Source: an uncultured Bacteroidales bacterium
Lineage (GTDB): Bacteria > Bacteroidota > Bacteroidia > Bacteroidales > P3
Assembly: GCA_905233475.1 (NCBI GenBank)
Contig: CAJOEN010000001.1
Location: 62,413 to 126,412, forward strand
Direction: 5' to 3'
Length of the DNA stretch: 64,000 nt
The position numbers and the translations under genes were made by a program. The notes under the pieces were generated by a model. That model was not told the DNA's origin, ran no database searches, and saw nothing but the letters and a program-made list of their open reading frames with translations. This document shows positions 1-64,000 of this stretch, piece after piece (position 1 is the first letter of the stretch; every line of letters starts with the position of its first letter).

Positions 1-546
1 ATTCAACGTCCATTTAGATATTTATATTGGCAATTTTCAATAGCAATATTTTTTGTACGGGCAGCAACTGCCACAATACCTTCACACACAGCATCATCCA
101 TTGCAACATAAGCCAATTTTACTTTTCCATACATCTTTAGTATCACTATTGTTTGGTGATGCCCCTATTTATAATGTTTTAAGCTGTCGTTTGATACGCC
201 ACATTGGTTTGTTCTTCTTTGTTGCATGTTGTAAATGCAAAAATCCCTGTTATCAGCACAATAATAGCTAATGATATTTCTCTGATTTTCATATATTTAT
301 AAATTCAAATTAGTATTAGGTTTTTATGCAAAAAAAAACGTTTTTTCTCAATTTTATACTTTTTTTCATATTTTTTTACATAATAAATACCCAACTGCTT
401 ATCAATCAGTACTATATCATACAATAAAATTCACAGTAGTCGATACAATGAAAAATATTGCAGACGTATATATATGACAAACAGGCGGTATTCGCAAACA
501 ACAACATTTTTTTGAGAAAAATGCCACAAAATACAAAAAAATAATG

Positions 547-554
547 TACCTTTG
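547..554 (+). promoter_or_regulatory. Bacteroidetes-type -7 promoter box (TAccTTTG)
   Basis: Matches the TAnnTTTG consensus of Bacteroides primary-sigma promoters; lies 157 nt upstream of the ATG at 711. Confidence 0.4.
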
Positions 555-710
555 CAAACGCCGTACACAATGAGCGGATACAGTTGTCGTTTTCTGCAAA
601 ACGGGATACGGCAGCACATAAAGACATGAAAACGAGCACGACTTTTTGACATAGAAAAACACGTAACAACAAACGAAAAAAATAAAAACATTTAAATATC
701 AAAGAAATAT

Positions 711-1910
711 ATGAAAAATTTTGACCCAGCAACAAACATCCAACGCATCGACGGCAAAGACGCTTTTCGCGGCGTTAATCCCGCCATCAGCGACAGTGCC
801 ACATTCACTTTCGAAAAGGCACACCTAATGACCGACACTTTCCACGGCGAAACCGAGGGCTATTTCCTTTACAGCCGTCACTGGAACCCCAGCAACATGG
901 CTCTATGCAATGCTTTGGCGGCTATGGAAGGCACCGAAAGCGCATGGGTAACAGGCTCAGGCATGGCCGCCATCACCTGCGCCCTTATCCACGAGGTGAA
1001 ATCTGGCGACCATATATTGTCAAGCATGACTACCTACGGCGGAACTTTCGCTTTCCTCAACAACTACATCAAAAAATTTGGCGTTGAGGTTACTTTCGTT
1101 AATTTCCAAGATTTGGAAGCCGTTAAAAAAGCCATTCGCCCAAACACCAAAGTGCTGTACACCGAAACAATGAACAACCCTCTGTTGCGCATAGCCAACG
1201 TGCCTGAGCTGTCGAAGATAGCCCACGCCCACGGTGCTAAACTTATTGTGGACAACACTTTCACCCCCATGATTTTCTCGCCCTACCAACTTGGTGCCGA
1301 CGTGGTAGTTTACAGCATGACCAAATTCATAAACGGTAAAAACGACTGTGTGGCCGGAGCAATCTGCGGTTCTGCCGAATACATCAACTCTCTTATCGAC
1401 GTAAACAACGGCACCGCCATGCTTCTCGGTCCTGTTTTGGATCCAATGCGTTCGTCGAGCATACTCAAAAACCTTCACACTCTGCACATCCGCATGCAAA
1501 AACACAGCGAAAACGCCATGTATTTGGCAAAACGTTTCAAAGAGGTGGGCTTCAAATACAACTACCCTGGATTGCCCGAACATACCGACCATGAGCTGTT
1601 CAAGAGCATGATGAACGAAGGCTACGGTTTTGGCGGCATGATTTCCATAGACATGGGTACTGCCGATGCCGCAAGCCGTATCATGGAGATAATGCAGGAA
1701 AAAGGTGTCGGCTATCTGGCCGTAAGCCTCGGATATTTCAAAACGCTGTTCAGCAACTCCGGCAAGTCCACTTCGTCGGAAGTTCCCGAAGAAATCCAGC
1801 GCGAGATGGGCATGAGCGAAGGTCTGATACGTTTCTCCGTAGGTTTGGACAACGACATCGAAGCTACTTTCCAACTTATAAAAGAAGCTGTTGAGGAAAG
1901 CCGCAAATAA
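711..1910 (+). CDS. Cys/Met-metabolism PLP-dependent enzyme (methionine gamma-lyase / O-acetylhomoserine sulfhydrylase family)
   Basis: 399-aa ORF with family-typical blocks (YSRHWNPS, GSGMAAI) and the PLP-lysine motif SMTKFINGKND; followed by a hairpin plus T-run. Confidence 0.8.
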   Translation: MKNFDPATNIQRIDGKDAFRGVNPAISDSATFTFEKAHLMTDTFHGETEGYFLYSRHWNPSNMALCNALAAMEGTESAWVTGSGMAAITCALIHEVKSGDHILSSMTTYGGTFAFLNNYIKKFGVEVTFVNFQDLEAVKKAIRPNTKVLYTETMNNPLLRIANVPELSKIAHAHGAKLIVDNTFTPMIFSPYQLGADVVVYSMTKFINGKNDCVAGAICGSAEYINSLIDVNNGTAMLLGPVLDPMRSSSILKNLHTLHIRMQKHSENAMYLAKRFKEVGFKYNYPGLPEHTDHELFKSMMNEGYGFGGMISIDMGTADAASRIMEIMQEKGVGYLAVSLGYFKTLFSNSGKSTSSEVPEEIQREMGMSEGLIRFSVGLDNDIEATFQLIKEAVEESRK

Positions 1911-1938
1911 GCAACACTAATTCAACAACCGACACAAA

Positions 1939-1972
1939 GGGCAGACGTTTTCACACGCCTGTCCTTTTTTTT
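1939..1972 (+). terminator. Rho-independent terminator
   Basis: Stem gggcag/ctgtcc (one G-U pair) followed by T8, 29 nt after the stop codon at 1910. Confidence 0.6.
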
Positions 1973-2058
1973 CGAGAAAAAACGACATCCGGCCATGCCT
2001 TCACCCTATCCCGACACAAATTGAAACTCCAGCACTTCATTTTTTCGTATTTTTTTCG

Positions 2059-2066
2059 TAAATTTG
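2059..2066 (+). promoter_or_regulatory. -7 promoter box (TAaaTTTG)
   Basis: TAnnTTTG match 45 nt upstream of the ATG at 2111. Confidence 0.45.
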
Positions 2067-2110
2067 CCCGATAAAGATTTTTTCACATAAAAAAACATAA
2101 CTTTCTGATA

Positions 2111-3406
2111 ATGAATAAAAGAGACACTCTATTCGGACTTATCGTAATAGGAATATTGTATTTTATCTTCGGTTTTGTGACGTGGCTCAACGGCACTCTG
2201 ATACCATTTTTGCAGACCGCCTGCCAGCTTAGCGAGGTGGCGGCATACCTAGTTACTTTTGCTTTCTACATCTCGTATTTCGTATGGGCGTTGCCCTCGT
2301 CGGTGATACTCAAACGCACGGGTTTCAAAAACGGCATCGCCATCGGTCTTTTTGTTATGGCAATAGGCGCGGCTCTGTTCATACCTGCTTCATATACAAG
2401 GTCGTACATACTGTTCCTTGTGGCGTTGTTCATCATGGGTTCCGGCCTTGCGCTGATGCAGACCGCCGTAAACCCCTACGTTACCATCCTCGGACCTATC
2501 GAGAGTGCAGCCAAACGCATGAGTATCATGGGTATCTGCAACAAGTTTGCGGGCATCCTCGCCCCTATCATCCTCGGCTCGATACTGCTTGTGGGCTTCG
2601 ACACACTTACCGCCGAAATCAACCAAGCCGCCAATCCCGCCGACAAGGAAGCCTTGCTCAACACCCTGTCCATCAGGCTTGTACGTCCTTACACGGTAAT
2701 GACTGTTATACTCACCCTCCTTGGCCTGCTCATCTGCTTTATGCACCTGCCAGAAGTGGAGGACAAAGGCACCGACACTGCGCAAGGCCACTCCAGCATC
2801 TGGCGTCAGGCCCGCCTGTGGTTCGGCGTGATAGCCCTGTTTTTCTACGTGGGCGTGGAGGTTATTGCCGGCGACACCATCATCAAATACGGCATGAGCC
2901 TCGGCATAGCTCAGGAGTCGGCCAAATATTTCACCAGTTTCACGCTGATAGCCATGGTGATAGGCTATTTTATGGGCGTGGTGCTGATACCGAAAGTCAT
3001 CAACCAGCGGCAGGCACTTATCGGCTGTGCGGTGGTGGGCATTGCCTTGGCCGCCTGTGCAGTGATAGTCCCCAAGGGGCTGTCGGTTAGTTTCCCCTTC
3101 ATCGACCTCGGCACTTTCAGCCGGATACAGATGCAGGTGCCTATCACGGTGCTGTTTGTAGCCCTGCTGGGCTTGGCCAACGCCTTGGTGTGGCCCGCAA
3201 TATGGCCGCTTGCCCTCGAGGGTGCGGGAGAGCATACCAAAACGGGCTCGGCACTGCTTATCATGGCAATAGCAGGCGGCGCCACTCTGCCACTGCTCTA
3301 CGGCAAAATGTCAGGCATTTTCGGCACACAGACGGCCTACCTCGTGGCAATTCCCTGCTACCTTGTAATTCTGGCCTTTGCCATTTACTGCCGCAAAAGA
3401 AAATAA
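2111..3406 (+). CDS. MFS sugar transporter (glucose/galactose or fucose permease family)
   Basis: 431 aa with about 12 hydrophobic helices; the N-terminus FGFVTWLNGTLIPFLQ is typical of the GluP/FucP MFS subfamily. Confidence 0.8.
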   Translation: MNKRDTLFGLIVIGILYFIFGFVTWLNGTLIPFLQTACQLSEVAAYLVTFAFYISYFVWALPSSVILKRTGFKNGIAIGLFVMAIGAALFIPASYTRSYILFLVALFIMGSGLALMQTAVNPYVTILGPIESAAKRMSIMGICNKFAGILAPIILGSILLVGFDTLTAEINQAANPADKEALLNTLSIRLVRPYTVMTVILTLLGLLICFMHLPEVEDKGTDTAQGHSSIWRQARLWFGVIALFFYVGVEVIAGDTIIKYGMSLGIAQESAKYFTSFTLIAMVIGYFMGVVLIPKVINQRQALIGCAVVGIALAACAVIVPKGLSVSFPFIDLGTFSRIQMQVPITVLFVALLGLANALVWPAIWPLALEGAGEHTKTGSALLIMAIAGGATLPLLYGKMSGIFGTQTAYLVAIPCYLVILAFAIYCRKRK

Positions 3407-3435
3407 ATCCCTTAACACAAAAAAAATACGATTAA

Positions 3436-5658
3436 ATGCATTCGCTCCACATCGACCAATATCTGCAAATGGACACCACCGGATACCGTGTCCTTATCTC
3501 GGTGCTTGCCATCATAGTGTCCATCATAATCCTGAACAAGGTAAACAAAACCAAGCTCAACCATTTTATTAGCGACAAAGTAAAATTCCTCGCCGGCGGC
3601 ATTTTCCTCTCCGGCATTATTCTGTATATGATAGGATTTTGGGACGAGGGTTCCAAGGGCAACATCCTCACTTTGTTCTTCCGTGCCTCGCTGTCGTCGC
3701 TGGAGATGTTCGTGTCGCATTCCGACCTTATCGAAGTCCGTCACAGCATGCACGAAAACGCCTTGTACATGTTTGTCTTTGCCCTTGTGCACTTCCTTGC
3801 GGTGCTTTTGAGTGCCATCTTGATAATCCCGTTGATAGCCTACATCTGGCACTCGAAGAGTGTTTTGCGCAAGCTGCGCACCCCGCGTCTTTTCATTTTC
3901 TGGGGCGAAAGCACCAGTTCCTTCATGCTTGCCGAGGACATAATTCGGACACAGAAGGACAACAATTACAGGATTCTTTTCCTCGAGACGCCTTCGGACG
4001 GCAAAGGCTCCGATTCGTCGATACATTTCACACACCTTTTCAGCGGCTCGCTGGTGAAAAACGAGCGCATGGAGCGTATCGCCAACCTCCGCGCCCTGTT
4101 GCTCTCCAGCAAAGTAAGCCTGCTTAAACGCGACAACGAGCAGTCGCTCAAGGACATATTAAGTTACGCCGGACTTTCGTTTCTGTACAAATGTCTCGCC
4201 AAGGACACCATCAAAGACATCAAAATATTCTTTCTGTCGAGCGACCAGGAGATGAACCGCAAAAACGCTTCCGCCCTCATCTCCACCACGGAACCGAAAG
4301 ACAGCCCAATGCTGAAAAAGAAAGTCGAGGTGTACTGCCACTCGTTCTACAACGACCTCTGCGTGGTTTACAGCTACGGTTCGCTGTACATGCGCAGCCT
4401 CGGCAAAAACAACGTAAGCCTCAGCATCGTGGACTCCGCACGTCTGTCGATAGTGGAGCTGAAAAACAACCCCATACACCACCCGGTAAACTATGTAAAT
4501 CCCGATACCACCACAGCCACGGCACGCAAGCCCTTCACGGCACTGATAGTAGGTTTCGACGAGTCGGGCGAGGAGGCACTGAAATTCGTTTATGAATTCG
4601 GATGCTTTGTCGGCGCCGACGGAAAAAAGAACCCCCTGAAATGTTATGTACTCTGTGCCAATGCCGAGGGAACCAAAAACCGATACTATCTGGCACATCC
4701 CTCTTTCGCCAACAACCCTGAGGTGGAATTCATCTCCTTCTCGAAAAATTCCAAGGAGTTCCACGCATGGGAGAAAAACGTGCTTAACGACCTCAATTTC
4801 GTGTTTGTGAACACCGGCGACGATATGACTAACCTGGGCATGGCCACCGACATACTGCACCTTGCCCACCGCAACCGCACCACCGACCCGCATTATTTCA
4901 AGATTTTCATCCGTTCGTACGACATAAAATATTACAACGAGCTTTGCGACATGGCAACCTACTACAACAACACCAACCCGGAATGGGGCGAGAACGTGGT
5001 GGTGTTCGGCTGCAAAAAGGACTTGTTCACCTACAAGAGCGTGGTGAACCAGCAGGCCGTGATGGACTCCATCGCTTTCTACAACGTCTTTGCCAAGATG
5101 ACAGGCTGCGAGGACTGGATGACCCGCTACAAAAACCTGAGCCGCACCTACGCCCAGCATCAGGAGCTGGCCTACTCGCTCAACCAAGACATGTCCAACT
5201 ATTGGCACGCCCGCACCAAGGCACTGCTTGCCGGCGTAAACAACACCTCCGACAAGGAACGTTTCGAACAGCTTCTGCAATGCGTGGCCACACGTCCCGA
5301 CATGACGCACTACGCCGAAGAACTGGCACAATGCAAAACACCCGAGGAGCACAACGCCGTGGTTCGCAAATACTGCACCTACCAAGGCACCGACGAGCAA
5401 CGGCAGATACTGTTCAACCTCGCCAAAACCGAGCACATGCGCTGGTGCGCCATGATGGAGATAATGGGTTACACGCCCTACTACGAAGACATCCAGGACG
5501 GCGACGCCAGAATAAAAGACACCATCAAGAAAAAGCACTCCTGCATGGTGAGCATAGAAAAAATGCAGACAGTATCGTCGCTGAGCGAGACAATACCCTA
5601 CGACTACGCCGTGGTGGACATCTGTCTGCAAATGGCCGCCGGACTAATACACATGTAA
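3436..5658 (+). CDS. Membrane protein: N-terminal ~4 TM helices, two Rossmann-like modules, C-terminal RyR-like domain; function unknown
   Basis: 740-aa ORF. Hydrophobic helices fall in aa 15-140. Beta-alpha starts LFIFWGESTSSFMLAEDII and ALIVGFDESGEEALKFVYEFG. C-terminal LAKTEHMRWCAMMEIMGYTP...KKHSCMVSIEKM resembles the bacterial RyR domain pattern (LAxxxHxxW...GW...K.HPCLVPYEEL). The start could instead be the Met at aa 12. Confidence 0.6.
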   Translation: MHSLHIDQYLQMDTTGYRVLISVLAIIVSIIILNKVNKTKLNHFISDKVKFLAGGIFLSGIILYMIGFWDEGSKGNILTLFFRASLSSLEMFVSHSDLIEVRHSMHENALYMFVFALVHFLAVLLSAILIIPLIAYIWHSKSVLRKLRTPRLFIFWGESTSSFMLAEDIIRTQKDNNYRILFLETPSDGKGSDSSIHFTHLFSGSLVKNERMERIANLRALLLSSKVSLLKRDNEQSLKDILSYAGLSFLYKCLAKDTIKDIKIFFLSSDQEMNRKNASALISTTEPKDSPMLKKKVEVYCHSFYNDLCVVYSYGSLYMRSLGKNNVSLSIVDSARLSIVELKNNPIHHPVNYVNPDTTTATARKPFTALIVGFDESGEEALKFVYEFGCFVGADGKKNPLKCYVLCANAEGTKNRYYLAHPSFANNPEVEFISFSKNSKEFHAWEKNVLNDLNFVFVNTGDDMTNLGMATDILHLAHRNRTTDPHYFKIFIRSYDIKYYNELCDMATYYNNTNPEWGENVVVFGCKKDLFTYKSVVNQQAVMDSIAFYNVFAKMTGCEDWMTRYKNLSRTYAQHQELAYSLNQDMSNYWHARTKALLAGVNNTSDKERFEQLLQCVATRPDMTHYAEELAQCKTPEEHNAVVRKYCTYQGTDEQRQILFNLAKTEHMRWCAMMEIMGYTPYYEDIQDGDARIKDTIKKKHSCMVSIEKMQTVSSLSETIPYDYAVVDICLQMAAGLIHM

Positions 5659-5674
5659 AAACACTTACGACAAT

Positions 5675-5712
5675 AAAAAACGGGAGGGTTGTAGCAACGC
5701 CTCCCGTTTTTT
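5675..5712. terminator. Bidirectional rho-independent terminator
   Basis: Layout is A6-cgggagg-loop-cctcccg-T6, placed between the convergent genes ending at 5658 (+) and 5732 (-). Confidence 0.7.
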
Positions 5713-5731
5713 ATTTTCTCTTGCCCTCTGC

Positions 5732-6142
5732 TTAAGCCTTGGCAGGTTCTTCGGCAGCAATTTCCTGTTGCTCTGCGGCCTCCTCAATCATGTCGTCGAT
5801 TTTGTCGTTCATGTTCACCATACGTTCCTTGTCGGGATTGCGGTAATACAATTCATTGTTAAGATACTCCTGAACGGCGATAAGAGTGGGCTTGGGCAGC
5901 TGCTCGTAGTAGCGCACCACCTCTATCTGCTCGCGGTTTTCGAAAATCTCGTCAATAGAGTCGGACGACGACACGAACTCCTCAATTTTTTTATTCAACT
6001 CACGTTTCATCTCCGACGAAATTTGGTCGGAACGCTTTGCCAACATAGCTACCGTTTCGTAGATATTGCCGGTTTTGTTGTCAAAATCACGCACGTCACG
6101 TGTAATCGTGGTACTTGTTGTCTTGTATTTTTTTATATCCAT
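5732..6142 (-). CDS. rpoZ: DNA-directed RNA polymerase subunit omega-like protein (Bacteroidetes long form)
   Basis: 136 aa; the core NIYETVAMLAKRSDQIS matches the RpoZ/Rpb6 signature (N.YElv..aakRA.ql); sits directly downstream of bamD, as is usual in Bacteroidetes. Confidence 0.6.
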   Translation of the reverse strand: MDIKKYKTTSTTITRDVRDFDNKTGNIYETVAMLAKRSDQISSEMKRELNKKIEEFVSSSDSIDEIFENREQIEVVRYYEQLPKPTLIAVQEYLNNELYYRNPDKERMVNMNDKIDDMIEEAAEQQEIAAEEPAKA

Positions 6143-6155
6143 TGTAATAATATTT

Positions 6156-6959
6156 TTATTTCGATATTTTTGCTAAAATGTTCCTGCTTTTGTTGTAAAT
6201 ATCCTGAAGTTCGGACTTGTATTTCGGATTTGTAACTAATGCCGCGAAACGCTCAAAATCGGCTATCACCTGCCTCAAACGTTCCTCCACCTTGCTTTCC
6301 TGACTGTTTATGGCCAGCTCGTAGCCCGCTTTTATCATATAAAACATGGCATCCTCCTTGCTTGCCGATTCGGGATAGTTACTGATAAAGTTGCCAAACG
6401 ACACATAAGCCGCATGATACGCCTCAATCTTGTAGTATCCGTAAGCTATCTCGTAGTCCTTCTTCATGAGTTTTCCACGCATTTCGTCGAGATAGCCGTT
6501 TATTTCGGGAATATGGTTGCTCGATGGGTATTTTTCCAAATACAGTTCAAAATCGGACATAGCCTCCTTGGTCAGCGTTTGGTCGAGCGAATAGGCCGGC
6601 GACTCCAAATATTTGCAATATGCCGATCGGAACAGTGCCTCCTCAACATGTGTGCTGTATGGGAAAAGTCTTACAAAACTTTTGAACTGATAACCGGCAT
6701 TGGTGTAGTCTTTGGTTTTGAACAACGACTGTGCGTAGTACCACGACACGTTTTCGGCTTTGTCGCGACCGCGGTAATACATGGTAAGGTTTTCGAAAAA
6801 CTGAACGGCACGGTCGTAGTCGCCTTTTTCGTAACTTTCCATAGCAACTTTGTATTTGGCGTCAAAATCGCTTCCCTTAAGTATTTTCTCGTACTTGTTG
6901 CAACCAGCCAACAAACTAACTGCCAATAATATAACTGTATATATGCTACTTTTATTCAT
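6156..6959 (-). CDS. bamD: Outer membrane protein assembly factor BamD (TPR lipoprotein)
   Basis: Signal peptide with lipobox LLAGC and TPR-like Y/F-rich repeats. The ATG at 6959 (MNKSS...) is preferred over the TTG at 6968 in the ORF track because the -7 box overlaps 6966-6973. Confidence 0.75.
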   Translation of the reverse strand: MNKSSIYTVILLAVSLLAGCNKYEKILKGSDFDAKYKVAMESYEKGDYDRAVQFFENLTMYYRGRDKAENVSWYYAQSLFKTKDYTNAGYQFKSFVRLFPYSTHVEEALFRSAYCKYLESPAYSLDQTLTKEAMSDFELYLEKYPSSNHIPEINGYLDEMRGKLMKKDYEIAYGYYKIEAYHAAYVSFGNFISNYPESASKEDAMFYMIKAGYELAINSQESKVEERLRQVIADFERFAALVTNPKYKSELQDIYNKSRNILAKISK

Positions 6960-6965
6960 AACTTG

Positions 6966-6973
6966 CAAAGTTA
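6966..6973 (-). promoter_or_regulatory. -7 promoter box (TAacTTTG on minus strand)
   Basis: Reverse complement of caaagtta; lies immediately upstream of the bamD ATG and implies a very short leader. Confidence 0.45.
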
Positions 6974-7299
6974 CAATTTTTTTTTGAATTTTTGTACCAA
7001 AAATGGAGTTTGTGTTACAATCAAAGCCAAAAAACTGTTTATTAGACTATTATGTCACAATATCCATAACAAGTTATCCTAACGTGATTTTTTGTATTTT
7101 AGTATATGGACAATAGTTTTTGTAAAAAGATATTTGCACCTATTGAAATATTGGAAAAATGCAAAAGATAATGAGATTTACTTTTACAGCAATCCATTTT
7201 TAGAGCTTACACATGCTCGCAATCTACAACAACAAAGCTTGCTCAACACATTTTTTTTACGTACCACAAAAAAACTGCCGTGATTTGAGAAAAAAAGCG

Positions 7300-7307
7300 T
7301 ATATTTG
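7300..7307 (+). promoter_or_regulatory. -7 promoter box (TAtaTTTG)
   Basis: TAnnTTTG match 185 nt upstream of the ATG at 7492. Confidence 0.4.
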
Positions 7308-7491
7308 CAGAGTTTTTCCGATATGTGAGCCGCTGTAGGACAATCGCCAGCAACACCACACACGGAAAAGGGGCATTTGTTGTTTTGTCCGCTGTATATC
7401 ATAAACATACGATACGGCAAGGATAAGACACAGTGCTTTTTAGAAAAAGTTTTTTAATGCTAAAGCGACATTATTTTTAAAGGAAAATAAA

Positions 7492-9600
7492 ATGAAAAAA
7501 CAACTTGTCATCGGACTTGCAATTGCTTTTGCCGCTGCAAAGACAGCCTCGGCACAGTCAAACGACCCTGTAGTTATGGAGTTTGCAGGCGAGAAAATAA
7601 CCAAATCGGAGTTTGTTAGAAGTTTCAAACAGGCCAACAACATCAACCCCGAAGCCGCTCCCACTGCCTGTACTTACGAAAAAAGCAAAGCCCTTGAGGA
7701 ATATGTGGAGCTTTACGCCAATTTCAGGCTCCGTCTCTACGACGCCTACGCCAAAAAGTACGACACTTCTGCCGCTCTGCGCAACGAGTACCGCACCTAC
7801 CGTCACGAAATGGCGTTGCCGTACCTCATTGATTCCGTGGAACTTGAAAATATGCTTCGACGCACCTACGAACGAAACCACTACGCCATACGAGCCTCTC
7901 ACATAATGATACGAGTGGAACAGAACGCCGCTCCAAAAGACACTCTGAAAGCATACAAAAAAGCTATGGAGATATATGAAAAAGCTATGAGCGAAGTAAA
8001 TTCTGCTTCCCAAAAGGGTATATCGGAAGATGAGGCTTTCGCCGCTCTCGCCACCCAACTATCCGAGGACGAGACTGCTCGTCCGTTTGTGGGCAACAAC
8101 GGCCAGAAATACGACGGCAACCGAGGCGATATAGGTTTTTTCACTGTATTTCAGATGGTTCCCGAATTCGAAAACGCAGCTTATTCCATGAAAATAGGCG
8201 AAATATCAAAGCCTGTGCGTTCCTCCTACGGATACCACATCATAAGAAAGACCGACAAAGTTAAAGCCTACGGCAATGTATCTTTCCAGCACATTTGGGT
8301 ACGCGAGAACGAGGATCAGAATCCCGAAATTGCCGAGAGCAAAATCAACGAAGCCTACAAAAAAATACAGAATGGTGAGGATTTCGGCACCGTAGTACGT
8401 AACTACTCTTCTTTCACAGTTCGCGACACCAAAGTGCCGGGACTTATGGAGATGCCTATCAACCAAATGCCTGCCGACTACCTGCACGAAATTCAAAACA
8501 TAAATACTGGGGAATACACCAAACCTTTCAAATCGCCCTATGGATGGCATATCGTAAAGGTTCTAAAAACCGATACCATCCCCCCCTACGAGGAAATGCA
8601 GGCAATGTACCGCAGCAAATTCACTGCCAGCCAGTATGGCAATGTACCGCAGGCCAAATTTATAGAAAAATGCAAGAAAGACTTCCGTTTTGCCGACAAT
8701 ACCCAGAAAAATCCGTCGCTACTCGGCCCTGTGCTCGCCGTACTCAACGACAGTGTTTTTCAGGCAAAATGGAAATACAACGGCTCCGCCGACAACACAC
8801 AAACCCTCTTTGAACTGAACAACAGAAAATATACTGCCCACGACTTTGCCTTGTTTATTGAAAAGACCCAACGCCGCGAATATCTTTACGACTTGTCTGT
8901 TTACATGAACAACCACTACAAATCTTTCATTAACCAACAAATTCTCGAAATTGCCGACAGTCTGCTCGAACTCAACAACATGGAATTTCGCAACCAAATG
9001 GGCGAATTCCGCGACGGATTAGTAATTTTTGCCTACAACGATGAAAATATCTGGAGCCGAGCAACTTCGGACACAGCAGGATTGGCCAGCTTTTACGAAA
9101 TCGACAGCAAACGCCACAGCCTCGACAATCCCGAAGATGCCATATATTTTTGGAACGAACGCGCCCGGGTAACGATAGTCTTCATTGCCGACTCGGCATG
9201 CATAAAACCTGCAAAAGCCCTGAAAATAGCCCAAAAAGTGGCTCTCAAAGAGAATGGAACTCCCGAACAAATTCGCGATGCCATCAAGGATAAAATAAGC
9301 CGCAAATGCACCGACGAACACCCCGTAGGCATAAGTTCCCGCCTAATGGAGAAAAACGACATATCGGCTCCAAAAGGCGACAAATGGAAAATTGGTGTTT
9401 ACGCAAATCCTTCGGTAAAAGGCTACAAGGTAATATGTGTTACCGAACTGCGCGACCCCGAACTGAAATCGTTGCGCTCGGCACGCGGATACTACATAAA
9501 CAACTACCAAAACGAACTAGAACGTCAACTGACAGAAAACCTGCGCAAAAAACACAATCTCGTTATCCATCAGGACGTTATCGACAGTATTACTTGGTAA
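7492..9600 (+). CDS. Periplasmic peptidyl-prolyl isomerase, parvulin (PpiC) type, two rotamase domains
   Basis: 702 aa with a signal peptide; parvulin signatures GDIGFF...SSYGYHIIRK and SPYGWHIVKV. Confidence 0.75.
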   Translation: MKKQLVIGLAIAFAAAKTASAQSNDPVVMEFAGEKITKSEFVRSFKQANNINPEAAPTACTYEKSKALEEYVELYANFRLRLYDAYAKKYDTSAALRNEYRTYRHEMALPYLIDSVELENMLRRTYERNHYAIRASHIMIRVEQNAAPKDTLKAYKKAMEIYEKAMSEVNSASQKGISEDEAFAALATQLSEDETARPFVGNNGQKYDGNRGDIGFFTVFQMVPEFENAAYSMKIGEISKPVRSSYGYHIIRKTDKVKAYGNVSFQHIWVRENEDQNPEIAESKINEAYKKIQNGEDFGTVVRNYSSFTVRDTKVPGLMEMPINQMPADYLHEIQNINTGEYTKPFKSPYGWHIVKVLKTDTIPPYEEMQAMYRSKFTASQYGNVPQAKFIEKCKKDFRFADNTQKNPSLLGPVLAVLNDSVFQAKWKYNGSADNTQTLFELNNRKYTAHDFALFIEKTQRREYLYDLSVYMNNHYKSFINQQILEIADSLLELNNMEFRNQMGEFRDGLVIFAYNDENIWSRATSDTAGLASFYEIDSKRHSLDNPEDAIYFWNERARVTIVFIADSACIKPAKALKIAQKVALKENGTPEQIRDAIKDKISRKCTDEHPVGISSRLMEKNDISAPKGDKWKIGVYANPSVKGYKVICVTELRDPELKSLRSARGYYINNYQNELERQLTENLRKKHNLVIHQDVIDSITW

Positions 9601-9604
9601 AAAT

Positions 9605-10453
9605 ATGAAGATACTCAAAACATTGTTTGTCCCGCTTGTCGCCACGTTCCTAATGTACGGGTGCAGTAGCAAAGATTCCAGCAAAGCCATTGCCCGAGTT
9701 TTCGACAACTATTTGTACGAAAGCGATCTACAGGGCTTAGTTCCCCTTGGCACTTCTCCCGACGACAGTGCCGCCATAGTGTCGAGCTACATACAGCAGT
9801 GGATTCAGGAAATGGTGGTTCTCGAAAAAGCAAAGAACAACATCTCCAACAATTTCGAAAAAGAGATACAAAATTACAAAAACTCACTCATTACCTACAA
9901 CTATGAGTGCCTTATACTGGAACAGCAACTCGATACCAACATTTCCGACTCCGACGTGCAAAACTACTACAACAAAAACAAACATCTTTTTACACTGAAA
10001 GACAATATTTTACGCGTGATTTACGTAAAAATGCCAATAAAATCGAAAAACAATCACAAAATACGAAAAATACTTGCCGGCAAAGAACTTTCGGACAAAA
10101 ACATAATGGAATTAGAGCAACTCACTGCAAACCAAGCCATTGCTTACAATTTCGACCCAAACATTTGGATTTCTTTCTTCGATTTTCAGCAAATTATTCC
10201 CGTAAAGACCTACAATGAGACGGCTTACTTAAAAAAGATCAAAAAAATTTACTTCACCGACAAAAAATACACCTACATCGCCAAAATCCTCGACTCCAAA
10301 GTTACCGACGATATATCGCCTATCGATATCGAATACCCAAACATCAAAAACATAATACTGAACAAACGTAAAGTGGACCTTGTCAACAACATGCGCGCCA
10401 ATCTTATAAAAAAGGCCGAAGATGACAACCAAATTGAGATTTACAAAAAATAA
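9605..10453 (+). CDS. Lipoprotein of unknown function (SurA-N-like chaperone context)
   Basis: 282 aa with lipobox LMYGC; 4-nt spacer from the upstream PPIase gene and 12 nt to the next one. Confidence 0.55.
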   Translation: MKILKTLFVPLVATFLMYGCSSKDSSKAIARVFDNYLYESDLQGLVPLGTSPDDSAAIVSSYIQQWIQEMVVLEKAKNNISNNFEKEIQNYKNSLITYNYECLILEQQLDTNISDSDVQNYYNKNKHLFTLKDNILRVIYVKMPIKSKNNHKIRKILAGKELSDKNIMELEQLTANQAIAYNFDPNIWISFFDFQQIIPVKTYNETAYLKKIKKIYFTDKKYTYIAKILDSKVTDDISPIDIEYPNIKNIILNKRKVDLVNNMRANLIKKAEDDNQIEIYKK

Positions 10454-10465
10454 AATCACACAGAT

Positions 10466-11809
10466 ATGAAAAAAACAGCCGTAATAATAGTTCTTGCAGC
10501 ACTTTCCTTGCAACTTTCTGCCCAAAACAACGGCACCGTGGTTGATCAAGTTGTGGCCGTGGTTGGAAAAAACATCATAAAACTGTCCGACGTGGAGTCG
10601 AACTACGCCCAACTACGTGTGCAGAAAGGCTACGAAAATCCTTTTGAAAACCGTTGCAACATACTCGAAAGTCTGCTAATGACCAAACTACTGTTGCACA
10701 AAGGTATGATAGACAGCGTGGAAGTTACAGAACAAATGATTGCTACCGAACTGGACTGGAGTATGAAAAACCTGCTCCGCTACTACGGCACCAAAGAAAA
10801 TCTGCTAAAGCAAACAGGCCGCAGCTACGAGGATATACGCGAGAACTACTCACAAATTATCACCGAACGCTATATCACACAGCAGGTGGAAGAGGGTATA
10901 ACCGCCAATGTAAAAATCACCCCGCGCGAGGTTCAGGAGTACTACAACGCCATACCTACAGACAGCCTACCCACTATAGACGAGGAATACGAAATGTCTG
11001 AAATAGAAATGATACCGGAAATAGGCGATACCGAGAAAGAGCGTGTTCGTCTGGAACTGAACAAGTTGCGCGAGCGTGTGCTGAAAGGCGAAAATTTCAG
11101 TATGCTTGCCACCATGTACTCCGAAGACCCGGGGTCGGCACAAAAGGGCGGAGAATTAGGATTTTTCGGACGTGGAGATATGGTGGGTGAGTTCGAAGCC
11201 GCCGCATTTGTTCTGAAACCCGGCGAAGTGTCGCCCGTCATAGAAACAAAATTCGGTTTCCACATCATACAGCTTATCGAACGTCGTGGAAACACCATCA
11301 ATGCCCGACACATACTTATGATACCCAAAGTATCCACCAACGACCTTATCGCCACACAACAAAAAATGGACAGCGTGATAACCCTCGTAAAAAACGGCAC
11401 ACTGACCTTTGAAGAGGCCGCACGGCAATACTCGTCGAGCGCCACCAAGTCGCTGGGAGGCGTAGTGTCAAATGCCACATTGGGCAACCGTTTCAGCACA
11501 GAACTTGCCAAACAACAGTTCCCCGAAATAGACATAACAAAATACAACGAAGGGGACATAACTCCCATTCAGATGTCCAGAAACGGATCCAACCAAAACG
11601 TGTTCCGTGTGGTAAAACTGACCAAGAAGATACCTGCACACAAGGCCAACCTCACCTACGACTACGACAAACTTTACAACGCCGCCCTGCAGACTGCCAA
11701 AAACGAGAAAGTGCTTGACTGGGCATCGAAGATGATAAAAAATACTTACATCAAAATAAACGACGATTTCAAGGACTGTCCTTTCAAACTTAACTGGATA
11801 AACAAATAA
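10466..11809 (+). CDS. SurA-like periplasmic chaperone / parvulin PPIase
   Basis: 447 aa with a signal peptide and the parvulin block [21 protein letters not shown]...[10 protein letters not shown]. Confidence 0.75.
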
Positions 11810-11821
11810 AAACTCTCTGCA

Positions 11822-12784
11822 ATGTCCGACACCGAACTGCTCAAAACCCTTTCCGACAAGTATCTGCAATTAAAATCGGAGATACGCAAGGTCATCGTGG
11901 GACAGGACAAAGTCCTCGACAGCCTGCTTCTATCGGTTTTCTCCGGCGGACACTGTCTCATAGTGGGAGTCCCCGGTTTGGCAAAAACACTTATGGTGAA
12001 CACCCTGTCCAAAGCCTTAGGTCTGAAATACAGCCGCATACAGTTCACCCCCGACCTCATGCCGTCAGACATACTCGGCTCCGAGATCTTGGACAAAAAT
12101 CGCGACTTCCAGTTCCTGAAAGGTCCAGTGTTTGCCAATATCATCCTTGCCGATGAAATAAACCGCACACCCCCAAAGACACAGTCTGCATTGCTCGAAG
12201 CCATGCAGGAAAAAGCCGTTACCGTTGCTGGGAAAACCTATCGTCTCGACGCTCCATTTTTTGTGCTTGCCACACAAAACCCTATAGAACAGGAAGGTAC
12301 CTATCCACTACCAGAAGCGCAACTCGACCGCTTTATGCTCAACATAAAACTCGACTACCCTTCGTTTGAAGAGGAGATGGACATAGTTAAATCCACTACA
12401 GTAGCAAATACCGAAGAAATAAACGTCGTACTTTCGGCAAATGAAATAATTGATTTTCAAAACGTTATTTACAAAATTCCCGTCCCCGACAATGTTTACC
12501 GCCATGCCGTAAGTGTTGTGGCCAAAACACGCGTAGGAACCGACAGTGCAAGTCCTTTAGCCTCCAAATACCTTACTTGGGGTGCAGGACCGCGTGCTTC
12601 GCAATACCTTATAATCGGGGCAAAAACCCATGCCGCATTGCACGGAAAATTCTCGCCCGACATTGAGGACGTGAACGCCGTAACCCTCGAAGTACTAAGA
12701 CACAGGGTAGTGAAAAACTACTACGCTGAAGCCGAAGGCATAACCACTGATATGATAATAAACGAAATCGTAAACGAAAAATAA
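11822..12784 (+). CDS. MoxR-family AAA+ ATPase
   Basis: 320 aa with Walker A GVPGLAKT, Walker B/sensor ILADEINRTPPKTQSALLEAMQE, and C-terminal GAGPRAS typical of MoxR. Confidence 0.85.
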   Translation: MSDTELLKTLSDKYLQLKSEIRKVIVGQDKVLDSLLLSVFSGGHCLIVGVPGLAKTLMVNTLSKALGLKYSRIQFTPDLMPSDILGSEILDKNRDFQFLKGPVFANIILADEINRTPPKTQSALLEAMQEKAVTVAGKTYRLDAPFFVLATQNPIEQEGTYPLPEAQLDRFMLNIKLDYPSFEEEMDIVKSTTVANTEEINVVLSANEIIDFQNVIYKIPVPDNVYRHAVSVVAKTRVGTDSASPLASKYLTWGAGPRASQYLIIGAKTHAALHGKFSPDIEDVNAVTLEVLRHRVVKNYYAEAEGITTDMIINEIVNEK

Positions 12785-12794
12785 CCCATTCCCA

Positions 12795-14084
12795 ATGAAA
12801 AAACTGCTGATATTTTTGATGATGTGTTCGGTTCTGACCATACAAGCCACGGCACAGAGCTATATATACACCCCTCCGGTGAAAAAGCAGAAGAACACCG
12901 GCAAACAGAAAAAACAGGAGCCGGCAATTCCATTCCCCGAACAGTTAAATCTGCTCGTCGATTTTACCGACAGCTCCGAAAATTATACTCTCGAGACCCT
13001 CGACCTGCTCGATTCGGTGTATCGGATTCTTTTAGACAAAACCAATCCTCGTTTGTACGCAATAGCAATAGAAGGCTTCGGCGGCGACAACGACGACTCG
13101 CTCACTTTCCACAGAGTAAACAACGTGTACAATTATTTCCTATCGCGCGCAAAAAGCCCATTCATTGTGCGTATCACTTCCAACAAGATAAAGAGCTCCT
13201 GCTCCGGCGAAGGCGAGGAACTTATAAAATACGAAGTCCCCGTAGACCGTAAGTACTACAAAATGTCTGAGCTTCCGCAAAGCCGACACACTTTCAACCA
13301 AACTCCCCTCAACGGCAAAGTACTGATGACTCTCAAAAACAACCCTGAGGCATGTATTGGTGGTTTCGCCGATTGCCAAGTGCCTTCGCGCGACTCGTTA
13401 GTGCGCGGATACTATTCTTCCGTACTTATCACCAAAGGCTCCATGTTGCGTATCAACAACACTCGCGACAAATGCCCCGACGACCTTGAGTTCTCCATCG
13501 AAGAACATCTCAACTACAAAGAAGTACTCGAACGCTATTTCCTAATCCCGCACAAAAAACACCTGCTTATTCAGGTGGGATACGTGGTGCTGAAAAGCAA
13601 CTACAAACGCGATACCGGCGAATGCATCTCCGAAATGCCCGACTCCATTTTTGTGCGTTTCCCGATAACGCAAGAGCAATGGCAGAACAAAATCCGTATA
13701 TTCGGCAAGAAATACACCGAAAAGGGTGTCGAATACAAAAGTCTGACAACCAAAAAGATGGCTTCAAAAGTAAGCACCGCCGTACAAGCTGGTATCAACG
13801 TTACACAATTAGACACAATTTTTCTTGGCAAACGCATTCAGCCCGACGAAATCGACAACTATTTCTATCAGATAAAAACCAATGTGGAGGAAGGCTCATT
13901 CGAATACAATGGTAAGTACTACAAGGCTTTCAAGGTAAACAAAAACGGCGACTACGAAATGAAAAGTGCCTTGCAACAGTTGTTCCGTATCGAACTTGAG
14001 GAGGAAGACCCCATAGACACTGACGACGGCAAAAAGAAAAATAAGAAAAACAAAAAATACGCCGACGACGAAGAAATTGAATAA
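12795..14084 (+). CDS. Secreted protein of unknown function with a Lys/Asp/Glu-rich C-terminal tail
   Basis: 429 aa with a signal peptide (MKKLLIFLMMCSVLTIQATAQ); 10-nt spacer after the MoxR gene. Confidence 0.55.
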   Translation: MKKLLIFLMMCSVLTIQATAQSYIYTPPVKKQKNTGKQKKQEPAIPFPEQLNLLVDFTDSSENYTLETLDLLDSVYRILLDKTNPRLYAIAIEGFGGDNDDSLTFHRVNNVYNYFLSRAKSPFIVRITSNKIKSSCSGEGEELIKYEVPVDRKYYKMSELPQSRHTFNQTPLNGKVLMTLKNNPEACIGGFADCQVPSRDSLVRGYYSSVLITKGSMLRINNTRDKCPDDLEFSIEEHLNYKEVLERYFLIPHKKHLLIQVGYVVLKSNYKRDTGECISEMPDSIFVRFPITQEQWQNKIRIFGKKYTEKGVEYKSLTTKKMASKVSTAVQAGINVTQLDTIFLGKRIQPDEIDNYFYQIKTNVEEGSFEYNGKYYKAFKVNKNGDYEMKSALQQLFRIELEEEDPIDTDDGKKKNKKNKKYADDEEIE

Positions 14085-14109
14085 CAGCATTTTCCAGCAC
14101 TAAAATATT

Positions 14110-14928
14110 ATGGCATATCTTGAATCGGACGTAACAAAAGTTACCACCCACGTGCTCCAGAACATGAAGCAGTGCGGACAGAAAATAGCCATGCTCACAG
14201 CCTACGACTACTCTATGGCTAGCCTCCTGGACAGCACAAAAATAGACATCGTCCTTGTAGGCGACTCCGCCGCCAACGTAATGGCGGGATACAAAACCAC
14301 CCTGCCCATAACCCTCGACGAGATGATTTATCACGGAGCCTCCGTTGTACGTGCCATCTCCCGCGCCCTCGTTGTAGTAGATTTGCCTTTCGGAACCTAT
14401 CAAGGCAACTCCAAAATGGCCCTGCAGTCGGCCATACGCATAATGAAAGAGACCGGCGCCGACGCCGTGAAACTCGAAGGCGGTGCAGAGATTCTCGAAT
14501 CGGTTAACCGTATCCTCTCCGCAGGGATACCCATTATGGGACACCTCGGACTCACACCGCAGTCCATCAACAAATTCGGCACCTACGCCGTAAGAGCCAC
14601 CGACGAGGAAGAGGCCAACCGTCTGATGGAGGACGCACGTGTGCTTCAGGAGGCCGGTTGTTTTGCCATAGTGCTGGAGAAAATACCTGCCTCTCTCGCC
14701 GCCAAGGTAACTTCCGAACTGAAAATACCAACCATCGGTATCGGTGCCGGCTCACAAGTGGACGGACAGGTGCTGGTACTACACGACATGCTGGGCATCA
14801 CTCAACAGTTTTCGCCGCGTTTCCTGCGTCGCTATCATTCCATCGGCGAAGAAATATCGCATGCAGTAACGCAATATATCAACGACGTTAAAAGTTGCGA
14901 TTTCCCCAACGAGAAAGAGCAGTACTAA
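14110..14928 (+). CDS. panB: 3-methyl-2-oxobutanoate hydroxymethyltransferase
   Basis: 272 aa with the blocks MLTAYDY, LVGDS, DLPFGTY and VKLEGG characteristic of PanB. Confidence 0.9.
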
Positions 14929-14945
14929 ACCACATATTTCCAAAA

Positions 14946-14981
14946 CAAAAAAACGGAAGCCCGATGGACTTCCGTTTTTTT
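14946..14981. terminator. Bidirectional rho-independent terminator
   Basis: Layout is A-run-cggaag-loop-cttccg-T7, placed between the convergent panB and kbl. Confidence 0.7.
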
Positions 14982-14998
14982 GTAATATAAGACAAGGC

Positions 14999-16180
14999 TT
15001 AGCCTTCGATTTCCTTGCGTACTTTCTTGAAAGCCTCGATACATTTGTCGAGATGTTCACGCTCGTGAGCGGCGGAAATCTGCACACGGATACGTGCCTG
15101 TCCTTTGGGAACAACAGGATAGTAGAAACCTGTAACGAAGATACCCTCTTCCTGCATTTTGGCGGCGTATTTCTGCGATTTGGCAGCGTCGTAAATCATC
15201 ACTGCGCAGATAGCCGATTCCGAAGGCAGACAGTCGAAGTTCTCTTCTTTCATGCGACGGAGGAAGTAGTCGGTGTTTTCGTGCAGTTTGTCCTGCAGGG
15301 CGTTGGTCTCGGTCATCATGTCGAACATGCGAATGCCGGCGCCAACGAGTCCCGGTGCCAAGGAGTTGGAGAACAGGTAAGGACGCGAACGCTGACGCAG
15401 CATGTCGATGATTTCCTTTTTACCTGTGGTGAAACCGCCAACACCACCGCCGAAGGCTTTGCCGAGGGTTCCGGTAAGTATCTCTATCTGACCGCGCAGG
15501 TTGTAACGTTCTGTTACACCACGACCGGTTTTGCCAACCACGCCGGCGCTATGGCTTTCGTCAACCATAACCATGGCGTCGTATTTCTTGGCAAGCTCGT
15601 ATATTTTGTCGAGAGGACAAACATTGCCGTCCATCGAGAACACACCGTCGGTAGCTATCAGGCGGAAACGGCATTTCTGAGCCTCTTGCAGTTTGGCTTC
15701 GAGGTCGGCCATATCGGCGTTGGCATAGCGGAAACGCTGGGCTTTGCACAGACGCACGCCGTCGATGATGGAAGCGTGGTTCAACGAGTCGCTGATGATA
15801 GCGTCCTCTTCGGTGAGCAGGGGTTCGAAAACACCGCCGTTGGCGTCGAAGCAAGCAGCGTAGAGGATGGTGTCCTCAGTACCGAAGAAATCGGCGATTT
15901 TCTTTTCAAGCTGTTTGTGGAGGTCCTGACAACCGCAGATGAAACGTACCGAAGCCATACCGAAACCACGGGCGTCCATAGCGTCTTTGGCAGCCTTGAT
16001 AAGTTCGGGATTGTCGGCAAGACCAAGATAGTTGTTGGCACAGAAATTGAGGCATTTCTTGCCTTTTACAAGAATTTCAGCTCCCTGCGGAGATTCTATA
16101 ATACGTTCGTTTTTGTACAAGCCGGCAGCTTCTATGTCCGCCAACTCTTTCTGAAGATGTTTTTGAAATTTATCGTACAT
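14999..16180 (-). CDS. kbl: Glycine C-acetyltransferase (2-amino-3-ketobutyrate CoA ligase)
   Basis: 393 aa, near-collinear with E. coli Kbl as I recall it (NFCANNYLGL, GMASVRFICG, ISDSLNHASIIDG, GTLGKA, RPYLFSNSL, FYPVVPKGQARIR). Confidence 0.85.
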   Translation of the reverse strand: MYDKFQKHLQKELADIEAAGLYKNERIIESPQGAEILVKGKKCLNFCANNYLGLADNPELIKAAKDAMDARGFGMASVRFICGCQDLHKQLEKKIADFFGTEDTILYAACFDANGGVFEPLLTEEDAIISDSLNHASIIDGVRLCKAQRFRYANADMADLEAKLQEAQKCRFRLIATDGVFSMDGNVCPLDKIYELAKKYDAMVMVDESHSAGVVGKTGRGVTERYNLRGQIEILTGTLGKAFGGGVGGFTTGKKEIIDMLRQRSRPYLFSNSLAPGLVGAGIRMFDMMTETNALQDKLHENTDYFLRRMKEENFDCLPSESAICAVMIYDAAKSQKYAAKMQEEGIFVTGFYYPVVPKGQARIRVQISAAHEREHLDKCIEAFKKVRKEIEG

Positions 16181-16225
16181 ATTATCAATATTTTATAATG
16201 ATTATACTTCTTCTTTATCCAAAAA

Positions 16226-16233
16226 CAAAGGTA
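16226..16233 (-). promoter_or_regulatory. -7 promoter box (TAccTTTG on minus strand)
   Basis: Reverse complement of caaaggta; 46 nt upstream of the kbl ATG. Confidence 0.45.
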
Positions 16234-16286
16234 CAATTTTTTTTTGTTTATGCAAACTGTCGGGTGATGTTTTTTTGGAACTCCGT

Positions 16287-16403
16287 GAAAAATCCCCCAA
16301 ATACAGGAATGAAAAATCCCCCAAATACAGGAATGAAAATCCCCCAAATACAGGAATGAAAATCCCCCAAATACAGGAATAAAAATCCCCCAAATACAGG
16401 AAT
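16287..16403 (+). repeat. Tandem direct repeat, 5 contiguous copies of a 23-24-bp unit (gaaaaatcccccaaatacaggaat)
   Basis: Read directly from the sequence. Copies are at 16287-16310, 16311-16334, 16335-16357, 16358-16380 and 16381-16403; they differ only in A-run length and one first base. Confidence 0.95.
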
Positions 16404-16440
16404 GAAATAAATTAATTTTGTGTATATCAATATTTTTTCG

Positions 16441-16448
16441 TATTTTTG
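16441..16448 (+). promoter_or_regulatory. -7 promoter box (TAttTTTG)
   Basis: TAnnTTTG match 37 nt upstream of the ATG at 16485 and 38 nt downstream of the tandem repeat array. Confidence 0.45.
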
Positions 16449-16484
16449 CAAAATCAAAAAAAAGACATAAAAAAACGCATAAAA

Positions 16485-17759
16485 ATGGGAGATTATAAGG
16501 AACGAATTTTCGACCAGTTGCTCATACAAAAACTGGAAGGCATGGGTGCGGTATTGGTTGAAGGCCCAAAATGGTGCGGGAAGACCACCACAGCCGAACA
16601 TCAGGCCGCAAGTGTGCTATATATGAACGAGCCTAAACGCCACAAACGCAACCTGCAACTTGCCGACCAAGACCCTCAAGCCTTGCTGCAAGGAGCCACA
16701 CCGCGACTTATCGACGAATGGCAGGAAGCACCCAAACTCTGGGACACCATACGTTTCGAGGTGGATCACCGACAAAAGGACGGGCAATTCATCCTCACAG
16801 GCTCCGCTGTGCCAGCCGACATGAGCGAAGTGCACCACACCGGCATTGGACGCATAGCACGTATGCAAATGCGCACCATGAGTTTGTGGGAATCGGGCGA
16901 CTCTACGGGCAGTATCAGTCTGGTGTCGCTGTTTGCAGGCTCCGCTGGCAATGTAGCCACTATGGACAAGACTTTGCAGGAGGTAGCCTTTCTCATTTGC
17001 CGAGGAGGCTGGCCAAGGGCAGTTCTGCAAAAGCCTTCCATAGCTCTCGAACGTGCCTACGACTACCTTAACGCAATAGTAAACCTCGACATATCGCGTG
17101 TTGATGGCGTTTCTCGCGACCCACAACGCACAATGCGCCTCATGCGTTCCTACTCTCGTTTCCAAGGCGGACAAGTACCCATCGCCAAAATACGTGAGGA
17201 TGTGATAGCCAACGGCGACAGCTCTTTCGATGAAAAAACGATATTCTCTTATCTCAACGCCCTGAAAATGATGTTCGTTATAGAGGATATGCCGTCGTGG
17301 AACCCCAACCTGCGTTCCAAAGCCGCGATACGCACCACCGAAACACGCTATTTCACCGACCCGTCCATTGCCGCCGCCGCTCTCGGCCTCGGGCCAAAGG
17401 ATTTGATGAACGATTTGGAAACCTACGGCCTGCTATTTGAGGCCATGTGCGTAAGAGACCTCCGAATTTATGCACAAGCCATAAATGGTCTCGTGTACCA
17501 TTACCGCGATTCCGACGGTCTCGAATGCGACGCCGTTATACACTTGCGCAACGGCGACTACGGACTTGTAGAAATTAAACTCGGCGGCGACCGCCTTATT
17601 GAAGCGGGTGCCAAAACTCTGCATAAACTGCACAAGAAAATCGACACCGACAAAATGAAAGAGCCCTCGTTTCTTATGGTTTTAGTGGCCAACGGCGATT
17701 TCGCCTACAAACGCCCCGACGGAGTGTGGGTTGTCCCAATCGGAAGCCTGAAGCCGTAA
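16485..17759 (+). CDS. AAA ATPase with DUF4143 / PD-(D/E)xK-like C-terminal domain
   Basis: P-loop GPKWCGKTT and C-terminal ECDAVIHLRNGDYGLVEIKLG (D...ExK nuclease-like motif). The ATG at 16485 (MGDYKERIF) is preferred over the TTG at 16446 in the ORF track. Confidence 0.8.
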   Translation: MGDYKERIFDQLLIQKLEGMGAVLVEGPKWCGKTTTAEHQAASVLYMNEPKRHKRNLQLADQDPQALLQGATPRLIDEWQEAPKLWDTIRFEVDHRQKDGQFILTGSAVPADMSEVHHTGIGRIARMQMRTMSLWESGDSTGSISLVSLFAGSAGNVATMDKTLQEVAFLICRGGWPRAVLQKPSIALERAYDYLNAIVNLDISRVDGVSRDPQRTMRLMRSYSRFQGGQVPIAKIREDVIANGDSSFDEKTIFSYLNALKMMFVIEDMPSWNPNLRSKAAIRTTETRYFTDPSIAAAALGLGPKDLMNDLETYGLLFEAMCVRDLRIYAQAINGLVYHYRDSDGLECDAVIHLRNGDYGLVEIKLGGDRLIEAGAKTLHKLHKKIDTDKMKEPSFLMVLVANGDFAYKRPDGVWVVPIGSLKP

Positions 17760-17795
17760 TTTTTTCGAACTTTTTGCCGTATCACTTATATTTCG

Positions 17796-17803
17796 TACTT
17801 TTG
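17796..17803 (+). promoter_or_regulatory. -7 promoter box (TActTTTG)
   Basis: TAnnTTTG match 41 nt upstream of the ATG at 17844. Confidence 0.45.
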
Positions 17804-17843
17804 CCAATCATTAATTATACCAATGTTTTAAATACCAAACAAG

Positions 17844-18569
17844 ATGAAAAAAATCACAGCCATTTTAATCATTGCCCTTGCAACAATAAGCTTCGGGGCA
17901 CAGTTACCACTTAGCAACACCGAGTTTTCTTTTTTATCAAACATACAACAAGGCACAAAAGCTTACGCCGAAGTCCACCGCACCGCTACTACCGCCAAAG
18001 GCTTTGGAGACAGTCATTCTAAGAAAAAAACAAAGGGTTTATCCATAAGGGAACTTGCCGACAATCCTAACTATGCCAGCACTTGTGTGGTGAAAGACAG
18101 CGTGCGGAACAAAAAGAATTGCTTTGTAGTCATCTCTAAAAAGACATTGAAACTTTTCGTTTACGAAACTGTTGGTACGGACACATTACTCGTGGCAAAA
18201 TATCCCGTTTGTGTGGGCAAAAACATGGGACAGAAACAGAAGAAAGGAGATATGCGCACCCCCGAATCATCTTTCGCTCAGCCATTTACCGTTGTATCCA
18301 TACAACCTGCTTCGGCGTGGCACCACGATTTCAAAGACGGACGCGGTAGCATTTTGGCTTATGGAAATTGGTTTATACGACTGAAAACACCCGGTTTTTC
18401 CGGAATAGGAATACACGGAAGTACCAACAACGAAAACTCGGTGCCCGGAAGAGCCAGCGAAGGTTGCATACGGTTAAGGGACAGCGATTTGGATGTATTT
18501 AAAGAAAAATTTGCCTTTGTCGGCATGAAGGTTGTAATTCTGCCCGATGTACAGCAACCAACAAAATAG
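17844..18569 (+). CDS. L,D-transpeptidase (YkuD domain)
   Basis: 241 aa with a signal peptide and the catalytic block GIGIHGSTNNENSVPGRASEGCIRL (H...S.GC[IV]R). Confidence 0.8.
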   Translation: MKKITAILIIALATISFGAQLPLSNTEFSFLSNIQQGTKAYAEVHRTATTAKGFGDSHSKKKTKGLSIRELADNPNYASTCVVKDSVRNKKNCFVVISKKTLKLFVYETVGTDTLLVAKYPVCVGKNMGQKQKKGDMRTPESSFAQPFTVVSIQPASAWHHDFKDGRGSILAYGNWFIRLKTPGFSGIGIHGSTNNENSVPGRASEGCIRLRDSDLDVFKEKFAFVGMKVVILPDVQQPTK

Positions 18570-18641
18570 GCAACACAGCCCAACTCCCCAACTCTTTTTC
18601 TCTTCAAATAAAGTGAAAACGTGGAGTTTGCATTTTTTTCG

Positions 18642-18649
18642 TAACTTTG
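18642..18649 (+). promoter_or_regulatory. -7 promoter box (TAacTTTG)
   Basis: TAnnTTTG match 24 nt upstream of the ATG at 18673; supports the internal start. Confidence 0.45.
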
Positions 18650-18672
18650 CAACCATAAAAACATCTCTGAAT

Positions 18673-19980
18673 ATGAAAAACGACACAATTCCAAGCCATT
18701 GCCACAAACATGCCCTGTTTACATTGTTTTTTGTAACTTTCGTTATGATTTGTTTTTCTGCAAAAGCACAGCTGCCACCCAAAGAACAACGCGACTCCTT
18801 ATTCCATGTCGAAATGCTGGAAAAAATGGAAAAAGCGAAAACTCCGCTGGATAGAGCAAGGCTATATTATCAGGATTTCATTTACGCGAACTACGGTATA
18901 GACTACCCATACCTCTATTCAGACGATTATTATTCTGGAGTACACCGCACACCCACTTTCCCAAACGGAGCCGACAGTGCGCTTGTCCTTCTGCGACAGC
19001 TGTACGACGAAGACGAGAACCAATTTATGTATTACCCCATCTGCCAACTCGAGCATTATTTGTGCAAACCTCACTACCCCGCCATTAAACAGCCCGACAC
19101 TACAGATTTCTATATTCCGTTGCGAAGCGGCTCCTCCGCAGACCTTGGCAAAGGTTGGCAAAGTAACTACACCCAGCATCTGCTTACAAGGGCAAATTGG
19201 GCTTTGTCGCACTGCTACTGGTACACAAAAATATTCAAGGCTGCTAACGAGCCAAGCATTTGGATTGAGAGCAAGAAAAATCCGCAATTCACTGCGTTAC
19301 GAATAACAATTAGTCATTTGCCAGGCACCAGTTTCACTATGTATAGAGTGGATATGCGCAAAGGCAAACCATACGCAATACGCAAAGAAGGGTATCATTA
19401 TTTCCACACCAATACAATGTCATATACACCGATTTTCACAGATTCAACAACCATAAGGTTGTCAAGCGGCAGATGGGAAAAAATTCAGAGTATTCTAGAA
19501 AAATTCGACACCCTTGACTGGTACAACGAGGGAATAACTATCGACGGCCACAGGAATTTCTGCGAATACGCCCACGACGGCAACTACCACAGCTACTACT
19601 CTTGCGGAGACCGCACAACTGACTCCGTAGCCAAATATCTATACAGCTTCTTTAAAAAGCCTAACACTGTTTCCGTTCGCGGTGAAGTTTGCGCAATGGC
19701 TTATGACAAAATGTTCGGGAACATCCGCAACCGCCTCGATTCGGTGGAAGTAAGAGCTAACAAAAGGTTCTCTGTCAAGTGCGTGGCCAAGACATCAACC
19801 GCAAACTTCAAAAATAACATCTTTCGTCTTGAATTGCCTGTGGGAAACTATCGTTTGTCTTTCAAATGCCCCGGATACAAGAATGAAACTATAAAGAACA
19901 TATCTATCACCGGGGACACTTTGGTGAATGTTATGATGACTCCCAAAAATCTGGAGGCCATCTCTGTAAACGACAACTAA
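18673..19980 (+). CDS. Secreted protein of unknown function with a C-terminal carboxypeptidase-regulatory-like beta-sandwich
   Basis: The start was moved to MKNDTIPSH... (hydrophobic signal then AKAQ) because the promoter box lies inside the longer ORF. The C-terminal GNYRLSFKCPGYKNETIKNISITGDT resembles the CarboxypepD_reg fold. Confidence 0.55.
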   Translation: MKNDTIPSHCHKHALFTLFFVTFVMICFSAKAQLPPKEQRDSLFHVEMLEKMEKAKTPLDRARLYYQDFIYANYGIDYPYLYSDDYYSGVHRTPTFPNGADSALVLLRQLYDEDENQFMYYPICQLEHYLCKPHYPAIKQPDTTDFYIPLRSGSSADLGKGWQSNYTQHLLTRANWALSHCYWYTKIFKAANEPSIWIESKKNPQFTALRITISHLPGTSFTMYRVDMRKGKPYAIRKEGYHYFHTNTMSYTPIFTDSTTIRLSSGRWEKIQSILEKFDTLDWYNEGITIDGHRNFCEYAHDGNYHSYYSCGDRTTDSVAKYLYSFFKKPNTVSVRGEVCAMAYDKMFGNIRNRLDSVEVRANKRFSVKCVAKTSTANFKNNIFRLELPVGNYRLSFKCPGYKNETIKNISITGDTLVNVMMTPKNLEAISVNDN

Positions 19981-20483
19981 ACTTCTTCGGCAGAAGACTC
20001 CTCTTTGGGATTTTCGCCCCATTTGTTGCTACCAACCTGAGAATCAGTACACATCCACACCAAACTGATGATGCAGATTGCAAGAGCCAACAAAAAAAAC
20101 ACTATCAACCAAAGACCTAACAAATCCTCGAACACGCCGGCAACATTTACAATCACAGTCCCTAAATACATAAACAACAACCACCAGCCGGAACGGCCTA
20201 TGTCGTGCAAACGGCGTACCATAACGGCAAGACTCGGCACCAGCACAACCAAACTGTAAATAATGTAAAGCCACAACCACGGACTGGAAAGCATAATCAA
20301 ATAAAACTCCATCACGTCGATGGATGGGTACGATAATGCGGCTTTAACCGAGGTAACCACCCACGGAATTATCAACGCAAGGCAGATAATAAAGTTTATC
20401 AATACAAAATACCAATACTCTTTTCTACGTGCACGCCCGCTGAAATCGGCGTACTGCTTGAAACATTTCAAAAACCATTTCAT
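19977..20483 (-). CDS. DUF805-family inner membrane protein
   Basis: Shows FSGRARRKEYWYFVL and VRRLHDIGRSGWW, hallmarks of DUF805 (YhaH/YhaI-like). The start was set at MKWFLKCF because the longer ORF would begin inside the promoter box. Confidence 0.75.
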   Translation of the reverse strand: MKWFLKCFKQYADFSGRARRKEYWYFVLINFIICLALIIPWVVTSVKAALSYPSIDVMEFYLIMLSSPWLWLYIIYSLVVLVPSLAVMVRRLHDIGRSGWWLLFMYLGTVIVNVAGVFEDLLGLWLIVFFLLALAICIISLVWMCTDSQVGSNKWGENPKEESSAEEV

Positions 20484-20582
20484 AACTATAATTATTTTTG
20501 TGAGGACTTCTGTTTTTTTGATTCGTGCCGTACAACCGAATTTGCCGAAGTCCGTTAAACAAATACCGATAATACGACACAG

Positions 20583-20590
20583 CAAAGTTA
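20583..20590 (-). promoter_or_regulatory. -7 promoter box (TAacTTTG on minus strand)
   Basis: Reverse complement of caaagtta, upstream of the DUF805 gene. Confidence 0.4.
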
Positions 20591-20775
20591 AGTGTTTTTT
20601 TACAATTTCAGAAAAAAATTATCAAATAATTCTACAGAAAAAAAATAATTTACTGATTAACAATATGTTATATAAGAATATTTTTTGACAGATAAAATTT
20701 CCGGGGACAAAAAAGCTTTTTTTCTTTGTTTCTTGCAATTTTTGATAATTTTACGGTCACACACCACCAAACGAA

Positions 20776-20938
20776 AAAAATCGCACCTTTGCATTTCGAT
20801 ACCTCTCGAACGTAACTACCCCCTTGGCGAGGCAAAACAAAAAATCTCCGAAATAGCGGGACAGATTCTAAATCGCAAGGAATACAGCCGCCTGCGTTTC
20901 ATCCCCGACGTGGATCCGCAGTAAAACGTGCGATTTTT
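20776..20938. repeat. Perfect 11-bp inverted repeat (aaaaatcgcac / gtgcgattttt) enclosing 141 nt
   Basis: Arms at 20776-20786 and 20928-20938, read directly; located at the left edge of the R-M island. Confidence 0.8.
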
Positions 20939-20982
20939 GACTATTTCTTGTGTATTTGCTTGAAAAACAATTGGTTGATAAT

Positions 20983-21180
20983 ATGACCCTCTATACAGAA
21001 TATGAGCTATTTACACGGGAGGTTTATCACCAATTGTCGAACTACAACAATTCAGATATCACAAACTTCAGCACAACATAAAACTAAAAGGCTGCGTGGT
21101 GTTCCATCGGCTCTGCCAACTACGAAGGCCTGCGAACCTTATAAGTGAACTCGTGGCCGCCCCGCTTCACATTTAAGCAG
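20983..21180 (+). pseudogene. Possible decayed fragment of a restriction-endonuclease-like (Mrr/NucS-type N-terminal) gene
   Basis: A 32-codon ORF (MTLYTEYELFTREVYHQLSNYNNSDITNFSTT*) continues after a -1 shift as QHNIKLKG... This resembles the FE..v.eiy..L....v.HNvKL.G block of one endonuclease family. It is truncated and interrupted. Confidence 0.3.
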
Positions 21181-21277
21181 TATTAAAAAACTTGAGGGTC
21201 AATTGTCACCAATAGCTGTTTTTTTTCCTCAGAGCAGTCGTGTGAAAGGTACCAGTTTCTGTCTTTTCTTCTCCTTA

Positions 21278-22540
21278 TTATTCAGATTCTTCAAAGTCTA
21301 TTCTGTCAATTAGGAACCTAAATGAAGAACTGCCGAAGCACATGTCAATTTCACTCTGGGAAAATCCCAGAAGGTCAAGTATACAGCAGGAAAGGAGTAT
21401 TTTTGCTTTTTGTGTTAGGCGGAAAAGTTCATCACCTCTGACGATTTTCTTTCCTTCATCTTCTTCATCTGGAATAAGGTGAGAGTATTTATGTCTTGTG
21501 TCTGCCATCATTTGGCAATCAATGTGACATTTTCTAACAGACTCCACTTTATCAAAATGATTTATCATCGCTTTTATCTCGTCTTCGTATTTCCGAATAT
21601 CTTTGCCATCCTTCTTATTCAGAAACCTTTTGTGATAGCCATCCAACGCCTGAGCGACAATTAAAAAATCTGGGGCGTCAAATTCGTCATAGTTTATTGA
21701 AGACAAAAGATAGTTGCAAATCTGAGAGATTTGCGGATAAATGCGATGCCAAGTGGTTAGAATTTCTGGTACCTTCTTTTGAAATTTATTAAAAGGAATT
21801 AGTGAAAAACTGTTTGGATTAACAGACATGTCGACTTTATAGAATAACTGACAGAATGAACTTTTGTCATCTTTTATCAACCATATATCAGTAGGCTCCT
21901 GTTTCGAGAAAAGAGCCAATGACAAGAATTGTGAATATTCTGTTATACAGTCAACAAAGAAACTCGGAGAAGACAACGTTGTTGTGGTAAATGACAGATA
22001 TGTCGATTGCGTAATACTCGTATCGTATTTGTCGTGTTTAAACTCAATATGTCTGTATATATGGAGCTTCGTTTTTTCATCTATTTGTGCATCGACAAGA
22101 ACGTGGTCTTGTTTTCGGGAATCCACAACAAAATCGTACACATCTTCTTCCAGCTCGGTTTTCTTCACTTTGGGAATAAAAGCCCAGTTCCGGAGATATG
22201 GATAACTGACGACGCATGTTTTAAACATAGCCTCGTGCCCAGTTTTGATATGCACCCCAACCAATACTGCATGAGCCTTAAAACTTGCCTGAAAGCACTT
22301 GGTTTCTTCAAGCATTTCTAATCCGAACACGGATATCTTACGTCCGTCAGCAACCTCTCCCCATACCACATCATACTTATCACATACTCGAAAAACAGCT
22401 GAGTTTCTTTGGTCATGATAAATCTCCAGTTTTGAAGAGCCATCCTTTTCAACTATTAATGTTCCCATACAGGCGACATCTTTGAATCGCCTTACTCCAT
22501 CCGGAGCCCACCATCTACCATGAAAAACTTGATTAGTCAT
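21278..22540 (-). CDS. ApeA-like HEPN-domain protein (predicted abortive-infection RNase), last gene of the type I R-M operon
   Basis: 420 aa. The N-terminus FHGRWWAPDG...CMGTLIVEKDGSSKLEIY resembles the ApeA N-terminal domain pattern (G.W.p....GtL....g..Lel). C-terminal alpha-helical region carries the Rx4H motif TRHKYSH (R349-H354, nt 21479-21496). The start lies 10 nt after the hsdS stop. Confidence 0.6.
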   Translation of the reverse strand: MTNQVFHGRWWAPDGVRRFKDVACMGTLIVEKDGSSKLEIYHDQRNSAVFRVCDKYDVVWGEVADGRKISVFGLEMLEETKCFQASFKAHAVLVGVHIKTGHEAMFKTCVVSYPYLRNWAFIPKVKKTELEEDVYDFVVDSRKQDHVLVDAQIDEKTKLHIYRHIEFKHDKYDTSITQSTYLSFTTTTLSSPSFFVDCITEYSQFLSLALFSKQEPTDIWLIKDDKSSFCQLFYKVDMSVNPNSFSLIPFNKFQKKVPEILTTWHRIYPQISQICNYLLSSINYDEFDAPDFLIVAQALDGYHKRFLNKKDGKDIRKYEDEIKAMINHFDKVESVRKCHIDCQMMADTRHKYSHLIPDEEDEGKKIVRGDELFRLTQKAKILLSCCILDLLGFSQSEIDMCFGSSSFRFLIDRIDFEESE

Positions 22541-22550
22541 ATATACATTG

Positions 22551-24041
22551 CTACGCTTTTAGTTTGTCTATTTCGTGTATTAGTTTCTCTATCTTCGCCA
22601 CAATGCGACGCTGCTCGGCGAGGGGTGGAAGGGGAAATGGTTTATTCTCTAAATATCCCACAACTATTCTCTGTTGATTAGCAGTACCTTTAAAAATCGC
22701 TTCGTCTATAAAGTACGAGGATTCTAGAAAAAACAACAAATACTTTCTATCAATGGTTTCCGAATATTGTCTTAAAACCTTTAGCTCTGTTGTCCCTGCG
22801 CCAATTCCATCAGGAAGTCCATCTAATATCATTGATTTTCTATTCTGAAAACAAGGTGTGATTTTAGCAAAAGCCACATCACCATCCGCAAAACATGTAA
22901 ACGTTTTTTTTATTTCACCCCATTTCCTGATATCATATGAGAATTGCGAACCATAACACGCTACTATTTTCTCCATTGGAATAAAAGCAGCCAATTGATC
23001 ATCTTTTGCTTCAACCTTAGGATTTATTTTGAATACATCGAACACTCTCACCCACGCCCAACTTTCTGGTATCTCGAATGGAATTTCGTCTTCGGTTATG
23101 GGTTTTACTTCCAGATCTTTTTTCTTGAGTTTGCCTTCTTTCACCAGACGTTGTTTTTCCTCGCGGATGCGTTCCAATAAGGCCGAAGCGGGTTCGTCGG
23201 CTGGGTCTTGCGGGACGAGTTTGCCTTGTATGGCTTCTTGGAGGATGCTCTTTTTGAGTTTTTCGGGCAGGGAGTTGTTCCATTCTTCGAGGGCTTCTTG
23301 TGTTTCGCCGTATTTCTCCACCAAAGGCATCAACTCCTCTATCTTTGCCACTATGCGGTGCTGCTCGGCAAGGGGGGGAAGAGGAACTGGCATCGCTTTT
23401 AGAACCTCAAATGGTGGAATATTCTTTATTGCAGAACCAGATCCCTTAAGTTTATTCTCAACAAGAAGAATATATTGAAAATACAACAGCCAATATGGTA
23501 TTATTGAATCAAGATGTAGTTTGGCTCTCATTAAGGCCTGATTGATAATGCCAATTGGAGCCTCCGACGGCAAAAGATAAGTTTCTCCAATAGTACCAGC
23601 GCAACTAACAATAATGTCACCCGGACGAACGGTAAACCCCGTCATCGCTTCATATTTCTCTTTTGAAATATAATACTCGCCCAAGGAATAATCCTTCTGA
23701 ATAGCATTTTTCTGTTCGTAAACCTTTACTGCTTCATCTGTATTTGGAACAAACATGGATTTAGTAAGACTACTGCCAAAAGGTCCTTTTTTATATTCAC
23801 CAAGCTCTCCCCATCTTACCCATTCCCACCCTTTAGGAATCTCAAAAGGAATCTCGTCTTCGGCAATGGGTTTCACCTCTAGGTCTTTCTTCTTCAGTTT
23901 GCCTTCTTTCACCAGTCTCGCCTTTTCGGCACGAATCTTTTCGAGCAGCACGGAGGCGGGCTCGTCGTTGGGGTCTTGGGGGACAAGTTTGCCTTGTATG
24001 GCCCACTGTAGTATACTGTTTTTTAGTTGTTTTCCGGTCAT
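22551..24041 (-). CDS. hsdS: Type I restriction-modification specificity subunit HsdS
   Basis: 496 aa with two target-recognition halves, each followed by the conserved PLPPLAEQ[HR]RIVAKIE helix (aa 219-243 and 469-493) and each preceded by a ~70-aa K/E-rich linker. Confidence 0.9.
   Translation of the reverse strand: MTGKQLKNSILQWAIQGKLVPQDPNDEPASVLLEKIRAEKARLVKEGKLKKKDLEVKPIAEDEIPFEIPKGWEWVRWGELGEYKKGPFGSSLTKSMFVPNTDEAVKVYEQKNAIQKDYSLGEYYISKEKYEAMTGFTVRPGDIIVSCAGTIGETYLLPSEAPIGIINQALMRAKLHLDSIIPYWLLYFQYILLVENKLKGSGSAIKNIPPFEVLKAMPVPLPPLAEQHRIVAKIEELMPLVEKYGETQEALEEWNNSLPEKLKKSILQEAIQGKLVPQDPADEPASALLERIREEKQRLVKEGKLKKKDLEVKPITEDEIPFEIPESWAWVRVFDVFKINPKVEAKDDQLAAFIPMEKIVACYGSQFSYDIRKWGEIKKTFTCFADGDVAFAKITPCFQNRKSMILDGLPDGIGAGTTELKVLRQYSETIDRKYLLFFLESSYFIDEAIFKGTANQQRIVVGYLENKPFPLPPLAEQRRIVAKIEKLIHEIDKLKA
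23046..23255 (-). repeat. Intragenic direct repeat copy 2 in hsdS (encodes aa 263-332)
   Basis: Encodes KSILQEAIQGKLVPQDPADEPASALLERIREEKQRLVKEGKLKKKDLEVKPITEDEIPFEIPESWAWVR. About three quarters of nucleotides match copy 1 by eye; the longest exact runs are about 17-20 nt. Confidence 0.85.
23814..24023 (-). repeat. Intragenic direct repeat copy 1 in hsdS (encodes aa 7-76)
   Basis: Encodes KNSILQWAIQGKLVPQDPNDEPASVLLEKIRAEKARLVKEGKLKKKDLEVKPIAEDEIPFEIPKGWEWVR. Confidence 0.85.
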
Positions 24042-24044
24042 TGT

Positions 24045-24920
24045 TTAATCCTCCTGCTCGTAATAGTATGAATAGTCAATGCCTTTCATAAAGATTTCGC
24101 GGTCGTCAATCTTGTCAGTCAACGCTCCTTTGAGCAGTTCTCGGATGCGGCTGCTGTCGGTATGGCTGGCTATCATCGCATCGAGGTAGTCTTTCTTGTC
24201 TATCCGGCTCCAATCCACACACACCTTCATCCGTTTCTTGAATATCAAGTCGAGCCAGATGCGTGTCGAGCGGCCGTTGCCCTCCATGAAAGGATGGGCG
24301 GCGTTCATCTCCACATATTTGTCCACAATTTCATCGAATGTCGTTTCCGGCATCGCCTCGACTGTTTTCAGATAGCTGTGCAGATGCTCCGCCAGACAAA
24401 ACAGCGTGTTGCCCTTGGCTATCGTCTTTGTGCGTATCTTGCCGGCAAAGTCGTAAAGGCCGCCGAACAGATAGGCGTGAATCTGCTGCAACGACTTCAC
24501 TTTTCCCACATCATTACTGGCCACAAGGTTGCTTTCCCAGAGGGTGTAGGCTTTCTTGCGGCTCTGCCCGTCGATAGTGTTGTCGCTGTAGGTAAACCAG
24601 TCGAGGAATGCACTTGCTCGGTTGTTTGGATAGTGTTTCGCCAATGTCTGCACACATTCGGTGTCCAGTGCATCGGCAGCATGGCGTTTGCCGTCGGGGG
24701 CAACAAATTTGAACTGGTTAGTGACACTAACCAGTTGGATACCGTCTTTGGCCATCTTGCCCTTCAAGTATTTCCAATAGTTGCGGGATTTAGCATAGTC
24801 CTCTTCATCGTTGATGGCCTGCACAATATCGGTTGCCGAGAACCACCACTTGCTATTTTCCTCGTCCCATACGGCTCGCACCTTATGGTCTTTATAAAAA
24901 CGGATAGATGTCTTGCTCAT
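24045..24920 (-). CDS. Bro-N-like DNA-binding domain fused to a Fic/DOC domain protein
   Basis: 291 aa. The N-terminus IRFYKDHKVRAVWDEENSKWWFSATDIVQAI fits the Bro-N/KilA-N-like pattern. Canonical Fic motif HPFMEGNGRSTR at aa 209-220 (nt 24261-24296). The start overlaps the hsdM stop (ATGA at 24917-24920). Confidence 0.85.
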   Translation of the reverse strand: MSKTSIRFYKDHKVRAVWDEENSKWWFSATDIVQAINDEEDYAKSRNYWKYLKGKMAKDGIQLVSVTNQFKFVAPDGKRHAADALDTECVQTLAKHYPNNRASAFLDWFTYSDNTIDGQSRKKAYTLWESNLVASNDVGKVKSLQQIHAYLFGGLYDFAGKIRTKTIAKGNTLFCLAEHLHSYLKTVEAMPETTFDEIVDKYVEMNAAHPFMEGNGRSTRIWLDLIFKKRMKVCVDWSRIDKKDYLDAMIASHTDSSRIRELLKGALTDKIDDREIFMKGIDYSYYYEQED

Positions 24921-26443
24921 AGCGCCTCCCCGTTTATTTCAATTCCCAATATCCGCTCTATCTCGGCCAACGTGCGGTCAATCTCGTGGTCGAGGGCGGC
25001 GCGTTTCTTATAGTAGTCGGCCAGTAGCTCGGCAGGCGGCAGGATTTCTTCCTCGTCCTTGGGGAACTTGCACTGGTCGAAGTTGCAGTCCATATCGAGC
25101 AGCTGCTGAGCGGTGAAGCAGCGCGACTTTTCGTCTGTGATATTACCGTCATTGTCTTTTGTGAAGATTTCCTTGCGGTCGGTCCACCAGTCGCGGATAG
25201 GCTGACAGTGCTCCACGCGCATAGGTTTGGTCTTGCTGAAATGCTTGTAGCCTTCGGGCATGTCCAAACGATAGAACCAAGTTTTGTTGGTGCTGAATCC
25301 CTCTTGCGCGCCCTCGGCTTTCTCGTTGTTGAAGAAAAGTATATTGGTGGCAATGCTGGTGTAGGGCGAGAAGATGCTGCCGGGCAAACGGATGATGGTG
25401 TGCAGGTTGAACTCACGCAAGAGTTTTTCCTTGATGGCCAGCTTGGCGTTGTCAGTGCCAAACAGGAATCCGTCGGGCAGGATAACTGCAGCGCGACCTT
25501 TCCTGGCCAGACGATACATGATGACCACCATAAAAAGGTCGGCGGTTTCGCTCGAGGCGAGGTCGGCCGGGAAATGGCGTTTCACCTCGTTTTTCTCGTT
25601 GCCGCCGTAGGGGGGATTCATCAGGATGACGTCAAACTTGTCATCGTCGGTATAGTTCAGCACATCCTTGGTGAGCGAGTTGTCGTGCATCACCTTGGGC
25701 GAATCGATGTCGTGCAGCAGCATATTGGTAACGCACAACATGTAGGGAAACTGCTTCTTTTCTATGCCGAATATAGAGCGGGCGTAGGCTTCGCGGTCCT
25801 CGGCTGTCTTCACTTTCTTGTCGAGCTCTTTCAGCCACGAGGTGATGAAACCGCCCGTGCCACAGGCAAAGTCGGCCATCGTCTCGCCAATCTGTGGATT
25901 GACAATCTCGGCCATGAAATCGGTAAGGGCACGAGGAGTGTAGAACTCACCAGCCGAGCCGGCAGACTGCATCTCTTTAAGAATCGATTCGTAAATCTCG
26001 CCGAAAGCATGACTTTCTTCGTAGTTACTCAAATCCAATTCATCAATCACATTCAGCACCTGACGGAGCAAAACACCGTCTTTCATATATTGGTTGGCAT
26101 CCTGGAAGGTGGCACGCACTATGGCGCTTCGCATCGGAGTATTAGGGTTAACCTCAAGATTTTTCAACGTGGGGAATAGCGTGTTGTTGACGAAATCAAG
26201 CAGTTTGTCGGCTGTCAGCGCTTTTCCGTCGCCGCTGTCCTTAGCCCAATTGCGCCAGCGGCAGTTTTCAGGGATGAAAGATACATAGTTGTCCTCGTTG
26301 AATTCCCAGTCGTTCTCTTTCTCGTCGTAAACTTTCAAAAACAGCATCCAAGTAATCTGCTCAATGCGCTGGGCGTCGCCGTTGATGCCCGCATCGTTGC
26401 GCATTATGTTGCGGATGCTTTTTACAAAATTTGTAAGAGCCAT
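24917..26443 (-). CDS. hsdM: Type I restriction-modification N6-adenine DNA methyltransferase subunit HsdM
   Basis: 508 aa with an HsdM_N block (GDAQRIEQITWMLFLK), SAM-binding DFACGTGGF and catalytic NPPYGG. Confidence 0.9.
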   Translation of the reverse strand: MALTNFVKSIRNIMRNDAGINGDAQRIEQITWMLFLKVYDEKENDWEFNEDNYVSFIPENCRWRNWAKDSGDGKALTADKLLDFVNNTLFPTLKNLEVNPNTPMRSAIVRATFQDANQYMKDGVLLRQVLNVIDELDLSNYEESHAFGEIYESILKEMQSAGSAGEFYTPRALTDFMAEIVNPQIGETMADFACGTGGFITSWLKELDKKVKTAEDREAYARSIFGIEKKQFPYMLCVTNMLLHDIDSPKVMHDNSLTKDVLNYTDDDKFDVILMNPPYGGNEKNEVKRHFPADLASSETADLFMVVIMYRLARKGRAAVILPDGFLFGTDNAKLAIKEKLLREFNLHTIIRLPGSIFSPYTSIATNILFFNNEKAEGAQEGFSTNKTWFYRLDMPEGYKHFSKTKPMRVEHCQPIRDWWTDRKEIFTKDNDGNITDEKSRCFTAQQLLDMDCNFDQCKFPKDEEEILPPAELLADYYKKRAALDHEIDRTLAEIERILGIEINGEAL

Positions 26444-26481
26444 AGGTAATTGAACAATGATAGTTTATTATAAAAGGTTGT

Positions 26482-28839
26482 TTATGCGATATTTGTATAA
26501 ATTAATGTTTCCAGTTCTTTCACTGCGTCGAGATACTGTTTGTTGCCGCCAAACATTTTGGCAATGTTGGCTGGAGAGCCCATCTTTCGAAATGGGTCGA
26601 GGCTTAGCACCTTGCGGTTTTCCAATTGACTGATACCTTCATTCATATATTTGTCGAGCAGGGCGTCGAGCACCTTCTGGGCCTTTGGTCCGTATTTACT
26701 GAAAATGTCACGTTTTTTCACATTCTCCGCACGTTCGCGACGTGTGAGGGGTTTCTTGCCGTAGGCGATATGGCAGATAAAATCAAAATCGTCAACATCG
26801 GCCATGCCTTGGTCTTCCTTCAAAGCCTGCAGGTCAATACCATTATCAAGCAGCAAATCCGTGATTTCGGCTTTCTTTTCGGCGGCATTCCATTGTTGTA
26901 TAAAATCGTCAAAGTTGGCGTATGTTTCGTTGATGTTCTTCTTGGTATAGTCGGTGATGCTTTCGGTGCGGAGCAGCTTTCCGTCGGAATCGTAAACCGA
27001 CACTACCCTTTTTATTATTTCCACCCTGCAACCGTTGCGGTCAACGATGGGTTTTGGTTCTGCCACAGATGTTGTTTCGGCTGGGTCGGTGGGATAAGGT
27101 TTGGGGCTATTGTTGTCGTGTTCGTTTTCTTTACCATAACCGTCATCCACCTCGATAGGTCCATCCCAATCGGGATCGGCAAACAGGCGAGTGATGTTGC
27201 GGAAATCCATAATGAAGAAGTGTGTCTTCCCTTCTTTTTCACGGATACGCGTACCTCGGCCTATAATCTGCTTGAACTCCGTCATGGAGTTGATGTTTTG
27301 GTCGAGCACTATGAGCTTCACCATTTTGCAGTCCACACCAGTGGAGAGCAGTTTGCTTGTTGTGGCGATGACAGGATATTCTGATGAAACGGAGATGAAA
27401 TAGTCAAGTTTGCTTTTCCCATATTCGTCGGTACCAGTGATGCGCACAACGTAATCGGGATTTTTCTTGCACATATCCGAGTTTTCGTTGACCAATGCCA
27501 CTCTCATTCTTTCAGCATGGTCTTCGTTGGCGCAGAAAACAATGGTTTTGTTCATTCTGCCCGTTTGTTTCAGATAGGCAGTTATTTCGTGTGCTACCTC
27601 ACGTATGCGGTCTTCAATGATTATATTGTAGTCGTAGTCGGTATTGTTATAAATGCGGTCTTCGATAAGATTTCCAAAGATGTCGCGCTGTCCTTTGGTA
27701 GGTCGCCATTCATCGCCGATGTTGGTTTTGATGTTTATTACCTTATATGGTGCCAAAAAACCATCGTCGATACCCTGTTTCAAACTATATGAATATAGGG
27801 GTTCGCCAAAATAGGTGATATTAGACTGGTAGCGTGTTTCCTTAGGAGTTGCAGTCATACCAAGTTGGATAGCTCCTTCGAAATATTCGAGTATTTCACG
27901 CCAGTTGCTGTCGTCCTTTGCACTGCCACGATGGCACTCATCAACAATCACCATATCGAAGAATTCCGGTTTGAAAAGCTCCTTGTAATTCTGCTTACCA
28001 CCTTCGCCGATAAGTTGCTGGTAAAGAGAGAAATATATTTCGTGGGCGGTAGTTTTGGAATCTTTGTCATGCTGGTAGTTGACCTTATGGATAACATTGG
28101 CGAGAGGTTTGAAATCCTGCTCAATAGATTGATCGACCAACACATTTCTATCAGCAAGGTAGAGTACCTTTTTAATTATATCGGCCTTTAGCAGACGATA
28201 CACGATTTGAAAAGCTGTATATGTCTTTCCCGTGCCAGTAGCCATTACGAGCAGCATGCGCTTCTGACCACGAGCTACCGCATCCACAGTTCGGTTGACG
28301 GCATTGCGCTGGTAATAACGCGGCGGAAAGATGTCTTGTCCGGAGCAAAAAGGTTGATTTATCACCTTCAATTCATCGTCGGTAAAGCCTTTGCCTTCGT
28401 TGCTTTCTGCAAGAAAACGTGCATATAATTCTTTTTTTGTAGGAAACTGATCCATGGCAAAAGATCGTTCTTTACCCGTGAGAAAGTCGTATTCCTGAAA
28501 ACCAAATCCGTTGGAACTAAAAGCAAAAGGTATGTCCATCATCGAGGCATACTCCTTGGCCTGTTGCATACCATAACTAACCGAATGATTGGCATCCTTG
28601 GCTTCCACAATGGCAATGGGCGTAGCTGGATTGTAATACAACATATAGTCGGCAAATTTCGGCTTTTCACGAACCACAAAATTGCCTTTGATATTTACTT
28701 TGCCGTCGGTAAGTTTTATTTTTGTCTCCATCGTGATATCCGTCACCAACCACCCCTTATTCTGAATAGCAGGGGTGATGTATCGCAGTTTTATGTCTTC
28801 TTCCGACAACTGTTTGTTTTGTAAAGTGATTTTTGTCAT
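26482..28839 (-). CDS. hsdR: Type I restriction enzyme endonuclease/helicase subunit HsdR (short, EcoEI-like form)
   Basis: 785 aa with an N-terminal HSDR_N block (EEDIKLRYITPAI), Walker A MATGTGKT, DEAH box VDECHRGS and helicase C motifs (TEFKQIIGRGTR). Confidence 0.9.
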   Translation of the reverse strand: MTKITLQNKQLSEEDIKLRYITPAIQNKGWLVTDITMETKIKLTDGKVNIKGNFVVREKPKFADYMLYYNPATPIAIVEAKDANHSVSYGMQQAKEYASMMDIPFAFSSNGFGFQEYDFLTGKERSFAMDQFPTKKELYARFLAESNEGKGFTDDELKVINQPFCSGQDIFPPRYYQRNAVNRTVDAVARGQKRMLLVMATGTGKTYTAFQIVYRLLKADIIKKVLYLADRNVLVDQSIEQDFKPLANVIHKVNYQHDKDSKTTAHEIYFSLYQQLIGEGGKQNYKELFKPEFFDMVIVDECHRGSAKDDSNWREILEYFEGAIQLGMTATPKETRYQSNITYFGEPLYSYSLKQGIDDGFLAPYKVINIKTNIGDEWRPTKGQRDIFGNLIEDRIYNNTDYDYNIIIEDRIREVAHEITAYLKQTGRMNKTIVFCANEDHAERMRVALVNENSDMCKKNPDYVVRITGTDEYGKSKLDYFISVSSEYPVIATTSKLLSTGVDCKMVKLIVLDQNINSMTEFKQIIGRGTRIREKEGKTHFFIMDFRNITRLFADPDWDGPIEVDDGYGKENEHDNNSPKPYPTDPAETTSVAEPKPIVDRNGCRVEIIKRVVSVYDSDGKLLRTESITDYTKKNINETYANFDDFIQQWNAAEKKAEITDLLLDNGIDLQALKEDQGMADVDDFDFICHIAYGKKPLTRRERAENVKKRDIFSKYGPKAQKVLDALLDKYMNEGISQLENRKVLSLDPFRKMGSPANIAKMFGGNKQYLDAVKELETLIYTNIA

Positions 28840-28898
28840 ATATATATAACGAAAGCCAGTTATAATATATACTGTTGATGATTTGAGTTTTTCATCTG

Positions 28899-28906
28899 CA
28901 AAAATA
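28899..28906 (-). promoter_or_regulatory. -7 promoter box (TAttTTTG on minus strand) for the hsd operon
   Basis: Reverse complement of caaaaata, 60 nt upstream of the hsdR ATG; the only such box I see for the five-gene block. Confidence 0.45.
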
Positions 28907-29037
28907 CGAACTTTTATGGAATTTTCAAAGTTTTTTTGGAAAAAATCTTTTACTCAACTTTTTACATAACTTATCACTTTTTCACAAAAAAATCGATTCC
29001 GAATTCATAATTCCGAAATCCGAATTAAAAAAAATCG

Positions 29038-29045
29038 TATCTTTG
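29038..29045 (+). promoter_or_regulatory. -7 promoter box (TAtcTTTG)
   Basis: TAnnTTTG match 26 nt upstream of the ettA ATG. Confidence 0.5.
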
Positions 29046-29070
29046 CACTTTCAACAAAAACCAAAATCTC

Positions 29071-30749
<1,679 letters not shown>

Positions 30750-30750
<1 letters not shown>

Positions 30751-31406
30751 TGAAACGGCTTGCACTGATTTTTGCCGCTTTATTGCTGAGTATAAACACA
30801 TTGTCAGCACAAAGCCTCGACTATGTAAAAATCAAGGCTTTCGTGGATATGAATATCGACGCTTTTCCAAAAAGCACTTTGCAGGACATATACAAAAGTT
30901 TTTATCAGGCGGTGTACGGACCGGAACACCTTGTTACCGATTCCGCCAAGGTCATAGCCTATATCGAAGAAGAACTGAAACAGGATTTCGACAACAAATT
31001 CCCCACGGTGCAGTATCTGGGCATTTCGGACAAATTTGTCAGGGTAAACCTCGACATAATAGGGGCCGAAGAAACACGCATTTCCACAGAAATGCTTGCC
31101 GACTGTTTTATGCGGTCGTCGCAAACAAAGGGCGACATGCCTATCGAGGAATTTCGCTCGCAGTGGAGGCTGGTGGTGGATTATATCATAAGCAGCGACA
31201 TACAGCTCGACAATTTCAGTCAGGACTCGCTTTATATCGAAAGCATCCTTGCCCAAGGCCAATACGTGTGGGTGCACTCGCCGCAGTACAAGGCCGAGTA
31301 CAAGCCGCACTACCGCGTTGTTACAAAAGAAATTTTCGAACAAGTGATATTTCCAGAGCTCCGTGCCTTTTCAAGAGTAAGGCCCCGTCCGGCGAACGCC
31401 TTTTAG
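30750..31406 (+). CDS. Secreted protein of unknown function
   Basis: 218 aa starting MKRLALIFAALLLSINTLSAQS. The ATG overlaps the ettA stop (TAATG). The longer ORF in the track (from 30165) is an out-of-frame overlap with ettA. Confidence 0.6.
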
Positions 31407-31990
31407 ATTTCAAGCATTACGTTACTGTTTTTGGCGAGTCGGCGCAGGTTGATTATGGCGTAGCGCATGCGGCCGAGGGCGGTGTTGATGCTCACTCCTG
31501 TTTTTTCGGCAATGTCCTTGAACTCATATTTACCGTAATGGCGCAGTATCACCACGCGACGCTGCTCGTCGGGGAGTTTCTTTATCAGTTTGCGTATGTC
31601 CTGACGGGTCTGCTTTTTGATTACCACTTTTTCCACATTGTCGTCGAGCACGCGCAGGTTTTCGAGTAGGAAATCGTTTTTGTTCACCGTGGGGAGCTTG
31701 CTTACCCTGCGGAAATGATCCACAATAAGGTTGTGGGCTATGCGCATAACCCAGTGTATGAACTTGTTTTCGTCCTTGTACATGCCAGAGTTGATGGTCT
31801 GCACAACTTTAAGAAAAGTGTCCTGAAATATGTCGTCGGCCACGTTTTTGTCCTTAACAACGGAAAAAATATAGCCGTAAACTTTTGCCTGATGGCGAGA
31901 CAGAAGAATCTCGAAATCTGCATAATTACCATTTCTGTAGCCGTCTATCAGCTCGTTGTCGCTGACGTATGCTTTGGTTGCCACGTTCAT
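31403..31990 (-). CDS. RNA polymerase sigma-70 family factor (ECF-like)
   Basis: 195 aa with region 2 (DIFQDTFLKV...HWVMRIAHNLIVDHFRR) and region 4 HTH (LPDEQRRVVILRHYGKYEFKDIAEKTGVSINTALGRM). No anti-sigma gene is adjacent. Confidence 0.8.
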   Translation of the reverse strand: MNVATKAYVSDNELIDGYRNGNYADFEILLSRHQAKVYGYIFSVVKDKNVADDIFQDTFLKVVQTINSGMYKDENKFIHWVMRIAHNLIVDHFRRVSKLPTVNKNDFLLENLRVLDDNVEKVVIKKQTRQDIRKLIKKLPDEQRRVVILRHYGKYEFKDIAEKTGVSINTALGRMRYAIINLRRLAKNSNVMLEI

Positions 31991-32286
31991 AATAACCTCC
32001 TTTATTTTTGGGTTTTTATTTATGTTTTCTTTTACAAAAATAGTAGTTATGTTTCGATAATTATGCGTTTTTAGTTAATACTTGTTTTAAATATATTTCG
32101 AACTGCAAAAATACATTATTTTTTCGATTCCACAAAATAAATTTCTCGTTTTTCCGTAGTATATTTTTATATATCTAATTTCCAAGGTGTTAATATTTTT
32201 CTTTTTTTATTCCTTATTATTTCTGCTTTCCGAAAGTACTATTTTGTACCATTTTTTTGTGAAAACTTATCGCATGGGAGTGTTTT

Positions 32287-33612
32287 TTATAAAAATGGCG
32301 TGAAATATACCGGCAGACATTTGGTTTGTCCATCTGTCTGATAATCTTTGGTGTATATCAAATATCTGTCATTGATGCGTGACGAGTATTTCTGACAAAA
32401 GGCATCCAACGACTTGTGCGTTTTATAGCCCGAGGATTTCACTTCGATAGGACAAAGCTTGTTGCCACGCGACAACAAAAAATCCACCTCGTAATTGTGG
32501 TTGCTCTCAGTTGGGAATGTATGATAGAACAATTCATTACCCGTACTTTTCAGCATCTGTGCAACCAAATTTTCGTAGATGTATCCCAAATTGGCTTCAA
32601 GCTTGTCGCTCAACAACTTGCTATAGATTGTGTTTTCGGTAAATGCTTTGTCGCGAAAAGCAAGGGTGATAAAAAGGCCTGTGTCGGCGACAAACATTTT
32701 GTAACGGTAAATGTTTTGCGACAGAGGCATACCCACATTCGGGTCATTGATATGGTAGGCCAATAGTATTGTCATACTGTCAGCCATATCTGCAACCACG
32801 CTTGCTACACGTTGCGCATCTTGATTTTCCAAAACACTTGAGATCTGGTATCTGCCAGAATTGTTTGTAAGTTGCGAAGGTATGGCGGCAAACAATTGTG
32901 AAGCTCTGCCTGTATTGTCAATTTTGTTGAAGTCGTCTTGATACAGCTCTATTATTTCTCTTTTAATGTCGTCAACTGCCTGCAAATTATTTGTTTGCAG
33001 ATATGCGTCGATAGATTGCGGCATACCGCCGACAAGCATATACAAACGTAAGTCACGCATTATTTTGCGATGCGAGCTCCCCAATGGCTGTCGTAATTCC
33101 CGGAACTTATGCAGCGTATCGAATGTGGTGGTGTTGCCCAAAGCCCAATAAAACTCCTCGAAGTCCATTGGATATAATGTAAGACGGGTTTCTTCGGATG
33201 GGATAACAATATCTTTCACATTCTTTTTAATGCTTAATAGCGAACCTGTTTCGATATAGTCGTATCGTCCGTCTTTCACCAAGTATTTAATGGCTTGTCG
33301 CGCAATAGGTTTGAGTTGTATTTCATCGAATATTATGACGGATTCTCGCTTATATAGTTTTACCCCGGTTTCTACCTCAAGACGCATAAAAAATAAGTCC
33401 AAGTCGCTAATATCATCAAAAAGTTCGTTTACCTTTTTGGAAACATTTGCAAAATCGATTAGGATATATGATTTGTATTCGTTTTTCGCAAATTGAAGAG
33501 CCAAAGTGGACTTGCCCACTCTCCTTGCCCCTTTTATCAGCAAAGCCGTAGTGCCTTTGCGCTCTCTTTTCCATTTGAGCATCTGCTCATATAATTTCCT
33601 CTTGAAAACCAT
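32287..33612 (-). CDS. AAA ATPase with DUF4143 / PD-(D/E)xK-like C-terminal domain (second, divergent paralogue)
   Basis: 441 aa with P-loop GARRVGKST, Walker B IIFDEIQ and C-terminal YEVDFLLSRGNKLCPIEVKSS (D...ExK). Confidence 0.8.
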   Translation of the reverse strand: MVFKRKLYEQMLKWKRERKGTTALLIKGARRVGKSTLALQFAKNEYKSYILIDFANVSKKVNELFDDISDLDLFFMRLEVETGVKLYKRESVIIFDEIQLKPIARQAIKYLVKDGRYDYIETGSLLSIKKNVKDIVIPSEETRLTLYPMDFEEFYWALGNTTTFDTLHKFRELRQPLGSSHRKIMRDLRLYMLVGGMPQSIDAYLQTNNLQAVDDIKREIIELYQDDFNKIDNTGRASQLFAAIPSQLTNNSGRYQISSVLENQDAQRVASVVADMADSMTILLAYHINDPNVGMPLSQNIYRYKMFVADTGLFITLAFRDKAFTENTIYSKLLSDKLEANLGYIYENLVAQMLKSTGNELFYHTFPTESNHNYEVDFLLSRGNKLCPIEVKSSGYKTHKSLDAFCQKYSSRINDRYLIYTKDYQTDGQTKCLPVYFTPFL

Positions 33613-33636
33613 ATTGATAAACGATTATTTTTTTTG

Positions 33637-33644
33637 CAAAGATA
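33637..33644 (-). promoter_or_regulatory. -7 promoter box (TAtcTTTG on minus strand)
   Basis: Reverse complement of caaagata, 25 nt upstream of the ATG at 33612. Confidence 0.45.
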
Positions 33645-33656
33645 GCACTTTTTTTT

Positions 33657-33768
33657 GTATCCGCAAAATTTATTTCCACAAAAATGCGTAAATCCGCAAA
33701 AAGTTTTTTCGCAAAAATGCGTAAATCCGCAAAATTTATTTATATAAAAATGCGTAAATCCGCAAAAT
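33657..33768. repeat. Spaced direct repeats: 3 full copies plus 1 partial copy of aaaaatgcgtaaatccgcaaaa, period about 32-37 bp
   Basis: Read directly. Full copies start near 33680, 33713 and 33746; a degenerate copy gtatccgcaaaa is at 33657-33668. Confidence 0.85.
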
Positions 33769-33815
33769 GTAACAGTTCAACATATCATCAATTCAACAAT
33801 TAAACAAAAAAAACG

Positions 33816-33823
33816 TACCTTTG
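33816..33823 (+). promoter_or_regulatory. -7 promoter box (TAccTTTG)
   Basis: TAnnTTTG match 26 nt upstream of the ATG at 33849. Confidence 0.4.
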
Positions 33824-33848
33824 CAAAACCAATAAAGTGTTTCAAAAG

Positions 33849-34361
33849 ATGAAGAGATTGTTACTGCTTTTCGCGTTGTGGGCAAGTGTCTGCTGTTTTT
33901 CGCAAACGGTTGACCTCGAATGACAATGAGCGTTTCACATGGGTAGAAAACGACATTAACGGATGTCTTGTCTATTTTATCGACACTGTGGCAAACGAAT
34001 ATTATATGTGCAAGGTGAAAGACAGCTCATCTCGGTTCCGCTGCTACTTCTTGGCAAAAATTGTATTATAGTATTCAAATACAAGCGAAAATATTACTCT
34101 TCTTCGGAAAAATGCATTGACTCGATGATTGTTTATAATAATAAAGGGTGGATTTTTAGGATATTTGATAACCAAGAATTATCCGACAGGTTTTATTTTT
34201 GCATTCACAGAAAAGGAACTGTGTGGGAATTTGGATCTATATCTATAGATTATAGCGGTTACTTTGGCAGATATAAAAAACTTCCCAAGTATTTCCGCTA
34301 CGGCCGCAAATTAGTGAAAAAATCAAAACGGCACGGACGTTTGCTGCAAAATGGTAATTAA
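33849..34361 (+). pseudogene. Frameshifted gene for a small secreted protein (three consecutive frames)
   Basis: A signal peptide ORF (MKRLLLLFALWASVCCFSQTVDLE*, 33849-33923) continues plausibly in the frame of 33886-34071 and then in the frame of 33963-34361. A promoter box lies in front of the first ATG only. Confidence 0.35.
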
Positions 34362-34418
34362 AAAATCGGCTACACGCTGTATGTAGCTAATGGGATGTAC
34401 CTATGAAAATGATAAAAG

Positions 34419-34814
34419 CTACAACAGAGATTTTGTTGTGTCCATAAAAACACGTGCGGCAAGCATTACACCATCCAAATCTTCTTTGCAAAAATCAAAC
34501 ATATCGCCATAGTCGCTTTTTGTACGCCAGTTTAGCAATTTGGAGTAAACTCTGAAAGTGTCTGCCGACATCTGGCCTGTGCGCACAACACTCTCCGAAA
34601 ATTTGGCGAGAACGCCCGTATGCGACTTGGCCCCGTAGCCTCGGTCCAACAACAATGCCGAAGCGACATAAAAACAAGCATAATACAGTCTGTTCACAGC
34701 CGAATTCCACTGTTCCGCTTCGTACAATATCTCAGAGGCACGATACACCTCCTCGGCCTTTTCAAAACGGTAGTTTACGAATTCTCTTACATCCGGTTGT
34801 TCCATCGTCTTCAA
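34419..34814 (-). CDS. HEPN-domain toxin of a HEPN/MNT (type VII-like) toxin-antitoxin pair
   Basis: 131 aa, all-helical, HEPN-type motif region NWRTKSDYGD. The start overlaps the stop of the upstream nucleotidyltransferase gene (ATGA at 34811-34814). Confidence 0.75.
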   Translation of the reverse strand: MKTMEQPDVREFVNYRFEKAEEVYRASEILYEAEQWNSAVNRLYYACFYVASALLLDRGYGAKSHTGVLAKFSESVVRTGQMSADTFRVYSKLLNWRTKSDYGDMFDFCKEDLDGVMLAARVFMDTTKSLL

Positions 34815-35125
34815 ATTTTAATCGCTTCGCGGATTACATTTTGGTAAAATGGCGTTATGCTGTGCCGGCCATGCCAGTCTGTTTTGCCGTATGCAAAAAG
34901 ATGTATTACCTGACCGCTCTCTATAATCAGGTCGGTCATGTGGTCGATAAAAAGGCTCTCCTCTGTTACGGAAAGTGAATTTCTGGGAGACAAAACCAGA
35001 ATATCCCAATCGGACTCCTCGTTAGCGGTGCCTCGAGCCCTTGAGCCGTAAAGCCACACTTCGGCATAAGGGTCAACCTCATGCACATTGGCTTTAATCC
35101 GTTCTTTCATGTCCAATTCTGTCAT
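34811..35125 (-). CDS. Minimal nucleotidyltransferase (MNT) antitoxin
   Basis: 104 aa with the pol-beta NTase signature GSRARGTANEESDWDILV. Confidence 0.85.
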   Translation of the reverse strand: MTELDMKERIKANVHEVDPYAEVWLYGSRARGTANEESDWDILVLSPRNSLSVTEESLFIDHMTDLIIESGQVIHLFAYGKTDWHGRHSITPFYQNVIREAIKI

Positions 35126-35149
35126 AATTCATCCCATTTTTTCGTTTTG

Positions 35150-35157
35150 CAAAAATA
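35150..35157 (-). promoter_or_regulatory. -7 promoter box (TAttTTTG on minus strand)
   Basis: Reverse complement of caaaaata, 25 nt upstream of the MNT ATG. Confidence 0.45.
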
Positions 35158-35208
35158 TGTTTTTTCCCTGAAATAACAAAATAATATCTCATAATGCGAA
35201 AATTTCCG

Positions 35209-35216
35209 TACCTTTG
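35209..35216 (+). promoter_or_regulatory. -7 promoter box (TAccTTTG)
   Basis: TAnnTTTG match 66 nt upstream of the ATG at 35282. Confidence 0.4.
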
Positions 35217-35281
35217 AAACGTAAAAACAAGCGGCATTTTTTAGAACAAAATTCTATTAATACGCTCGTACACAGTTTTTT

Positions 35282-36907
35282 ATGACAACACAAGAAACAC
35301 TACGGACTCTGCTATTTTTGTGCGTGGCAACGCTTGTGGCTGCCTGCGCCCGCACCGGCTACCCCTCGGGCGGCGAGACAGACCGCACCCCGCCGGAAAT
35401 CACAAAAGTGTCGCCCGAAAACCGTACCACCAACTTCAACGGCAAGGGCTTCACGCTGGAAACCGACGAGTATGTGGTGCTGAAAGACGTCAATAATCAG
35501 GTGATTATCTCCCCGCCTATGAAGCAGTTCCCGCAAATCACCTCCACGGGAAAGAAGATAAAAGTCGTTATCAAGGACACCCTGCAGGAGAACACCACCT
35601 ACCTTTTCCAGTTCCGCGACGCCATTGCCGACAACAACGAGGGCAACCTGCTCAGCGATTTCAGCTATGTCTTCTCCACCGGTGCCAGCCTCGACAGCCT
35701 TTCGTTTTGCGGTAACGTAAATGACGCCCTCACCGGCGAGCCCGACAAAAAAATCTTTGTATTTCTTTACAACACTTTCGACGACTCGGTTGTAACATCG
35801 CACCCTGCATACGCCACAAAAACAGACGACAAAGGTTGTTTCCGCTTCCAGTACCTCGCCGACAAAAAATACAAAATCATAGCCCTCGACGATTTGGACA
35901 AGAGCTACACATACAACTCCGTTGCCGAGAAAATCGGATTCTCGTCCGACACCATCACGCCCTATTATCTCGCCGACAGCGTAAAGCCCGACTATTCGCA
36001 GTATGCCCTCAAGACCTTTGTGCAGGAATCGGCGGTGCAGCGTGTGGCCAAAAGCGATTTCGTTTCCAAGGGCAAGGTGCAGATTTCCACGGTGCTGCCC
36101 ATGCAGAACCCCACCGTCGATGCCGACAGCGTGAAGATTTTTTGGTTACTCAACGCCACACGCGACACTATTAACCTTTGGCTCATAGACAAGGAACTCG
36201 ACTCGCTGAAACTCATCCTACGCGACAGCTCCGGCATAGACGACACTCTAAAAATGCGCCGTTTCAACCGTCGCGGACCGGTAGTGGGCGGTAATGCCTT
36301 TATGAAAGCCAACTTTGCAAACACTCTGCCGTATTTCGACACTTTCTGCCTAACCTTTACAAATCCTATAGAAAAAATCACCGACGCCGCCACCGCCGTG
36401 TATTACAAAACCGCTACCGATAGTGCTTTTGCCACCATCGTATTCGATACCATTTCCCGTAGAAAGGCTACTCTACTAATACCAGTGATACAGGACGAAA
36501 AATACGACATCACCGTGTTTGGAGGCCATTTTCACGACATTTTCGGCACCAGCAACGATACCACAAAAATCAAAACTGAGGTTACCACAGCGGAGAAATA
36601 CGGCAACATCATCCTAAATTTCGAAGCCCCCGACAACAGCGAACATTATGTTCTTCAGCTGCTTTCGACTTCCGGCAAGGTTGTGGACGAGCAGACCTTT
36701 GCAGGCTCGCAGAAAGTGCTTTTCAAACATCTTAGCGCCGGCACATACAAAGTCCGCGCCATCAAGGACGACAACGCCAACAGCAAATGGGACAGCGGCA
36801 ACTACTGGGAAAAACGTCAGGCAGAGGAGTCGCGATATTTCGAAAAGGAGATAAAAGTGCGCGAGAACTGGAATTTCGAAGAAACTTTCAAATGGCAGAA
36901 ACAATGA
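35282..36907 (+). CDS. Lipoprotein with an N-terminal Ig-like (SbsA_Ig/Big_5-type) domain; function unknown
   Basis: 541 aa with lipobox LVAAC; DRTPPEITKVSPENRTTNF... is typical of Ig-like surface domains. Confidence 0.55.
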   Translation: MTTQETLRTLLFLCVATLVAACARTGYPSGGETDRTPPEITKVSPENRTTNFNGKGFTLETDEYVVLKDVNNQVIISPPMKQFPQITSTGKKIKVVIKDTLQENTTYLFQFRDAIADNNEGNLLSDFSYVFSTGASLDSLSFCGNVNDALTGEPDKKIFVFLYNTFDDSVVTSHPAYATKTDDKGCFRFQYLADKKYKIIALDDLDKSYTYNSVAEKIGFSSDTITPYYLADSVKPDYSQYALKTFVQESAVQRVAKSDFVSKGKVQISTVLPMQNPTVDADSVKIFWLLNATRDTINLWLIDKELDSLKLILRDSSGIDDTLKMRRFNRRGPVVGGNAFMKANFANTLPYFDTFCLTFTNPIEKITDAATAVYYKTATDSAFATIVFDTISRRKATLLIPVIQDEKYDITVFGGHFHDIFGTSNDTTKIKTEVTTAEKYGNIILNFEAPDNSEHYVLQLLSTSGKVVDEQTFAGSQKVLFKHLSAGTYKVRAIKDDNANSKWDSGNYWEKRQAEESRYFEKEIKVRENWNFEETFKWQKQ

Positions 36908-37590
36908 CAAAGGTAAACCCCAACATAGAAGCGAGCTGGCTCGAGGTGCTGCGTCCCGATTTCGAGGCGGAGTATTTCGCACGGCTCAAAGATTTTTTGG
37001 TCGAAGAACGCTCAAAATACAAATGTTTCCCTCCGGGCAAGGACATCTTTTCGGCTTTTTGGCACACCCCTTTCGACAAGGTTAAGGTGGTGATTTTGGG
37101 ACAGGACCCCTACCACAACGACGGACAGGCGCACGGACTCTGTTTCTCTGTGCCTCAGGGTGTGGCGTGCCCCCCCTCTTTGGTGAACATTTTCAAGGAG
37201 ATAAACTCCGACCTCGGACTTAACATCCCCCTCACCTGCGGCACTCTCACGGGCTGGGCCGACCAAGGGGTGTTCCTGCTCAACACCACGCTCACGGTAA
37301 GGGCGCATCAGGCATACTCGCACGCCGGACACGGCTGGGAGACGTTCACCGACAGCGTTATACGCAACCTCTCCGACCGTCGCACGGGACTGGTGTTCCT
37401 GCTCTGGGGCAGTCCCGCCATTGCAAAAGCCAAACTGATAGACCGCACCAAACACCATGTGCTTACGGCACCGCACCCTTCGCCGCTTTCGGCATACCGC
37501 GGTTTCTTCGGCTGCAAGCATTTCTCTCAGACCAACGCCATACTCGCCAGCCAAGGCCAGGAGCCTATCGACTGGGCAAAGACAGTTTGA
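36904..37590 (+). CDS. ung: Uracil-DNA glycosylase
   Basis: Shows the motifs GQDPYH, the LLLN-type block (VFLLNTTLTV) and HPSPLS. The ATG at 36904 overlaps the upstream stop (ATGA); an alternative ATG is at 36892. Confidence 0.9.
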   Translation: MTKVNPNIEASWLEVLRPDFEAEYFARLKDFLVEERSKYKCFPPGKDIFSAFWHTPFDKVKVVILGQDPYHNDGQAHGLCFSVPQGVACPPSLVNIFKEINSDLGLNIPLTCGTLTGWADQGVFLLNTTLTVRAHQAYSHAGHGWETFTDSVIRNLSDRRTGLVFLLWGSPAIAKAKLIDRTKHHVLTAPHPSPLSAYRGFFGCKHFSQTNAILASQGQEPIDWAKTV

Positions 37591-37700
37591 GGCAAATTTT
37601 TTTTACAAAAAATAAAGTGACAATACATTAAAAATAAATGTATTGCTTAAAAACCTAATATTTTTTTATGTTTTCATTTGGTGATTCCAATATTTTTTTC

Positions 37701-37708
37701 TATTTTTG
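37701..37708 (+). promoter_or_regulatory. Possible -7 promoter box (TAttTTTG)
   Basis: TAnnTTTG match, but 198 nt upstream of the ATG at 37906. Confidence 0.3.
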
Positions 37709-37905
37709 CAAATTGTAATTTTTAGTCTAAAATTGTATCTTAACGCAGAAAATAGGAGGATCTGCAAACGTGGAAATCCCAAAACCGCGAGAGCCACGAT
37801 AAATAAAGGGTAGCGAAATTCATTTTTTAGTTTCATTTATTATTGTAATATGAAATTCATCTCAGAAACATAAATCAATAGTCAAAAAACATAAAGTAAA
37901 ATACT

Positions 37906-38661
37906 ATGAAGGCAATTAAATACATACTGTTTTTGTCATTATTGACAGTCCTCGGAGAAACTCGCTCTCAATCCTCAGTTGCAATTGAGAGCGACAGTCT
38001 ATCAATTACAACTTTTTCTGATTTCATGGATAATGTTATGCAGAAAGTGCAACAATACACTATCCCGACAGATGTCCTTTATAGTTCAGAAAAAAACTTT
38101 AACGGAAAGACGCAAGAAACCACTACGGCCAAATTAGACACCGAGTTTGAAATAAAACAAGCCAAACTACACAAACGCAGTGGTTCAAATGTCAAGTTCT
38201 CTGTTAAAGACGCTGTAACCAATTCAAAGACCGACCAAAAAGGGAAGAAGGCGTTTTCTGAAAAAGACAATGTAAAAGCACTGCTTGACAATAATCCTTG
38301 CATCAACAGGAAAGGAGTATTTGACGCTTTTGGCAAAAATATGCTTTTTGCAGGTGTTAAAATGGATACCGAAAACGGCACCTCCTATGCTCATTATATG
38401 TGGACGGGGTCAGGTAAACATGCGGGAGACACTATCCGTGTAACAACGGAGCATAACAGTGGCGCAATCCGACATTGTGAACTTATTTCAAGTGAAAAGA
38501 AAGACAATTTGGAGGTTGTTTTCTCATTCAGTTACTCTTTCACTAACAAAGATGATTCCATCATTCCTATAGAAATGTGTTTCAAGTCGATAGAAAGGAA
38601 TGTCTCCAATACTAACCCATTCGAATATACAATAAGCAATATTATTGTAGCAAAGAATTGA
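37906..38661 (+). CDS. Secreted protein of unknown function (cargo of the post-ung insertion)
   Basis: 251 aa with a signal peptide (MKAIKYILFLSLLTVLGETRSQS); visibly AT-richer than ung. Confidence 0.55.
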   Translation: MKAIKYILFLSLLTVLGETRSQSSVAIESDSLSITTFSDFMDNVMQKVQQYTIPTDVLYSSEKNFNGKTQETTTAKLDTEFEIKQAKLHKRSGSNVKFSVKDAVTNSKTDQKGKKAFSEKDNVKALLDNNPCINRKGVFDAFGKNMLFAGVKMDTENGTSYAHYMWTGSGKHAGDTIRVTTEHNSGAIRHCELISSEKKDNLEVVFSFSYSFTNKDDSIIPIEMCFKSIERNVSNTNPFEYTISNIIVAKN

Positions 38662-38718
38662 GTTTAGTTCATGTCTCTAAACATTCTTTTATATCAAGTA
38701 CTTGAATACGGAAGGTGT

Positions 38719-38873
38719 CAATTGTCGGCACCTTCCATATTTTTAGGATTAGCTTCAATCCCCAACCCGTTTTCGGCATATTGCGAATTTTCGGCCACAA
38801 GCATTTCTCGCAAACCAACGCAATACTCGCCAGACAAGGACAGGAACCTATAAATTGGACACATACTGTGTGA
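38719..38873 (+). pseudogene. Decayed duplicate of the ung 3' end
   Basis: 38766-38873 aligns with 37483-37590 at roughly four fifths of positions by eye. It translates to PVFGILRIFGHKHFSQTNAILARQGQEPINWTHTV*, compared with ung PLSAYRGFFGCKHFSQTNAILASQGQEPIDWAKTV*. Upstream, PNPFSAY (versus PSPLSAY) is in another frame, so an indel is present. Confidence 0.65.
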
Positions 38874-38912
38874 GCGGAGTTGTTTTTTGAAACATATCTC
38901 AAAAAAATATCA

Positions 38913-38920
38913 TACCTTTG
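38913..38920 (+). promoter_or_regulatory. -7 promoter box (TAccTTTG)
   Basis: TAnnTTTG match 57 nt upstream of the ATG at 38977. Confidence 0.45.
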
Positions 38921-38976
38921 CATAAACATCAAACAAAACGTCAGAAACGTAAAACACTAATCAACAACAATATAAG

Positions 38977-39519
38977 ATGGCACTACTGCACCGTTATCAA
39001 TCCACAATGCACGGCAACTACAAAAAATTCATACTAATTTTTGGACCCGTGGCAGCCATTGCACTGATACTTTCGGTTTTGGCACGCCTATACTTTTTCG
39101 ACCCCATAGAAACTCCTGTGTCGTGGACGGACAATATAGTTCTTGCAATCTGCCTTATAATGTTCACTCTCCTATACCGTAGCACACTGCCCGAAAGAAA
39201 AGTTACGTTCAAGGAGATTTTCATCCTCACCGTGGGACTCAGCACTGTGGCTGCCGTATTGTACGCCCTCTACCTTTGGCACTACGGCCTCCACACCGAT
39301 CCCGACTTCCCCCAACGTTTTCTCGACTCCGAATTGGCCAAACACAACGCCGGCGAAGATGGCTACGACACCGCTGTGGAACAAGTGAAATACATGGCCA
39401 CTCCAAAATATCTCGCTTTTATGGGCGGCGTTTACACCGTTGTTACATCGTTTATTTTGGGGTTCTTTGTTGCACTGCTGTTCAAAACGGAAAAAAGCCC
39501 TCGATACACAAAAAAATAA
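38977..39519 (+). CDS. Small integral membrane protein (DUF4199-like), function unknown
   Basis: 180 aa with about 4 hydrophobic helices; the start could instead be the Met at aa 11. Confidence 0.55.
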   Translation: MALLHRYQSTMHGNYKKFILIFGPVAAIALILSVLARLYFFDPIETPVSWTDNIVLAICLIMFTLLYRSTLPERKVTFKEIFILTVGLSTVAAVLYALYLWHYGLHTDPDFPQRFLDSELAKHNAGEDGYDTAVEQVKYMATPKYLAFMGGVYTVVTSFILGFFVALLFKTEKSPRYTKK

Positions 39520-39597
39520 ACACACAATCAACTACAAATCAGAAGATAGCAGGTTTTCTGTGGAAAAAGAAAATTTGCCTATTTCAGGATTTTTTTG

Positions 39598-39605
39598 TAT
39601 CTTTG
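39598..39605 (+). promoter_or_regulatory. -7 promoter box (TAtcTTTG)
   Basis: TAnnTTTG match inside the long track ORF; argues for a start at 39695 (or 39626). Confidence 0.4.
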
Positions 39606-39694
39606 CAATTCCAAAACACATAGGCATGGTCTATAGGGAATTTGGAATAAAGTATTATAAACCACATAATTACTTCACACAAAAAAACATCCTG

Positions 39695-40699
39695 ATGAAA
39701 GTTAAAAACATATTGATTTCTCAACCCGAACCAGCAAATTTGGAGAAATCTCCGTACTATCCCCTGATTGAAAAATACAACGTGAATTTAACTTTTTTCA
39801 AATTTTTCGACATAGTAGGTGTGCCTGTTGCCGAATTCCGCAAAAGTCGGATACACGTAAGCGATTATACCGCCGTGATTTTCAACAGCAAAAACGCTAT
39901 CGACCACTTCTTCCGCATGGAAAAGGAGTTACGCGAAACGCCGCCAGACACAATGAAATATTTCTGCACTACCAAAGCTATAGCCCTTTACTTGCAAAAC
40001 TACGTACAGTATCGCAAACGCAAGGTATTTTTCGCTGAACAAACTTTCGCCGACCTTATCGACCTTATGTCGAAGCACAAGGACGAGCGTTTTTTATTCC
40101 CTTGCTCCTCCGAAAAACAGACCGACAACACAAAAATGCTCGACAAAGGCAAATTCAAATACACCAAAGCCATCATGTACCGTTCTGTACCTAAAGACCT
40201 TACGCATTTCGACATGTCAAAATTCGACATGGTGGCACTTTTCTCACCCATAGGGGTGAACTCGTTGTTGGAAAGTTTCCCCAATTTCGCCGAAAACGAC
40301 AAAATAATCGTCGCAGCTTTCGGTCCATCGACTCATTCGGCAATAAACGCGGCAAACATAAAACTCGCTATAGCGGCACCTTCCAAAAACGCGCCCTCCA
40401 TGCCTGCGGCAATAGAGAATTTTATCCTTGGCAAAGAGCAGGGTGCCACCATCATTGCCAAACCCGCTTCGCTAAAGAAATCATCTTCCAAGAAAAACTC
40501 CTCAAAGAAAACCAAATCGGTGTTCACCAACAAGAGCAAATATAAACAAATGCTTGAGGAGAAAAAAGCCCTTAACGCCGCACGCCGCAAGGAACGCCAA
40601 CTTGAAAAAGCCCGCAAGGAAGCAGAAAAACTCGCCGCCGAAACAGCGGCTTCACAAACAGCGGTTGCCCAAACCACAGCCAATAACATAACAGACTGA
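39695..40699 (+). CDS. Uroporphyrinogen-III synthase-like (HEM4 fold) protein with a basic low-complexity C-terminal tail
   Basis: MKVKNILISQPEP... is the usual N-terminus of the Bacteroidetes HemD-like gene found upstream of rnpA. The last ~85 aa are K/S/A/E-rich. Confidence 0.6.
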   Translation: MKVKNILISQPEPANLEKSPYYPLIEKYNVNLTFFKFFDIVGVPVAEFRKSRIHVSDYTAVIFNSKNAIDHFFRMEKELRETPPDTMKYFCTTKAIALYLQNYVQYRKRKVFFAEQTFADLIDLMSKHKDERFLFPCSSEKQTDNTKMLDKGKFKYTKAIMYRSVPKDLTHFDMSKFDMVALFSPIGVNSLLESFPNFAENDKIIVAAFGPSTHSAINAANIKLAIAAPSKNAPSMPAAIENFILGKEQGATIIAKPASLKKSSSKKNSSKKTKSVFTNKSKYKQMLEEKKALNAARRKERQLEKARKEAEKLAAETAASQTAVAQTTANNITD

Positions 40700-40718
40700 A
40701 CAAACCTTTGCCCTACAG

Positions 40719-41132
40719 ATGCACAATACCTTCAACAAAAGGGAACGGCTGTGCGGCAAAAAGAAAATCGACGCTCTTTTCGCACAAGAGAACAGTTTTT
40801 TTTCATACCCTTTCGTGGTGCGTTGGCAACTAAATACCGACGAACAAGCCTATCCAGCACAGATACTTATAGTCGTACCGAAACGCAAGTTGCGTCATGC
40901 CGTTGATAGAAACCGCACCAAACGCCTTATACGCGAATGCTACCGTATGCAGAAACACCGTTTATACACTTTTCTTTCCGACAATAGTCTCAATATGTGC
41001 TTCTCTTTAAGCTATATCGACACCAAAACACCCGAGTTTCATATGCTGATGGAGAAAACCACAACAATGATAGAAACACTTTGTCAGCACGTCGAAAAAA
41101 ACATCCCCCCTACCCCATGTTCAAACTCGTAA
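40719..41132 (+). CDS. rnpA: Ribonuclease P protein component
   Basis: 137 aa with the basic RNR-type block [22 protein letters not shown]; conserved position before yidD. Confidence 0.8.
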
Positions 41133-41350
41133 GTGCTATAATACAGAAATTTTTCCTGCTCCTAATCAGGTTTTATCAAAACTGTATATCGCCGTTCACG
41201 CCCCCGGCATGTCGGTACACTCCCACCTGCTCGCAGTATGCGGTGGAAGCAATACGCAAATACGGGCCTTTTAAAGGCGCATGGCTGGCTTTAAAAAGAA
41301 TTTTGAGGTGTAACCCTTGGGGCGGCAGCGGATACGACCCTGTGCCGTAA
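41117..41350 (+). CDS. yidD: Membrane protein insertion efficiency factor YidD
   Basis: 77 aa with LIRFYQ..ISP......[12 protein letters not shown]....G...G..L...RI.RC.P; overlaps rnpA by 16 nt. Confidence 0.9.
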
Positions 41351-41355
41351 AAACA

Positions 41356-41385
41356 GCGGACATCGGCTTGTGCGCCAATGTCCGC
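41356..41385 (-). terminator. Rho-independent terminator (minus strand, after the HIT gene)
   Basis: 8-bp stem gcggacat/atgtccgc; on the minus strand it is followed by tgttttt. Confidence 0.5.
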
Positions 41386-41418
41386 AAAAAATCGACTAAA
41401 TTTCTAAACTAACTTATA

Positions 41419-41814
41419 CTACTCCATAGCAGCCGAAATTTTGGCCGCAAGTTCTTTAAACTCTTCCGGTGTAAGTTTCACACGCTCTTTCTCGAAACTC
41501 AAATCCCCACCCTTGTTTATAGGCGCAAGATGTATATGTGCATGTGGGACATCTATTCCTACCACCGCCACACCTATCTTAACACACGGCACAACCTTTT
41601 TCAGGGCCAGAGCCACTTTTTTGCTAAACAGGTGCAATTTAACGAACAAATCATCGTCAATATCGAAAATATAATCCACCTCTTTTTTCGGAATCACCAG
41701 CACATGCCCGTAGGCTATGGGCGACACGTCCAGAAAAGCGAGACATTCGTCGGTTTCGGCAACCTTGTAGCACGGAATTTCACCGGCAACTATCTTTGAA
41801 AATATCGAAGCCAT
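41419..41814 (-). CDS. HIT-family (histidine triad) nucleotide hydrolase
   Basis: 131 aa with HVLVIPK and the histidine triad HAHIHL. Confidence 0.85.
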   Translation of the reverse strand: MASIFSKIVAGEIPCYKVAETDECLAFLDVSPIAYGHVLVIPKKEVDYIFDIDDDLFVKLHLFSKKVALALKKVVPCVKIGVAVVGIDVPHAHIHLAPINKGGDLSFEKERVKLTPEEFKELAAKISAAME

Positions 41815-41844
41815 AACAATTCTATTTTACTTATTTTACGACAT

Positions 41845-42318
41845 TTAACGTTCCACGGAAAGTATCTCGAAATTCATTACGCCAGCAGGTACGGATACCT
41901 CTACAATATCGCCAACCTTTTTACCCAAAAAAGCCTTGGCAAAAGGCGACGACACCGATATTTTTCCCTTCTTAACATCGGCCTCACTCTCAGGCACAAT
42001 GTGAAAAGTCTGTTTCAGTTTGGTTTTTGTGTTGCGTATCTCCATTTTCGACAGCAACAGTATTTTCGAGACATCCAATTTTGATTCGTCGAGCAGGCGT
42101 GCGTTAGCTATCAAATCCTGCAATTTGGAGATACGCGCTTCGAGCAAGCCTTGAGCCTCTTTTGCAGCATCGTACTCGGCATTCTCCGACAAATCACCTT
42201 TGTCGCGAGCCTCGGCAATAGCAGCCGAAGCTGCCGGACGCTCTTTGGTTATCAGTGTGTTAAGTTCGTCTTTCAGTTTCTGAAGACCTTCGGCACTATA
42301 GTATTTAATTTCTCCCAT
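41845..42318 (-). CDS. greA: Transcription elongation factor GreA
   Basis: 157 aa with an N-terminal coiled coil (LQKLKDEL...GDLSENAEYDAAKE) and a C-terminal FKBP-like domain. Confidence 0.9.
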   Translation of the reverse strand: MGEIKYYSAEGLQKLKDELNTLITKERPAASAAIAEARDKGDLSENAEYDAAKEAQGLLEARISKLQDLIANARLLDESKLDVSKILLLSKMEIRNTKTKLKQTFHIVPESEADVKKGKISVSSPFAKAFLGKKVGDIVEVSVPAGVMNFEILSVER

Positions 42319-42398
42319 GATTATTTTATTTTCTCAAATAATTTATATAAACAAAAACTATCGCCATTTTTTCTCGAAATGACAAATTTTTATTTAAA

Positions 42399-42434
42399 CA
42401 TTTAGGAAAGACCCGTAAGAGTCTTTCCTAAATG
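42399..42434. terminator. Long perfect hairpin (14-bp stem) after the envelope operon
   Basis: Stem catttaggaaagac / gtctttcctaaatg with an 8-nt loop; T-rich on both sides; 27 nt after the stop of the PorV-family gene. Confidence 0.55.
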
Positions 42435-42460
42435 TTCTTTATTTCAACAATAAATACCGT

Positions 42461-43549
42461 TTATAAATTTATTGCAACTCCTATAGAGTGTGAGCCACTG
42501 AAAGGATTTGCGGCACGGTATGAATAATCTATCTTTAAAGTAGGTACGCTGGTATTGGTATTGCCCTCACGCTTTTTTTTCATCAGCGGTATAGCTACCG
42601 AAGCACCTGCTGAAGGTCCCGTAAAGGCCGTAACACGGTCGTCGGAACTCCACAAGCCGCTCTGGAATGTGTAGCCAGCTCTCAGTTGAACAATATTAAA
42701 GATGGAGTATTCCAAACCAAGTTTGTAATCGTCGCGCAAAAAGGCGTTAGATGTAAAACTTGCAGCCACTGTCAGACGTTGATCATAGGTGTCGAAAAGG
42801 AAATCGTAAGCACCGCCTATGTTCAGACATGTCGGCATCTCGAAAGAAGCGGAACGTGTTACATAAGTCGAGGTAACATTTTGGTCATTGACAAGTGTCA
42901 AGGACATACCGTCTCCACCTAAACTCATAGGCGTACCTACGTTTTTCAAAGCGATACCGAATTTGATGTTATCGTCGGCACCGGTTACATACTGGATACC
43001 TGCGTCGATAGCCACACCTGTTCCCGAAACGTTGTCGGTGCTCTCGGTGATAACCTTGACATTGATACCACCACGAATACTCGAACTGAATTTGTGTGCA
43101 TACGAAGCGTTGATGTTCATCAGTGTCGGCGAGAAAGTACCGTTGGCACCTTGTTCGGGACTACCTACCGTAGTGATGGGTATGTCGCCAAAACTCATGG
43201 ACACAACCGACAGGCCAAGTACGCCACGTTGTCCCACGGGCTGTCCCAAACCGAAAGCGTTGATAGTTCCGCCGTATCCGCCGAACCATTGTGTGTTTGT
43301 GTACATCACCTCTGTTTTGTTCAGGAATGTAAGACCTGCAACATTAGTAAACAAAGCGTCGATACCTATTCCGTTGGCGGTGTTTACTCCACCCCATCCG
43401 GAACTTCTTGCCCACGGGTTTATAAGCAACTCGTTAGCACCTGCCGTACCTCTGCGGTCGTCGTTGCCAGCAAAAGCCGCACTAACCGACAACAGAGACA
43501 CAAGCGAAACCATGACTAATATTCTATATCTGTTTTTCATCTTCATCAT
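42461..43549 (-). CDS. PorV/PorQ-family outer membrane beta-barrel protein
   Basis: 362 aa with a signal peptide. N-terminal GTAGANELLINPWARSSGWGGVNTANGIGIDALFTNVAGLTF fits the PorV-family pattern (aa.fL.i...AR..gmG...vA......a...NpAgLaf). Alternating beta-strand sequence throughout. Confidence 0.6.
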   Translation of the reverse strand: MMKMKNRYRILVMVSLVSLLSVSAAFAGNDDRRGTAGANELLINPWARSSGWGGVNTANGIGIDALFTNVAGLTFLNKTEVMYTNTQWFGGYGGTINAFGLGQPVGQRGVLGLSVVSMSFGDIPITTVGSPEQGANGTFSPTLMNINASYAHKFSSSIRGGINVKVITESTDNVSGTGVAIDAGIQYVTGADDNIKFGIALKNVGTPMSLGGDGMSLTLVNDQNVTSTYVTRSASFEMPTCLNIGGAYDFLFDTYDQRLTVAASFTSNAFLRDDYKLGLEYSIFNIVQLRAGYTFQSGLWSSDDRVTAFTGPSAGASVAIPLMKKKREGNTNTSVPTLKIDYSYRAANPFSGSHSIGVAINL

Positions 43550-43589
43550 ATTTTAAATATTAAATATCAACATTCTCTGCTACTAATTA

Positions 43590-46500
43590 TTATTTGAATG
43601 AGTTCAAATCAACGGGACGCATTGTGCCAAACCATTTGATAACCCTTTCGCCTATGCCCGGTACCGATACATGTATCAGATACATACCACCTGCGATAGG
43701 TATTCCTATATGGTTTTTCAAATCCCAATCAAGAGTGTAGCCTCTGTCGGCATTGCCCGCGTCGGTTGGCGATGGTCCCAATTTACGTACCAAAGTTCCG
43801 TCAACTGTGTAGATGGAGATTTTTGAGTTGGCCGGCAGATTTACAATTCTAACCCTGCTATCCAACTGGCTCGAAGTCTCGTATTCCGAAGAGCTGTAGT
43901 AGGGGTTGGGGACAACAGTGATATTGTCAAGCAATGTCTGTTTGTCCATACGGCCTCCTGCTTGGTTGGTAAGGGTAATCAAATCGTCGGTCATTTCGAA
44001 CATATACATGGGGTTGTTGGCGTTCTGCAATGTCTTGCCCACTTGTGAAGGAGCTGTTTGGTTAGGACTGTAGTACATGGAATACGGACGTCTAACCGAA
44101 ATGTCGATGGTTACATCGCAAGGTATGTCCTTAGGATTGTCGAACATAAACTTGGAGGATACCATAGGCATGCTTACCCAAGCCACACTTGAGAAGAGCA
44201 GAGCCGCAGAGTCACGTGCCGGACGTACATATTGGTCGTTTTCGCCAAGAAGCAGGCCACCGCAGTATGCCATGTAGGAAGAATTGTCTTTTATGTTCAT
44301 CAGACGGTCTAAGGATTCGAGCATACGTGCAGCCCAAACACCGCCATCATACGAAGGTGTCTTGTAGTATCGAGCTACTATATTATCCGAGTTTCTCGAA
44401 ATGTCGATGAAAGGTTGGTTGTTGGATTTAAGGATATAAATGAAGTGGCCACCACCCATAACGTAGTTCTGGGTTCCGTCCATAAGCGTGCTTACCGGAT
44501 TCCACATCATATCTCTACCGTTGTGCTGTACATAACGAGAGTCTTCACCAAACATGATATTCAGACGTTCGCCAGTCTCCACATCAATTGCATAGCCCGG
44601 GAACCAGCCCATACCATATTTTCTGTCGTATGTGGTGTCGATATTACCATTCTTATCAACAGAATAGGCTTTTCTCATTTGGAAACGCAAAGCATTGCCT
44701 TCAGACTGTGTCGGGTCATCGCACATTTCCAAAACAGGACAGCGAGTCCATTTCGACTGGTCGGCAGTAATAACTATGTGTACACTTGGAGTGTTGGCAA
44801 GGTCATTGTAGTTCAAAGATTTGTTATGGTACTGAACTTGAAGTTTTCTTCTCAGATAGTTACGTGATTTGTAAAGCATAGCCAAAGGAGCCGAACGTTT
44901 GCGCAACGAATCGAAACGGCTTTCGGGAGCCACGTAATACATAAAGGAGAATCCCGGATGATACTGTCTTGTGGAAACCAAACCGTAAGGAGCCCAAAGT
45001 CCGCCCAAAACATTTTCAAATACACTGTATTTGTCTATGGCAAAACTTTCGGGACGGCCAAGAACCAACTCCTGATATTTGTAATAGTCTCCGTCAAGAT
45101 AAGGTTCGTTTCCGGTGAAATCACTTGTGTCGCCACCACCAGCGAAAGCGGCCCTGTCGCCCTCTGTGAACTGAGCACCTGATCTTATCCAATTGTAAAC
45201 AGGCGAAGCGTCATAGTCGGGAATACCAGAAAGCCATTGCTTGTAGGGATCGGCAAACGACATTGTCGATGACAGCAGAGCGTCTTTATTAACGATACCG
45301 CCAAGGATATTTCTACCATTCAGTACAACCTCGTTAGCAACAGGAGCTACATTGGTTATACCAACAGCAATACCCAAATCAAGGAAGAGTTGTTCGTTAA
45401 AACGACCTATTGTAAAGTCGGAAGTGTCCACGTAAACAGGATTTCCGGAACCGTCTGTGTATATGGGTTCGCCATCCACACGCGATATTGTCCAACGAGC
45501 GTCGTCGCCAACACCATTGAAACGGATGTAGAATTTACCCGGTTTAACATTCAGAGGATCAACAATAGTTACATTGAGCGGACCGTGATTTTCCTTGTAT
45601 GTCGGGTTGGGGATTATACAGGGATCTTCCATTCTCTCGTTCATACCGGAGCGAACAAATTTTCCTGCAGGTTTACCCTCTTCGCCTTTGGCACCCATGA
45701 GCTCCTCAATCGAAGCGTCGGTAAGTTGCAGTGTTATACCGCCATTGCCGTAACCTTCGATACGGGTTATAACAGGTGAAGTGCCGTAGCTAGCTTGTAT
45801 AATGGTACCGCCATTTTCAGCAGAAACAATGTGAGGTATGGCCTTAACAGGTTTTATCTCCTGCTTCCATTCGTTCTGACGACCAGCAAGATACGGGGTC
45901 TTCTGTCCGTCCAGTTTGGAAGCGTCGGATGGAGAGTATTCTTTATAGCGGTTGTGAGCGTAAGCTATCGCAACAAAATAATATTCCTTGTTGTTTACAA
46001 GTTTTGTATTTGTTCCGTTTGCAAACGCGTCAGTTGCAATTCTTATAGAGTGTCTGATACCGGTATTGGAACCCGTTACCATAACTTTCGGTGCAATTGA
46101 ACCTATGGCATTGTCTCTCTCGTAATTTACCAATGTACCAATAGGCAGGGTTTTGTCGGCATCATAATAGTTTTCTATATCGCACTGATAAACCAAACGA
46201 GCTTTTGTATCGTCGCCTATGTCGGCTACAGAAGCGTTGGCATCTCTCAGCTGATAAACCTGATAACCTTCGAATTTGTAAGTTCTCTGCTCTGTTGTAT
46301 AGGTTCTAATTTCAGTAACAGCCGAACCATTTATTATGGTATCATGAGAATAAGTTGTCGGAATTGAGGGATCAATTTCGGCAAAGGATTCGGGAATTCC
46401 GTTTTTATTGTTGTTGGATTCGGTGTTCTCGTATGAAAGATAGAGTATTACCTCGTTGGAGAGTTCCTGAACAGTAACTGTAGGAGCCTCGGGGCCAGAC

Positions 46501-48419
46501 AGAATCTTGAAACAGTTCTCGAACAGAGACTGACATTTGTCATCTATCTGACGGAGAAGTTCCACTGAAGACCATGCGTTGCCCGAAGTGGCCTGTGCAA
46601 AAGGAATACCTACAGTAATGTAGTTTATAGCACCCGGATTAAGGGTGAAGGGTCCTGCCGACTGCATAAAACGGCGGTCGCCTATTGCGTTGCTTGTACC
46701 GCCTTCAGCGGCATTCTTCTCTGTCCATTGGAATCCCGGATCTTCACCGTTGGTTCCCCAGTTCCAAGGATCGCTATCGCCCGGGAACATAAAGTCGCAT
46801 TCCAAAGCGTCTGCACCGCTGTTGATACCATTCTTACCGAAAGTCATACGCGAACCGTCTTTCCAATAGCCTCTCAAATAATAGTAATAGTCTGTAGCTT
46901 TTCCAGGTTCACTGTTGGGACCGCTTGTGCTGTTGTTATAATATACGAAACGGCGCATACCGAAACGTTCGTCATCAACAATACCGTTTCCGAAATTAAC
47001 ACCATTGATAGCACAGTTGCCCACAATATCATCCTTTTGGAAATACCAAGCGTTTATGTAGGCCTCAGCGTTCTCGGTCAATTGTATTGTGTCGTATCCG
47101 GCAAAAGCACCGGTTGAATCATAGATTTCATAGTCGGCCAATGCCCTTTCGTAATAGACTCTCATTTTACTGATGTCGATTTTGGGATTGTCCTTTCCGT
47201 CGGGATCCATGTAAGGACCTTGGAAGAAGTCGATACCAACTGCCGGAGGTATGCCGCTATAGGAGCCTGTTCCGGGACCATCGACATCCTTGCCGTTGTA
47301 GCAGTATCCCAAACCACGTTTCACATCACATCCCACATAGTCGTCGTGAGAATATCCCAAATCCGGATCAACCCACTGGCTGAAATAAGTGTTTTTCAAA
47401 GTATAGGAAGAGCGGTTGATGATTTCGTAGGTGTAGAAAGTCATGTTGTTGATTTCGTCGTTGGTGGCAAAAGCGAAAGCCTGAGCTCTGATTTCGAGAC
47501 CAATTTGTTCGCCTTTGGATTCGGTATGGGAGTTACCCATATCATTGAACACCCACCAAATTGTTTGGTCGCCTTTCAGCACTTGGTCCGAAAGAATACC
47601 TCCGGTGATTTCCTGACCGCCAGTACCCCAAGTTTTTTCCATTGTGGGTGTAGGCTCATATTTTTCACCGGGTTTCAATGCTGCTTTCAGTGTTTTAGGA
47701 CACAGAACGTTATCGAAATCATAATAAGGATAGTCTCCGTTTTCCCAATGGTATTCACCATCGTTATCGGCATCATAGAAAGGTGCTAAATATTTGGACT
47801 GCTTCATTGCTGTGTTGCCGTGTGCAGGCCAGTTTTTGATAACGTCGGGAACGAGGGACTCATCGTAAGAGTCGTTCTTGGTAACCGAGCGGTTGCCTTG
47901 TTCATCCTCCTCATAGTTGAACATCGACATAAAGGTCGATACTTCGGCTTGGGTTATCTTATAATGCTTGTCGTATTCGTTACAAACTTCGGCGGAAATG
48001 GAAGCCGTTCCATCAACTGTAAGAGGACCCGGCCAGTAGTCGTTACCTTCGCTACCGAAACGCAGTGCGGCTATACGCAATTGGTCGTCCACGTCGGTAC
48101 CACCAATCCATAATGCGGCACAGAACATTGCTGTGGAAGTTCCGTCCTTAGGAATGTTGTATTTTGCCAAACTACCGTCGTACCACATATTACCGTAAGC
48201 GTTTATAAGCGCCCTAACGTTGTTTACATTCAATTCTGCGGAACTCTGCGCTCTTTTACATGCCGCAGCTTTCTCCTGCAGTTTCAAACGATTGGCTTTG
48301 GTCTTGTGGCGTTCCCACTCGCAATCGCGGGCCAATGCCGTTCCGAAAAGAGACATGCAAATGAATGCAACTAATCCCGATTTTAAAAATATATTTTTCA
48401 TCTTTACCTTTTTTTTCAA
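43590..48419 (-). CDS. Giant secreted protein (1609 aa) of unknown function with a C-terminal T9SS-CTD / FlgD-Ig-like beta-sandwich
   Basis: Uninterrupted 4.8-kb ORF with a signal peptide. The last ~105 aa read VVPNPYY...VRIVNLPANSKISIYTVDGTLVRKL...WDLKNHIGIPIAGGMYLIHV...IKWFG. The start may be the second Met cluster (MKNIFLK). Confidence 0.7.
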   Translation of the reverse strand: MKKKVKMKNIFLKSGLVAFICMSLFGTALARDCEWERHKTKANRLKLQEKAAACKRAQSSAELNVNNVRALINAYGNMWYDGSLAKYNIPKDGTSTAMFCAALWIGGTDVDDQLRIAALRFGSEGNDYWPGPLTVDGTASISAEVCNEYDKHYKITQAEVSTFMSMFNYEEDEQGNRSVTKNDSYDESLVPDVIKNWPAHGNTAMKQSKYLAPFYDADNDGEYHWENGDYPYYDFDNVLCPKTLKAALKPGEKYEPTPTMEKTWGTGGQEITGGILSDQVLKGDQTIWWVFNDMGNSHTESKGEQIGLEIRAQAFAFATNDEINNMTFYTYEIINRSSYTLKNTYFSQWVDPDLGYSHDDYVGCDVKRGLGYCYNGKDVDGPGTGSYSGIPPAVGIDFFQGPYMDPDGKDNPKIDISKMRVYYERALADYEIYDSTGAFAGYDTIQLTENAEAYINAWYFQKDDIVGNCAINGVNFGNGIVDDERFGMRRFVYYNNSTSGPNSEPGKATDYYYYLRGYWKDGSRMTFGKNGINSGADALECDFMFPGDSDPWNWGTNGEDPGFQWTEKNAAEGGTSNAIGDRRFMQSAGPFTLNPGAINYITVGIPFAQATSGNAWSSVELLRQIDDKCQSLFENCFKILSGPEAPTVTVQELSNEVILYLSYENTESNNNKNGIPESFAEIDPSIPTTYSHDTIINGSAVTEIRTYTTEQRTYKFEGYQVYQLRDANASVADIGDDTKARLVYQCDIENYYDADKTLPIGTLVNYERDNAIGSIAPKVMVTGSNTGIRHSIRIATDAFANGTNTKLVNNKEYYFVAIAYAHNRYKEYSPSDASKLDGQKTPYLAGRQNEWKQEIKPVKAIPHIVSAENGGTIIQASYGTSPVITRIEGYGNGGITLQLTDASIEELMGAKGEEGKPAGKFVRSGMNERMEDPCIIPNPTYKENHGPLNVTIVDPLNVKPGKFYIRFNGVGDDARWTISRVDGEPIYTDGSGNPVYVDTSDFTIGRFNEQLFLDLGIAVGITNVAPVANEVVLNGRNILGGIVNKDALLSSTMSFADPYKQWLSGIPDYDASPVYNWIRSGAQFTEGDRAAFAGGGDTSDFTGNEPYLDGDYYKYQELVLGRPESFAIDKYSVFENVLGGLWAPYGLVSTRQYHPGFSFMYYVAPESRFDSLRKRSAPLAMLYKSRNYLRRKLQVQYHNKSLNYNDLANTPSVHIVITADQSKWTRCPVLEMCDDPTQSEGNALRFQMRKAYSVDKNGNIDTTYDRKYGMGWFPGYAIDVETGERLNIMFGEDSRYVQHNGRDMMWNPVSTLMDGTQNYVMGGGHFIYILKSNNQPFIDISRNSDNIVARYYKTPSYDGGVWAARMLESLDRLMNIKDNSSYMAYCGGLLLGENDQYVRPARDSAALLFSSVAWVSMPMVSSKFMFDNPKDIPCDVTIDISVRRPYSMYYSPNQTAPSQVGKTLQNANNPMYMFEMTDDLITLTNQAGGRMDKQTLLDNITVVPNPYYSSSEYETSSQLDSRVRIVNLPANSKISIYTVDGTLVRKLGPSPTDAGNADRGYTLDWDLKNHIGIPIAGGMYLIHVSVPGIGERVIKWFGTMRPVDLNSFK

Positions 48420-48435
48420 TTTATATACCTATACC

Positions 48436-51400
48436 TTAAAATTGATAAGTCAAACCAACTTTTATGTACCTCGGTCTCGTGTAGTTGTAATTGCTGTTCG
48501 ACAACATAATTGTGTACAAATCTCTATAAGACTGAGGATCCAAATAAGAATCTATCATATTCTGAGTTTCCGGATCTGTAAGATAGCCGTTGTCCTCGGG
48601 GTTGCCGGTTACTGGGAACACAGCTGCTATGTTCTTTATATTGAAAACGTTTGTAACAGTAACGGCGAGAATAAGATTGGTTTCTCTGTTCTTAACCTTT
48701 ATAGGCCAGTGTTTATCAACAACCATGTCGAAATAGAAGCCCCAAGGCAGACGCGCTCCGTTATAGCTTCCCACAATGGTGGGCTGCATATTGCTGTAGC
48801 GTCTTGTATATGGACGACCTGACTGGGCTACGGCGATCATGTTTACGCCGAAATTCTGCAAGGGGTACAAATTCTTAACGCGGTCGTTGCCATCTTTATC
48901 TTTGGTTTTGCGGGCAATATCCGGACCTTCTTTTGCGTTGAATCTGTAGTCAAGGTTTACTTTCAACTCATGGCGACGGTCATCCCAAATGGGGTTCAGG
49001 AGCTTCAGAGTGGAGTAACCTTCCTTGATGAGTTCCTGCATTGTTGATGAGGGAAGACCTGTACCTTCAGCGTATTGAAGAGTATAGTTGGCATTGATTC
49101 TCATGTTTTTGGTTGTACGCATATCATAGGACAAGGACAGACCTTTTACAGTTTTGAAATCCAAATTGTCCCAAGAGTAGTAGTTGGGGTTGGGGTCGGC
49201 ACCGGCATATTGAACAAGTTGTATAAGGTTACGAGTTTCCTTATAGTATGCGGTAATGGTGATAGCCGAAGTTTTTGTCAGCATTTGCTGCAATCCCAAT
49301 TCATAGTTGGTGATTTTTTCGGGTTTAAGGTTGGGGTTGCTCACCGATGTTTGCTGTGTCATATACAAGTATCCGAGATAGTTGGCCTGCCATCCGCTCG
49401 ACGGACGGTTGCAAATAATATCGTAACTTGCTTTGAATATAGAACTTTCACTAACAGGGAATGAGAAAGCTATACGCGGCATTGCAACAATTTGCGGTTC
49501 GTAATCCTTGAAAGCTCCCACAGACGGGGTATTGCTTTGATAAGATTTCTGAGCATCGGCTTTTCTGAATGGGGTAGGTCTTCCTGCGGCACCTTTAACA
49601 TCGTTGGGGTCAGCTGTTTCAACACCATCGGCGGTGTACCAAGTGGAACCGTTACGGAAACCTGTTATTGTCGGATTTGAAGATGAGGGGTCATCAACAT
49701 AAACAACCCAGTCTTCGCCTGCACCCGAAGGTATGTTACCGGAATAAGTAACACCGCTCAACTCGCCAACTGTGTAAGACTCATAAAGCAGGTATGGGTC
49801 TTTCAGAACCATTTGGTTACCATCGAAACGGTCAACACGCACACCTACATTGAATATCAGGTCTTGGAACTCAAATTGGTCTTGAATGTATCCTGCCATG
49901 TATATCGGGGAGAAAGCTCCGAGTTTTCTGTCGGGACTGTTGAAGAAACTTTCCAAAGATTGTTTTCCTTTCAAACGATTTCCTCTATGGTCGTAACCGT
50001 AGTAGGATACAATGGCATTACCGTCGTTGAACATCTCGTCGGCGGAAAGCATATCCAATGAGAACCAGTTGGGGTCGTACATATCTACATCAAGCCAATC
50101 GGTGCTGTTTACAGGCAGCCCGAGTTTTGCACGCATAGCCCTGTCGAAATAAGTCTGGCTGGCAGCATCGTATTTGCGGTCGTAGTTTACTATAACATAT
50201 TGTCCGGATTGGTCAATGATAGGATTGTCGAGATCAAGCTGGCTGATATGTGCATTGGCCGACTGCCTCATGATTGTCCACAATGAAGAGGGAGCCAACG
50301 AGTATGAATAGCTTGTGGATTGGTCGTATTGGAAACCGAGTTCCAAAGCATGTTTCTTAATAGTTGCGGAAACTTTAGCTTGGAAATACACATAGTCAGT
50401 CAAAGATTTTCCGTAAGAGGAATAAGGTCTTCCGACACTATAAAACAAGCCGTAAATTGACTGCGGGAATTGTCCGTTGATAAGTCCCTTGTAAGCCTGT
50501 ATATTGTTGTAGTTTATCAAAAGATTGCTTATGTCGCTCATGCCATAGAGTTGCGAGGTATATTTCGCCAACAAGGGGTTGTAGGGCGACGGTGTGAATA
50601 TTACAGCTGTATCCATCCAGTTGGACTGAATTTTTGCAACCTGTTCAATACCATCTACATTGAAAGTACCTGTTGTATAGGTACGCATCTTTCTTGTTTC
50701 AAAAGTTCCCACGTGTCCGTATTTGAAAACGTCATCGCCAAAATCCTGATTGTAGCTCTTTGTCCAAACGCGGTTGAACATACCAGTGATATTGTACATT
50801 ACCTTTGTTATGAGCGACGAAGATTTTGCTGCCGGCATTGTAGCGTCGCCGCTGGCCGGTTTCTTATCGGGGAAATTCTGAGTAAAGTCAGCTGTTATAG
50901 AGAAGTTCTGATAGTCGTATGTTCCATGTGTACCTAGGTTCAACGGGAAGTATGCCACATCGGTTTGTGCGGAGCGGTTGAACATATAGTCGGCGGAAAT
51001 CTGCAAAGTGGCATTATCCGAGAAACGTATGTCGAGGCCACCCTCAACGTAAGCGCGGTAAGCAGGCATTCCACCTTTGTAGCGCACTGTCTCAAAATCG
51101 CTTTCACGCAGATATTCTGCACTGTAATTCACAGCACCCGTAAGCGGGTCATAAACGATAGGTTCATTCTCTATCCTTTCGCGGACATCATCTTTTACAA
51201 CCTGATACAGGTATCCGTTACGACGGTAATATTGGTCGAACTGATAACGCAAAACACCTGTGAGACGGAATCCCACAATAGTTTTTTCAGCCTTGGATTC
51301 GGTGGCTTTGGATTTCAAAATCGGGCCTGTAAGGTAGAAAGTAAGGTCGTTGAAAAATCTGTAGTCGAGATATGTTTCATAACGTACCATACCGTTGAAT

Positions 51401-52089
51401 TTGTTTGCTGGCGGTTTGAGGGTGATAACCTGTGCACCGCCAATGGCCTCACCATAGCGTGCCGGCGTACCGCTCAATATCACTTGGATTTCGGCTATAG
51501 CTTCCTTGGGGACATACACACCTGATTTTTTACGTATTCCTCCCACATAGGTAGCCATACCTTCTTCTTGACCACGGGTAGTACCTACGCCGCCGTCCTG
51601 ATAACCTACACCTGCAACAGTGGCAACAGCAGACTCGATGGAGCTACCGGGCATACGTTCAAGGTCTTTGGATGACATACGCTGTCCGCCTTCAGGTGAA
51701 CCCTTGTCTATCAGAGGCACCTTCGACTTTTTAATAACCACTGTTTTCATAGTTTTGGAGGCTTCCTCCATTTTGATAGTGTCAGCGTAAGAAGAACCAC
51801 TCGCCTTAACATTGACGCCCTCCAATTTAACAGAAGTAAATCCAATATAGGATGCTTCAATGTCGTAGGAGCCGGCAGCCAATGGCGTTATAGCATACAA
51901 ACCATTGAAATCGGTAGTGGCGCCTCCGCGCATCTCTCCGTTCTGTCTGACAACGACATTGACAAATGGTTCCGGTTGATTAGTTTTGGCATTTATAACT
52001 ACCCCCCTAAGGGTTCCTTGTCCGAAAGCCAAAACACTGGTTGCCAAAAGCAACCCAAATGTCATCAGTACTTTTTTAAACATACTCAT
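48436..52089 (-). CDS. Oversized TonB-dependent-receptor-like outer membrane protein (CarboxypepD_reg + plug + barrel)
   Basis: 1217 aa with a signal peptide and an N-terminal carboxypeptidase-regulatory-like domain (GTLRGVVINAKTNQPEPFVNVVV...GSYDIEASYIGF). Has a plug-like segment and a C-terminal beta-barrel ending VGLTYQF. Confidence 0.75.
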   Translation of the reverse strand: MSMFKKVLMTFGLLLATSVLAFGQGTLRGVVINAKTNQPEPFVNVVVRQNGEMRGGATTDFNGLYAITPLAAGSYDIEASYIGFTSVKLEGVNVKASGSSYADTIKMEEASKTMKTVVIKKSKVPLIDKGSPEGGQRMSSKDLERMPGSSIESAVATVAGVGYQDGGVGTTRGQEEGMATYVGGIRKKSGVYVPKEAIAEIQVILSGTPARYGEAIGGAQVITLKPPANKFNGMVRYETYLDYRFFNDLTFYLTGPILKSKATESKAEKTIVGFRLTGVLRYQFDQYYRRNGYLYQVVKDDVRERIENEPIVYDPLTGAVNYSAEYLRESDFETVRYKGGMPAYRAYVEGGLDIRFSDNATLQISADYMFNRSAQTDVAYFPLNLGTHGTYDYQNFSITADFTQNFPDKKPASGDATMPAAKSSSLITKVMYNITGMFNRVWTKSYNQDFGDDVFKYGHVGTFETRKMRTYTTGTFNVDGIEQVAKIQSNWMDTAVIFTPSPYNPLLAKYTSQLYGMSDISNLLINYNNIQAYKGLINGQFPQSIYGLFYSVGRPYSSYGKSLTDYVYFQAKVSATIKKHALELGFQYDQSTSYSYSLAPSSLWTIMRQSANAHISQLDLDNPIIDQSGQYVIVNYDRKYDAASQTYFDRAMRAKLGLPVNSTDWLDVDMYDPNWFSLDMLSADEMFNDGNAIVSYYGYDHRGNRLKGKQSLESFFNSPDRKLGAFSPIYMAGYIQDQFEFQDLIFNVGVRVDRFDGNQMVLKDPYLLYESYTVGELSGVTYSGNIPSGAGEDWVVYVDDPSSSNPTITGFRNGSTWYTADGVETADPNDVKGAAGRPTPFRKADAQKSYQSNTPSVGAFKDYEPQIVAMPRIAFSFPVSESSIFKASYDIICNRPSSGWQANYLGYLYMTQQTSVSNPNLKPEKITNYELGLQQMLTKTSAITITAYYKETRNLIQLVQYAGADPNPNYYSWDNLDFKTVKGLSLSYDMRTTKNMRINANYTLQYAEGTGLPSSTMQELIKEGYSTLKLLNPIWDDRRHELKVNLDYRFNAKEGPDIARKTKDKDGNDRVKNLYPLQNFGVNMIAVAQSGRPYTRRYSNMQPTIVGSYNGARLPWGFYFDMVVDKHWPIKVKNRETNLILAVTVTNVFNIKNIAAVFPVTGNPEDNGYLTDPETQNMIDSYLDPQSYRDLYTIMLSNSNYNYTRPRYIKVGLTYQF

Positions 52090-52126
52090 CTAATTTACAT
52101 TTAAATAACCTATCTATTTTTCTTTA

Positions 52127-52561
52127 TTATCTACTTTTTTCCCAAGCTATATAGGGATTTTCCAATACTACAGAATACACAACTGCTTCCCTCAAATTGA
52201 ACTCCACTTTTCGTGTGTCCTCAATATCGGATTGCAGTATGGCTGTTTCAGCAACAGGTTCCTGTTTTTTGGGTTCCTCCTCAACAATTTTGGGATTATA
52301 TTCATTATACAAAAACTGTTCTCTCTCTCTGACGGTTGTTTTTTTATCAAACTCCCGCACCTCTTCTTCGGCTGAAGAGAACATTTTTTTTCCGAGTATT
52401 TCATGTAGAGTTTCTTCTATATCGGTGTAAACTGTGGAACCGGAAGTTTTTTTATCCGATTCCGCAACTTTACGTTCTCTCCTACCATTTTTTTCTTTTT
52501 TACCCAAAAGACTTGGTAAAGAGAACAACACCAATAATAATATCCACAAAAAATTACTCAT
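52127..52561 (-). CDS. Small membrane-anchored Glu/Lys-rich protein of unknown function
   Basis: 144 aa with an N-terminal hydrophobic helix; 37 nt upstream of the receptor-like gene on the same strand. Confidence 0.45.
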   Translation of the reverse strand: MSNFLWILLLVLFSLPSLLGKKEKNGRRERKVAESDKKTSGSTVYTDIEETLHEILGKKMFSSAEEEVREFDKKTTVREREQFLYNEYNPKIVEEEPKKQEPVAETAILQSDIEDTRKVEFNLREAVVYSVVLENPYIAWEKSR

Positions 52562-52677
52562 TTACTATCCTAAAATTCTGTGCAAAAATACTCAATCTAT
52601 ATGAATAATAAGTATAAAAAATGTTATTTTTTACAATCTTTCAATCCGACAGATTGATTATCAACGCCTTACTTTCT

Positions 52678-55600
52678 TTATTTTTTTTCAATCATTTTAT
52701 TTTCGTTACGTTTCATCAAATCGTACAAAATTGTACCGGATATGCACACCGAAGAGAATGTACCGGCGGCTACACCGACCAAGAGAGCGAAGATGAATCC
52801 GCGCAAAGCCTCACCACCGAAAATGAACATCATGAGAAGCACCACCAAAGTTGTTCCCGAGGAGTTCACTGTACGGCTCAATGTTGAGTTGATGGCACTG
52901 TTGATTTGTTCTTTCAGCGAGCGTTTCGGATACAGAGTCTTGTACTCACGCACACGGTCGAAGATAACCACAGTGGCGTTGATGGAGTATCCTATAACGG
53001 TAAGTATAGCTGCTATGAACGATTGATCGACTTCCATATTGAAAGGCAGGAATCCGTGCAACAGAGCAAAGAAGCCTATGGTAATAAGTGAGTCGTGAGC
53101 CAAAGCTATAACGCCGCCCAAACCAAATTGCCATTTGCGGAAACGCAGGCCGATGTAGGCAAAAATAACCAAAAGTCCAACCAAAAGCGCTATTACAGCA
53201 TCGCGCTGTATATCCTTGGCCATTGTAGGTCCTACAATTTCGGAACTGATAATACCCAGCGGGTTAGTCTCGGTAGAGGCGAACTCCTTGATAGTTATTT
53301 CGTTTTTGAAATATTGTTTTGTACCGCTGTACAGTTTTTCAACTATTTCATTCTTTATAGTATCGTTATCCTGATTGATTCCATATTTGGTAGTTATCTT
53401 GATTTGGTTCGACGGACCGTAAGTCTTCACTTCGGGAGCGTCGGGGAATTGTTCGGCAAGACTTGCACGCACATCCGCTGTGTTGGGCAAAGGCTGGTCG
53501 AAACGAACAACGTAAGTTCTACCTCCTTGGAAATCGATACCCATATTGAGACCGCGCACAGCCAAAGCAGTTATACCGACAACTAATACCACACCGGCAA
53601 GGGTATAGAAAGCTTTTCTTTTTCCGACGAAATCAACATTTACGTCGCGTAGGAAGTTTTCGGAGAATTTGAAGGAGAATGTCATGGAGTCGGGACTCTT
53701 CTCCATAAAGCGTTCAATAACCAAGTGAGTGATGAAGATACTGGTAAACAGTGATGTAAGGATACCCACGCACAATGTTACGGCGAAACCCTGAACAGGA
53801 CCGGAACCGAACATTATCAGCACTATGCCTGTAAGCAATGTAGTAACGTTACCGTCGATAATAGCCGAGTAAGCGTTTTTGAAACCTTTCTCGATGGACG
53901 AAGATATGCCGTTGCCCGAACGCAGTTCTTCTTTAATACGTTCGTAGATGATAACGTTGGCATCCACAGCCATAGCCATAGTAAGCACAATACCTGCAAT
54001 ACCCGGCAAGGTGAGTACAGCACCCAGCGATGCTATAACACCGATAAGGAAGAACATATTTGTAACCAGGGCTATAGTTGCCACAATACCGGCTTTGTTG
54101 TAGAATATTATCATGTAAATGAACACCATAATAAAGGCCACTATGAAAGAGAGCAGACCTGCATTGATGGATTCCTGACCGAGCGAAGGTCCAACCACAG
54201 CCTCTTGCACTATCTTAGCGGGAGCGGGCAGCTTACCGGCTTTGAGTATGTTTGCAAGGTCTTTGGCTTCTTCGAGGGTGAAGTCGCCGGTAATAGACGA
54301 ACGACCACCAGCAATTTCGCCGTTTACACGAGGAGCAGAGTAAACCACATTGTCGAGTACTATGGCTATGAACTCATTCACGTTGGCACCGGTGATACGT
54401 TTCCACTCACGGGCACCGTCGCTGTTCATGGTCATGGAAATTTCGTTGCCGTTGGAACTGTTGAAGTCCTGACGCGCGTCGGTAATAACGTCGCCGCCAA
54501 GCAGAGGCGAGCCGTCGCGGGTGGTTACCTGAATGGCATAAAGTTCATACAAATTGTTGTATCTTGAGGGTTTTGCACCCCAAAGGAATTTTATAGTAGA
54601 GGGGATTATGTTTTTAGCACGAGCCTTTGCAAACATTTCGTTAATGGCGCCTCTGTCCTTGGGTGAAGCGTATCCAACCACACAACCGTCGGGCATTTCG
54701 CCTGTCTGAGGATTAACATTGGGAACTAATTTCGAAAACAGAGGATTGTTTTTGGCCATATCAGCCTGCATTTGTTCCTTTTGCAGATTGGAGCTATCGG
54801 CTACGAGTTTACCAAGCACGTCGGCAGAGGTGTCGGCAGAGGCTTTGTCGTTTTCACTACCTGTAAGATTTGCCATCAAGGAATCGAGACCTTCATTGGT
54901 GGCTGTATCCTCTACAGTAGTGGAGGCAATATATTTATCCACATCTTCGAGGTAGTGGAAAGCGTCTTTTACTTTGGCGCCCAACCAGAACTGCAGTTCG
55001 GCAGTACCTTGCAGGAGTTTGCGCACACGTTCGGGTTCTTTAACACCGGGGAGTTCGATGAGAATACGTTCGGAAGCACTCAGTTTTTGGATATTGGGCT
55101 GAGCAACGCCGAATTTATCGATACGCTGACGTAGTATTTCGTATGTACGGTCGAAAGCGTCGTTCACCTCACTTCTAACCACTTTCATCACAGTGGCATT
55201 GTCATCGGTGAGTTTCACCTTGTCGCGGAGCTGTGTAGCAAAATATGGAGCAAGTTTTACATCGGGATTGAACTTGAGGATAGCCTCTTCGAAAAGCGAT
55301 ACGAAGTTTGTGTTTGGAGTTACGCTTTGCTGGCGAAGAGCCTCGTCGATGGCTTTATTGAACAGGGTATCCTTTGTATGGTTGCCCAAAGCACGGACAA
55401 CATCAACGGTGGACACTTCCATCATAACGTTCATACCTCCCTTAAGGTCGAGACCGAGATTTATTTCTTTGGCCTTGGAACTCTTGTAGTTTTTCCACAA
55501 AGAGGATTCGGCAGTCTTCTCCGAAACGGAATCTATATAATAAGTTTCGCGAGCCGAAGCTATGGAGTCGTAATAGAACTGCTCTTTCAACGCGTCGCCA

Positions 55601-55758
55601 CCTGCTAATTCCCTGGCTTGCGCACGTGTGGCTTCATTGTAGCCGAATTTATGCGCCCTATTTTCCACGATACGTGTGGATAAGGTGAAAGACAACTGGT
55701 ACAAACACACTAACGCAAACAGTATTGCGAAAAATCTGATAAGTCCTTTATTCTGCAT
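52678..55758 (-). CDS. secDF: Protein translocase subunit SecDF (fused)
   Basis: 1026 aa. The SecD part (periplasmic domain plus 6 TM) is followed by the SecF part (second TM bundle). This fusion is typical of Bacteroidetes. Confidence 0.9.
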   Translation of the reverse strand: MQNKGLIRFFAILFALVCLYQLSFTLSTRIVENRAHKFGYNEATRAQARELAGGDALKEQFYYDSIASARETYYIDSVSEKTAESSLWKNYKSSKAKEINLGLDLKGGMNVMMEVSTVDVVRALGNHTKDTLFNKAIDEALRQQSVTPNTNFVSLFEEAILKFNPDVKLAPYFATQLRDKVKLTDDNATVMKVVRSEVNDAFDRTYEILRQRIDKFGVAQPNIQKLSASERILIELPGVKEPERVRKLLQGTAELQFWLGAKVKDAFHYLEDVDKYIASTTVEDTATNEGLDSLMANLTGSENDKASADTSADVLGKLVADSSNLQKEQMQADMAKNNPLFSKLVPNVNPQTGEMPDGCVVGYASPKDRGAINEMFAKARAKNIIPSTIKFLWGAKPSRYNNLYELYAIQVTTRDGSPLLGGDVITDARQDFNSSNGNEISMTMNSDGAREWKRITGANVNEFIAIVLDNVVYSAPRVNGEIAGGRSSITGDFTLEEAKDLANILKAGKLPAPAKIVQEAVVGPSLGQESINAGLLSFIVAFIMVFIYMIIFYNKAGIVATIALVTNMFFLIGVIASLGAVLTLPGIAGIVLTMAMAVDANVIIYERIKEELRSGNGISSSIEKGFKNAYSAIIDGNVTTLLTGIVLIMFGSGPVQGFAVTLCVGILTSLFTSIFITHLVIERFMEKSPDSMTFSFKFSENFLRDVNVDFVGKRKAFYTLAGVVLVVGITALAVRGLNMGIDFQGGRTYVVRFDQPLPNTADVRASLAEQFPDAPEVKTYGPSNQIKITTKYGINQDNDTIKNEIVEKLYSGTKQYFKNEITIKEFASTETNPLGIISSEIVGPTMAKDIQRDAVIALLVGLLVIFAYIGLRFRKWQFGLGGVIALAHDSLITIGFFALLHGFLPFNMEVDQSFIAAILTVIGYSINATVVIFDRVREYKTLYPKRSLKEQINSAINSTLSRTVNSSGTTLVVLLMMFIFGGEALRGFIFALLVGVAAGTFSSVCISGTILYDLMKRNENKMIEKK

Positions 55759-55823
55759 ATCTTATTGTTATATAATTATTAAAGAGTTTTCAATTACTAT
55801 AAAAACACATATTTTTAGACGTG

Positions 55824-55831
55824 CAAAGATA
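55824..55831 (-). promoter_or_regulatory. -7 promoter box (TAtcTTTG on minus strand)
   Basis: Reverse complement of caaagata, 66 nt upstream of the secDF ATG. Confidence 0.45.
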
Positions 55832-55957
55832 TAAAATTTTGTTCAAATCACAAATTTTTTTGCGAAAAAACAATTTATTTCACTGTGTATCAATATTAAA
55901 AAAAGGCATTTTTTTTTGACCCGCGTTTTTTTTCTCCGCCATTTGAGAAAAAAAGGG

Positions 55958-55965
55958 TAACTTTG
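55958..55965 (+). promoter_or_regulatory. -7 promoter box (TAacTTTG)
   Basis: TAnnTTTG match 17 nt upstream of the radC ATG. Confidence 0.5.
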
Positions 55966-55981
55966 CGAAAATTTTACATCT

Positions 55982-56695
55982 ATGAAAGAAAAGAACATTC
56001 CCATAACACAATGGGCTGAGGAAGACCGTCCGCGCGAGAAAATGTTAGCCAAAGGCAAAAAAGCGTTGAGCAACTCGGAATTGCTCGGCATAGTGCTCGG
56101 CAGTGGCAATCTGAACATGAGTGCTGTAGAATTAGCGAAAAAGTTGCTACTTTCGGCGGACAAAAGTCTTGTAGAATTGTCAAAAAAAGACATTTCCGAC
56201 CTGACAAAAGAAAACGGCGTCGGCAATGCCAAAGCCGTGAGCGTAATGGCAGCACTGGAGCTTGGCAGCCGTATGTGGGCTGAAAGCAGGCGCAACGATG
56301 ATATTGTCATTAAAGACAGCTCATCTATATATAATATAGTATCACCGATGATAAACGAGTTGCCGCACGAGGAGTTTTGGGCTATTTATCTGAACTCCAA
56401 CAATAAACTGATACACAGCAAACGCATAGCCAGCGGGGGACTTACACAAACCTCCGTTGATGTGCGAATGATACTGAAAACAGCCATTGAGAGAAACGCC
56501 ACCGCCATAGCCGTTGCTCACAACCACCCTTCGGGCAATGTGAGACCCAGCAAAGAGGACATCGCCCTGACAAAGAAAATCAAAGAGGCTTGCCATGTTA
56601 TGGACATCAAACTACTTGACCATGTGATAGTTGGGGAACATTTTTCGGCAGGACAAGAGAATTATTACAGTTTCTACGATGAGGGAGTTATTTAA
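55982..56695 (+). CDS. radC: RadC-family JAB/MPN domain protein
   Basis: 237 aa with an N-terminal HhH region (ELLGIVLGSG) and the JAMM motif AVAHNHPSG. Confidence 0.85.
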   Translation: MKEKNIPITQWAEEDRPREKMLAKGKKALSNSELLGIVLGSGNLNMSAVELAKKLLLSADKSLVELSKKDISDLTKENGVGNAKAVSVMAALELGSRMWAESRRNDDIVIKDSSSIYNIVSPMINELPHEEFWAIYLNSNNKLIHSKRIASGGLTQTSVDVRMILKTAIERNATAIAVAHNHPSGNVRPSKEDIALTKKIKEACHVMDIKLLDHVIVGEHFSAGQENYYSFYDEGVI

Positions 56696-56767
56696 ATATC
56701 ATGGTATGAGGTTGTTGTGAAGATTTTTAAGGATTATTTTAACAATTCTCGGGAGTTTTCAATGCCT

Positions 56768-56834
56768 CCGCGCATGCCCATAATCCTCCTAACCTCCTTT
56801 AAAAAGGAGGAACTTGGCCTGCGCGCATGCCCAC
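56768..56834. repeat. Intergenic repeat element, copy A (~67 bp with central hairpin)
   Basis: Sequence is cgcgcatgccca-taatcctcctaacctcctttaaaaaggaggaacttggcct-gcgcgcatgcccac. It has an internal hairpin cctccttt/aaaggagg and its own flanking direct repeat cgcgcatgccca. Confidence 0.8.
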
Positions 56835-56975
56835 TTAGCCTAAACACAAACCCATACAAAACGTGGTAGTCCAAACAAGCTCATCCTCTCTTAGGAGGCC
56901 GGGAGGAGTAAAAAAATCTCTGAGGATGGTGAAGAAAAGTCCGGTGACTTTTTGATAGCGAAGCGGAGAATACCC

Positions 56976-57043
56976 CTCGCACGTACCCGAAATCCTCCTA
57001 ACCTCCTTTAAAAAGAAGGAACTTGGACAGCACACGTGCCCAC
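56976..57043. repeat. Intergenic repeat element, copy B (diverged)
   Basis: The core aatcctcctaacctcctttaaaaagaaggaacttgg differs from copy A at one position; the flanks cgcacgtaccc / cacacgtgcccac are degenerate versions of the copy A flanks. Confidence 0.8.
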
Positions 57044-57060
57044 CTACGGAGTAGAAAAAT

Positions 57061-57085
57061 GCGGACTACCGAAAAGGTAATCCGC
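57061..57085 (-). terminator. Rho-independent terminator of ptb (minus strand)
   Basis: Reads gcggattacc-tttt-cggtagtccgc then attttt on the minus strand, 24 nt after the stop at 57109. Confidence 0.6.
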
Positions 57086-57108
57086 TAAAAATATGTCCTT
57101 TACTCTGA

Positions 57109-58017
57109 TTATTTGCACTGTAACGATGCCAAAGCTATGGAATAGAGCTTTGTTTTTGCGGAGTCGCCGCGAGAGGTAAGTACACAAGGCACTTTGGCCC
57201 CAACTACCATGCAACCTAATTCGGCACCGGCAAATTTGGTACATGTTTTGTAGAATACATTGCCAGATTCGATATTGGGGAAAAGCAGACAGTCGGCATC
57301 GCCGGCTACTTCGCCAGTAAGTTTCTTTATTTGTGCACTTTCTTTATCGATGGCCACGTCGAGGGCAAGAGGTCCGTCCACCAAAGCACCTTTTATTTGT
57401 CCGCGGTCGCCCATTTTGGAGATAATAGCAGCTTCGACACAAGCCGGCATGCCTGTGGAAACCTGTTCGGTGGCAGCTAAAACAGCTACTTTGGGTTTAT
57501 CTATCTGCAACGATTTGGCGGTGCTTACAAGGTAACCGAGTATGGCTTGTTTCTGTTTCATGTCGGGAGCAGGAACTATAGCCACATCACTGGCTATAAG
57601 GAGTTTGTGGTAGGAAGGCACCTCAAAAACGGCTATATGAGTGAGCATGTCGTTCTTTTTGCCGGGCATAAGTCCCGTTTCCTTGTTGAGTATGGCGCGC
57701 ATATATTTGTCGGTGCTCAGGAGACCTTTCATCAGAAAGTCGCCTTCACCTTTGTTGATAAGGCTTACAGCTACCACACCGGCTTTTGTTTCGTCGGCTT
57801 CCTGCACTATTTTGAACACCGAAGCGTCGAAACCATGTTCGGCACAAACATTTTTAATTGTGGCTTCGTCGCCTACGAGGGTGGCATCCACTATGCCTGC
57901 CTTTATAGCGTTGTAAACAGCCTCTATGGTGTGGGCATCGTTGGCGTATGCCGCAACCAGACGTTTTTTTCCTTTGGATTTGGCTAATGCCAAAACATCA
58001 TCTAATTTAGTAATCAT
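57109..58017 (-). CDS. ptb: Phosphate butyryltransferase / phosphate acyltransferase (PTA_PTB family)
   Basis: 302 aa from MITKLDDVLALAKSKGKKRLVAAYANDAHTIEAV... (typical Ptb N-terminus). The 20 extra codons in the track ORF run towards the promoter region. Confidence 0.75.
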   Translation of the reverse strand: MITKLDDVLALAKSKGKKRLVAAYANDAHTIEAVYNAIKAGIVDATLVGDEATIKNVCAEHGFDASVFKIVQEADETKAGVVAVSLINKGEGDFLMKGLLSTDKYMRAILNKETGLMPGKKNDMLTHIAVFEVPSYHKLLIASDVAIVPAPDMKQKQAILGYLVSTAKSLQIDKPKVAVLAATEQVSTGMPACVEAAIISKMGDRGQIKGALVDGPLALDVAIDKESAQIKKLTGEVAGDADCLLFPNIESGNVFYKTCTKFAGAELGCMVVGAKVPCVLTSRGDSAKTKLYSIALASLQCK

Positions 58018-58064
58018 TGCGTTATGCTTTTTTATTATATTAATACGGTATTTAATTGAGATTG

Positions 58065-58072
58065 CAAATATA
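58065..58072 (-). promoter_or_regulatory. -7 promoter box (TAtaTTTG on minus strand)
   Basis: Reverse complement of caaatata, 48 nt upstream of the ATG at 58017. Confidence 0.45.
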
Positions 58073-58276
58073 CGCAAAAAATAACTGATTTCGGCAGGCT
58101 ACGGCGTTTTTTTGTTTATTGACATAGGATGAATTGGTGGATTTTGCCCTACGGCACACAAAAAAATATCTTTTTTTTCGTACTTTTTTGTAAAAAAAAC
58201 AGCCTTTTCGGGTGTCAATACAATAAAAAAGTTTTTTTTTTGTTTTATATTGATTATTTATAACACTTACGAACCG

Positions 58277-59683
58277 ATGAAGAGAATCGTTTTGGCAATA
58301 GCCACTCTTATGCTTGTTGCAGGAGCTACTAACGCAGCCCCAAAAAAAGGATACAAAATTGTTGTTTCGATAAAAAACGCCAAGGATACCGTGCTTTACA
58401 TGGGGCACTACTATGGGAAATACACGCCCTCAATGGACACTGCCCATATCAACAAAAAAGGGGAGTTTGTTTTCGAAAGCAAGACAAAGGAGGCCAAGCC
58501 CGGAGTATATTTCTTTTCCAATCCGCAGGGACGCTACGCGGAGTTCATAATAAACCTCGACCGCCCCAATTTCACCCTAAAAACCGACGAGGTGAACTGG
58601 ATTACCAATATGAAAGTGTTGGGCTCGCCCGAAAACAAGGCTTTTTACGACTACCAACGCATTACCCATTTGTATTACAACAAAATTGACTCCATAAACA
58701 AAAACACCGCCGACAAGGAGTTGGCAAAAAAACAGGCATACACCCTACGTATGCAACTCGACAGCATTAAGGAGAACCTTGTTCGCACCCATCCCGAATT
58801 CCTGTTTTGCCGTATGCTACAGGCTACCAAAGACATATACGTACCTATTACCAACGAAAAAGGCGATACCCTTAGCAAAACAGAACGTGCCGAATATTAC
58901 GGCGAACATTATTTCGACAGCATGTCGCTCGACAACAACGCCATGGTTCGCACCCCCTCACAGGTGTTTTACGACCGCGTAGAGCGTTTCTTCGACGGAT
59001 ACTTAGGCTCCGCCTCGCCAGATGTTATTTGCGAATATGCCGACAAGGTGATAGACAAATCGCGTCCCGCCAAAGATGTGTTCCAGTTTCTTGTGAACCA
59101 CCTTGCGGAGAAATACCTGCGTAGCCACGTGATGACACACGATGCTGTTTATGTGCACATGATAGAGAAATACTACGCCACCGGCGAGGCGTTCTGGGCT
59201 TCGCCATCCGATATTGACGCCGAAGTGGCACGTGCCACCAAATGGAAACATCTGCTGGTAGGCAAGGACGCACCCGATTTCGGCGTGCTTTACAACGACC
59301 AATGGCATTTCCTCAACGAAATCAAAAACAAATACACTCTGCTGATTTTTTGGTCGCCTACATGCGGACACTGCGCAACTATGATTCCCGAGCTGCACGA
59401 TTTTTACAAGAAATACGGCAAAAAATACGACATAGGAACTTTCGCCATCAACACCGACATACACGAGGTAGAAAAATGGAAGGAATTTATAAAGGACAAA
59501 GACCTGTTCGACTGGAACAACTACAACGGCGGCGTGGCCAACGTGGATTGGAAAGACCTCTACGACGTAATTTCGACACCAGTGGTGTATCTGCTCGACA
59601 AAGACCATAAAATTCTTGCAAAAAAAATCGACGCAAAAATCCTGACAGAGATTTTCAAAATATTGGAACCCGGTTTCGAATAA
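58277..59683 (+). CDS. TlpA-like thiol:disulfide oxidoreductase with a long N-terminal domain
   Basis: Signal peptide MKRIVLAIATLMLVAGATNA; C-terminal thioredoxin fold with LLIFWSPTCGHC. Confidence 0.75.
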   Translation: MKRIVLAIATLMLVAGATNAAPKKGYKIVVSIKNAKDTVLYMGHYYGKYTPSMDTAHINKKGEFVFESKTKEAKPGVYFFSNPQGRYAEFIINLDRPNFTLKTDEVNWITNMKVLGSPENKAFYDYQRITHLYYNKIDSINKNTADKELAKKQAYTLRMQLDSIKENLVRTHPEFLFCRMLQATKDIYVPITNEKGDTLSKTERAEYYGEHYFDSMSLDNNAMVRTPSQVFYDRVERFFDGYLGSASPDVICEYADKVIDKSRPAKDVFQFLVNHLAEKYLRSHVMTHDAVYVHMIEKYYATGEAFWASPSDIDAEVARATKWKHLLVGKDAPDFGVLYNDQWHFLNEIKNKYTLLIFWSPTCGHCATMIPELHDFYKKYGKKYDIGTFAINTDIHEVEKWKEFIKDKDLFDWNNYNGGVANVDWKDLYDVISTPVVYLLDKDHKILAKKIDAKILTEIFKILEPGFE

Positions 59684-59726
59684 TGGGTGCGGACTATGCA
59701 TATTTCCTCACCCTCACAGCATAAAT

Positions 59727-59762
59727 AACAGTCTTTCATCACCAAAAGGCTGTTGTTTTTTT
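59727..59762 (+). terminator. Rho-independent terminator
   Basis: 9-bp stem aacagtctt/aaggctgtt (one G-U pair) followed by gttttttt. Confidence 0.6.
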
Positions 59763-59792
59763 AGAAAAGATATTGAGATAAACACACTGTAA

Positions 59793-60998
59793 ATGAGAAT
59801 ACTGCACACAAGCGACTGGCATTTGGGACAAAATTTCAACGATTTCGACCGTAGCGACGAACATGCCGCTTTTTTTGAACATCTCTACGCAATGGCTCGC
59901 GACAGGCGTCCCGACGTTATTGTGGTGAGCGGCGACATTTTCGACACCACCGCGCCGCCCATAGGTGCGCAGGATATGTACAACCGTCAGATGATACGCC
60001 TTTCGGAACTGAAAATACCAATAGTTGTCACCGCCGGCAACCACGACAGTGCTTCGCGTTTGGAGGTGTCGGAACCACTATGGAGCAGGTTCGGGCTTGC
60101 TGTGGTTGGCAATCTGCAGTTCACTCCAGACGGCCAAGTGGATACCGACCGCCATATAGTGGAAATCCCCGACAAAGGCTTTGTGGTGGCGGTACCATAT
60201 ATATACAAATACCGCTACCCCGAAATTCCCGACAAAGCCGATGCTACCATTGAGGAACGCATGGAATATTTCCACAACATCCTTCTGAAAAGGGCAGCCG
60301 AACGCAATACCGCCAAGCTGCCTGTGGTTATGACGGCACATTTGGCCGTTGCCGAAAACGCCGAAAAAACCGACTACGACGAGCGTATAGCTGCAATGGA
60401 GTTCTGCAACATAAAAAGCATGGGCAAGGGTTGGGACTATCTTGCTTTGGGACACATACACCGCCCTTCCAGCACATGGAATAAGCACGTGCGCTATTGC
60501 GGAAGTCCCATACCACTGAGTTTCGACGAAACTACACCGCGCAGCGTGTCTGTGGTGGACATAGAAAGCCTCGGTGCCGAACCTCGGATAGAGGAGGTGG
60601 AGATACCACAAATGCGCCGTATGCTTACCGTCCCCGCCGAGCCCAAGCCGCTGAACGAGGCTGTGGCCGAACTTGCCATGCTCAAGGCCGACGAAGAGTG
60701 CTACGTGCGGCTCAACCTGCTTATAACCGACCTCCCCGACGGCGATGCGGGCATTCGCGCCCAAAATGCCCTGCAAGGCAAAAAAGCACGTTACTGCGGC
60801 ACTAAACTCACAAAGGCGATTTTCTCCCCCGCCACAGACTCAACACAGCCCTTGGTATCCGTTGCCAACATCAACAACGACCCTATGGCCATTGCCAAAG
60901 CCTATTACCTGCAAAAAAACGGCGTGGATATGCCCGATGACATTTCGGCCATGCTAAAGTTCGCCATAGACGAAACTATCAACCAAAATAGATTGTAG
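59793..60998 (+). CDS. sbcD: Exonuclease SbcCD, nuclease subunit D (Mre11-like)
   Basis: 401 aa with the phosphoesterase motifs MRILHTSDWHLG, SGDIFD, GNHDS and GHIH. Confidence 0.85.
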   Translation: MRILHTSDWHLGQNFNDFDRSDEHAAFFEHLYAMARDRRPDVIVVSGDIFDTTAPPIGAQDMYNRQMIRLSELKIPIVVTAGNHDSASRLEVSEPLWSRFGLAVVGNLQFTPDGQVDTDRHIVEIPDKGFVVAVPYIYKYRYPEIPDKADATIEERMEYFHNILLKRAAERNTAKLPVVMTAHLAVAENAEKTDYDERIAAMEFCNIKSMGKGWDYLALGHIHRPSSTWNKHVRYCGSPIPLSFDETTPRSVSVVDIESLGAEPRIEEVEIPQMRRMLTVPAEPKPLNEAVAELAMLKADEECYVRLNLLITDLPDGDAGIRAQNALQGKKARYCGTKLTKAIFSPATDSTQPLVSVANINNDPMAIAKAYYLQKNGVDMPDDISAMLKFAIDETINQNRL

Positions 60999-61005
60999 AT
61001 TACCT

Positions 61006-64000
61006 ATGATTTTCAAAAAGATAGCTATAAACAACATTGCTTCCATCGAAAAAGCCGAAATAAATTTTGCCGAAGGTCTGTTGGGCAATCAGCCGATATT
61101 CCTTATCTACGGAAAAACAGGTGCCGGCAAAACCACCATACTCGACGCCATCTGTCTGGCCTTGTACAACAGCGTGCCACGCTTGGAAAGCAGTCCAAAG
61201 GACAGCTATGACGACAACATGATTGCCCGCGACAACACTGCCGTAAACAGCACTTTGGTACTGGTACGCAGAGGGGCGACAACGGCTCAGGTGGATTTCA
61301 CTTTCGAAGGTAACGACGGAAAGACCTACATCGCCCGCTGGACGGCCGAATCCGTAACAAGGGGCGAGAACAAGGGCAAACTGAAAGGCTTCCCTTCGAG
61401 GGAACTGCAATGCCTAACCGACGGCAGACTGCTTAACAAAGAAAATGAAATAAAAGACTGCATAAAGGACAGTAGTTGCGTCGGCCTCGATTTCAAACAG
61501 TTCTGTCGCACAACAATGCTTGCTCAGGGCGAATTCACCAAATTTCTGAAAAGCGACGACACGGAAAAAGCCGAGATTCTCGAAAAACTCACCGGAACCG
61601 AAATATACACAGCAATTGGACAAAAGATAGCCGAACTTACCAGCCGTAAAAATCGTGAACGTGAACTCCTTGCAAACCGCATTGCCGACCGGCACACGCT
61701 GTCAGATGAAGAGATACAGAAACTTACCGACGAGTCTGTTCAGCTACAAAACACTGTTAACCAATTAGATAAGAATATTACCGAATGTAATACCAAACTA
61801 ACTTGGCTTCAACGTCATTCGCAACTGCAAACCGAACTAAACACCAACGTACAACTGCTATCGCAATTGGAGCTACAACAGAACTCCGAAACACATCGTA
61901 CAAAACTGCAAACTGTGTCTGATTGGAAACAGACTGTGGAAATACGACGCTGCACTGCCGATTGTAACAACGAAAAAAATCGTCGGGCGGAACTTGGAAA
62001 AGAAGAACATCGTCTGTCCACAGAGTTTTTCACCCTCACAGGAAAACGGCTTTATCTTTTAAAACTGATAGAATCCATTGAAAATGACCTAAAAACAACA
62101 CGTGAAAAACTCCAACAATACTCCGAGGCGGAGGAATGTATGCTCGACAACGCCCAAAGTATATCCGAAAGGCTTAAAACTCTGCAAAACCATGCTAACG
62201 ACGCAACAAAACACCACATCGAAGCCGAGAAAAACAAAGAACGGCTGAAAGAACTTCAAAACACCAAAGATACCGCGATTGCAGATTTGGAGAAAGCCAC
62301 AAAGACACTGAACGACAAAGACATAGAATTACAGGAAGCGAAAAGCCTGTTGGCGTCAAAAAATTTCGACCAACTGCAAAAACGTATGCAGAACCTTCTC
62401 TCCTATTCCAACGCCCTGAAGACCCTCATTTCGGCACGGGAGCAGATGGAGAAATCCGCCTCCGAAACCGAAAACACAAAAAAACTTTTGGAATTACAAC
62501 AGAAACTCCTCCCCGACAAGGAATTAGCTTTCAAAACCGCCGACAACGAACTATCCAAAGCCGAGCGTGATTACGAAAAGGTTTATCAGAGCCTCGACAA
62601 CCACGCAAAAGCCATTCGCAGCAAACTCGAAACTGGCGATATATGCCCCGTTTGCGGCAATAAGGTGGAACAACTGCTTTCCGACGATGAAATCAAAAAA
62701 ATAATAGAGCCCATCGAACAGCGTAAAAACGAACTAAAAAACATCCAAATCGAGGCCGAGAAGGAACTGAATGAGTTGAACAATGCCATAAAGGTATTAA
62801 GTCTCGACTTGCAGTCGAAAACCGCCGAACTTGAAAACAAAAAATCGCAATACTCCAAACAGCTATCTGATACGCAATTACTTTGCACCAACGCAAACCG
62901 TACTTGGAATGACGACCTCGAAACAGAAAACAATCTCATAGTTCAAGCTAAAACGCAATGCGAACAGGAATTACAGCACGCCAACAAGTTGCAGGAAGAG
63001 GTAAACCGCCTTCAAGAGGATTTCAATAAACTTGATAAACAACGGCAAGAGGCCGAGAAAAACAAAATTGTCGCCGAAAACAACGTAAACAACTGTAATA
63101 CAGCCATTGCCAACGCCACAAAAAACGAGTTGGATTGCCAAGAAAAATACAACTTACTTCACATCGAACTCGACAACACCATCACCCTCCCCGACTGGGA
63201 CAAGAACATCGACGACACACGAATCAACATCTCCGGCAAAGCCGAAAATCACAAAAAACTTAAAGAACATCAAACAAAACGCGAAGGAGATGTGGAAAGG
63301 CTTAAAACCGTAGAATCTTCTATCACAGATAGTTACAATACTGTAAAAAAACTGTTCCCCTCTTGGACGGAAAGCCTTGAGCCCCAACAGATTGTAACCG
63401 AAGACCATAACCTTTGGAATTCCCTTCAGGCCGACGCCAAGTCGCTTTTCCAAAACCAAACCGAAAACATAAAAAGGATTGGCGAACTGCAACTCCTAAT
63501 TGATGACTTTTATACCCAAAAACCGTCGATAACCGCCGAAATAGTGAAACATCTGTCGGCTTTTTCACAAACTGAAATCGACAATTTGGAACGCGACCTA
63601 CTTCAATTCGACAAGCAATTGAATGCCTGCAAAGCCATTGTAGGACAGAAAAACAAGGAAATTGACGAACACAACGCCACCAAACCCCGGCTTTCCGACG
63701 ACGACACTTTGGAAATGCTTACCCAAAAAGCCAACATACATACGCAACAAAGCGACACTCTAAAACAACAAATCGGCGCCATAGACAACCAACTGAAAAC
63801 CAACGCCCAGAACTCCGAAGAGACAAAAAAAATGCAAAAGCAATACGAAAGCCTTTGCAAAGAATACGGTTCTTGGGACAGGCTTAACCGCATGTTCGGC
63901 ACCAATGACGCTAAATTTCAACGCATTGCCCAAAGTTTTCTTTTGGGACAGATTTTGGAAACGTCCAACTACTACCTGCGACAGTTCAATCCACGCTATG
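61006..64000 (+). CDS. sbcC: Exonuclease SbcCD, ATPase subunit C (Rad50-like), 3'-truncated by the window edge
   Basis: Open frame from the ATG at 61006 to the window end; it is not in the ORF track because no stop is reached. Walker A GKTGAGKTT, long coiled coil with a CPVCG zinc hook (~62644-62658), and near the end FGTNDAKFQRIAQSFLLGQILETSNYYLRQFNPRY. Confidence 0.85.
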   Translation, partial: MIFKKIAINNIASIEKAEINFAEGLLGNQPIFLIYGKTGAGKTTILDAICLALYNSVPRLESSPKDSYDDNMIARDNTAVNSTLVLVRRGATTAQVDFTFEGNDGKTYIARWTAESVTRGENKGKLKGFPSRELQCLTDGRLLNKENEIKDCIKDSSCVGLDFKQFCRTTMLAQGEFTKFLKSDDTEKAEILEKLTGTEIYTAIGQKIAELTSRKNRERELLANRIADRHTLSDEEIQKLTDESVQLQNTVNQLDKNITECNTKLTWLQRHSQLQTELNTNVQLLSQLELQQNSETHRTKLQTVSDWKQTVEIRRCTADCNNEKNRRAELGKEEHRLSTEFFTLTGKRLYLLKLIESIENDLKTTREKLQQYSEAEECMLDNAQSISERLKTLQNHANDATKHHIEAEKNKERLKELQNTKDTAIADLEKATKTLNDKDIELQEAKSLLASKNFDQLQKRMQNLLSYSNALKTLISAREQMEKSASETENTKKLLELQQKLLPDKELAFKTADNELSKAERDYEKVYQSLDNHAKAIRSKLETGDICPVCGNKVEQLLSDDEIKKIIEPIEQRKNELKNIQIEAEKELNELNNAIKVLSLDLQSKTAELENKKSQYSKQLSDTQLLCTNANRTWNDDLETENNLIVQAKTQCEQELQHANKLQEEVNRLQEDFNKLDKQRQEAEKNKIVAENNVNNCNTAIANATKNELDCQEKYNLLHIELDNTITLPDWDKNIDDTRINISGKAENHKKLKEHQTKREGDVERLKTVESSITDSYNTVKKLFPSWTESLEPQQIVTEDHNLWNSLQADAKSLFQNQTENIKRIGELQLLIDDFYTQKPSITAEIVKHLSAFSQTEIDNLERDLLQFDKQLNACKAIVGQKNKEIDEHNATKPRLSDDDTLEMLTQKANIHTQQSDTLKQQIGAIDNQLKTNAQNSEETKKMQKQYESLCKEYGSWDRLNRMFGTNDAKFQRIAQSFLLGQILETSNYYLRQFNPRY

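Follow-up and report, generated by a model that had tools for sequence, protein, structure and literature searches.

Results

The stretch of DNA analysed here (64,000 nucleotides; the window) comes from an uncultured gut or rumen Bacteroidales. It contains five intact genes in the order hsdR, hsdM, Bro-N/Fic, hsdS and ApeA-like HEPN, all on the minus strand (Table 1). The initial annotation had described this arrangement as a type I restriction-modification (R-M) operon with two embedded toxin-type genes; the five-gene observation is confirmed as real and the operon is intact. The ORF coordinates give the spacers reported there, which are 38 nt (hsdR-hsdM), -4 nt (hsdM/fic, an ATGA overlap), 3 nt (fic-hsdS) and 10 nt (hsdS-HEPN). 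The first of these becomes 77 nt if hsdM starts at Met14, the start picked by the gene caller in locus L003. The box at 28899-28906, also noted previously, is the single minus-strand TAnnTTTG between 21278 and 28906, and it is preceded, at a distance of 19 nt, by a TTTG. Terminator-like hairpins are no more common in the operon than in shuffled sequence (11 observed versus 9.1 +/- 2.6 expected). The predicted operon structure is supported by the single promoter box and by the tight or overlapping gene junctions.

Table 1. Features of the operon and its left flank (window coordinates).
Feature	Position	Strand	Evidence
priA 3'-end remnant (last 42 codons) and downstream spacer	20793..20979	+	tblastn, blastn
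Mrr-like restriction endonuclease gene, 5' remnant (32 codons then stop), convergent with apeA	20983..21091	+	blastn, tblastx
ApeA-like HEPN gene, 420 aa, cargo 3' of hsdS	21278..22540	-	Pfam, PADLOC, AF2
HEPN Rx4H motif RHKYSH, residues 349-354	21479..21496	-	alignment
hsdS, 496 aa, two target-recognition domains and two conserved regions	22551..24041	-	Pfam, PADLOC
Bro-N/Fic gene, 291 aa, cargo at hsdM/hsdS position; predicted class III (NmFic-like) AMP-transferase, Bro-N-like N-terminus	24045..24920	-	HMMs, alignment
Putative C-terminal inhibitory-helix motif SYYYE, residues 284-288	24057..24071	-	aligned to NmFic SYYYE
Fic active-site motif HPFMEGNGRSTR, residues 209-220	24261..24296	-	aligned to NmFic motif
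hsdM, 508 aa (495 aa if start is Met14), N6-adenine methyltransferase subunit	24917..26443	-	Pfam, PADLOC, motif
hsdR, 785 aa, EcoAI-family (type IB) restriction subunit	26482..28839	-	NCBIfam and Pfam matches, motifs
Candidate Bacteroidetes-type promoter: TTTG, 19 nt, TATTTTTG (-7 box 28899-28906)	28899..28930	-	5' of hsdR; consensus match alone

HMM and PADLOC searches of the five proteins, a check proposed with the initial annotation, returned the hsd, Fic and ApeA/HEPN assignments over their cutoffs. HsdR matches the NCBIfam model restrict_EcoAI (the EcoAI/FtnUII equivalog) with 1083.6 bits (cutoff 550), residues 11-781 aligning to model positions 1-767 of 768, and contains the Pfam domains ResIII, EcoEI_R_C and HSDR_N_2. 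The HsdR signatures described earlier were found in part: GTGKT is present at 202-206, but the presumed DEAH box reads DECH (300-303), which is DExH and not literal DEAH. HsdM matches Pfam N6_Mtase (E 4.6e-64) and HsdM_N, and PADLOC MTase_I over its full length. HsdS matches Pfam Methylase_S in two stretches and PADLOC Specificity_I from residues 1-495 to model positions 1-487 of 488. The signatures previously given for these two subunits were both located, NPPYGG at 276-281 of HsdM and PLPPLAEQxRIVAKIE twice in HsdS (220-235 and 470-485). The hsdS gene also contains a 218-nt direct repeat (23046-23263 and 23814-24031), and its GC3 is ~0.6 in the conserved regions versus ~0.3 in the recognition domains. 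HsdR belongs to the EcoAI/type IB family, and the domains and motifs of HsdM and HsdS fit a type I system of this family, which would methylate DNA sequence-specifically and restrict it in an ATP-dependent manner.

The Bro-N/Fic protein matches Pfam Fic and scores 250.9 bits against the NCBIfam NmFic equivalog NF046029 (cutoff 230). The PADLOC PDC-S04 model PDLC04841 is matched over the full length (E 2.6e-157). Residues 114-288 align without gaps to residues 9-183 of NmFic, the class III Fic protein of Neisseria meningitidis, including the active-site motif and SYYYE; the identity of the Fic domain to NmFic is ~55%, a by-eye estimate from the alignment. The Fic motif of the initial annotation is present: residues 209-220, HPFMEGNGRSTR, conform to HxFx(D/E)GNGRxxR. 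In class III Fic proteins the inhibitory-helix motif [S/T]xxxE[G/N] is carried on the same chain. The corresponding residues 284-289 read SYYYEQ, which keeps the Ser, the Glu and the Tyr that aligns to NmFic Y183 but has Q, not G/N, at the last position. With the Fic motif and SYYYE both shared with NmFic, the protein may be auto-inhibited. The roles of the inhibitory Glu and of Tyr183 in NmFic regulation, and the AMPylation of the NmFic target GyrB at Tyr109, have been reviewed (PMC12894286). Unlike NmFic, the protein has an additional 110-residue Bro-N-like N-terminal domain and is embedded in an R-M operon. The Bro-N (Pfam PF02498) score of the protein itself is 18.1-20.6 bits, under the gathering cutoff of 25.6; 70 of 79 orthologous N-terminal domains match Bro-N at E<=0.01 (best 1.5e-08). 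The PADLOC SoFic HMM is matched only with E 0.0046 (14.4 bits) over the Fic core, which leaves the protein outside SoFic.

The HEPN protein matches Pfam ApeA_NTD1 (91.7 bits, cutoff 25.5) followed by HEPN_Apea (47.5 bits, cutoff 24.4), and PADLOC PDC-S58 (PDLC05046; E 8.4e-30). Among its PADLOC matches, PDC-S58 and Cas13-ApeA alone appeared, and none was to a model named ApeA. R349 and H354 of the Rx4H motif RHKYSH, the second motif proposed earlier, are invariant across 31 aligned sequences with identity down to 34%. The AF2 model (pLDDT 84) predicts a beta-rich N-terminal domain followed by a helical C-terminal one; a search of the PDB by sequence and by fold returned no ApeA structure. The protein fits the ApeA family as defined by Pfam, with ApeA_NTD1, HEPN_Apea and an Rx4-6H motif as the predicted elements. 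An ABC-ATPase domain was not detected, the N-terminal part being ApeA_NTD1, which bears out the earlier statement that a PrrC-type ATPase head is lacking.

Close relatives present three states of the insertion site: empty, the same backbone with other cargo, and the operon described here. In L165-L169, whose EttA is 98% identical, priA directly adjoins ettA and the site is empty. In L163 and L164 (EttA 99%, HsdM 88%, HsdR 80%), Y1_Tnp occupies the position of Fic and AbiH that of ApeA. In L151 (HsdR 81%, HsdM 84%), an Abi_2-like HEPN gene is found at the Fic position and an ApeA of 38% identity is encoded 3' of hsdS. Backbone homology breaks at 24936 and 24052, and homology of the cargo genes ends exactly at start and stop codons; both fic, compared with 13 other loci, and apeA, compared with its relatives, lose DNA homology at the ORF ends. 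Given the three site states, the operon is best described as a backbone that was acquired and that has two positions at which cargo can be exchanged. Horizontal acquisition, suggested by the initial annotation, is likewise supported, since relatives with 98%-identical EttA are empty at the site and those with 99%-identical EttA carry other cargo.

The gene debris noted at the edge of the operon consists of PriA and Mrr-like remnants. Positions 20793-20918 encode a PriA C-terminal remnant (tblastn, 79% identity to residues 786-827 of L165 PriA), and the region is 91% identical by blastn to L163 193-373. This remnant marks the left boundary that the insertion site had ancestrally. The Mrr-like remnant matches the 5' end of a 253-aa ORF in L088, which follows an ApeA homologue there and hits Pfam Mrr_cat.

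The distal genes were earlier judged more AT-rich than the flanking DUF805 and ettA genes. The apeA gene has a GC content of 38% and hsdS one of 42%, so the contrast holds versus ettA (57%) but fails versus DUF805, which is also only 42%. GC3 forms a mosaic along the operon (hsdM 0.69, fic 0.65, hsdR 0.50, hsdS 0.39, apeA 0.37), and the same pattern is seen in L163, L151 and L139.

Discussion

The initial interpretation of the operon is partly supported. Its layered R-M/HEPN/Fic logic is not new: a combined R-M, HEPN and Fic/Doc layered defence was proposed in 2013 by Anantharaman et al. (PMC3710099), who also listed ApeA as embedded in epsilonproteobacterial R-M operons, and both cargo families are among the PADLOC candidates. 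The pattern is already described and the operon is a further example of it, with no conceptual novelty. The three-level neighbourhoods of the 2013 study (R-M, RloC/PrrC-like HEPN and Doc/RhuM) join the same DNA-, RNA- and protein-targeting combination in one operon, whereas here the HEPN protein is ApeA and not ABC-HEPN, the Fic protein combines Bro-N with an NmFic-type class III domain, and the host belongs to the Bacteroidales. The PDC candidates come from a 'guilt-by-embedding' approach (Payne et al., bioRxiv 10.1101/2024.01.29.577857), which started from genes located inside BREX, DISARM or type I R-M systems. Both PDC-S04 and PDC-S58 are matched here, the Fic protein end to end, and PDC status is itself a prediction. 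The ApeA family has been validated in phage defence (Gao et al. 2020; Ec1/Ec2ApeA, bioRxiv 10.64898/2026.01.26.701840, 10.64898/2026.03.20.713152), characterised by a doughnut-shaped oligomer, a ligand pocket, tRNA anticodon cleavage and phage protection. The protein described here shares the Pfam architecture and invariant Rx4H of Ec1/Ec2ApeA but belongs to a divergent Bacteroidales clade mostly attached to type I R-M systems, a link that is not discussed in the two preprints.

Among 40 non-redundant clusters of ApeA relatives (after de-duplication), 26 are located directly 3' of hsdS. The site that prrC occupies, between hsdS and hsdR, is taken by at least 12 ApeA relatives. The hsdS and apeA stop and start codons overlap or abut at at least 22 junctions, many with overlaps of 1-8 nt. 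The ApeA clade is thus associated with type I operons far beyond what simple island co-location would suggest, which hints at a functional tie, and the HEPN gene is a conserved hsd neighbour. Such a tie could take the form of a PrrC-like guard, in which HsdMS(R) binds and silences the ApeA-like RNase, and perhaps the Fic protein, until an anti-restriction protein frees the toxin and abortive infection follows. Recurrence of the gene order is consistent with a guard: L139, which has a type I system of a different family, repeats the order hsdM-fic-hsdS-apeA-hsdR. It is the sole further locus with Fic and ApeA together in one operon among about 160 examined, so the combination is uncommon. As in EcoprrI-PrrC, where an anticodon nuclease is embedded in a type IC R-M system, a HEPN RNase gene lies within a type I R-M operon with predicted co-transcription; the nuclease domain of PrrC is likewise HEPN, and anticodon-loop cutting is reported for ApeA homologues (PMC3710099; bioRxiv 10.64898/2026.01.26.701840). 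Unlike PrrC, the protein has a beta-rich ApeA_NTD1 N-terminus in place of the ABC-ATPase, and the R-M system is type IB with the order R-M-(Fic)-S-ApeA. The position of ApeA in operons is also variable, and about one third of the clusters are not directly 3' of hsdS. ApeA relatives also occur after hsdM or hsdR and beside GmrSD or AbiH, and at least one abundant gut cluster lies alone on an element that carries an integrase and has no adjacent R-M. Moreover, the characterised homologues do not need R-M; they protect alone and are activated via their own ligand pocket (bioRxiv 10.64898/2026.01.26.701840, 10.64898/2026.03.20.713152). The varied contexts and the protection by homologues expressed alone argue for the autonomy of ApeA. 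PrrC-like guarding of ApeA by the R-M complex is possible but doubtful. For Fic, the genomic distribution of its relatives speaks against a guard.

Only about 12 of the 79 species-level Fic relatives are inside type I operons, at the M/S or S/R position, and the rest occur in varied contexts. The gene therefore appears to be mainly stand-alone and autonomous, and Fic is not a conserved hsd partner, with ~85% of the closest species-level relatives outside type I operons. Some adjoin housekeeping genes (tRNA synthetase, peptidase M3, S1, glutamine synthetase), as might be expected if Fic is non-defensive here, either an NmFic-type regulator of growth or topology or a selfish hitch-hiker in a permissive intergenic position, with R-M and ApeA alone acting against phage. 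The Y1 transposase at the same position in L163 indicates that the position tolerates non-defence cargo. In addition, the protein scores as an equivalog of NmFic, which is described as a growth regulator (PMC12894286), and in the single native-host test reported so far (bioRxiv 10.1101/2024.12.20.629700) no defence by PDC-S04 could be measured. A non-defensive Fic is nevertheless unlikely: the relatives are clearly enriched near R-M genes (type I, type ISP, other methylases, Vsr), RhuM, other Fic and AAA_14/DUF4143 genes, the copies inside operons show tight coupling to the hsd genes, and Bro-N is a domain characteristic of proteins related to phage. SoFic is a precedent for Fic-domain defence, and the weak PADLOC match to it points the same way.

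Type I R-M systems, Fic/Doc toxins and HEPN toxins are classic stabilisers of mobile DNA. In a mobile and mosaic island, one or both toxins could serve as addiction modules that stabilise the island by post-segregational killing and not by antiphage action. Yet neither toxin gene has an antitoxin gene beside it, a putative inhibitory helix is carried by the Fic protein itself, and there is direct anti-phage evidence for the ApeA family (bioRxiv preprints cited above), which makes addiction quite improbable.

Most likely, the cargo genes are co-transcribed, self-sensing modules. We favour, with a probability of roughly 0.55, an acquired defence island that joins co-expressed R-M to two self-sensing, independently mobile cargo toxins, the link to R-M being one of co-inheritance. 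An EcoAI-family (type IB) R-M operon would have inserted at a priA/ettA hotspot; it carries the two cargo genes, one at hsdM/hsdS and the other 3' of hsdS. A single transcript from the promoter upstream of hsdR would co-express all five genes. HsdM2S would methylate host DNA, and HsdR2M2S would cut incoming unmethylated DNA. The ApeA-like protein may be a HEPN RNase that stays latent and has a sensor of its own in the N-terminal domain; when triggered during infection, it would cleave RNA and stop translation. The characterised homologues cut tRNA anticodon loops. The Bro-N/Fic protein, a predicted auto-inhibited AMP-transferase of the NmFic type, once released would probably AMPylate GyrB/ParE and stop DNA replication. 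For both toxins, the proposed targets are carried over from homologues. Each toxin would sense infection alone, and in this Bacteroidales bacterium their tie to R-M would consist of co-transcription and co-inheritance, not of physical control.

Operon organization and protein identities

The five genes hsdR, hsdM, fic, hsdS and apeA (the HEPN gene) form a compact minus-strand array, and the ORF coordinates match the initial annotation exactly (see table). In this order, hsdR and hsdM are 38 nt apart, hsdM and fic overlap by 4 nt (ATGA), and gaps of 3 nt and 10 nt precede hsdS and apeA; the gene caller used on an identical metagenome contig starts hsdM at Met14, which makes the first spacer 77 nt. 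The TAnnTTTG box is, as claimed, the only minus-strand copy between 21278 and 28906, where the shuffle rate predicts about three on that strand across the operon by chance. The claim that internal hairpin terminators are absent holds in that terminator-like hairpins are no more frequent across the operon than in shuffled sequence, but fic and apeA contain two weak ones. A search for RNA genes found no Rfam family or tRNA at the locus or close to it. The Bro-N coding part of fic contains a perfect palindrome with an 11-bp stem (AACTGGTTAGTGTCACTAACCAGTT; 24712-24736), and the corresponding stretch of a relative's locus (L014) also matches in reverse orientation; it could be due to chance, or be a regulatory or recombination element.

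Features of the operon and its surroundings (window coordinates)
Feature	Coordinates	Strand	Remarks
AAA_14/DUF4143 ATPase gene	16446-17759	plus	
priA remnant	20793-20918		debris; last 42 codons
apeA (HEPN gene)	21278-22540	minus	420 aa ORF
hsdS	22551-24041	minus	496 aa ORF
fic	24045-24920	minus	291 aa ORF
hsdM	24917-26443	minus	508 aa ORF
hsdR	26482-28839	minus	785 aa ORF
Candidate promoter box TAnnTTTG	28899-28906	minus	TATTTTTG; consensus match; TTTG 19 nt upstream
AAA_14/DUF4143 ATPase gene	32287-33612	minus	

HsdR belongs to the EcoAI/FtnUII family (type IB), scoring 1083.6 bits with the NCBIfam model (cutoff 550), and HsdM and HsdS give full-length matches to type I models. All of the motifs originally quoted are present, except that the HsdR box is DECH, not DEAH. 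HMM searches upheld both toxin assignments. The Fic protein scores above the equivalog cutoff for NmFic, the class III Fic protein of Neisseria meningitidis (NCBIfam, 250.9 versus 230). Residues 114-288 align without gaps to NmFic residues 9-183, covering the active site and the C-terminal SYYYE, the Glu of which blocks ATP binding in NmFic (PMC12894286). The N-terminal 110 residues resemble Bro-N; this protein scores under the Pfam cutoff, but 70 of 79 orthologues match the model. The HEPN protein contains ApeA_NTD1 and HEPN_Apea, both well over the Pfam cutoff, and R349 and H354 are invariant across 31 homologues with identities down to 34%. Its AF2 model (pLDDT 84) has a beta-rich N-domain and a helical C-domain; a fold search with this model against the PDB gave just meaningless barrel matches (TM ~0.1), and the protein and its profile matched nothing relevant among PDB sequences. 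PADLOC identifies the Fic protein end to end as phage defence candidate PDC-S04, and the HEPN protein matches PDC-S58. Pfam also bears out the reported lack of a PrrC-type ATPase head. PrrC, the anticodon nuclease embedded in the EcoprrI type I R-M system, has an ATPase domain, whereas the HEPN protein has none, and the locus is therefore not a PrrC system.

History of the chromosomal site

The five-gene locus is also present, flanked by ettA and DUF805, in two other metagenome assemblies. Relatives with 98% identical EttA, among them GCA_017443265.1, have an empty site, with ettA immediately after priA. Relatives with 99% identical EttA carry AbiH, hsdS, Y1 transposase, hsdM and hsdR on the minus strand between priA and ettA, along with three other genes; identity to the window's proteins is 88% for HsdM and 80% for HsdR. 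A similar backbone is found in metagenome locus L151 (HsdR 81%, HsdM 84% identity), where an Abi_2-like HEPN gene takes the Fic position and an ApeA gene, with a 38% identical product, follows hsdS. Backbone homology to L163, one of the EttA 99% relatives, is interrupted at 24936 and 24052, positions that nearly coincide with the two fic ends. The gene debris reported at the edge consists of two remnants, the priA 3' end and the 5' end (32 codons) of an Mrr-like gene, the full version of which follows an ApeA homologue in another locus (L088). GC3 is 0.69 in hsdM, 0.65 in fic, 0.50 in hsdR, 0.39 in hsdS and 0.37 in apeA, compared to 0.74 in ettA; hsdS is itself split, at about 0.6 in its conserved regions and about 0.3 in its recognition domains. 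This mosaic recurs in L163, L151 and L139, a locus that also contains both fic and apeA. The empty site, the other-cargo relatives, the breakpoints at the fic ends, the remnants and the mosaic GC3 agree with the horizontal acquisition proposed initially, and on these comparisons the locus is best described as an acquired backbone with two cargo positions.

The DNA homology of fic and apeA to their respective relatives ends at the ORF ends; since it stops at start and stop codons, no flanking site is shared. The island also lacks bounding repeats, whether inverted or direct. Phage or plasmid carriage was rejected as the main route because matches are few, partial or distant: Fic matches in phage records are partial (the best covers 61% of the protein), ApeA matches in plasmid records are distant (22-30% identity), and IMG/VR holds three ApeA loci and one Fic locus. 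The flanking AAA_14/DUF4143 genes were also considered as recombination partners and rejected, as their proteins are merely 21% identical. Gene order shared with the closest relatives (L163, L165) is confined to the priA 3' remnant (20793-20979) and to ettA with the 222-aa gene after it (29028-31385), and no intact priA is found within the 64-kb window, indicating that both island flanks were rearranged in this lineage or that the block moved.

Both AAA_14/DUF4143 genes are directly preceded by tandem repeats, the plus-strand gene by about five copies of a 23-nt unit (AAAATCCCCCAAATACAGGAATG; 16289-16427) and the minus-strand gene by three to four copies of a 33-nt unit (33659-33770). A nucleotidyltransferase/HEPN pair (Pfam NTP_transf_2/Polbeta and HEPN), read from the gene table of an identical contig, lies on the minus strand at about 34457-35163, ~4 kb past ettA. 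This pair and the two AAA_14/DUF4143 genes suggest a wider defence-rich neighbourhood. Three very long co-directional minus-strand ORFs (1609, 1217 and 1026 aa in the ORF list) occupy 43590-55758.

Association of the cargo genes with type I operons

The ApeA-like protein has 398 homologues at E<=1e-5, and a profile search with a limit of E<=0.001 yielded 3586 cluster representatives (clustering at 50% identity). Among 80 metagenome loci, HsdS is the upstream neighbour in 28 of 66 cases; downstream neighbours (n=65) include HsdR (~12), GmrSD (6) and another Fic type (6). With near-identical copies collapsed, hsdS is directly upstream of ApeA in 26 of 40 assessable clusters, in line with the expectation that the HEPN gene is a conserved hsd neighbour, and stop and start codons overlap or abut at most hsdS-ApeA junctions. 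Because this association is strong and tight, some weight is given to a PrrC-like guard arrangement, mainly for ApeA, although it is an unlikely one.

Other ApeA relatives have different surroundings. P0139 (L179/L180) sits after hsdR in an hsdM-hsdS-integrase-hsdS'-hsdR operon that is probably phase-variable, followed by a HipA-type toxin gene, an HTH gene and a gyrB-like gene (HATPase_c/DNA_gyraseB/Toprim). A very abundant human-gut relative (a cluster of 376 sequences; L103-L110, L174-L178) is alone on an integrase-bearing element, always followed by a gene of 583-587 aa that has no family in precomputed annotation. Six ApeA downstream neighbours, probably these genes, gave a Fic domain in a batch Pfam scan.

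The Fic family is very large (at least 8000 proteins at E<=1e-10), and the best 120 of the matches listed are 82-100% identical. A genome scan gave 576 relatives, and contexts were taken from the best 79 loci, all from gut or rumen Bacteroidales. Only about 12 of these 79 have Fic embedded in a type I operon, next to hsdS on either its hsdM or its hsdR side; the others are in very varied contexts, including other R-M types, RhuM, other Fic genes, AAA_14/DUF4143 and housekeeping genes. The Fic gene is thus not a conserved hsd neighbour, and none of the 79 loci has an ApeA gene. Three Fic loci (L017, L040, L065) are type I operons with two or three embedded genes, such as hsdM-c8-hsdS-Fic-hsdR; judging by overall Pfam counts, c5 and c8, two neighbour clusters that recur, probably consist of RhuM-like and other Fic-type proteins. 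The gene order recurs in full in L139 (hsdM-fic-hsdS-apeA-hsdR), with an HsdM of a different family (27% identity; Fic 65%, ApeA 37%).

Proposed function and relation to known systems

The initial observation stands, and its interpretation holds in part, but the combination of R-M, HEPN and Fic-type proteins is already described. In 2013, ApeA was listed as embedded in R-M operons of epsilonproteobacteria, and a three-level defence of R-M, HEPN and Doc/RhuM was proposed (PMC3710099). The PADLOC PDC candidates were defined by embedding in BREX, DISARM and type I R-M (Payne et al., bioRxiv 10.1101/2024.01.29.577857), and the PDC names were not found in the supplementary files of that study. PDC-S04 gave no defence in one native-host test (bioRxiv 10.1101/2024.12.20.629700). 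In annotation terms the locus is ordinary; every gene is already flagged by PADLOC-type tools. The additions are modest: Bro-N/Fic and ApeA occurring together in a type IB operon, a site seen in three states, and a count of how often ApeA adjoins hsdS in Bacteroidales.

In sequence, all five genes are intact with tight junctions, and the catalytic motifs and the inhibitory SYYYE are conserved, with Q rather than G/N following the inhibitory Glu. Published ApeA homologues are oligomeric HEPN RNases that are activated via a pocket outside the active site and cleave tRNA anticodon loops or phage RNA (bioRxiv 10.64898/2026.01.26.701840; 10.64898/2026.03.20.713152). NmFic keeps itself inactive through its own helix, and its AMPylation target is GyrB (PMC12894286). 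The favored reading, with a probability of roughly 55%, is that the toxins are autonomous modules, co-transcribed with R-M and each self-sensing. One transcript would then provide three layers, namely DNA restriction plus two toxins, one acting on RNA and the other modifying protein, with each toxin having its own sensor.

The locus is a clean natural example of type I R-M operons carrying exchangeable toxin genes at fixed positions, and its chromosomal site is seen in three states, namely empty, with Y1_Tnp/AbiH and with Fic/ApeA as cargo. Most members of one ApeA clade are attached to type I operons, frequently at the prrC position, a link unaddressed in recent ApeA mechanism papers. This raises the question of whether the ApeA-like protein needs, or responds to, its R-M partner. 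An unlikely further proposal is that the Bacteroidales clade (PDC-S58) might be a second, independently evolved, ATPase-less family of R-M-coupled HEPN RNases, translationally coupled to hsdS and either silenced by HsdMS(R) or activated by DNA-breakdown products after restriction; the reported deoxydinucleotide activation of Ec2ApeA is an analogue for the latter. If true, R-M and RNase would form a single sensing circuit, rather than two independent layers.

Follow-up and report, generated by a model that had tools for sequence, protein, structure and literature searches.

A beta-rich ApeA_NTD1-HEPN protein at the end of a Bacteroidales type I restriction-modification operon: a candidate RNase of a second anti-phage layer

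Introduction

What might a HEPN-motif protein do as the last gene of a type I restriction-modification (R-M) operon, and does it depend on the restriction enzyme beside it? The question is raised by a 420-aa protein encoded in the window, the 64,000-nt stretch of uncultured Bacteroidales DNA analysed here. The preliminary description of the locus regarded it as an ApeA-family or ApeA-like RNase recruited into the operon, possibly sensing the state of the HsdMS/R complex. There is a well-known parallel in PrrC, the anticodon nuclease of the type IC R-M locus EcoprrI, which likewise has a C-terminal HEPN domain with an Rx4-6H motif and is encoded within a type I R-M operon. PrrC is kept latent by binding to the R-M complex and is freed by an anti-restriction factor. 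A second-line role when restriction fails has been proposed for PrrC (PMC3710099; PMC12707154).

Results

The hsd operon and its last gene

The operon reads hsdR-hsdM-fic-hsdS-apeA, with all genes on the minus strand. The first gene, hsdR (26482..28839), encodes a 785-aa protein with an EcoEI_R_C C-terminal domain (Pfam ResIII, EcoEI_R_C and HSDR_N_2; PADLOC REase_I, 940 bits), and hsdM (24917..26443) a 508-aa protein that matched Pfam N6_Mtase and HsdM_N and PADLOC MTase_I (556 bits). The fic gene (24045..24920) overlaps hsdM by 4 nt; its 291-aa product has a Bro-N-like N-terminus and a Fic adenylyltransferase domain (Pfam Fic; PADLOC PDC-S04, 521 bits; 251 bits against an NCBIfam NmFic-type model with a cut-off of 230). 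The hsdS gene (22551..24041; 496 aa; Pfam Methylase_S; PADLOC Specificity_I, 427 bits) holds an internal direct repeat of 218 nt, consistent with a two-TRD hsdS gene, in which conserved regions occur twice.

The apeA-family gene occupies 21278..22540 on the same strand and starts with ATG. The hsdS stop codon ends at 22551 and the apeA start lies at 22540, so the 10-nt gap given in the preliminary description agrees with the coordinates. From this short gap and the shared strand, we predict that apeA is co-expressed from the hsd operon. The co-directional block ends with apeA, and the 690-nt gap that follows contained no ORF of note, no tRNA and no Rfam match. Promoter and terminator scans around the locus gave nothing above background; the sigma-70 scan among them is not suited to Bacteroidales. 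No small conserved ORF that could be a candidate antitoxin was found beside apeA in the window.

The GC content of apeA is 0.382, compared with 0.421 for hsdS, 0.441 for hsdR, 0.498 for fic, 0.516 for hsdM and 0.451 for the window as a whole. No other gene of the operon is as AT-rich, as had been judged by eye; the low value suggests that apeA was acquired as a mobile module. The identical protein occurs on two ENA metagenome contigs with its neighbours unchanged, and megablast of the window locus against E. coli genomes matched nothing. Comparison with a relative of 79% identity gave a pN/pS of 0.16 for apeA, showing that the gene is under purifying selection. This value, together with many homologues and the Pfam E-values given below, means that apeA is not a chance ORF.

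Family assignment and the conserved dyad

The protein is a member of the Pfam ApeA_NTD1 + HEPN_Apea family by curated thresholds. Residues 6-264 (21749..22525, minus strand), a beta-rich presumed sensor module, matched PF18862 (ApeA_NTD1) with 91.7 bits against a cut-off of 25.5 (E = 7e-26), covering model positions 2-271 of 271. Residues 293-396 (21353..21664, minus strand), a helical core bearing the predicted catalytic dyad, matched PF18739 (HEPN_Apea) with 47.5 bits against a cut-off of 24.4 (E = 3e-12). In PADLOC the protein matched the PDC-S58 models PDLC05046 (101.9 bits, E = 8e-30) and PDLC05048 (99.7 bits); NCBIfam had no model for the protein. An ATPase family was matched nowhere in the 420 aa by Pfam, PADLOC or NCBIfam, in agreement with the proposal of a HEPN-motif protein with a non-ATPase N-terminal module. 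The family is large: one database yielded 354 homologues, and a second one 3,916 clusters at 50% identity. PF18862 was present in all 120 homologues among the matches listed.

The motif TRHKYSH spans aa 348-354 and had been placed exactly: its Rx4H part, RHKYSH, lies at 21479..21496 on the minus strand, with R349 encoded at nt 21494-21496 and H354 at nt 21479-21481, and forms the predicted active-site dyad of an RNase. The preliminary description had said beforehand that the motif should be conserved in homologues. R349 and H354 were unchanged in all 57 sequences of a first alignment and in 130/130 relatives of 18-39% identity, and this strict invariance argues for catalysis over mere binding. 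In ApeA_NTD1 the conserved residues are W10, G26, G61, W119 and W264. Near-invariant positions among the 130 relatives are W10, W119, W264 and F292, and the conserved Trp, Phe and Tyr residues of the N-terminal domain and the domain junction comprise these four and Y352.

The family has been described before. Proteins with ApeA_NTD1 and HEPN_Apea domains make up the 'ApeA/BMEI1217' clade of Anantharaman et al. 2013 (PMC3710099), who defined an N-terminal domain of about 300 aa, formed mainly of beta strands and containing several conserved aromatic residues, and who already noted the embedding of the clade in R-M operons of epsilonproteobacteria. PDC-S58 is a candidate defence class put forward by "guilt-by-embedding" (Payne et al. 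2024, bioRxiv 10.1101/2024.01.29.577857), in which the PDC classes were defined by collecting genes that lie within BREX, DISARM or type I R-M systems. The window protein shares with the clade and with PDC-S58 the Pfam domains, the beta-rich aromatic N-terminus, the Rx4-6H motif and the R-M embedding; it does not differ from the clade in kind, and comes from Bacteroidales whereas the 2013 note concerned epsilonproteobacteria. The embedding is thus already known from the 2013 note and the 2024 catalogue, and the window protein adds a member. In the searchable literature, we found no RNase or anti-phage assay on any ApeA_NTD1 + HEPN_Apea protein.

Predicted structure

The full-length AlphaFold2 model (pLDDT 88.2, pTM 0.87) consists of two modules, with strands at aa 4-190 and 218-234 and helices across aa 257-413, bearing out the earlier division into a beta-rich N-terminal and a helical C-terminal part. 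In the model the C-terminal domain is all-helical; the helices of the HEPN_Apea region are 289-307, 318-328, 342-352 and 370-390, and R349 sits at the end of helix 342-352. Foldseek with the full-length model returned no significant HEPN match in the PDB (best E = 7e-3), and across the PDB and BFVD it returned nothing significant or geometrically sensible (TM about 0.1, rmsd 18-33 A). Among the entries listed, GFP-like barrels and phage tail proteins are at chance level. The ApeA_NTD1 sensor domain had no significant structural match in either set. When the C-terminal domain was predicted separately (pLDDT 85.9), the best PDB match had E = 1.9, and a match to Csm6' at E = 3.2 was discarded as not significant. 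Searches of PDB sequences with the single sequence and with a family profile gave noise only (ribosomal L24/L26, phycoerythrin and Bcl-2-like proteins). At fold level, the HEPN superfamily is marked by an up-down core of four helices that bears the Rx4-6H dyad on its third helix. Support for a predicted HEPN fold of the C-terminal domain comes from the profile, the motif and the helical topology, and not from these structure comparisons.

Relationship to the experimentally studied ApeA

The anti-phage protein ApeA was reported by Gao et al. 2020, and Ec1ApeA and Ec2ApeA are the subject of two preprints (bioRxiv 10.64898/2026.01.26.701840 and 10.64898/2026.03.20.713152). These proteins contain N-terminal, Mid and split-HEPN domains and form decamers, and Ec2ApeA is switched on by 5'-phosphorylated deoxydinucleotides (bioRxiv 10.64898/2026.01.26.701840). 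Features of ApeA of the Ec1ApeA type are a pocket for a ligand where the N-terminal domain meets the HEPN domain, a decameric or dodecameric ring, and anti-phage activity that requires the HEPN arginine. Like Ec1ApeA, the window protein consists of one polypeptide that carries a HEPN Rx4H motif in its C-terminal part (RNKITH in Ec1ApeA, RHKYSH here), and the two also share the name and an N-terminal non-enzymatic sensing region, which is predicted in our case.

The likeness ends there. We took the full-length Ec1ApeA sequence from an E. coli genome; it is 601 aa long and mostly helical and scored 1389 bits with the PADLOC ApeA model. Ec1ApeA and Ec2ApeA, of about 600 aa and mostly helical, thus differ in size and fold from the 420-aa window protein with its beta-rich N-terminal half. 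The model matches are reversed: Ec1ApeA is recognised by the PADLOC ApeA model only, and the window protein by the Pfam ApeA models only. Neither Ec1ApeA nor 17 of its relatives matched either Pfam model at E<=1, and the window protein did not match the PADLOC ApeA model PDLC02157 even at E<=10. BLASTP found no similarity between the window protein and Ec1ApeA, hhalign of the two families gave a probability of 0.2%, and the window-family profile missed the 9HX* ApeA chains, although the PDB sequence set contains them; their presence in the Foldseek library is less certain. Of Bm1ApeA, a 'minimal' homologue of 467 aa, the plasmid table of the Drobysheva preprint, whose inserts stop at about 400 nt, gives the N-terminal 133 aa; these look helical and unlike those of the window protein. 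In the one E. coli genome inspected, apeA adjoins the gene for a MobQ relaxase and further genes of conjugative transfer, and no R-M gene lay near it in the 12-kb region shown for this one strain.

By these comparisons, the window family is without detectable sequence relationship to Ec1ApeA. The assignment to an ApeA-family RNase therefore holds for the Pfam ApeA_NTD1 + HEPN_Apea family and fails where it equated the protein with the single-gene abortive-infection ApeA, to which it is unrelated in sequence. Similarly, the N-terminal pattern 'G.W...GTL...LEL', which had been offered as a trait of the ApeA defence protein, belongs to Pfam ApeA_NTD1 and is not that of the tested ApeA, because Ec1ApeA matches neither Pfam ApeA model and shows no BLASTP or hhalign relation to the window family. 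We rejected a direct transfer of the dinucleotide-pocket mechanism of Ec2ApeA, as the mechanistic detail of Ec1/Ec2ApeA is not transferable between proteins with no homology detectable by BLASTP, hhalign or Pfam.

Relatives and their genomic contexts

The apeA gene lies inside a restriction operon in 22 of the 25 species-level Bacteroidales loci, and a restriction association was also seen at loci L028, L038 and L044, beyond those 22. The usual gene order among relatives is hsdM-hsdS-apeA-hsdR. This is the type of order found in the prr locus, hsdM-hsdS-X-hsdR. In most relatives apeA is thus placed between hsdS and hsdR; in the window it comes last, after hsdS, and is accompanied by an EcoEI_R_C-type HsdR. 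The PrrC-like position within a type I R-M operon that had been proposed is supported. Other placements are after hsdR and in LlaJI-like operons. The distances from apeA to the flanking hsd genes in relatives range from -8 to +15 nt, overlaps of 4-14 nt included. No small ORF recurred next to apeA across the loci of the relatives.

Placement follows the subclades. In relatives at 76-100% identity apeA comes after hsdS in an operon of the window type, and at 56-61% its operon is LlaJI-like. At 46-48% identity it is preceded by hsdR, and at 33-40% it has hsdS on one side and hsdR on the other. The gene upstream of apeA varies between loci (HsdS, HsdR or a LlaJI-like nuclease), and two unrelated HsdR families are involved, one of 785 aa with EcoEI_R_C and one of about 1,000-1,125 aa with T1R_D3. 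In some loci unrelated inserts such as AbiH, PIN_8 and YhcG separate ApeA from the hsd genes, and the same slot in Bacteroidales hsd operons also holds AbiH, PIN_8, YhcG, GmrSD and Abi_2. One intact copy stands alone (L026/L047) on an element that carries an integrase and has no R-M gene in the vicinity of apeA. Distant members are found directly after Septu-like ATPase+HNH pairs or next to Mrr-STAND genes. Pairwise similarities of ApeA correlated with those of HsdM and HsdR at Spearman 0.44 and 0.24, respectively; this correlation cannot separate coupling from hitch-hiking, because shared ancestry and the non-independence of the pairs confound it.

Discussion

The reading that we favour, with roughly even confidence, is that the window protein is a latent HEPN RNase with a beta-rich sensor of its own, ApeA_NTD1, and is co-transcribed with the type I R-M genes as a second anti-phage layer. 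In other HEPN enzymes, a dimer forms one RNase site. Two copies of the window protein would likewise dimerise through their HEPN domains, both R349/H354 pairs forming a single site, and the N-terminal domain would hold the enzyme off until a cue linked to infection is sensed. Once active, the enzyme may cut tRNA or other RNA and so stop translation, and the infected cell would be arrested or killed when restriction alone fails against the phage. The sensor would be self-contained, and the link to restriction would be one of co-expression and co-mobility rather than dependence on a particular Hsd subunit. This autonomy is suggested because partners differ between loci and the HsdR families are unrelated, because distant members occur in non-R-M contexts and an intact copy stands alone, and because embedded defence genes that have been tested work alone. 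TgvAB, embedded in a V. cholerae type I R-M system, acts independently (PMC11411939), and so do the HECs, among them the HEPN protein HEC-08 (bioRxiv 10.1101/2024.01.29.577857). The window gene resembles TgvAB and the HEC/PDC candidates in being an accessory gene inserted in a multi-gene restriction locus as a complementary defence layer; TgvAB and the HECs have been shown to act independently, which for the window protein is a prediction. HEC-08 itself belongs to another protein family, with a DUF3644-type HEPN domain plus zinc ribbons.

A possible but rather doubtful alternative is that the protein is held inactive on the restriction complex of its own operon and released as an RNase when that complex is disabled by a phage anti-restriction factor or overwhelmed, with the beta-rich domain reading the state of the complex in place of the ABC ATPase of PrrC. 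PMC3710099 put forward such a model for HEPN clades linked to R-M, and several observations are consistent with it: the clade resides almost only in restriction operons (22/25 loci, with just one intact exception), its commonest gene order mirrors that of the prr locus, each ApeA subclade keeps to one type of restriction system, ApeA and HsdM similarities are weakly correlated (with the pairs not independent), and apeA starts that overlap the stop of the restriction gene before them suggest that the two proteins are made in a coupled way. Near-exclusive residence and such overlaps are expected of a PrrC-like protein as well, and the autonomy of the sensor is therefore not proven. Sensing of HsdMS/R is, however, made less likely by a partner that is not conserved, the neighbour being HsdS, HsdR, a LlaJI-like nuclease or an insert (AbiH, PIN_8, YhcG), by two HsdR families unlike each other, and by the stand-alone copy and the distant members outside R-M. 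The window protein also departs from PrrC in that partners vary among its relatives, non-type-I systems included, and, unlike PrrC and RloC, it is without an N-terminal ABC ATPase and its N-terminal half is predicted by AlphaFold2 to be beta-rich. That ApeA_NTD1-HEPN proteins constitute a further class of 'restriction guardians', one that works without an ATPase and with a new sensor fold, seems to us unlikely. If it were true, PrrC-like logic would have been reinvented and spread over thousands of protein clusters, and the proteins would sense restriction failure or the products of restriction generically, across type I, LlaJI/McrB-like and Septu-like systems, and then fire the HEPN RNase.

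A signal of the product type figures in another reading, which we consider improbable, that the aromatic-rich N-terminal domain binds small nucleic-acid fragments from the cutting or degradation of invading or host DNA and thereby activates the RNase, in an independently evolved analogy to Ec2ApeA. Type I, LlaJI/McrB-like AAA_5 and Septu-like ATPase+HNH systems are nucleoside-triphosphate-driven nucleases, and such partners could share a product-type signal. The conserved aromatic residues W10, W119, W264, F292 and Y352 would suit such binding, and the ligand-activated Ec2ApeA offers a precedent (bioRxiv 10.64898/2026.01.26.701840); however, there is no homology to the pocket-forming domains of Ec2ApeA, and, as the stand-alone copy shows, the gene need not adjoin a nuclease. 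Less probable still is a role without any phage sensing, either as a toxin for addiction or stabilisation or as a non-catalytic protein of the hsd operon that binds RNA or regulates. HEPN domains often serve as the toxin in a toxin-antitoxin pair, and some bind without catalysing a reaction (PMC3710099), and the low GC content would fit an acquired mobile module of this kind, but the strictly invariant Rx4H (130/130) argues for catalysis and the neighbouring cargo consists of defence-type genes (AbiH, PIN_8, GmrSD and Abi_2). As no antitoxin candidate lies beside apeA in the window and no small neighbouring ORF recurs across the loci, we rejected the toxin-antitoxin reading.

Returning to the latent RNase with its own sensor, the window operon also carries the embedded fic gene and therefore brings together predicted actions on DNA (R-M), on RNA (HEPN) and on protein (Fic). 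It illustrates a predicted three-layer arrangement, as in the layered R-M, HEPN and DOC/Fic defence proposed in PMC3710099. For annotation, the label 'ApeA' spans two families, the Pfam PF18862/PF18739 proteins and the ApeA of Gao et al. 2020, RefSeq and PADLOC, with no detectable sequence relationship, and the mechanisms described in 2026 for Ec1/Ec2ApeA should not reach window-type proteins through it. If the window protein nevertheless works like Ec1/Ec2ApeA, it should cleave tRNA or phage RNA when triggered by a ligand or by RNA. The family is large and conserved (3,916 clusters), and its Bacteroidales clade is almost always wired into restriction operons. Whether R-M-embedded RNases beyond PrrC are guardians or independent layers is a question that this family can test, and the trigger of ApeA_NTD1 would add a new sensing module to the HEPN defence systems.

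The apeA gene and its operon

The operon lies on the minus strand in the order hsdR (26482-28839), hsdM (24917-26443), a Bro-N-like/Fic gene (24045-24920), hsdS (22551-24041, 496 aa) and apeA (21278-22540, 420 aa), as annotated with Pfam and PADLOC. The preliminary description had placed a 420-aa ORF 10 nt beyond hsdS in a type I R-M operon and had judged it by eye the most AT-rich part of the island. The observation holds: the ORF is real, has an ATG start, begins 10 nt past the hsdS stop codon, and has the lowest GC content of the operon (0.382, against 0.421-0.516 for the other four genes and 0.451 for the window). The predicted HEPN motif TRHKYSH was also correctly located, at aa 348-354, with R349 at nt 21494-21496 and H354 at nt 21479-21481. 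An identical protein with the same neighbours is present on two ENA metagenome contigs.

The gene between hsdM and hsdS, which shares 4 nt with hsdM, combines a Bro-N-like region with a Fic adenylyltransferase; PADLOC PDC-S04 matches it at 521 bits and an NmFic-type model of NCBIfam at 251 bits. At L038, the locus of a 79%-identical ApeA relative, the same slot is taken by a YhcG/DUF1016 PDDEXK nuclease. No tRNA, Rfam family or notable ORF was found in the 690-nt gap past apeA (20586-21277). Two inverted repeats, both imperfect, span 20615-20752 and 20761-20953 of this gap, which could mark the edge of an island or have a regulatory role. On either side of the hsd locus, some 3.5 kb away, lies an AAA_14/DUF4143 ATPase gene, at 16446-17759 (+) and 32287-33612 (-). 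Elsewhere in the window, a 1,609-aa ORF at 43590-48419 (-) has no Pfam match and adjoins a 1,217-aa CarboxypepD_reg/OMP beta-barrel protein.

Family assignment, conservation and predicted structure

ApeA_NTD1 (PF18862) matched aa 6-264 of the window protein over the full model length at 91.7 bits (cut-off 25.5), and HEPN_Apea (PF18739) matched aa 293-396, covering R349 and H354, at 47.5 bits (cut-off 24.4). By these curated sequence thresholds, the protein is a member of the family named ApeA/BMEI1217 by Anantharaman et al. in 2013, whose N-terminal domain of about 300 aa is dominated by beta strands and includes several aromatic residues that are conserved (PMC3710099). PADLOC assigned it to PDC-S58 (E = 8e-30), its own ApeA model gave no match even at E<=10, and NCBIfam has no model for it.

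A word-indexed search returned 354 relatives, and all 120 of those listed are 403-440 aa long with both Pfam domains. An exhaustive profile search gave 3,916 clusters at 50% identity (E<=1e-3); the best 150 are mostly full-length, about 400-460 aa, the rest being shorter fragments. Conservation of the motif, on which the preliminary description had made its reading depend, is complete: neither R349 nor H354 varies in any of the 57 aligned relatives, or in any of 130 sequences only 18-39% identical to the window protein. In the latter set G61 is also invariant, and W10, G26, W119, W264, F292, G301 and R305 are nearly so. Against the 79%-identical relative, pN/pS was 0.16 and dN/dS about 0.06, the latter a rough value because synonymous sites are near saturation. 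The relatives, the invariant dyad and the pN/pS ratio together show that apeA is intact, conserved and under selection.

A confident AlphaFold2 model built with 57 homologues (pLDDT 88.2, pTM 0.87) contains the expected beta-rich N-terminal and helical C-terminal halves, with beta strands at aa 4-190, a linking helix at 192-209, two further strands and an all-helical region at 257-413. Foldseek searches with the full-length model gave no significant match, either from the PDB (best E = 7e-3, TM about 0.1) or from predicted viral structures, and profile searches of PDB sequences with the family were negative. As modelled, the beta-rich N-terminal domain is thus without a recognisable structural relative in these two sets. 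The C-terminal domain, predicted separately (pLDDT 85.9), likewise gave no significant match (best E = 1.9); the only HEPN protein in its list was Csm6' at a non-significant E of 3.2. The protein is thus assigned to HEPN on three grounds: its match to Pfam HEPN_Apea, its invariant Rx4H dyad and its helical topology.

Two protein families share the ApeA name

Two preprints from 2026 characterise ApeA, the defence protein described by Gao et al. (2020). Juozapaitis et al. reported that it cuts the tRNA anticodon loop, forms ring-shaped decamers or dodecamers, and has a ligand pocket, which in Ec2ApeA binds 5'-phosphorylated deoxydinucleotides (10.64898/2026.01.26.701840); Drobysheva et al. reported that Ec1ApeA cleaves ssRNA phage genomes (10.64898/2026.03.20.713152). 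The studied ApeA is about 600 aa long and predominantly helical, with N-terminal, Mid and split-HEPN domains, whereas the window protein has 420 aa and a beta-rich N-terminal half.

With a query of the initial 399 nt of its gene, which a supplementary table provided, we retrieved full-length Ec1ApeA from an E. coli genome (L037:6001-7803, 601 aa, annotated 'HEPN family anti-phage protein ApeA'). It scored 1389 bits with the PADLOC ApeA model, and neither it nor 17 of its relatives matched Pfam HEPN_Apea or ApeA_NTD1 at E<=1. BLASTP between Ec1ApeA and the window protein gave no match, hhalign of the two family alignments gave a probability of 0.2%, and the solved ApeA chains 9hxn, 9hxi, 9hxj and 9hxm, though in the PDB sequence set, were missed by the window family profile. 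These results indicate that two families without detectable sequence relationship carry the same name. The proposal of an ApeA-family HEPN protein in an R-M operon is upheld as regards the Pfam family, the HEPN motif and the R-M linkage, and fails as regards identity with the tested ApeA: the N-terminal pattern ascribed to the latter is that of Pfam ApeA_NTD1. The published mechanism is an analogy for the window protein, not an inheritance, and transferring annotation between RefSeq/PADLOC 'ApeA' and Pfam HEPN_Apea/ApeA_NTD1 proteins would be wrong.

Relatives of apeA in restriction operons

At 25 species-level loci, ORFs were called and clustered, and Pfam was used to identify the clusters. 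All 25 loci belong to Bacteroidales, and most are from MAGs of the rumen or gut. In 19, apeA is preceded on its own strand by an HsdM gene, most commonly in the order hsdM-hsdS-(optional inserts)-apeA-(optional inserts)-hsdR, and HsdR in the hsdM-hsdS-apeA-hsdR loci has about 1,000-1,125 aa. Two further loci, ended by contig ends, have hsdR directly downstream, and in L003 an upstream gene encodes a homologue, 85% identical, of a 730-aa protein whose RE_LlaJI match is borderline, so that 22 of the 25 loci lie inside restriction operons. The remaining three are one at a contig end, one truncated remnant and one intact copy (L026). Here, as in the viral-contig locus L047 (1-13612), an intact apeA sits in an integrase-bearing element (Phage_integrase, AAA_24, DUF3871) with no R-M gene detected nearby, the only stand-alone intact copy seen; relatives occur on 3 of 2.9 million viral contigs. 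Between apeA and the restriction genes on either side, the spacing runs from -8 to +15 nt, and the genes commonly overlap, by 4-14 nt.

Also found around apeA in these hsd operons are AbiH, PIN_8, YhcG and Abi_2, an AAA_15 ATPase accompanied by a 194-aa partner, and a protein of 1,233 aa without a Pfam match. This last protein, conserved at 1,233-1,238 aa, adjoins apeA in L007 (11320-15021), L010 and L020 and is an unannotated candidate embedded defence gene. The AAA_15/AAA_21 ATPase (about 427 aa) and its partner, which has no Pfam match, occur in four apeA-bearing hsd operons: directly downstream of apeA, between it and hsdR, in L006 (11357-13228) and L008, and after the 1,233-aa gene in L007 and L010. 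The pair may be a two-gene embedded system.

Layouts differ among relatives. L038 reads hsdM-YhcG/DUF1016-hsdS-apeA-GmrSD. A 56%-identical relative (L041:3054-12041) lies in a LlaJI-like operon of an N4/N6 MTase, a C5 MTase, a 660-aa McrB-like AAA_5 protein and the 730-aa LlaJI-like protein (borderline RE_LlaJI), whose gene apeA overlaps by 14 nt, followed by a Schlafen/AlbA_2 ATPase gene. At 47% identity, apeA follows hsdR by 7 nt in a phase-variable type I locus that runs from two hsdM genes through hsdS, a tyrosine recombinase and a second hsdS to hsdR (L044:1-8993). One distant member lies between hsdS and a probable hsdR; another adjoins Mrr-STAND and YobI-ATPase genes, and another two C5 methylases and an AAA_5 protein. 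Distant ApeA_NTD1-HEPN genes also directly follow a Septu-like pair of AAA_15/SMC_N ATPase and HNH nuclease (L031:3131-6626, L032:190-3685, L029:161-2310), so that the family attaches to non-R-M nuclease systems as well.

Possible function

The window protein has a conserved Rx4H dyad in a helical HEPN_Apea-type domain and a separate conserved, aromatic-rich beta domain, and its gene is operonic with restriction genes. The metal-independent RNase site of HEPN enzymes is generally built from two paired HEPN domains (PMC3710099). We infer that the protein may be a latent RNase gated by its N-terminal domain; an infection cue would release cleavage of tRNA or other RNA, and the resulting halt in translation would back up restriction.

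We favour, at about even probability, a sensor that is self-contained and tied to the restriction operon only through common expression and mobility, because the adjacent partner varies by locus (HsdS, HsdR, LlaJI-like nuclease), the HsdR proteins come from dissimilar families, one intact copy stands alone, and embedded systems already assayed, TgvAB (PMC11411939) and HECs (10.1101/2024.01.29.577857), act independently. The main rival, a PrrC-like guardian of the restriction system, is possible if somewhat doubtful. It is favoured by the almost exclusive occurrence in restriction contexts, a gene order like that of prr, overlapping starts and stops, and the long fidelity of each ApeA subclade to one restriction-system type, and it is also the model put forward in 2013 (PMC3710099). 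The diversity of partners weakens the sensing of an Hsd complex suggested in the preliminary description. There is a modest chance that the protein represents a new, ATPase-free class of restriction guardian. That nucleic-acid fragments from DNA cleavage serve as the cue is a purely inferential idea with a slim prospect, and a toxin-antitoxin or non-catalytic role is unlikely.

Embedding of this family was already known and catalogued: ApeA/BMEI1217 was listed in 2013 within R-M operons of epsilonproteobacteria, among at least 16 R-M-linked HEPN clades, with a three-level defence of R-M, HEPN and DOC/Fic proposed (PMC3710099), and the PADLOC PDC classes of Payne et al. (2024) stem from genes lying within BREX, DISARM and type I R-M systems (10.1101/2024.01.29.577857). 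Two window genes fall in such classes, apeA (PDC-S58) and the neighbouring Fic gene (PDC-S04). We found no experiments on the Pfam ApeA_NTD1 and HEPN_Apea family in the searchable literature. The window apeA is a sound predicted defence gene of a large family, ordinary for the field; what is new is the name collision with the experimentally studied ApeA, a putative N-terminal sensor domain without a structural relative, and a Bacteroidales ApeA clade that lies almost always inside restriction operons, in at least four different layouts.
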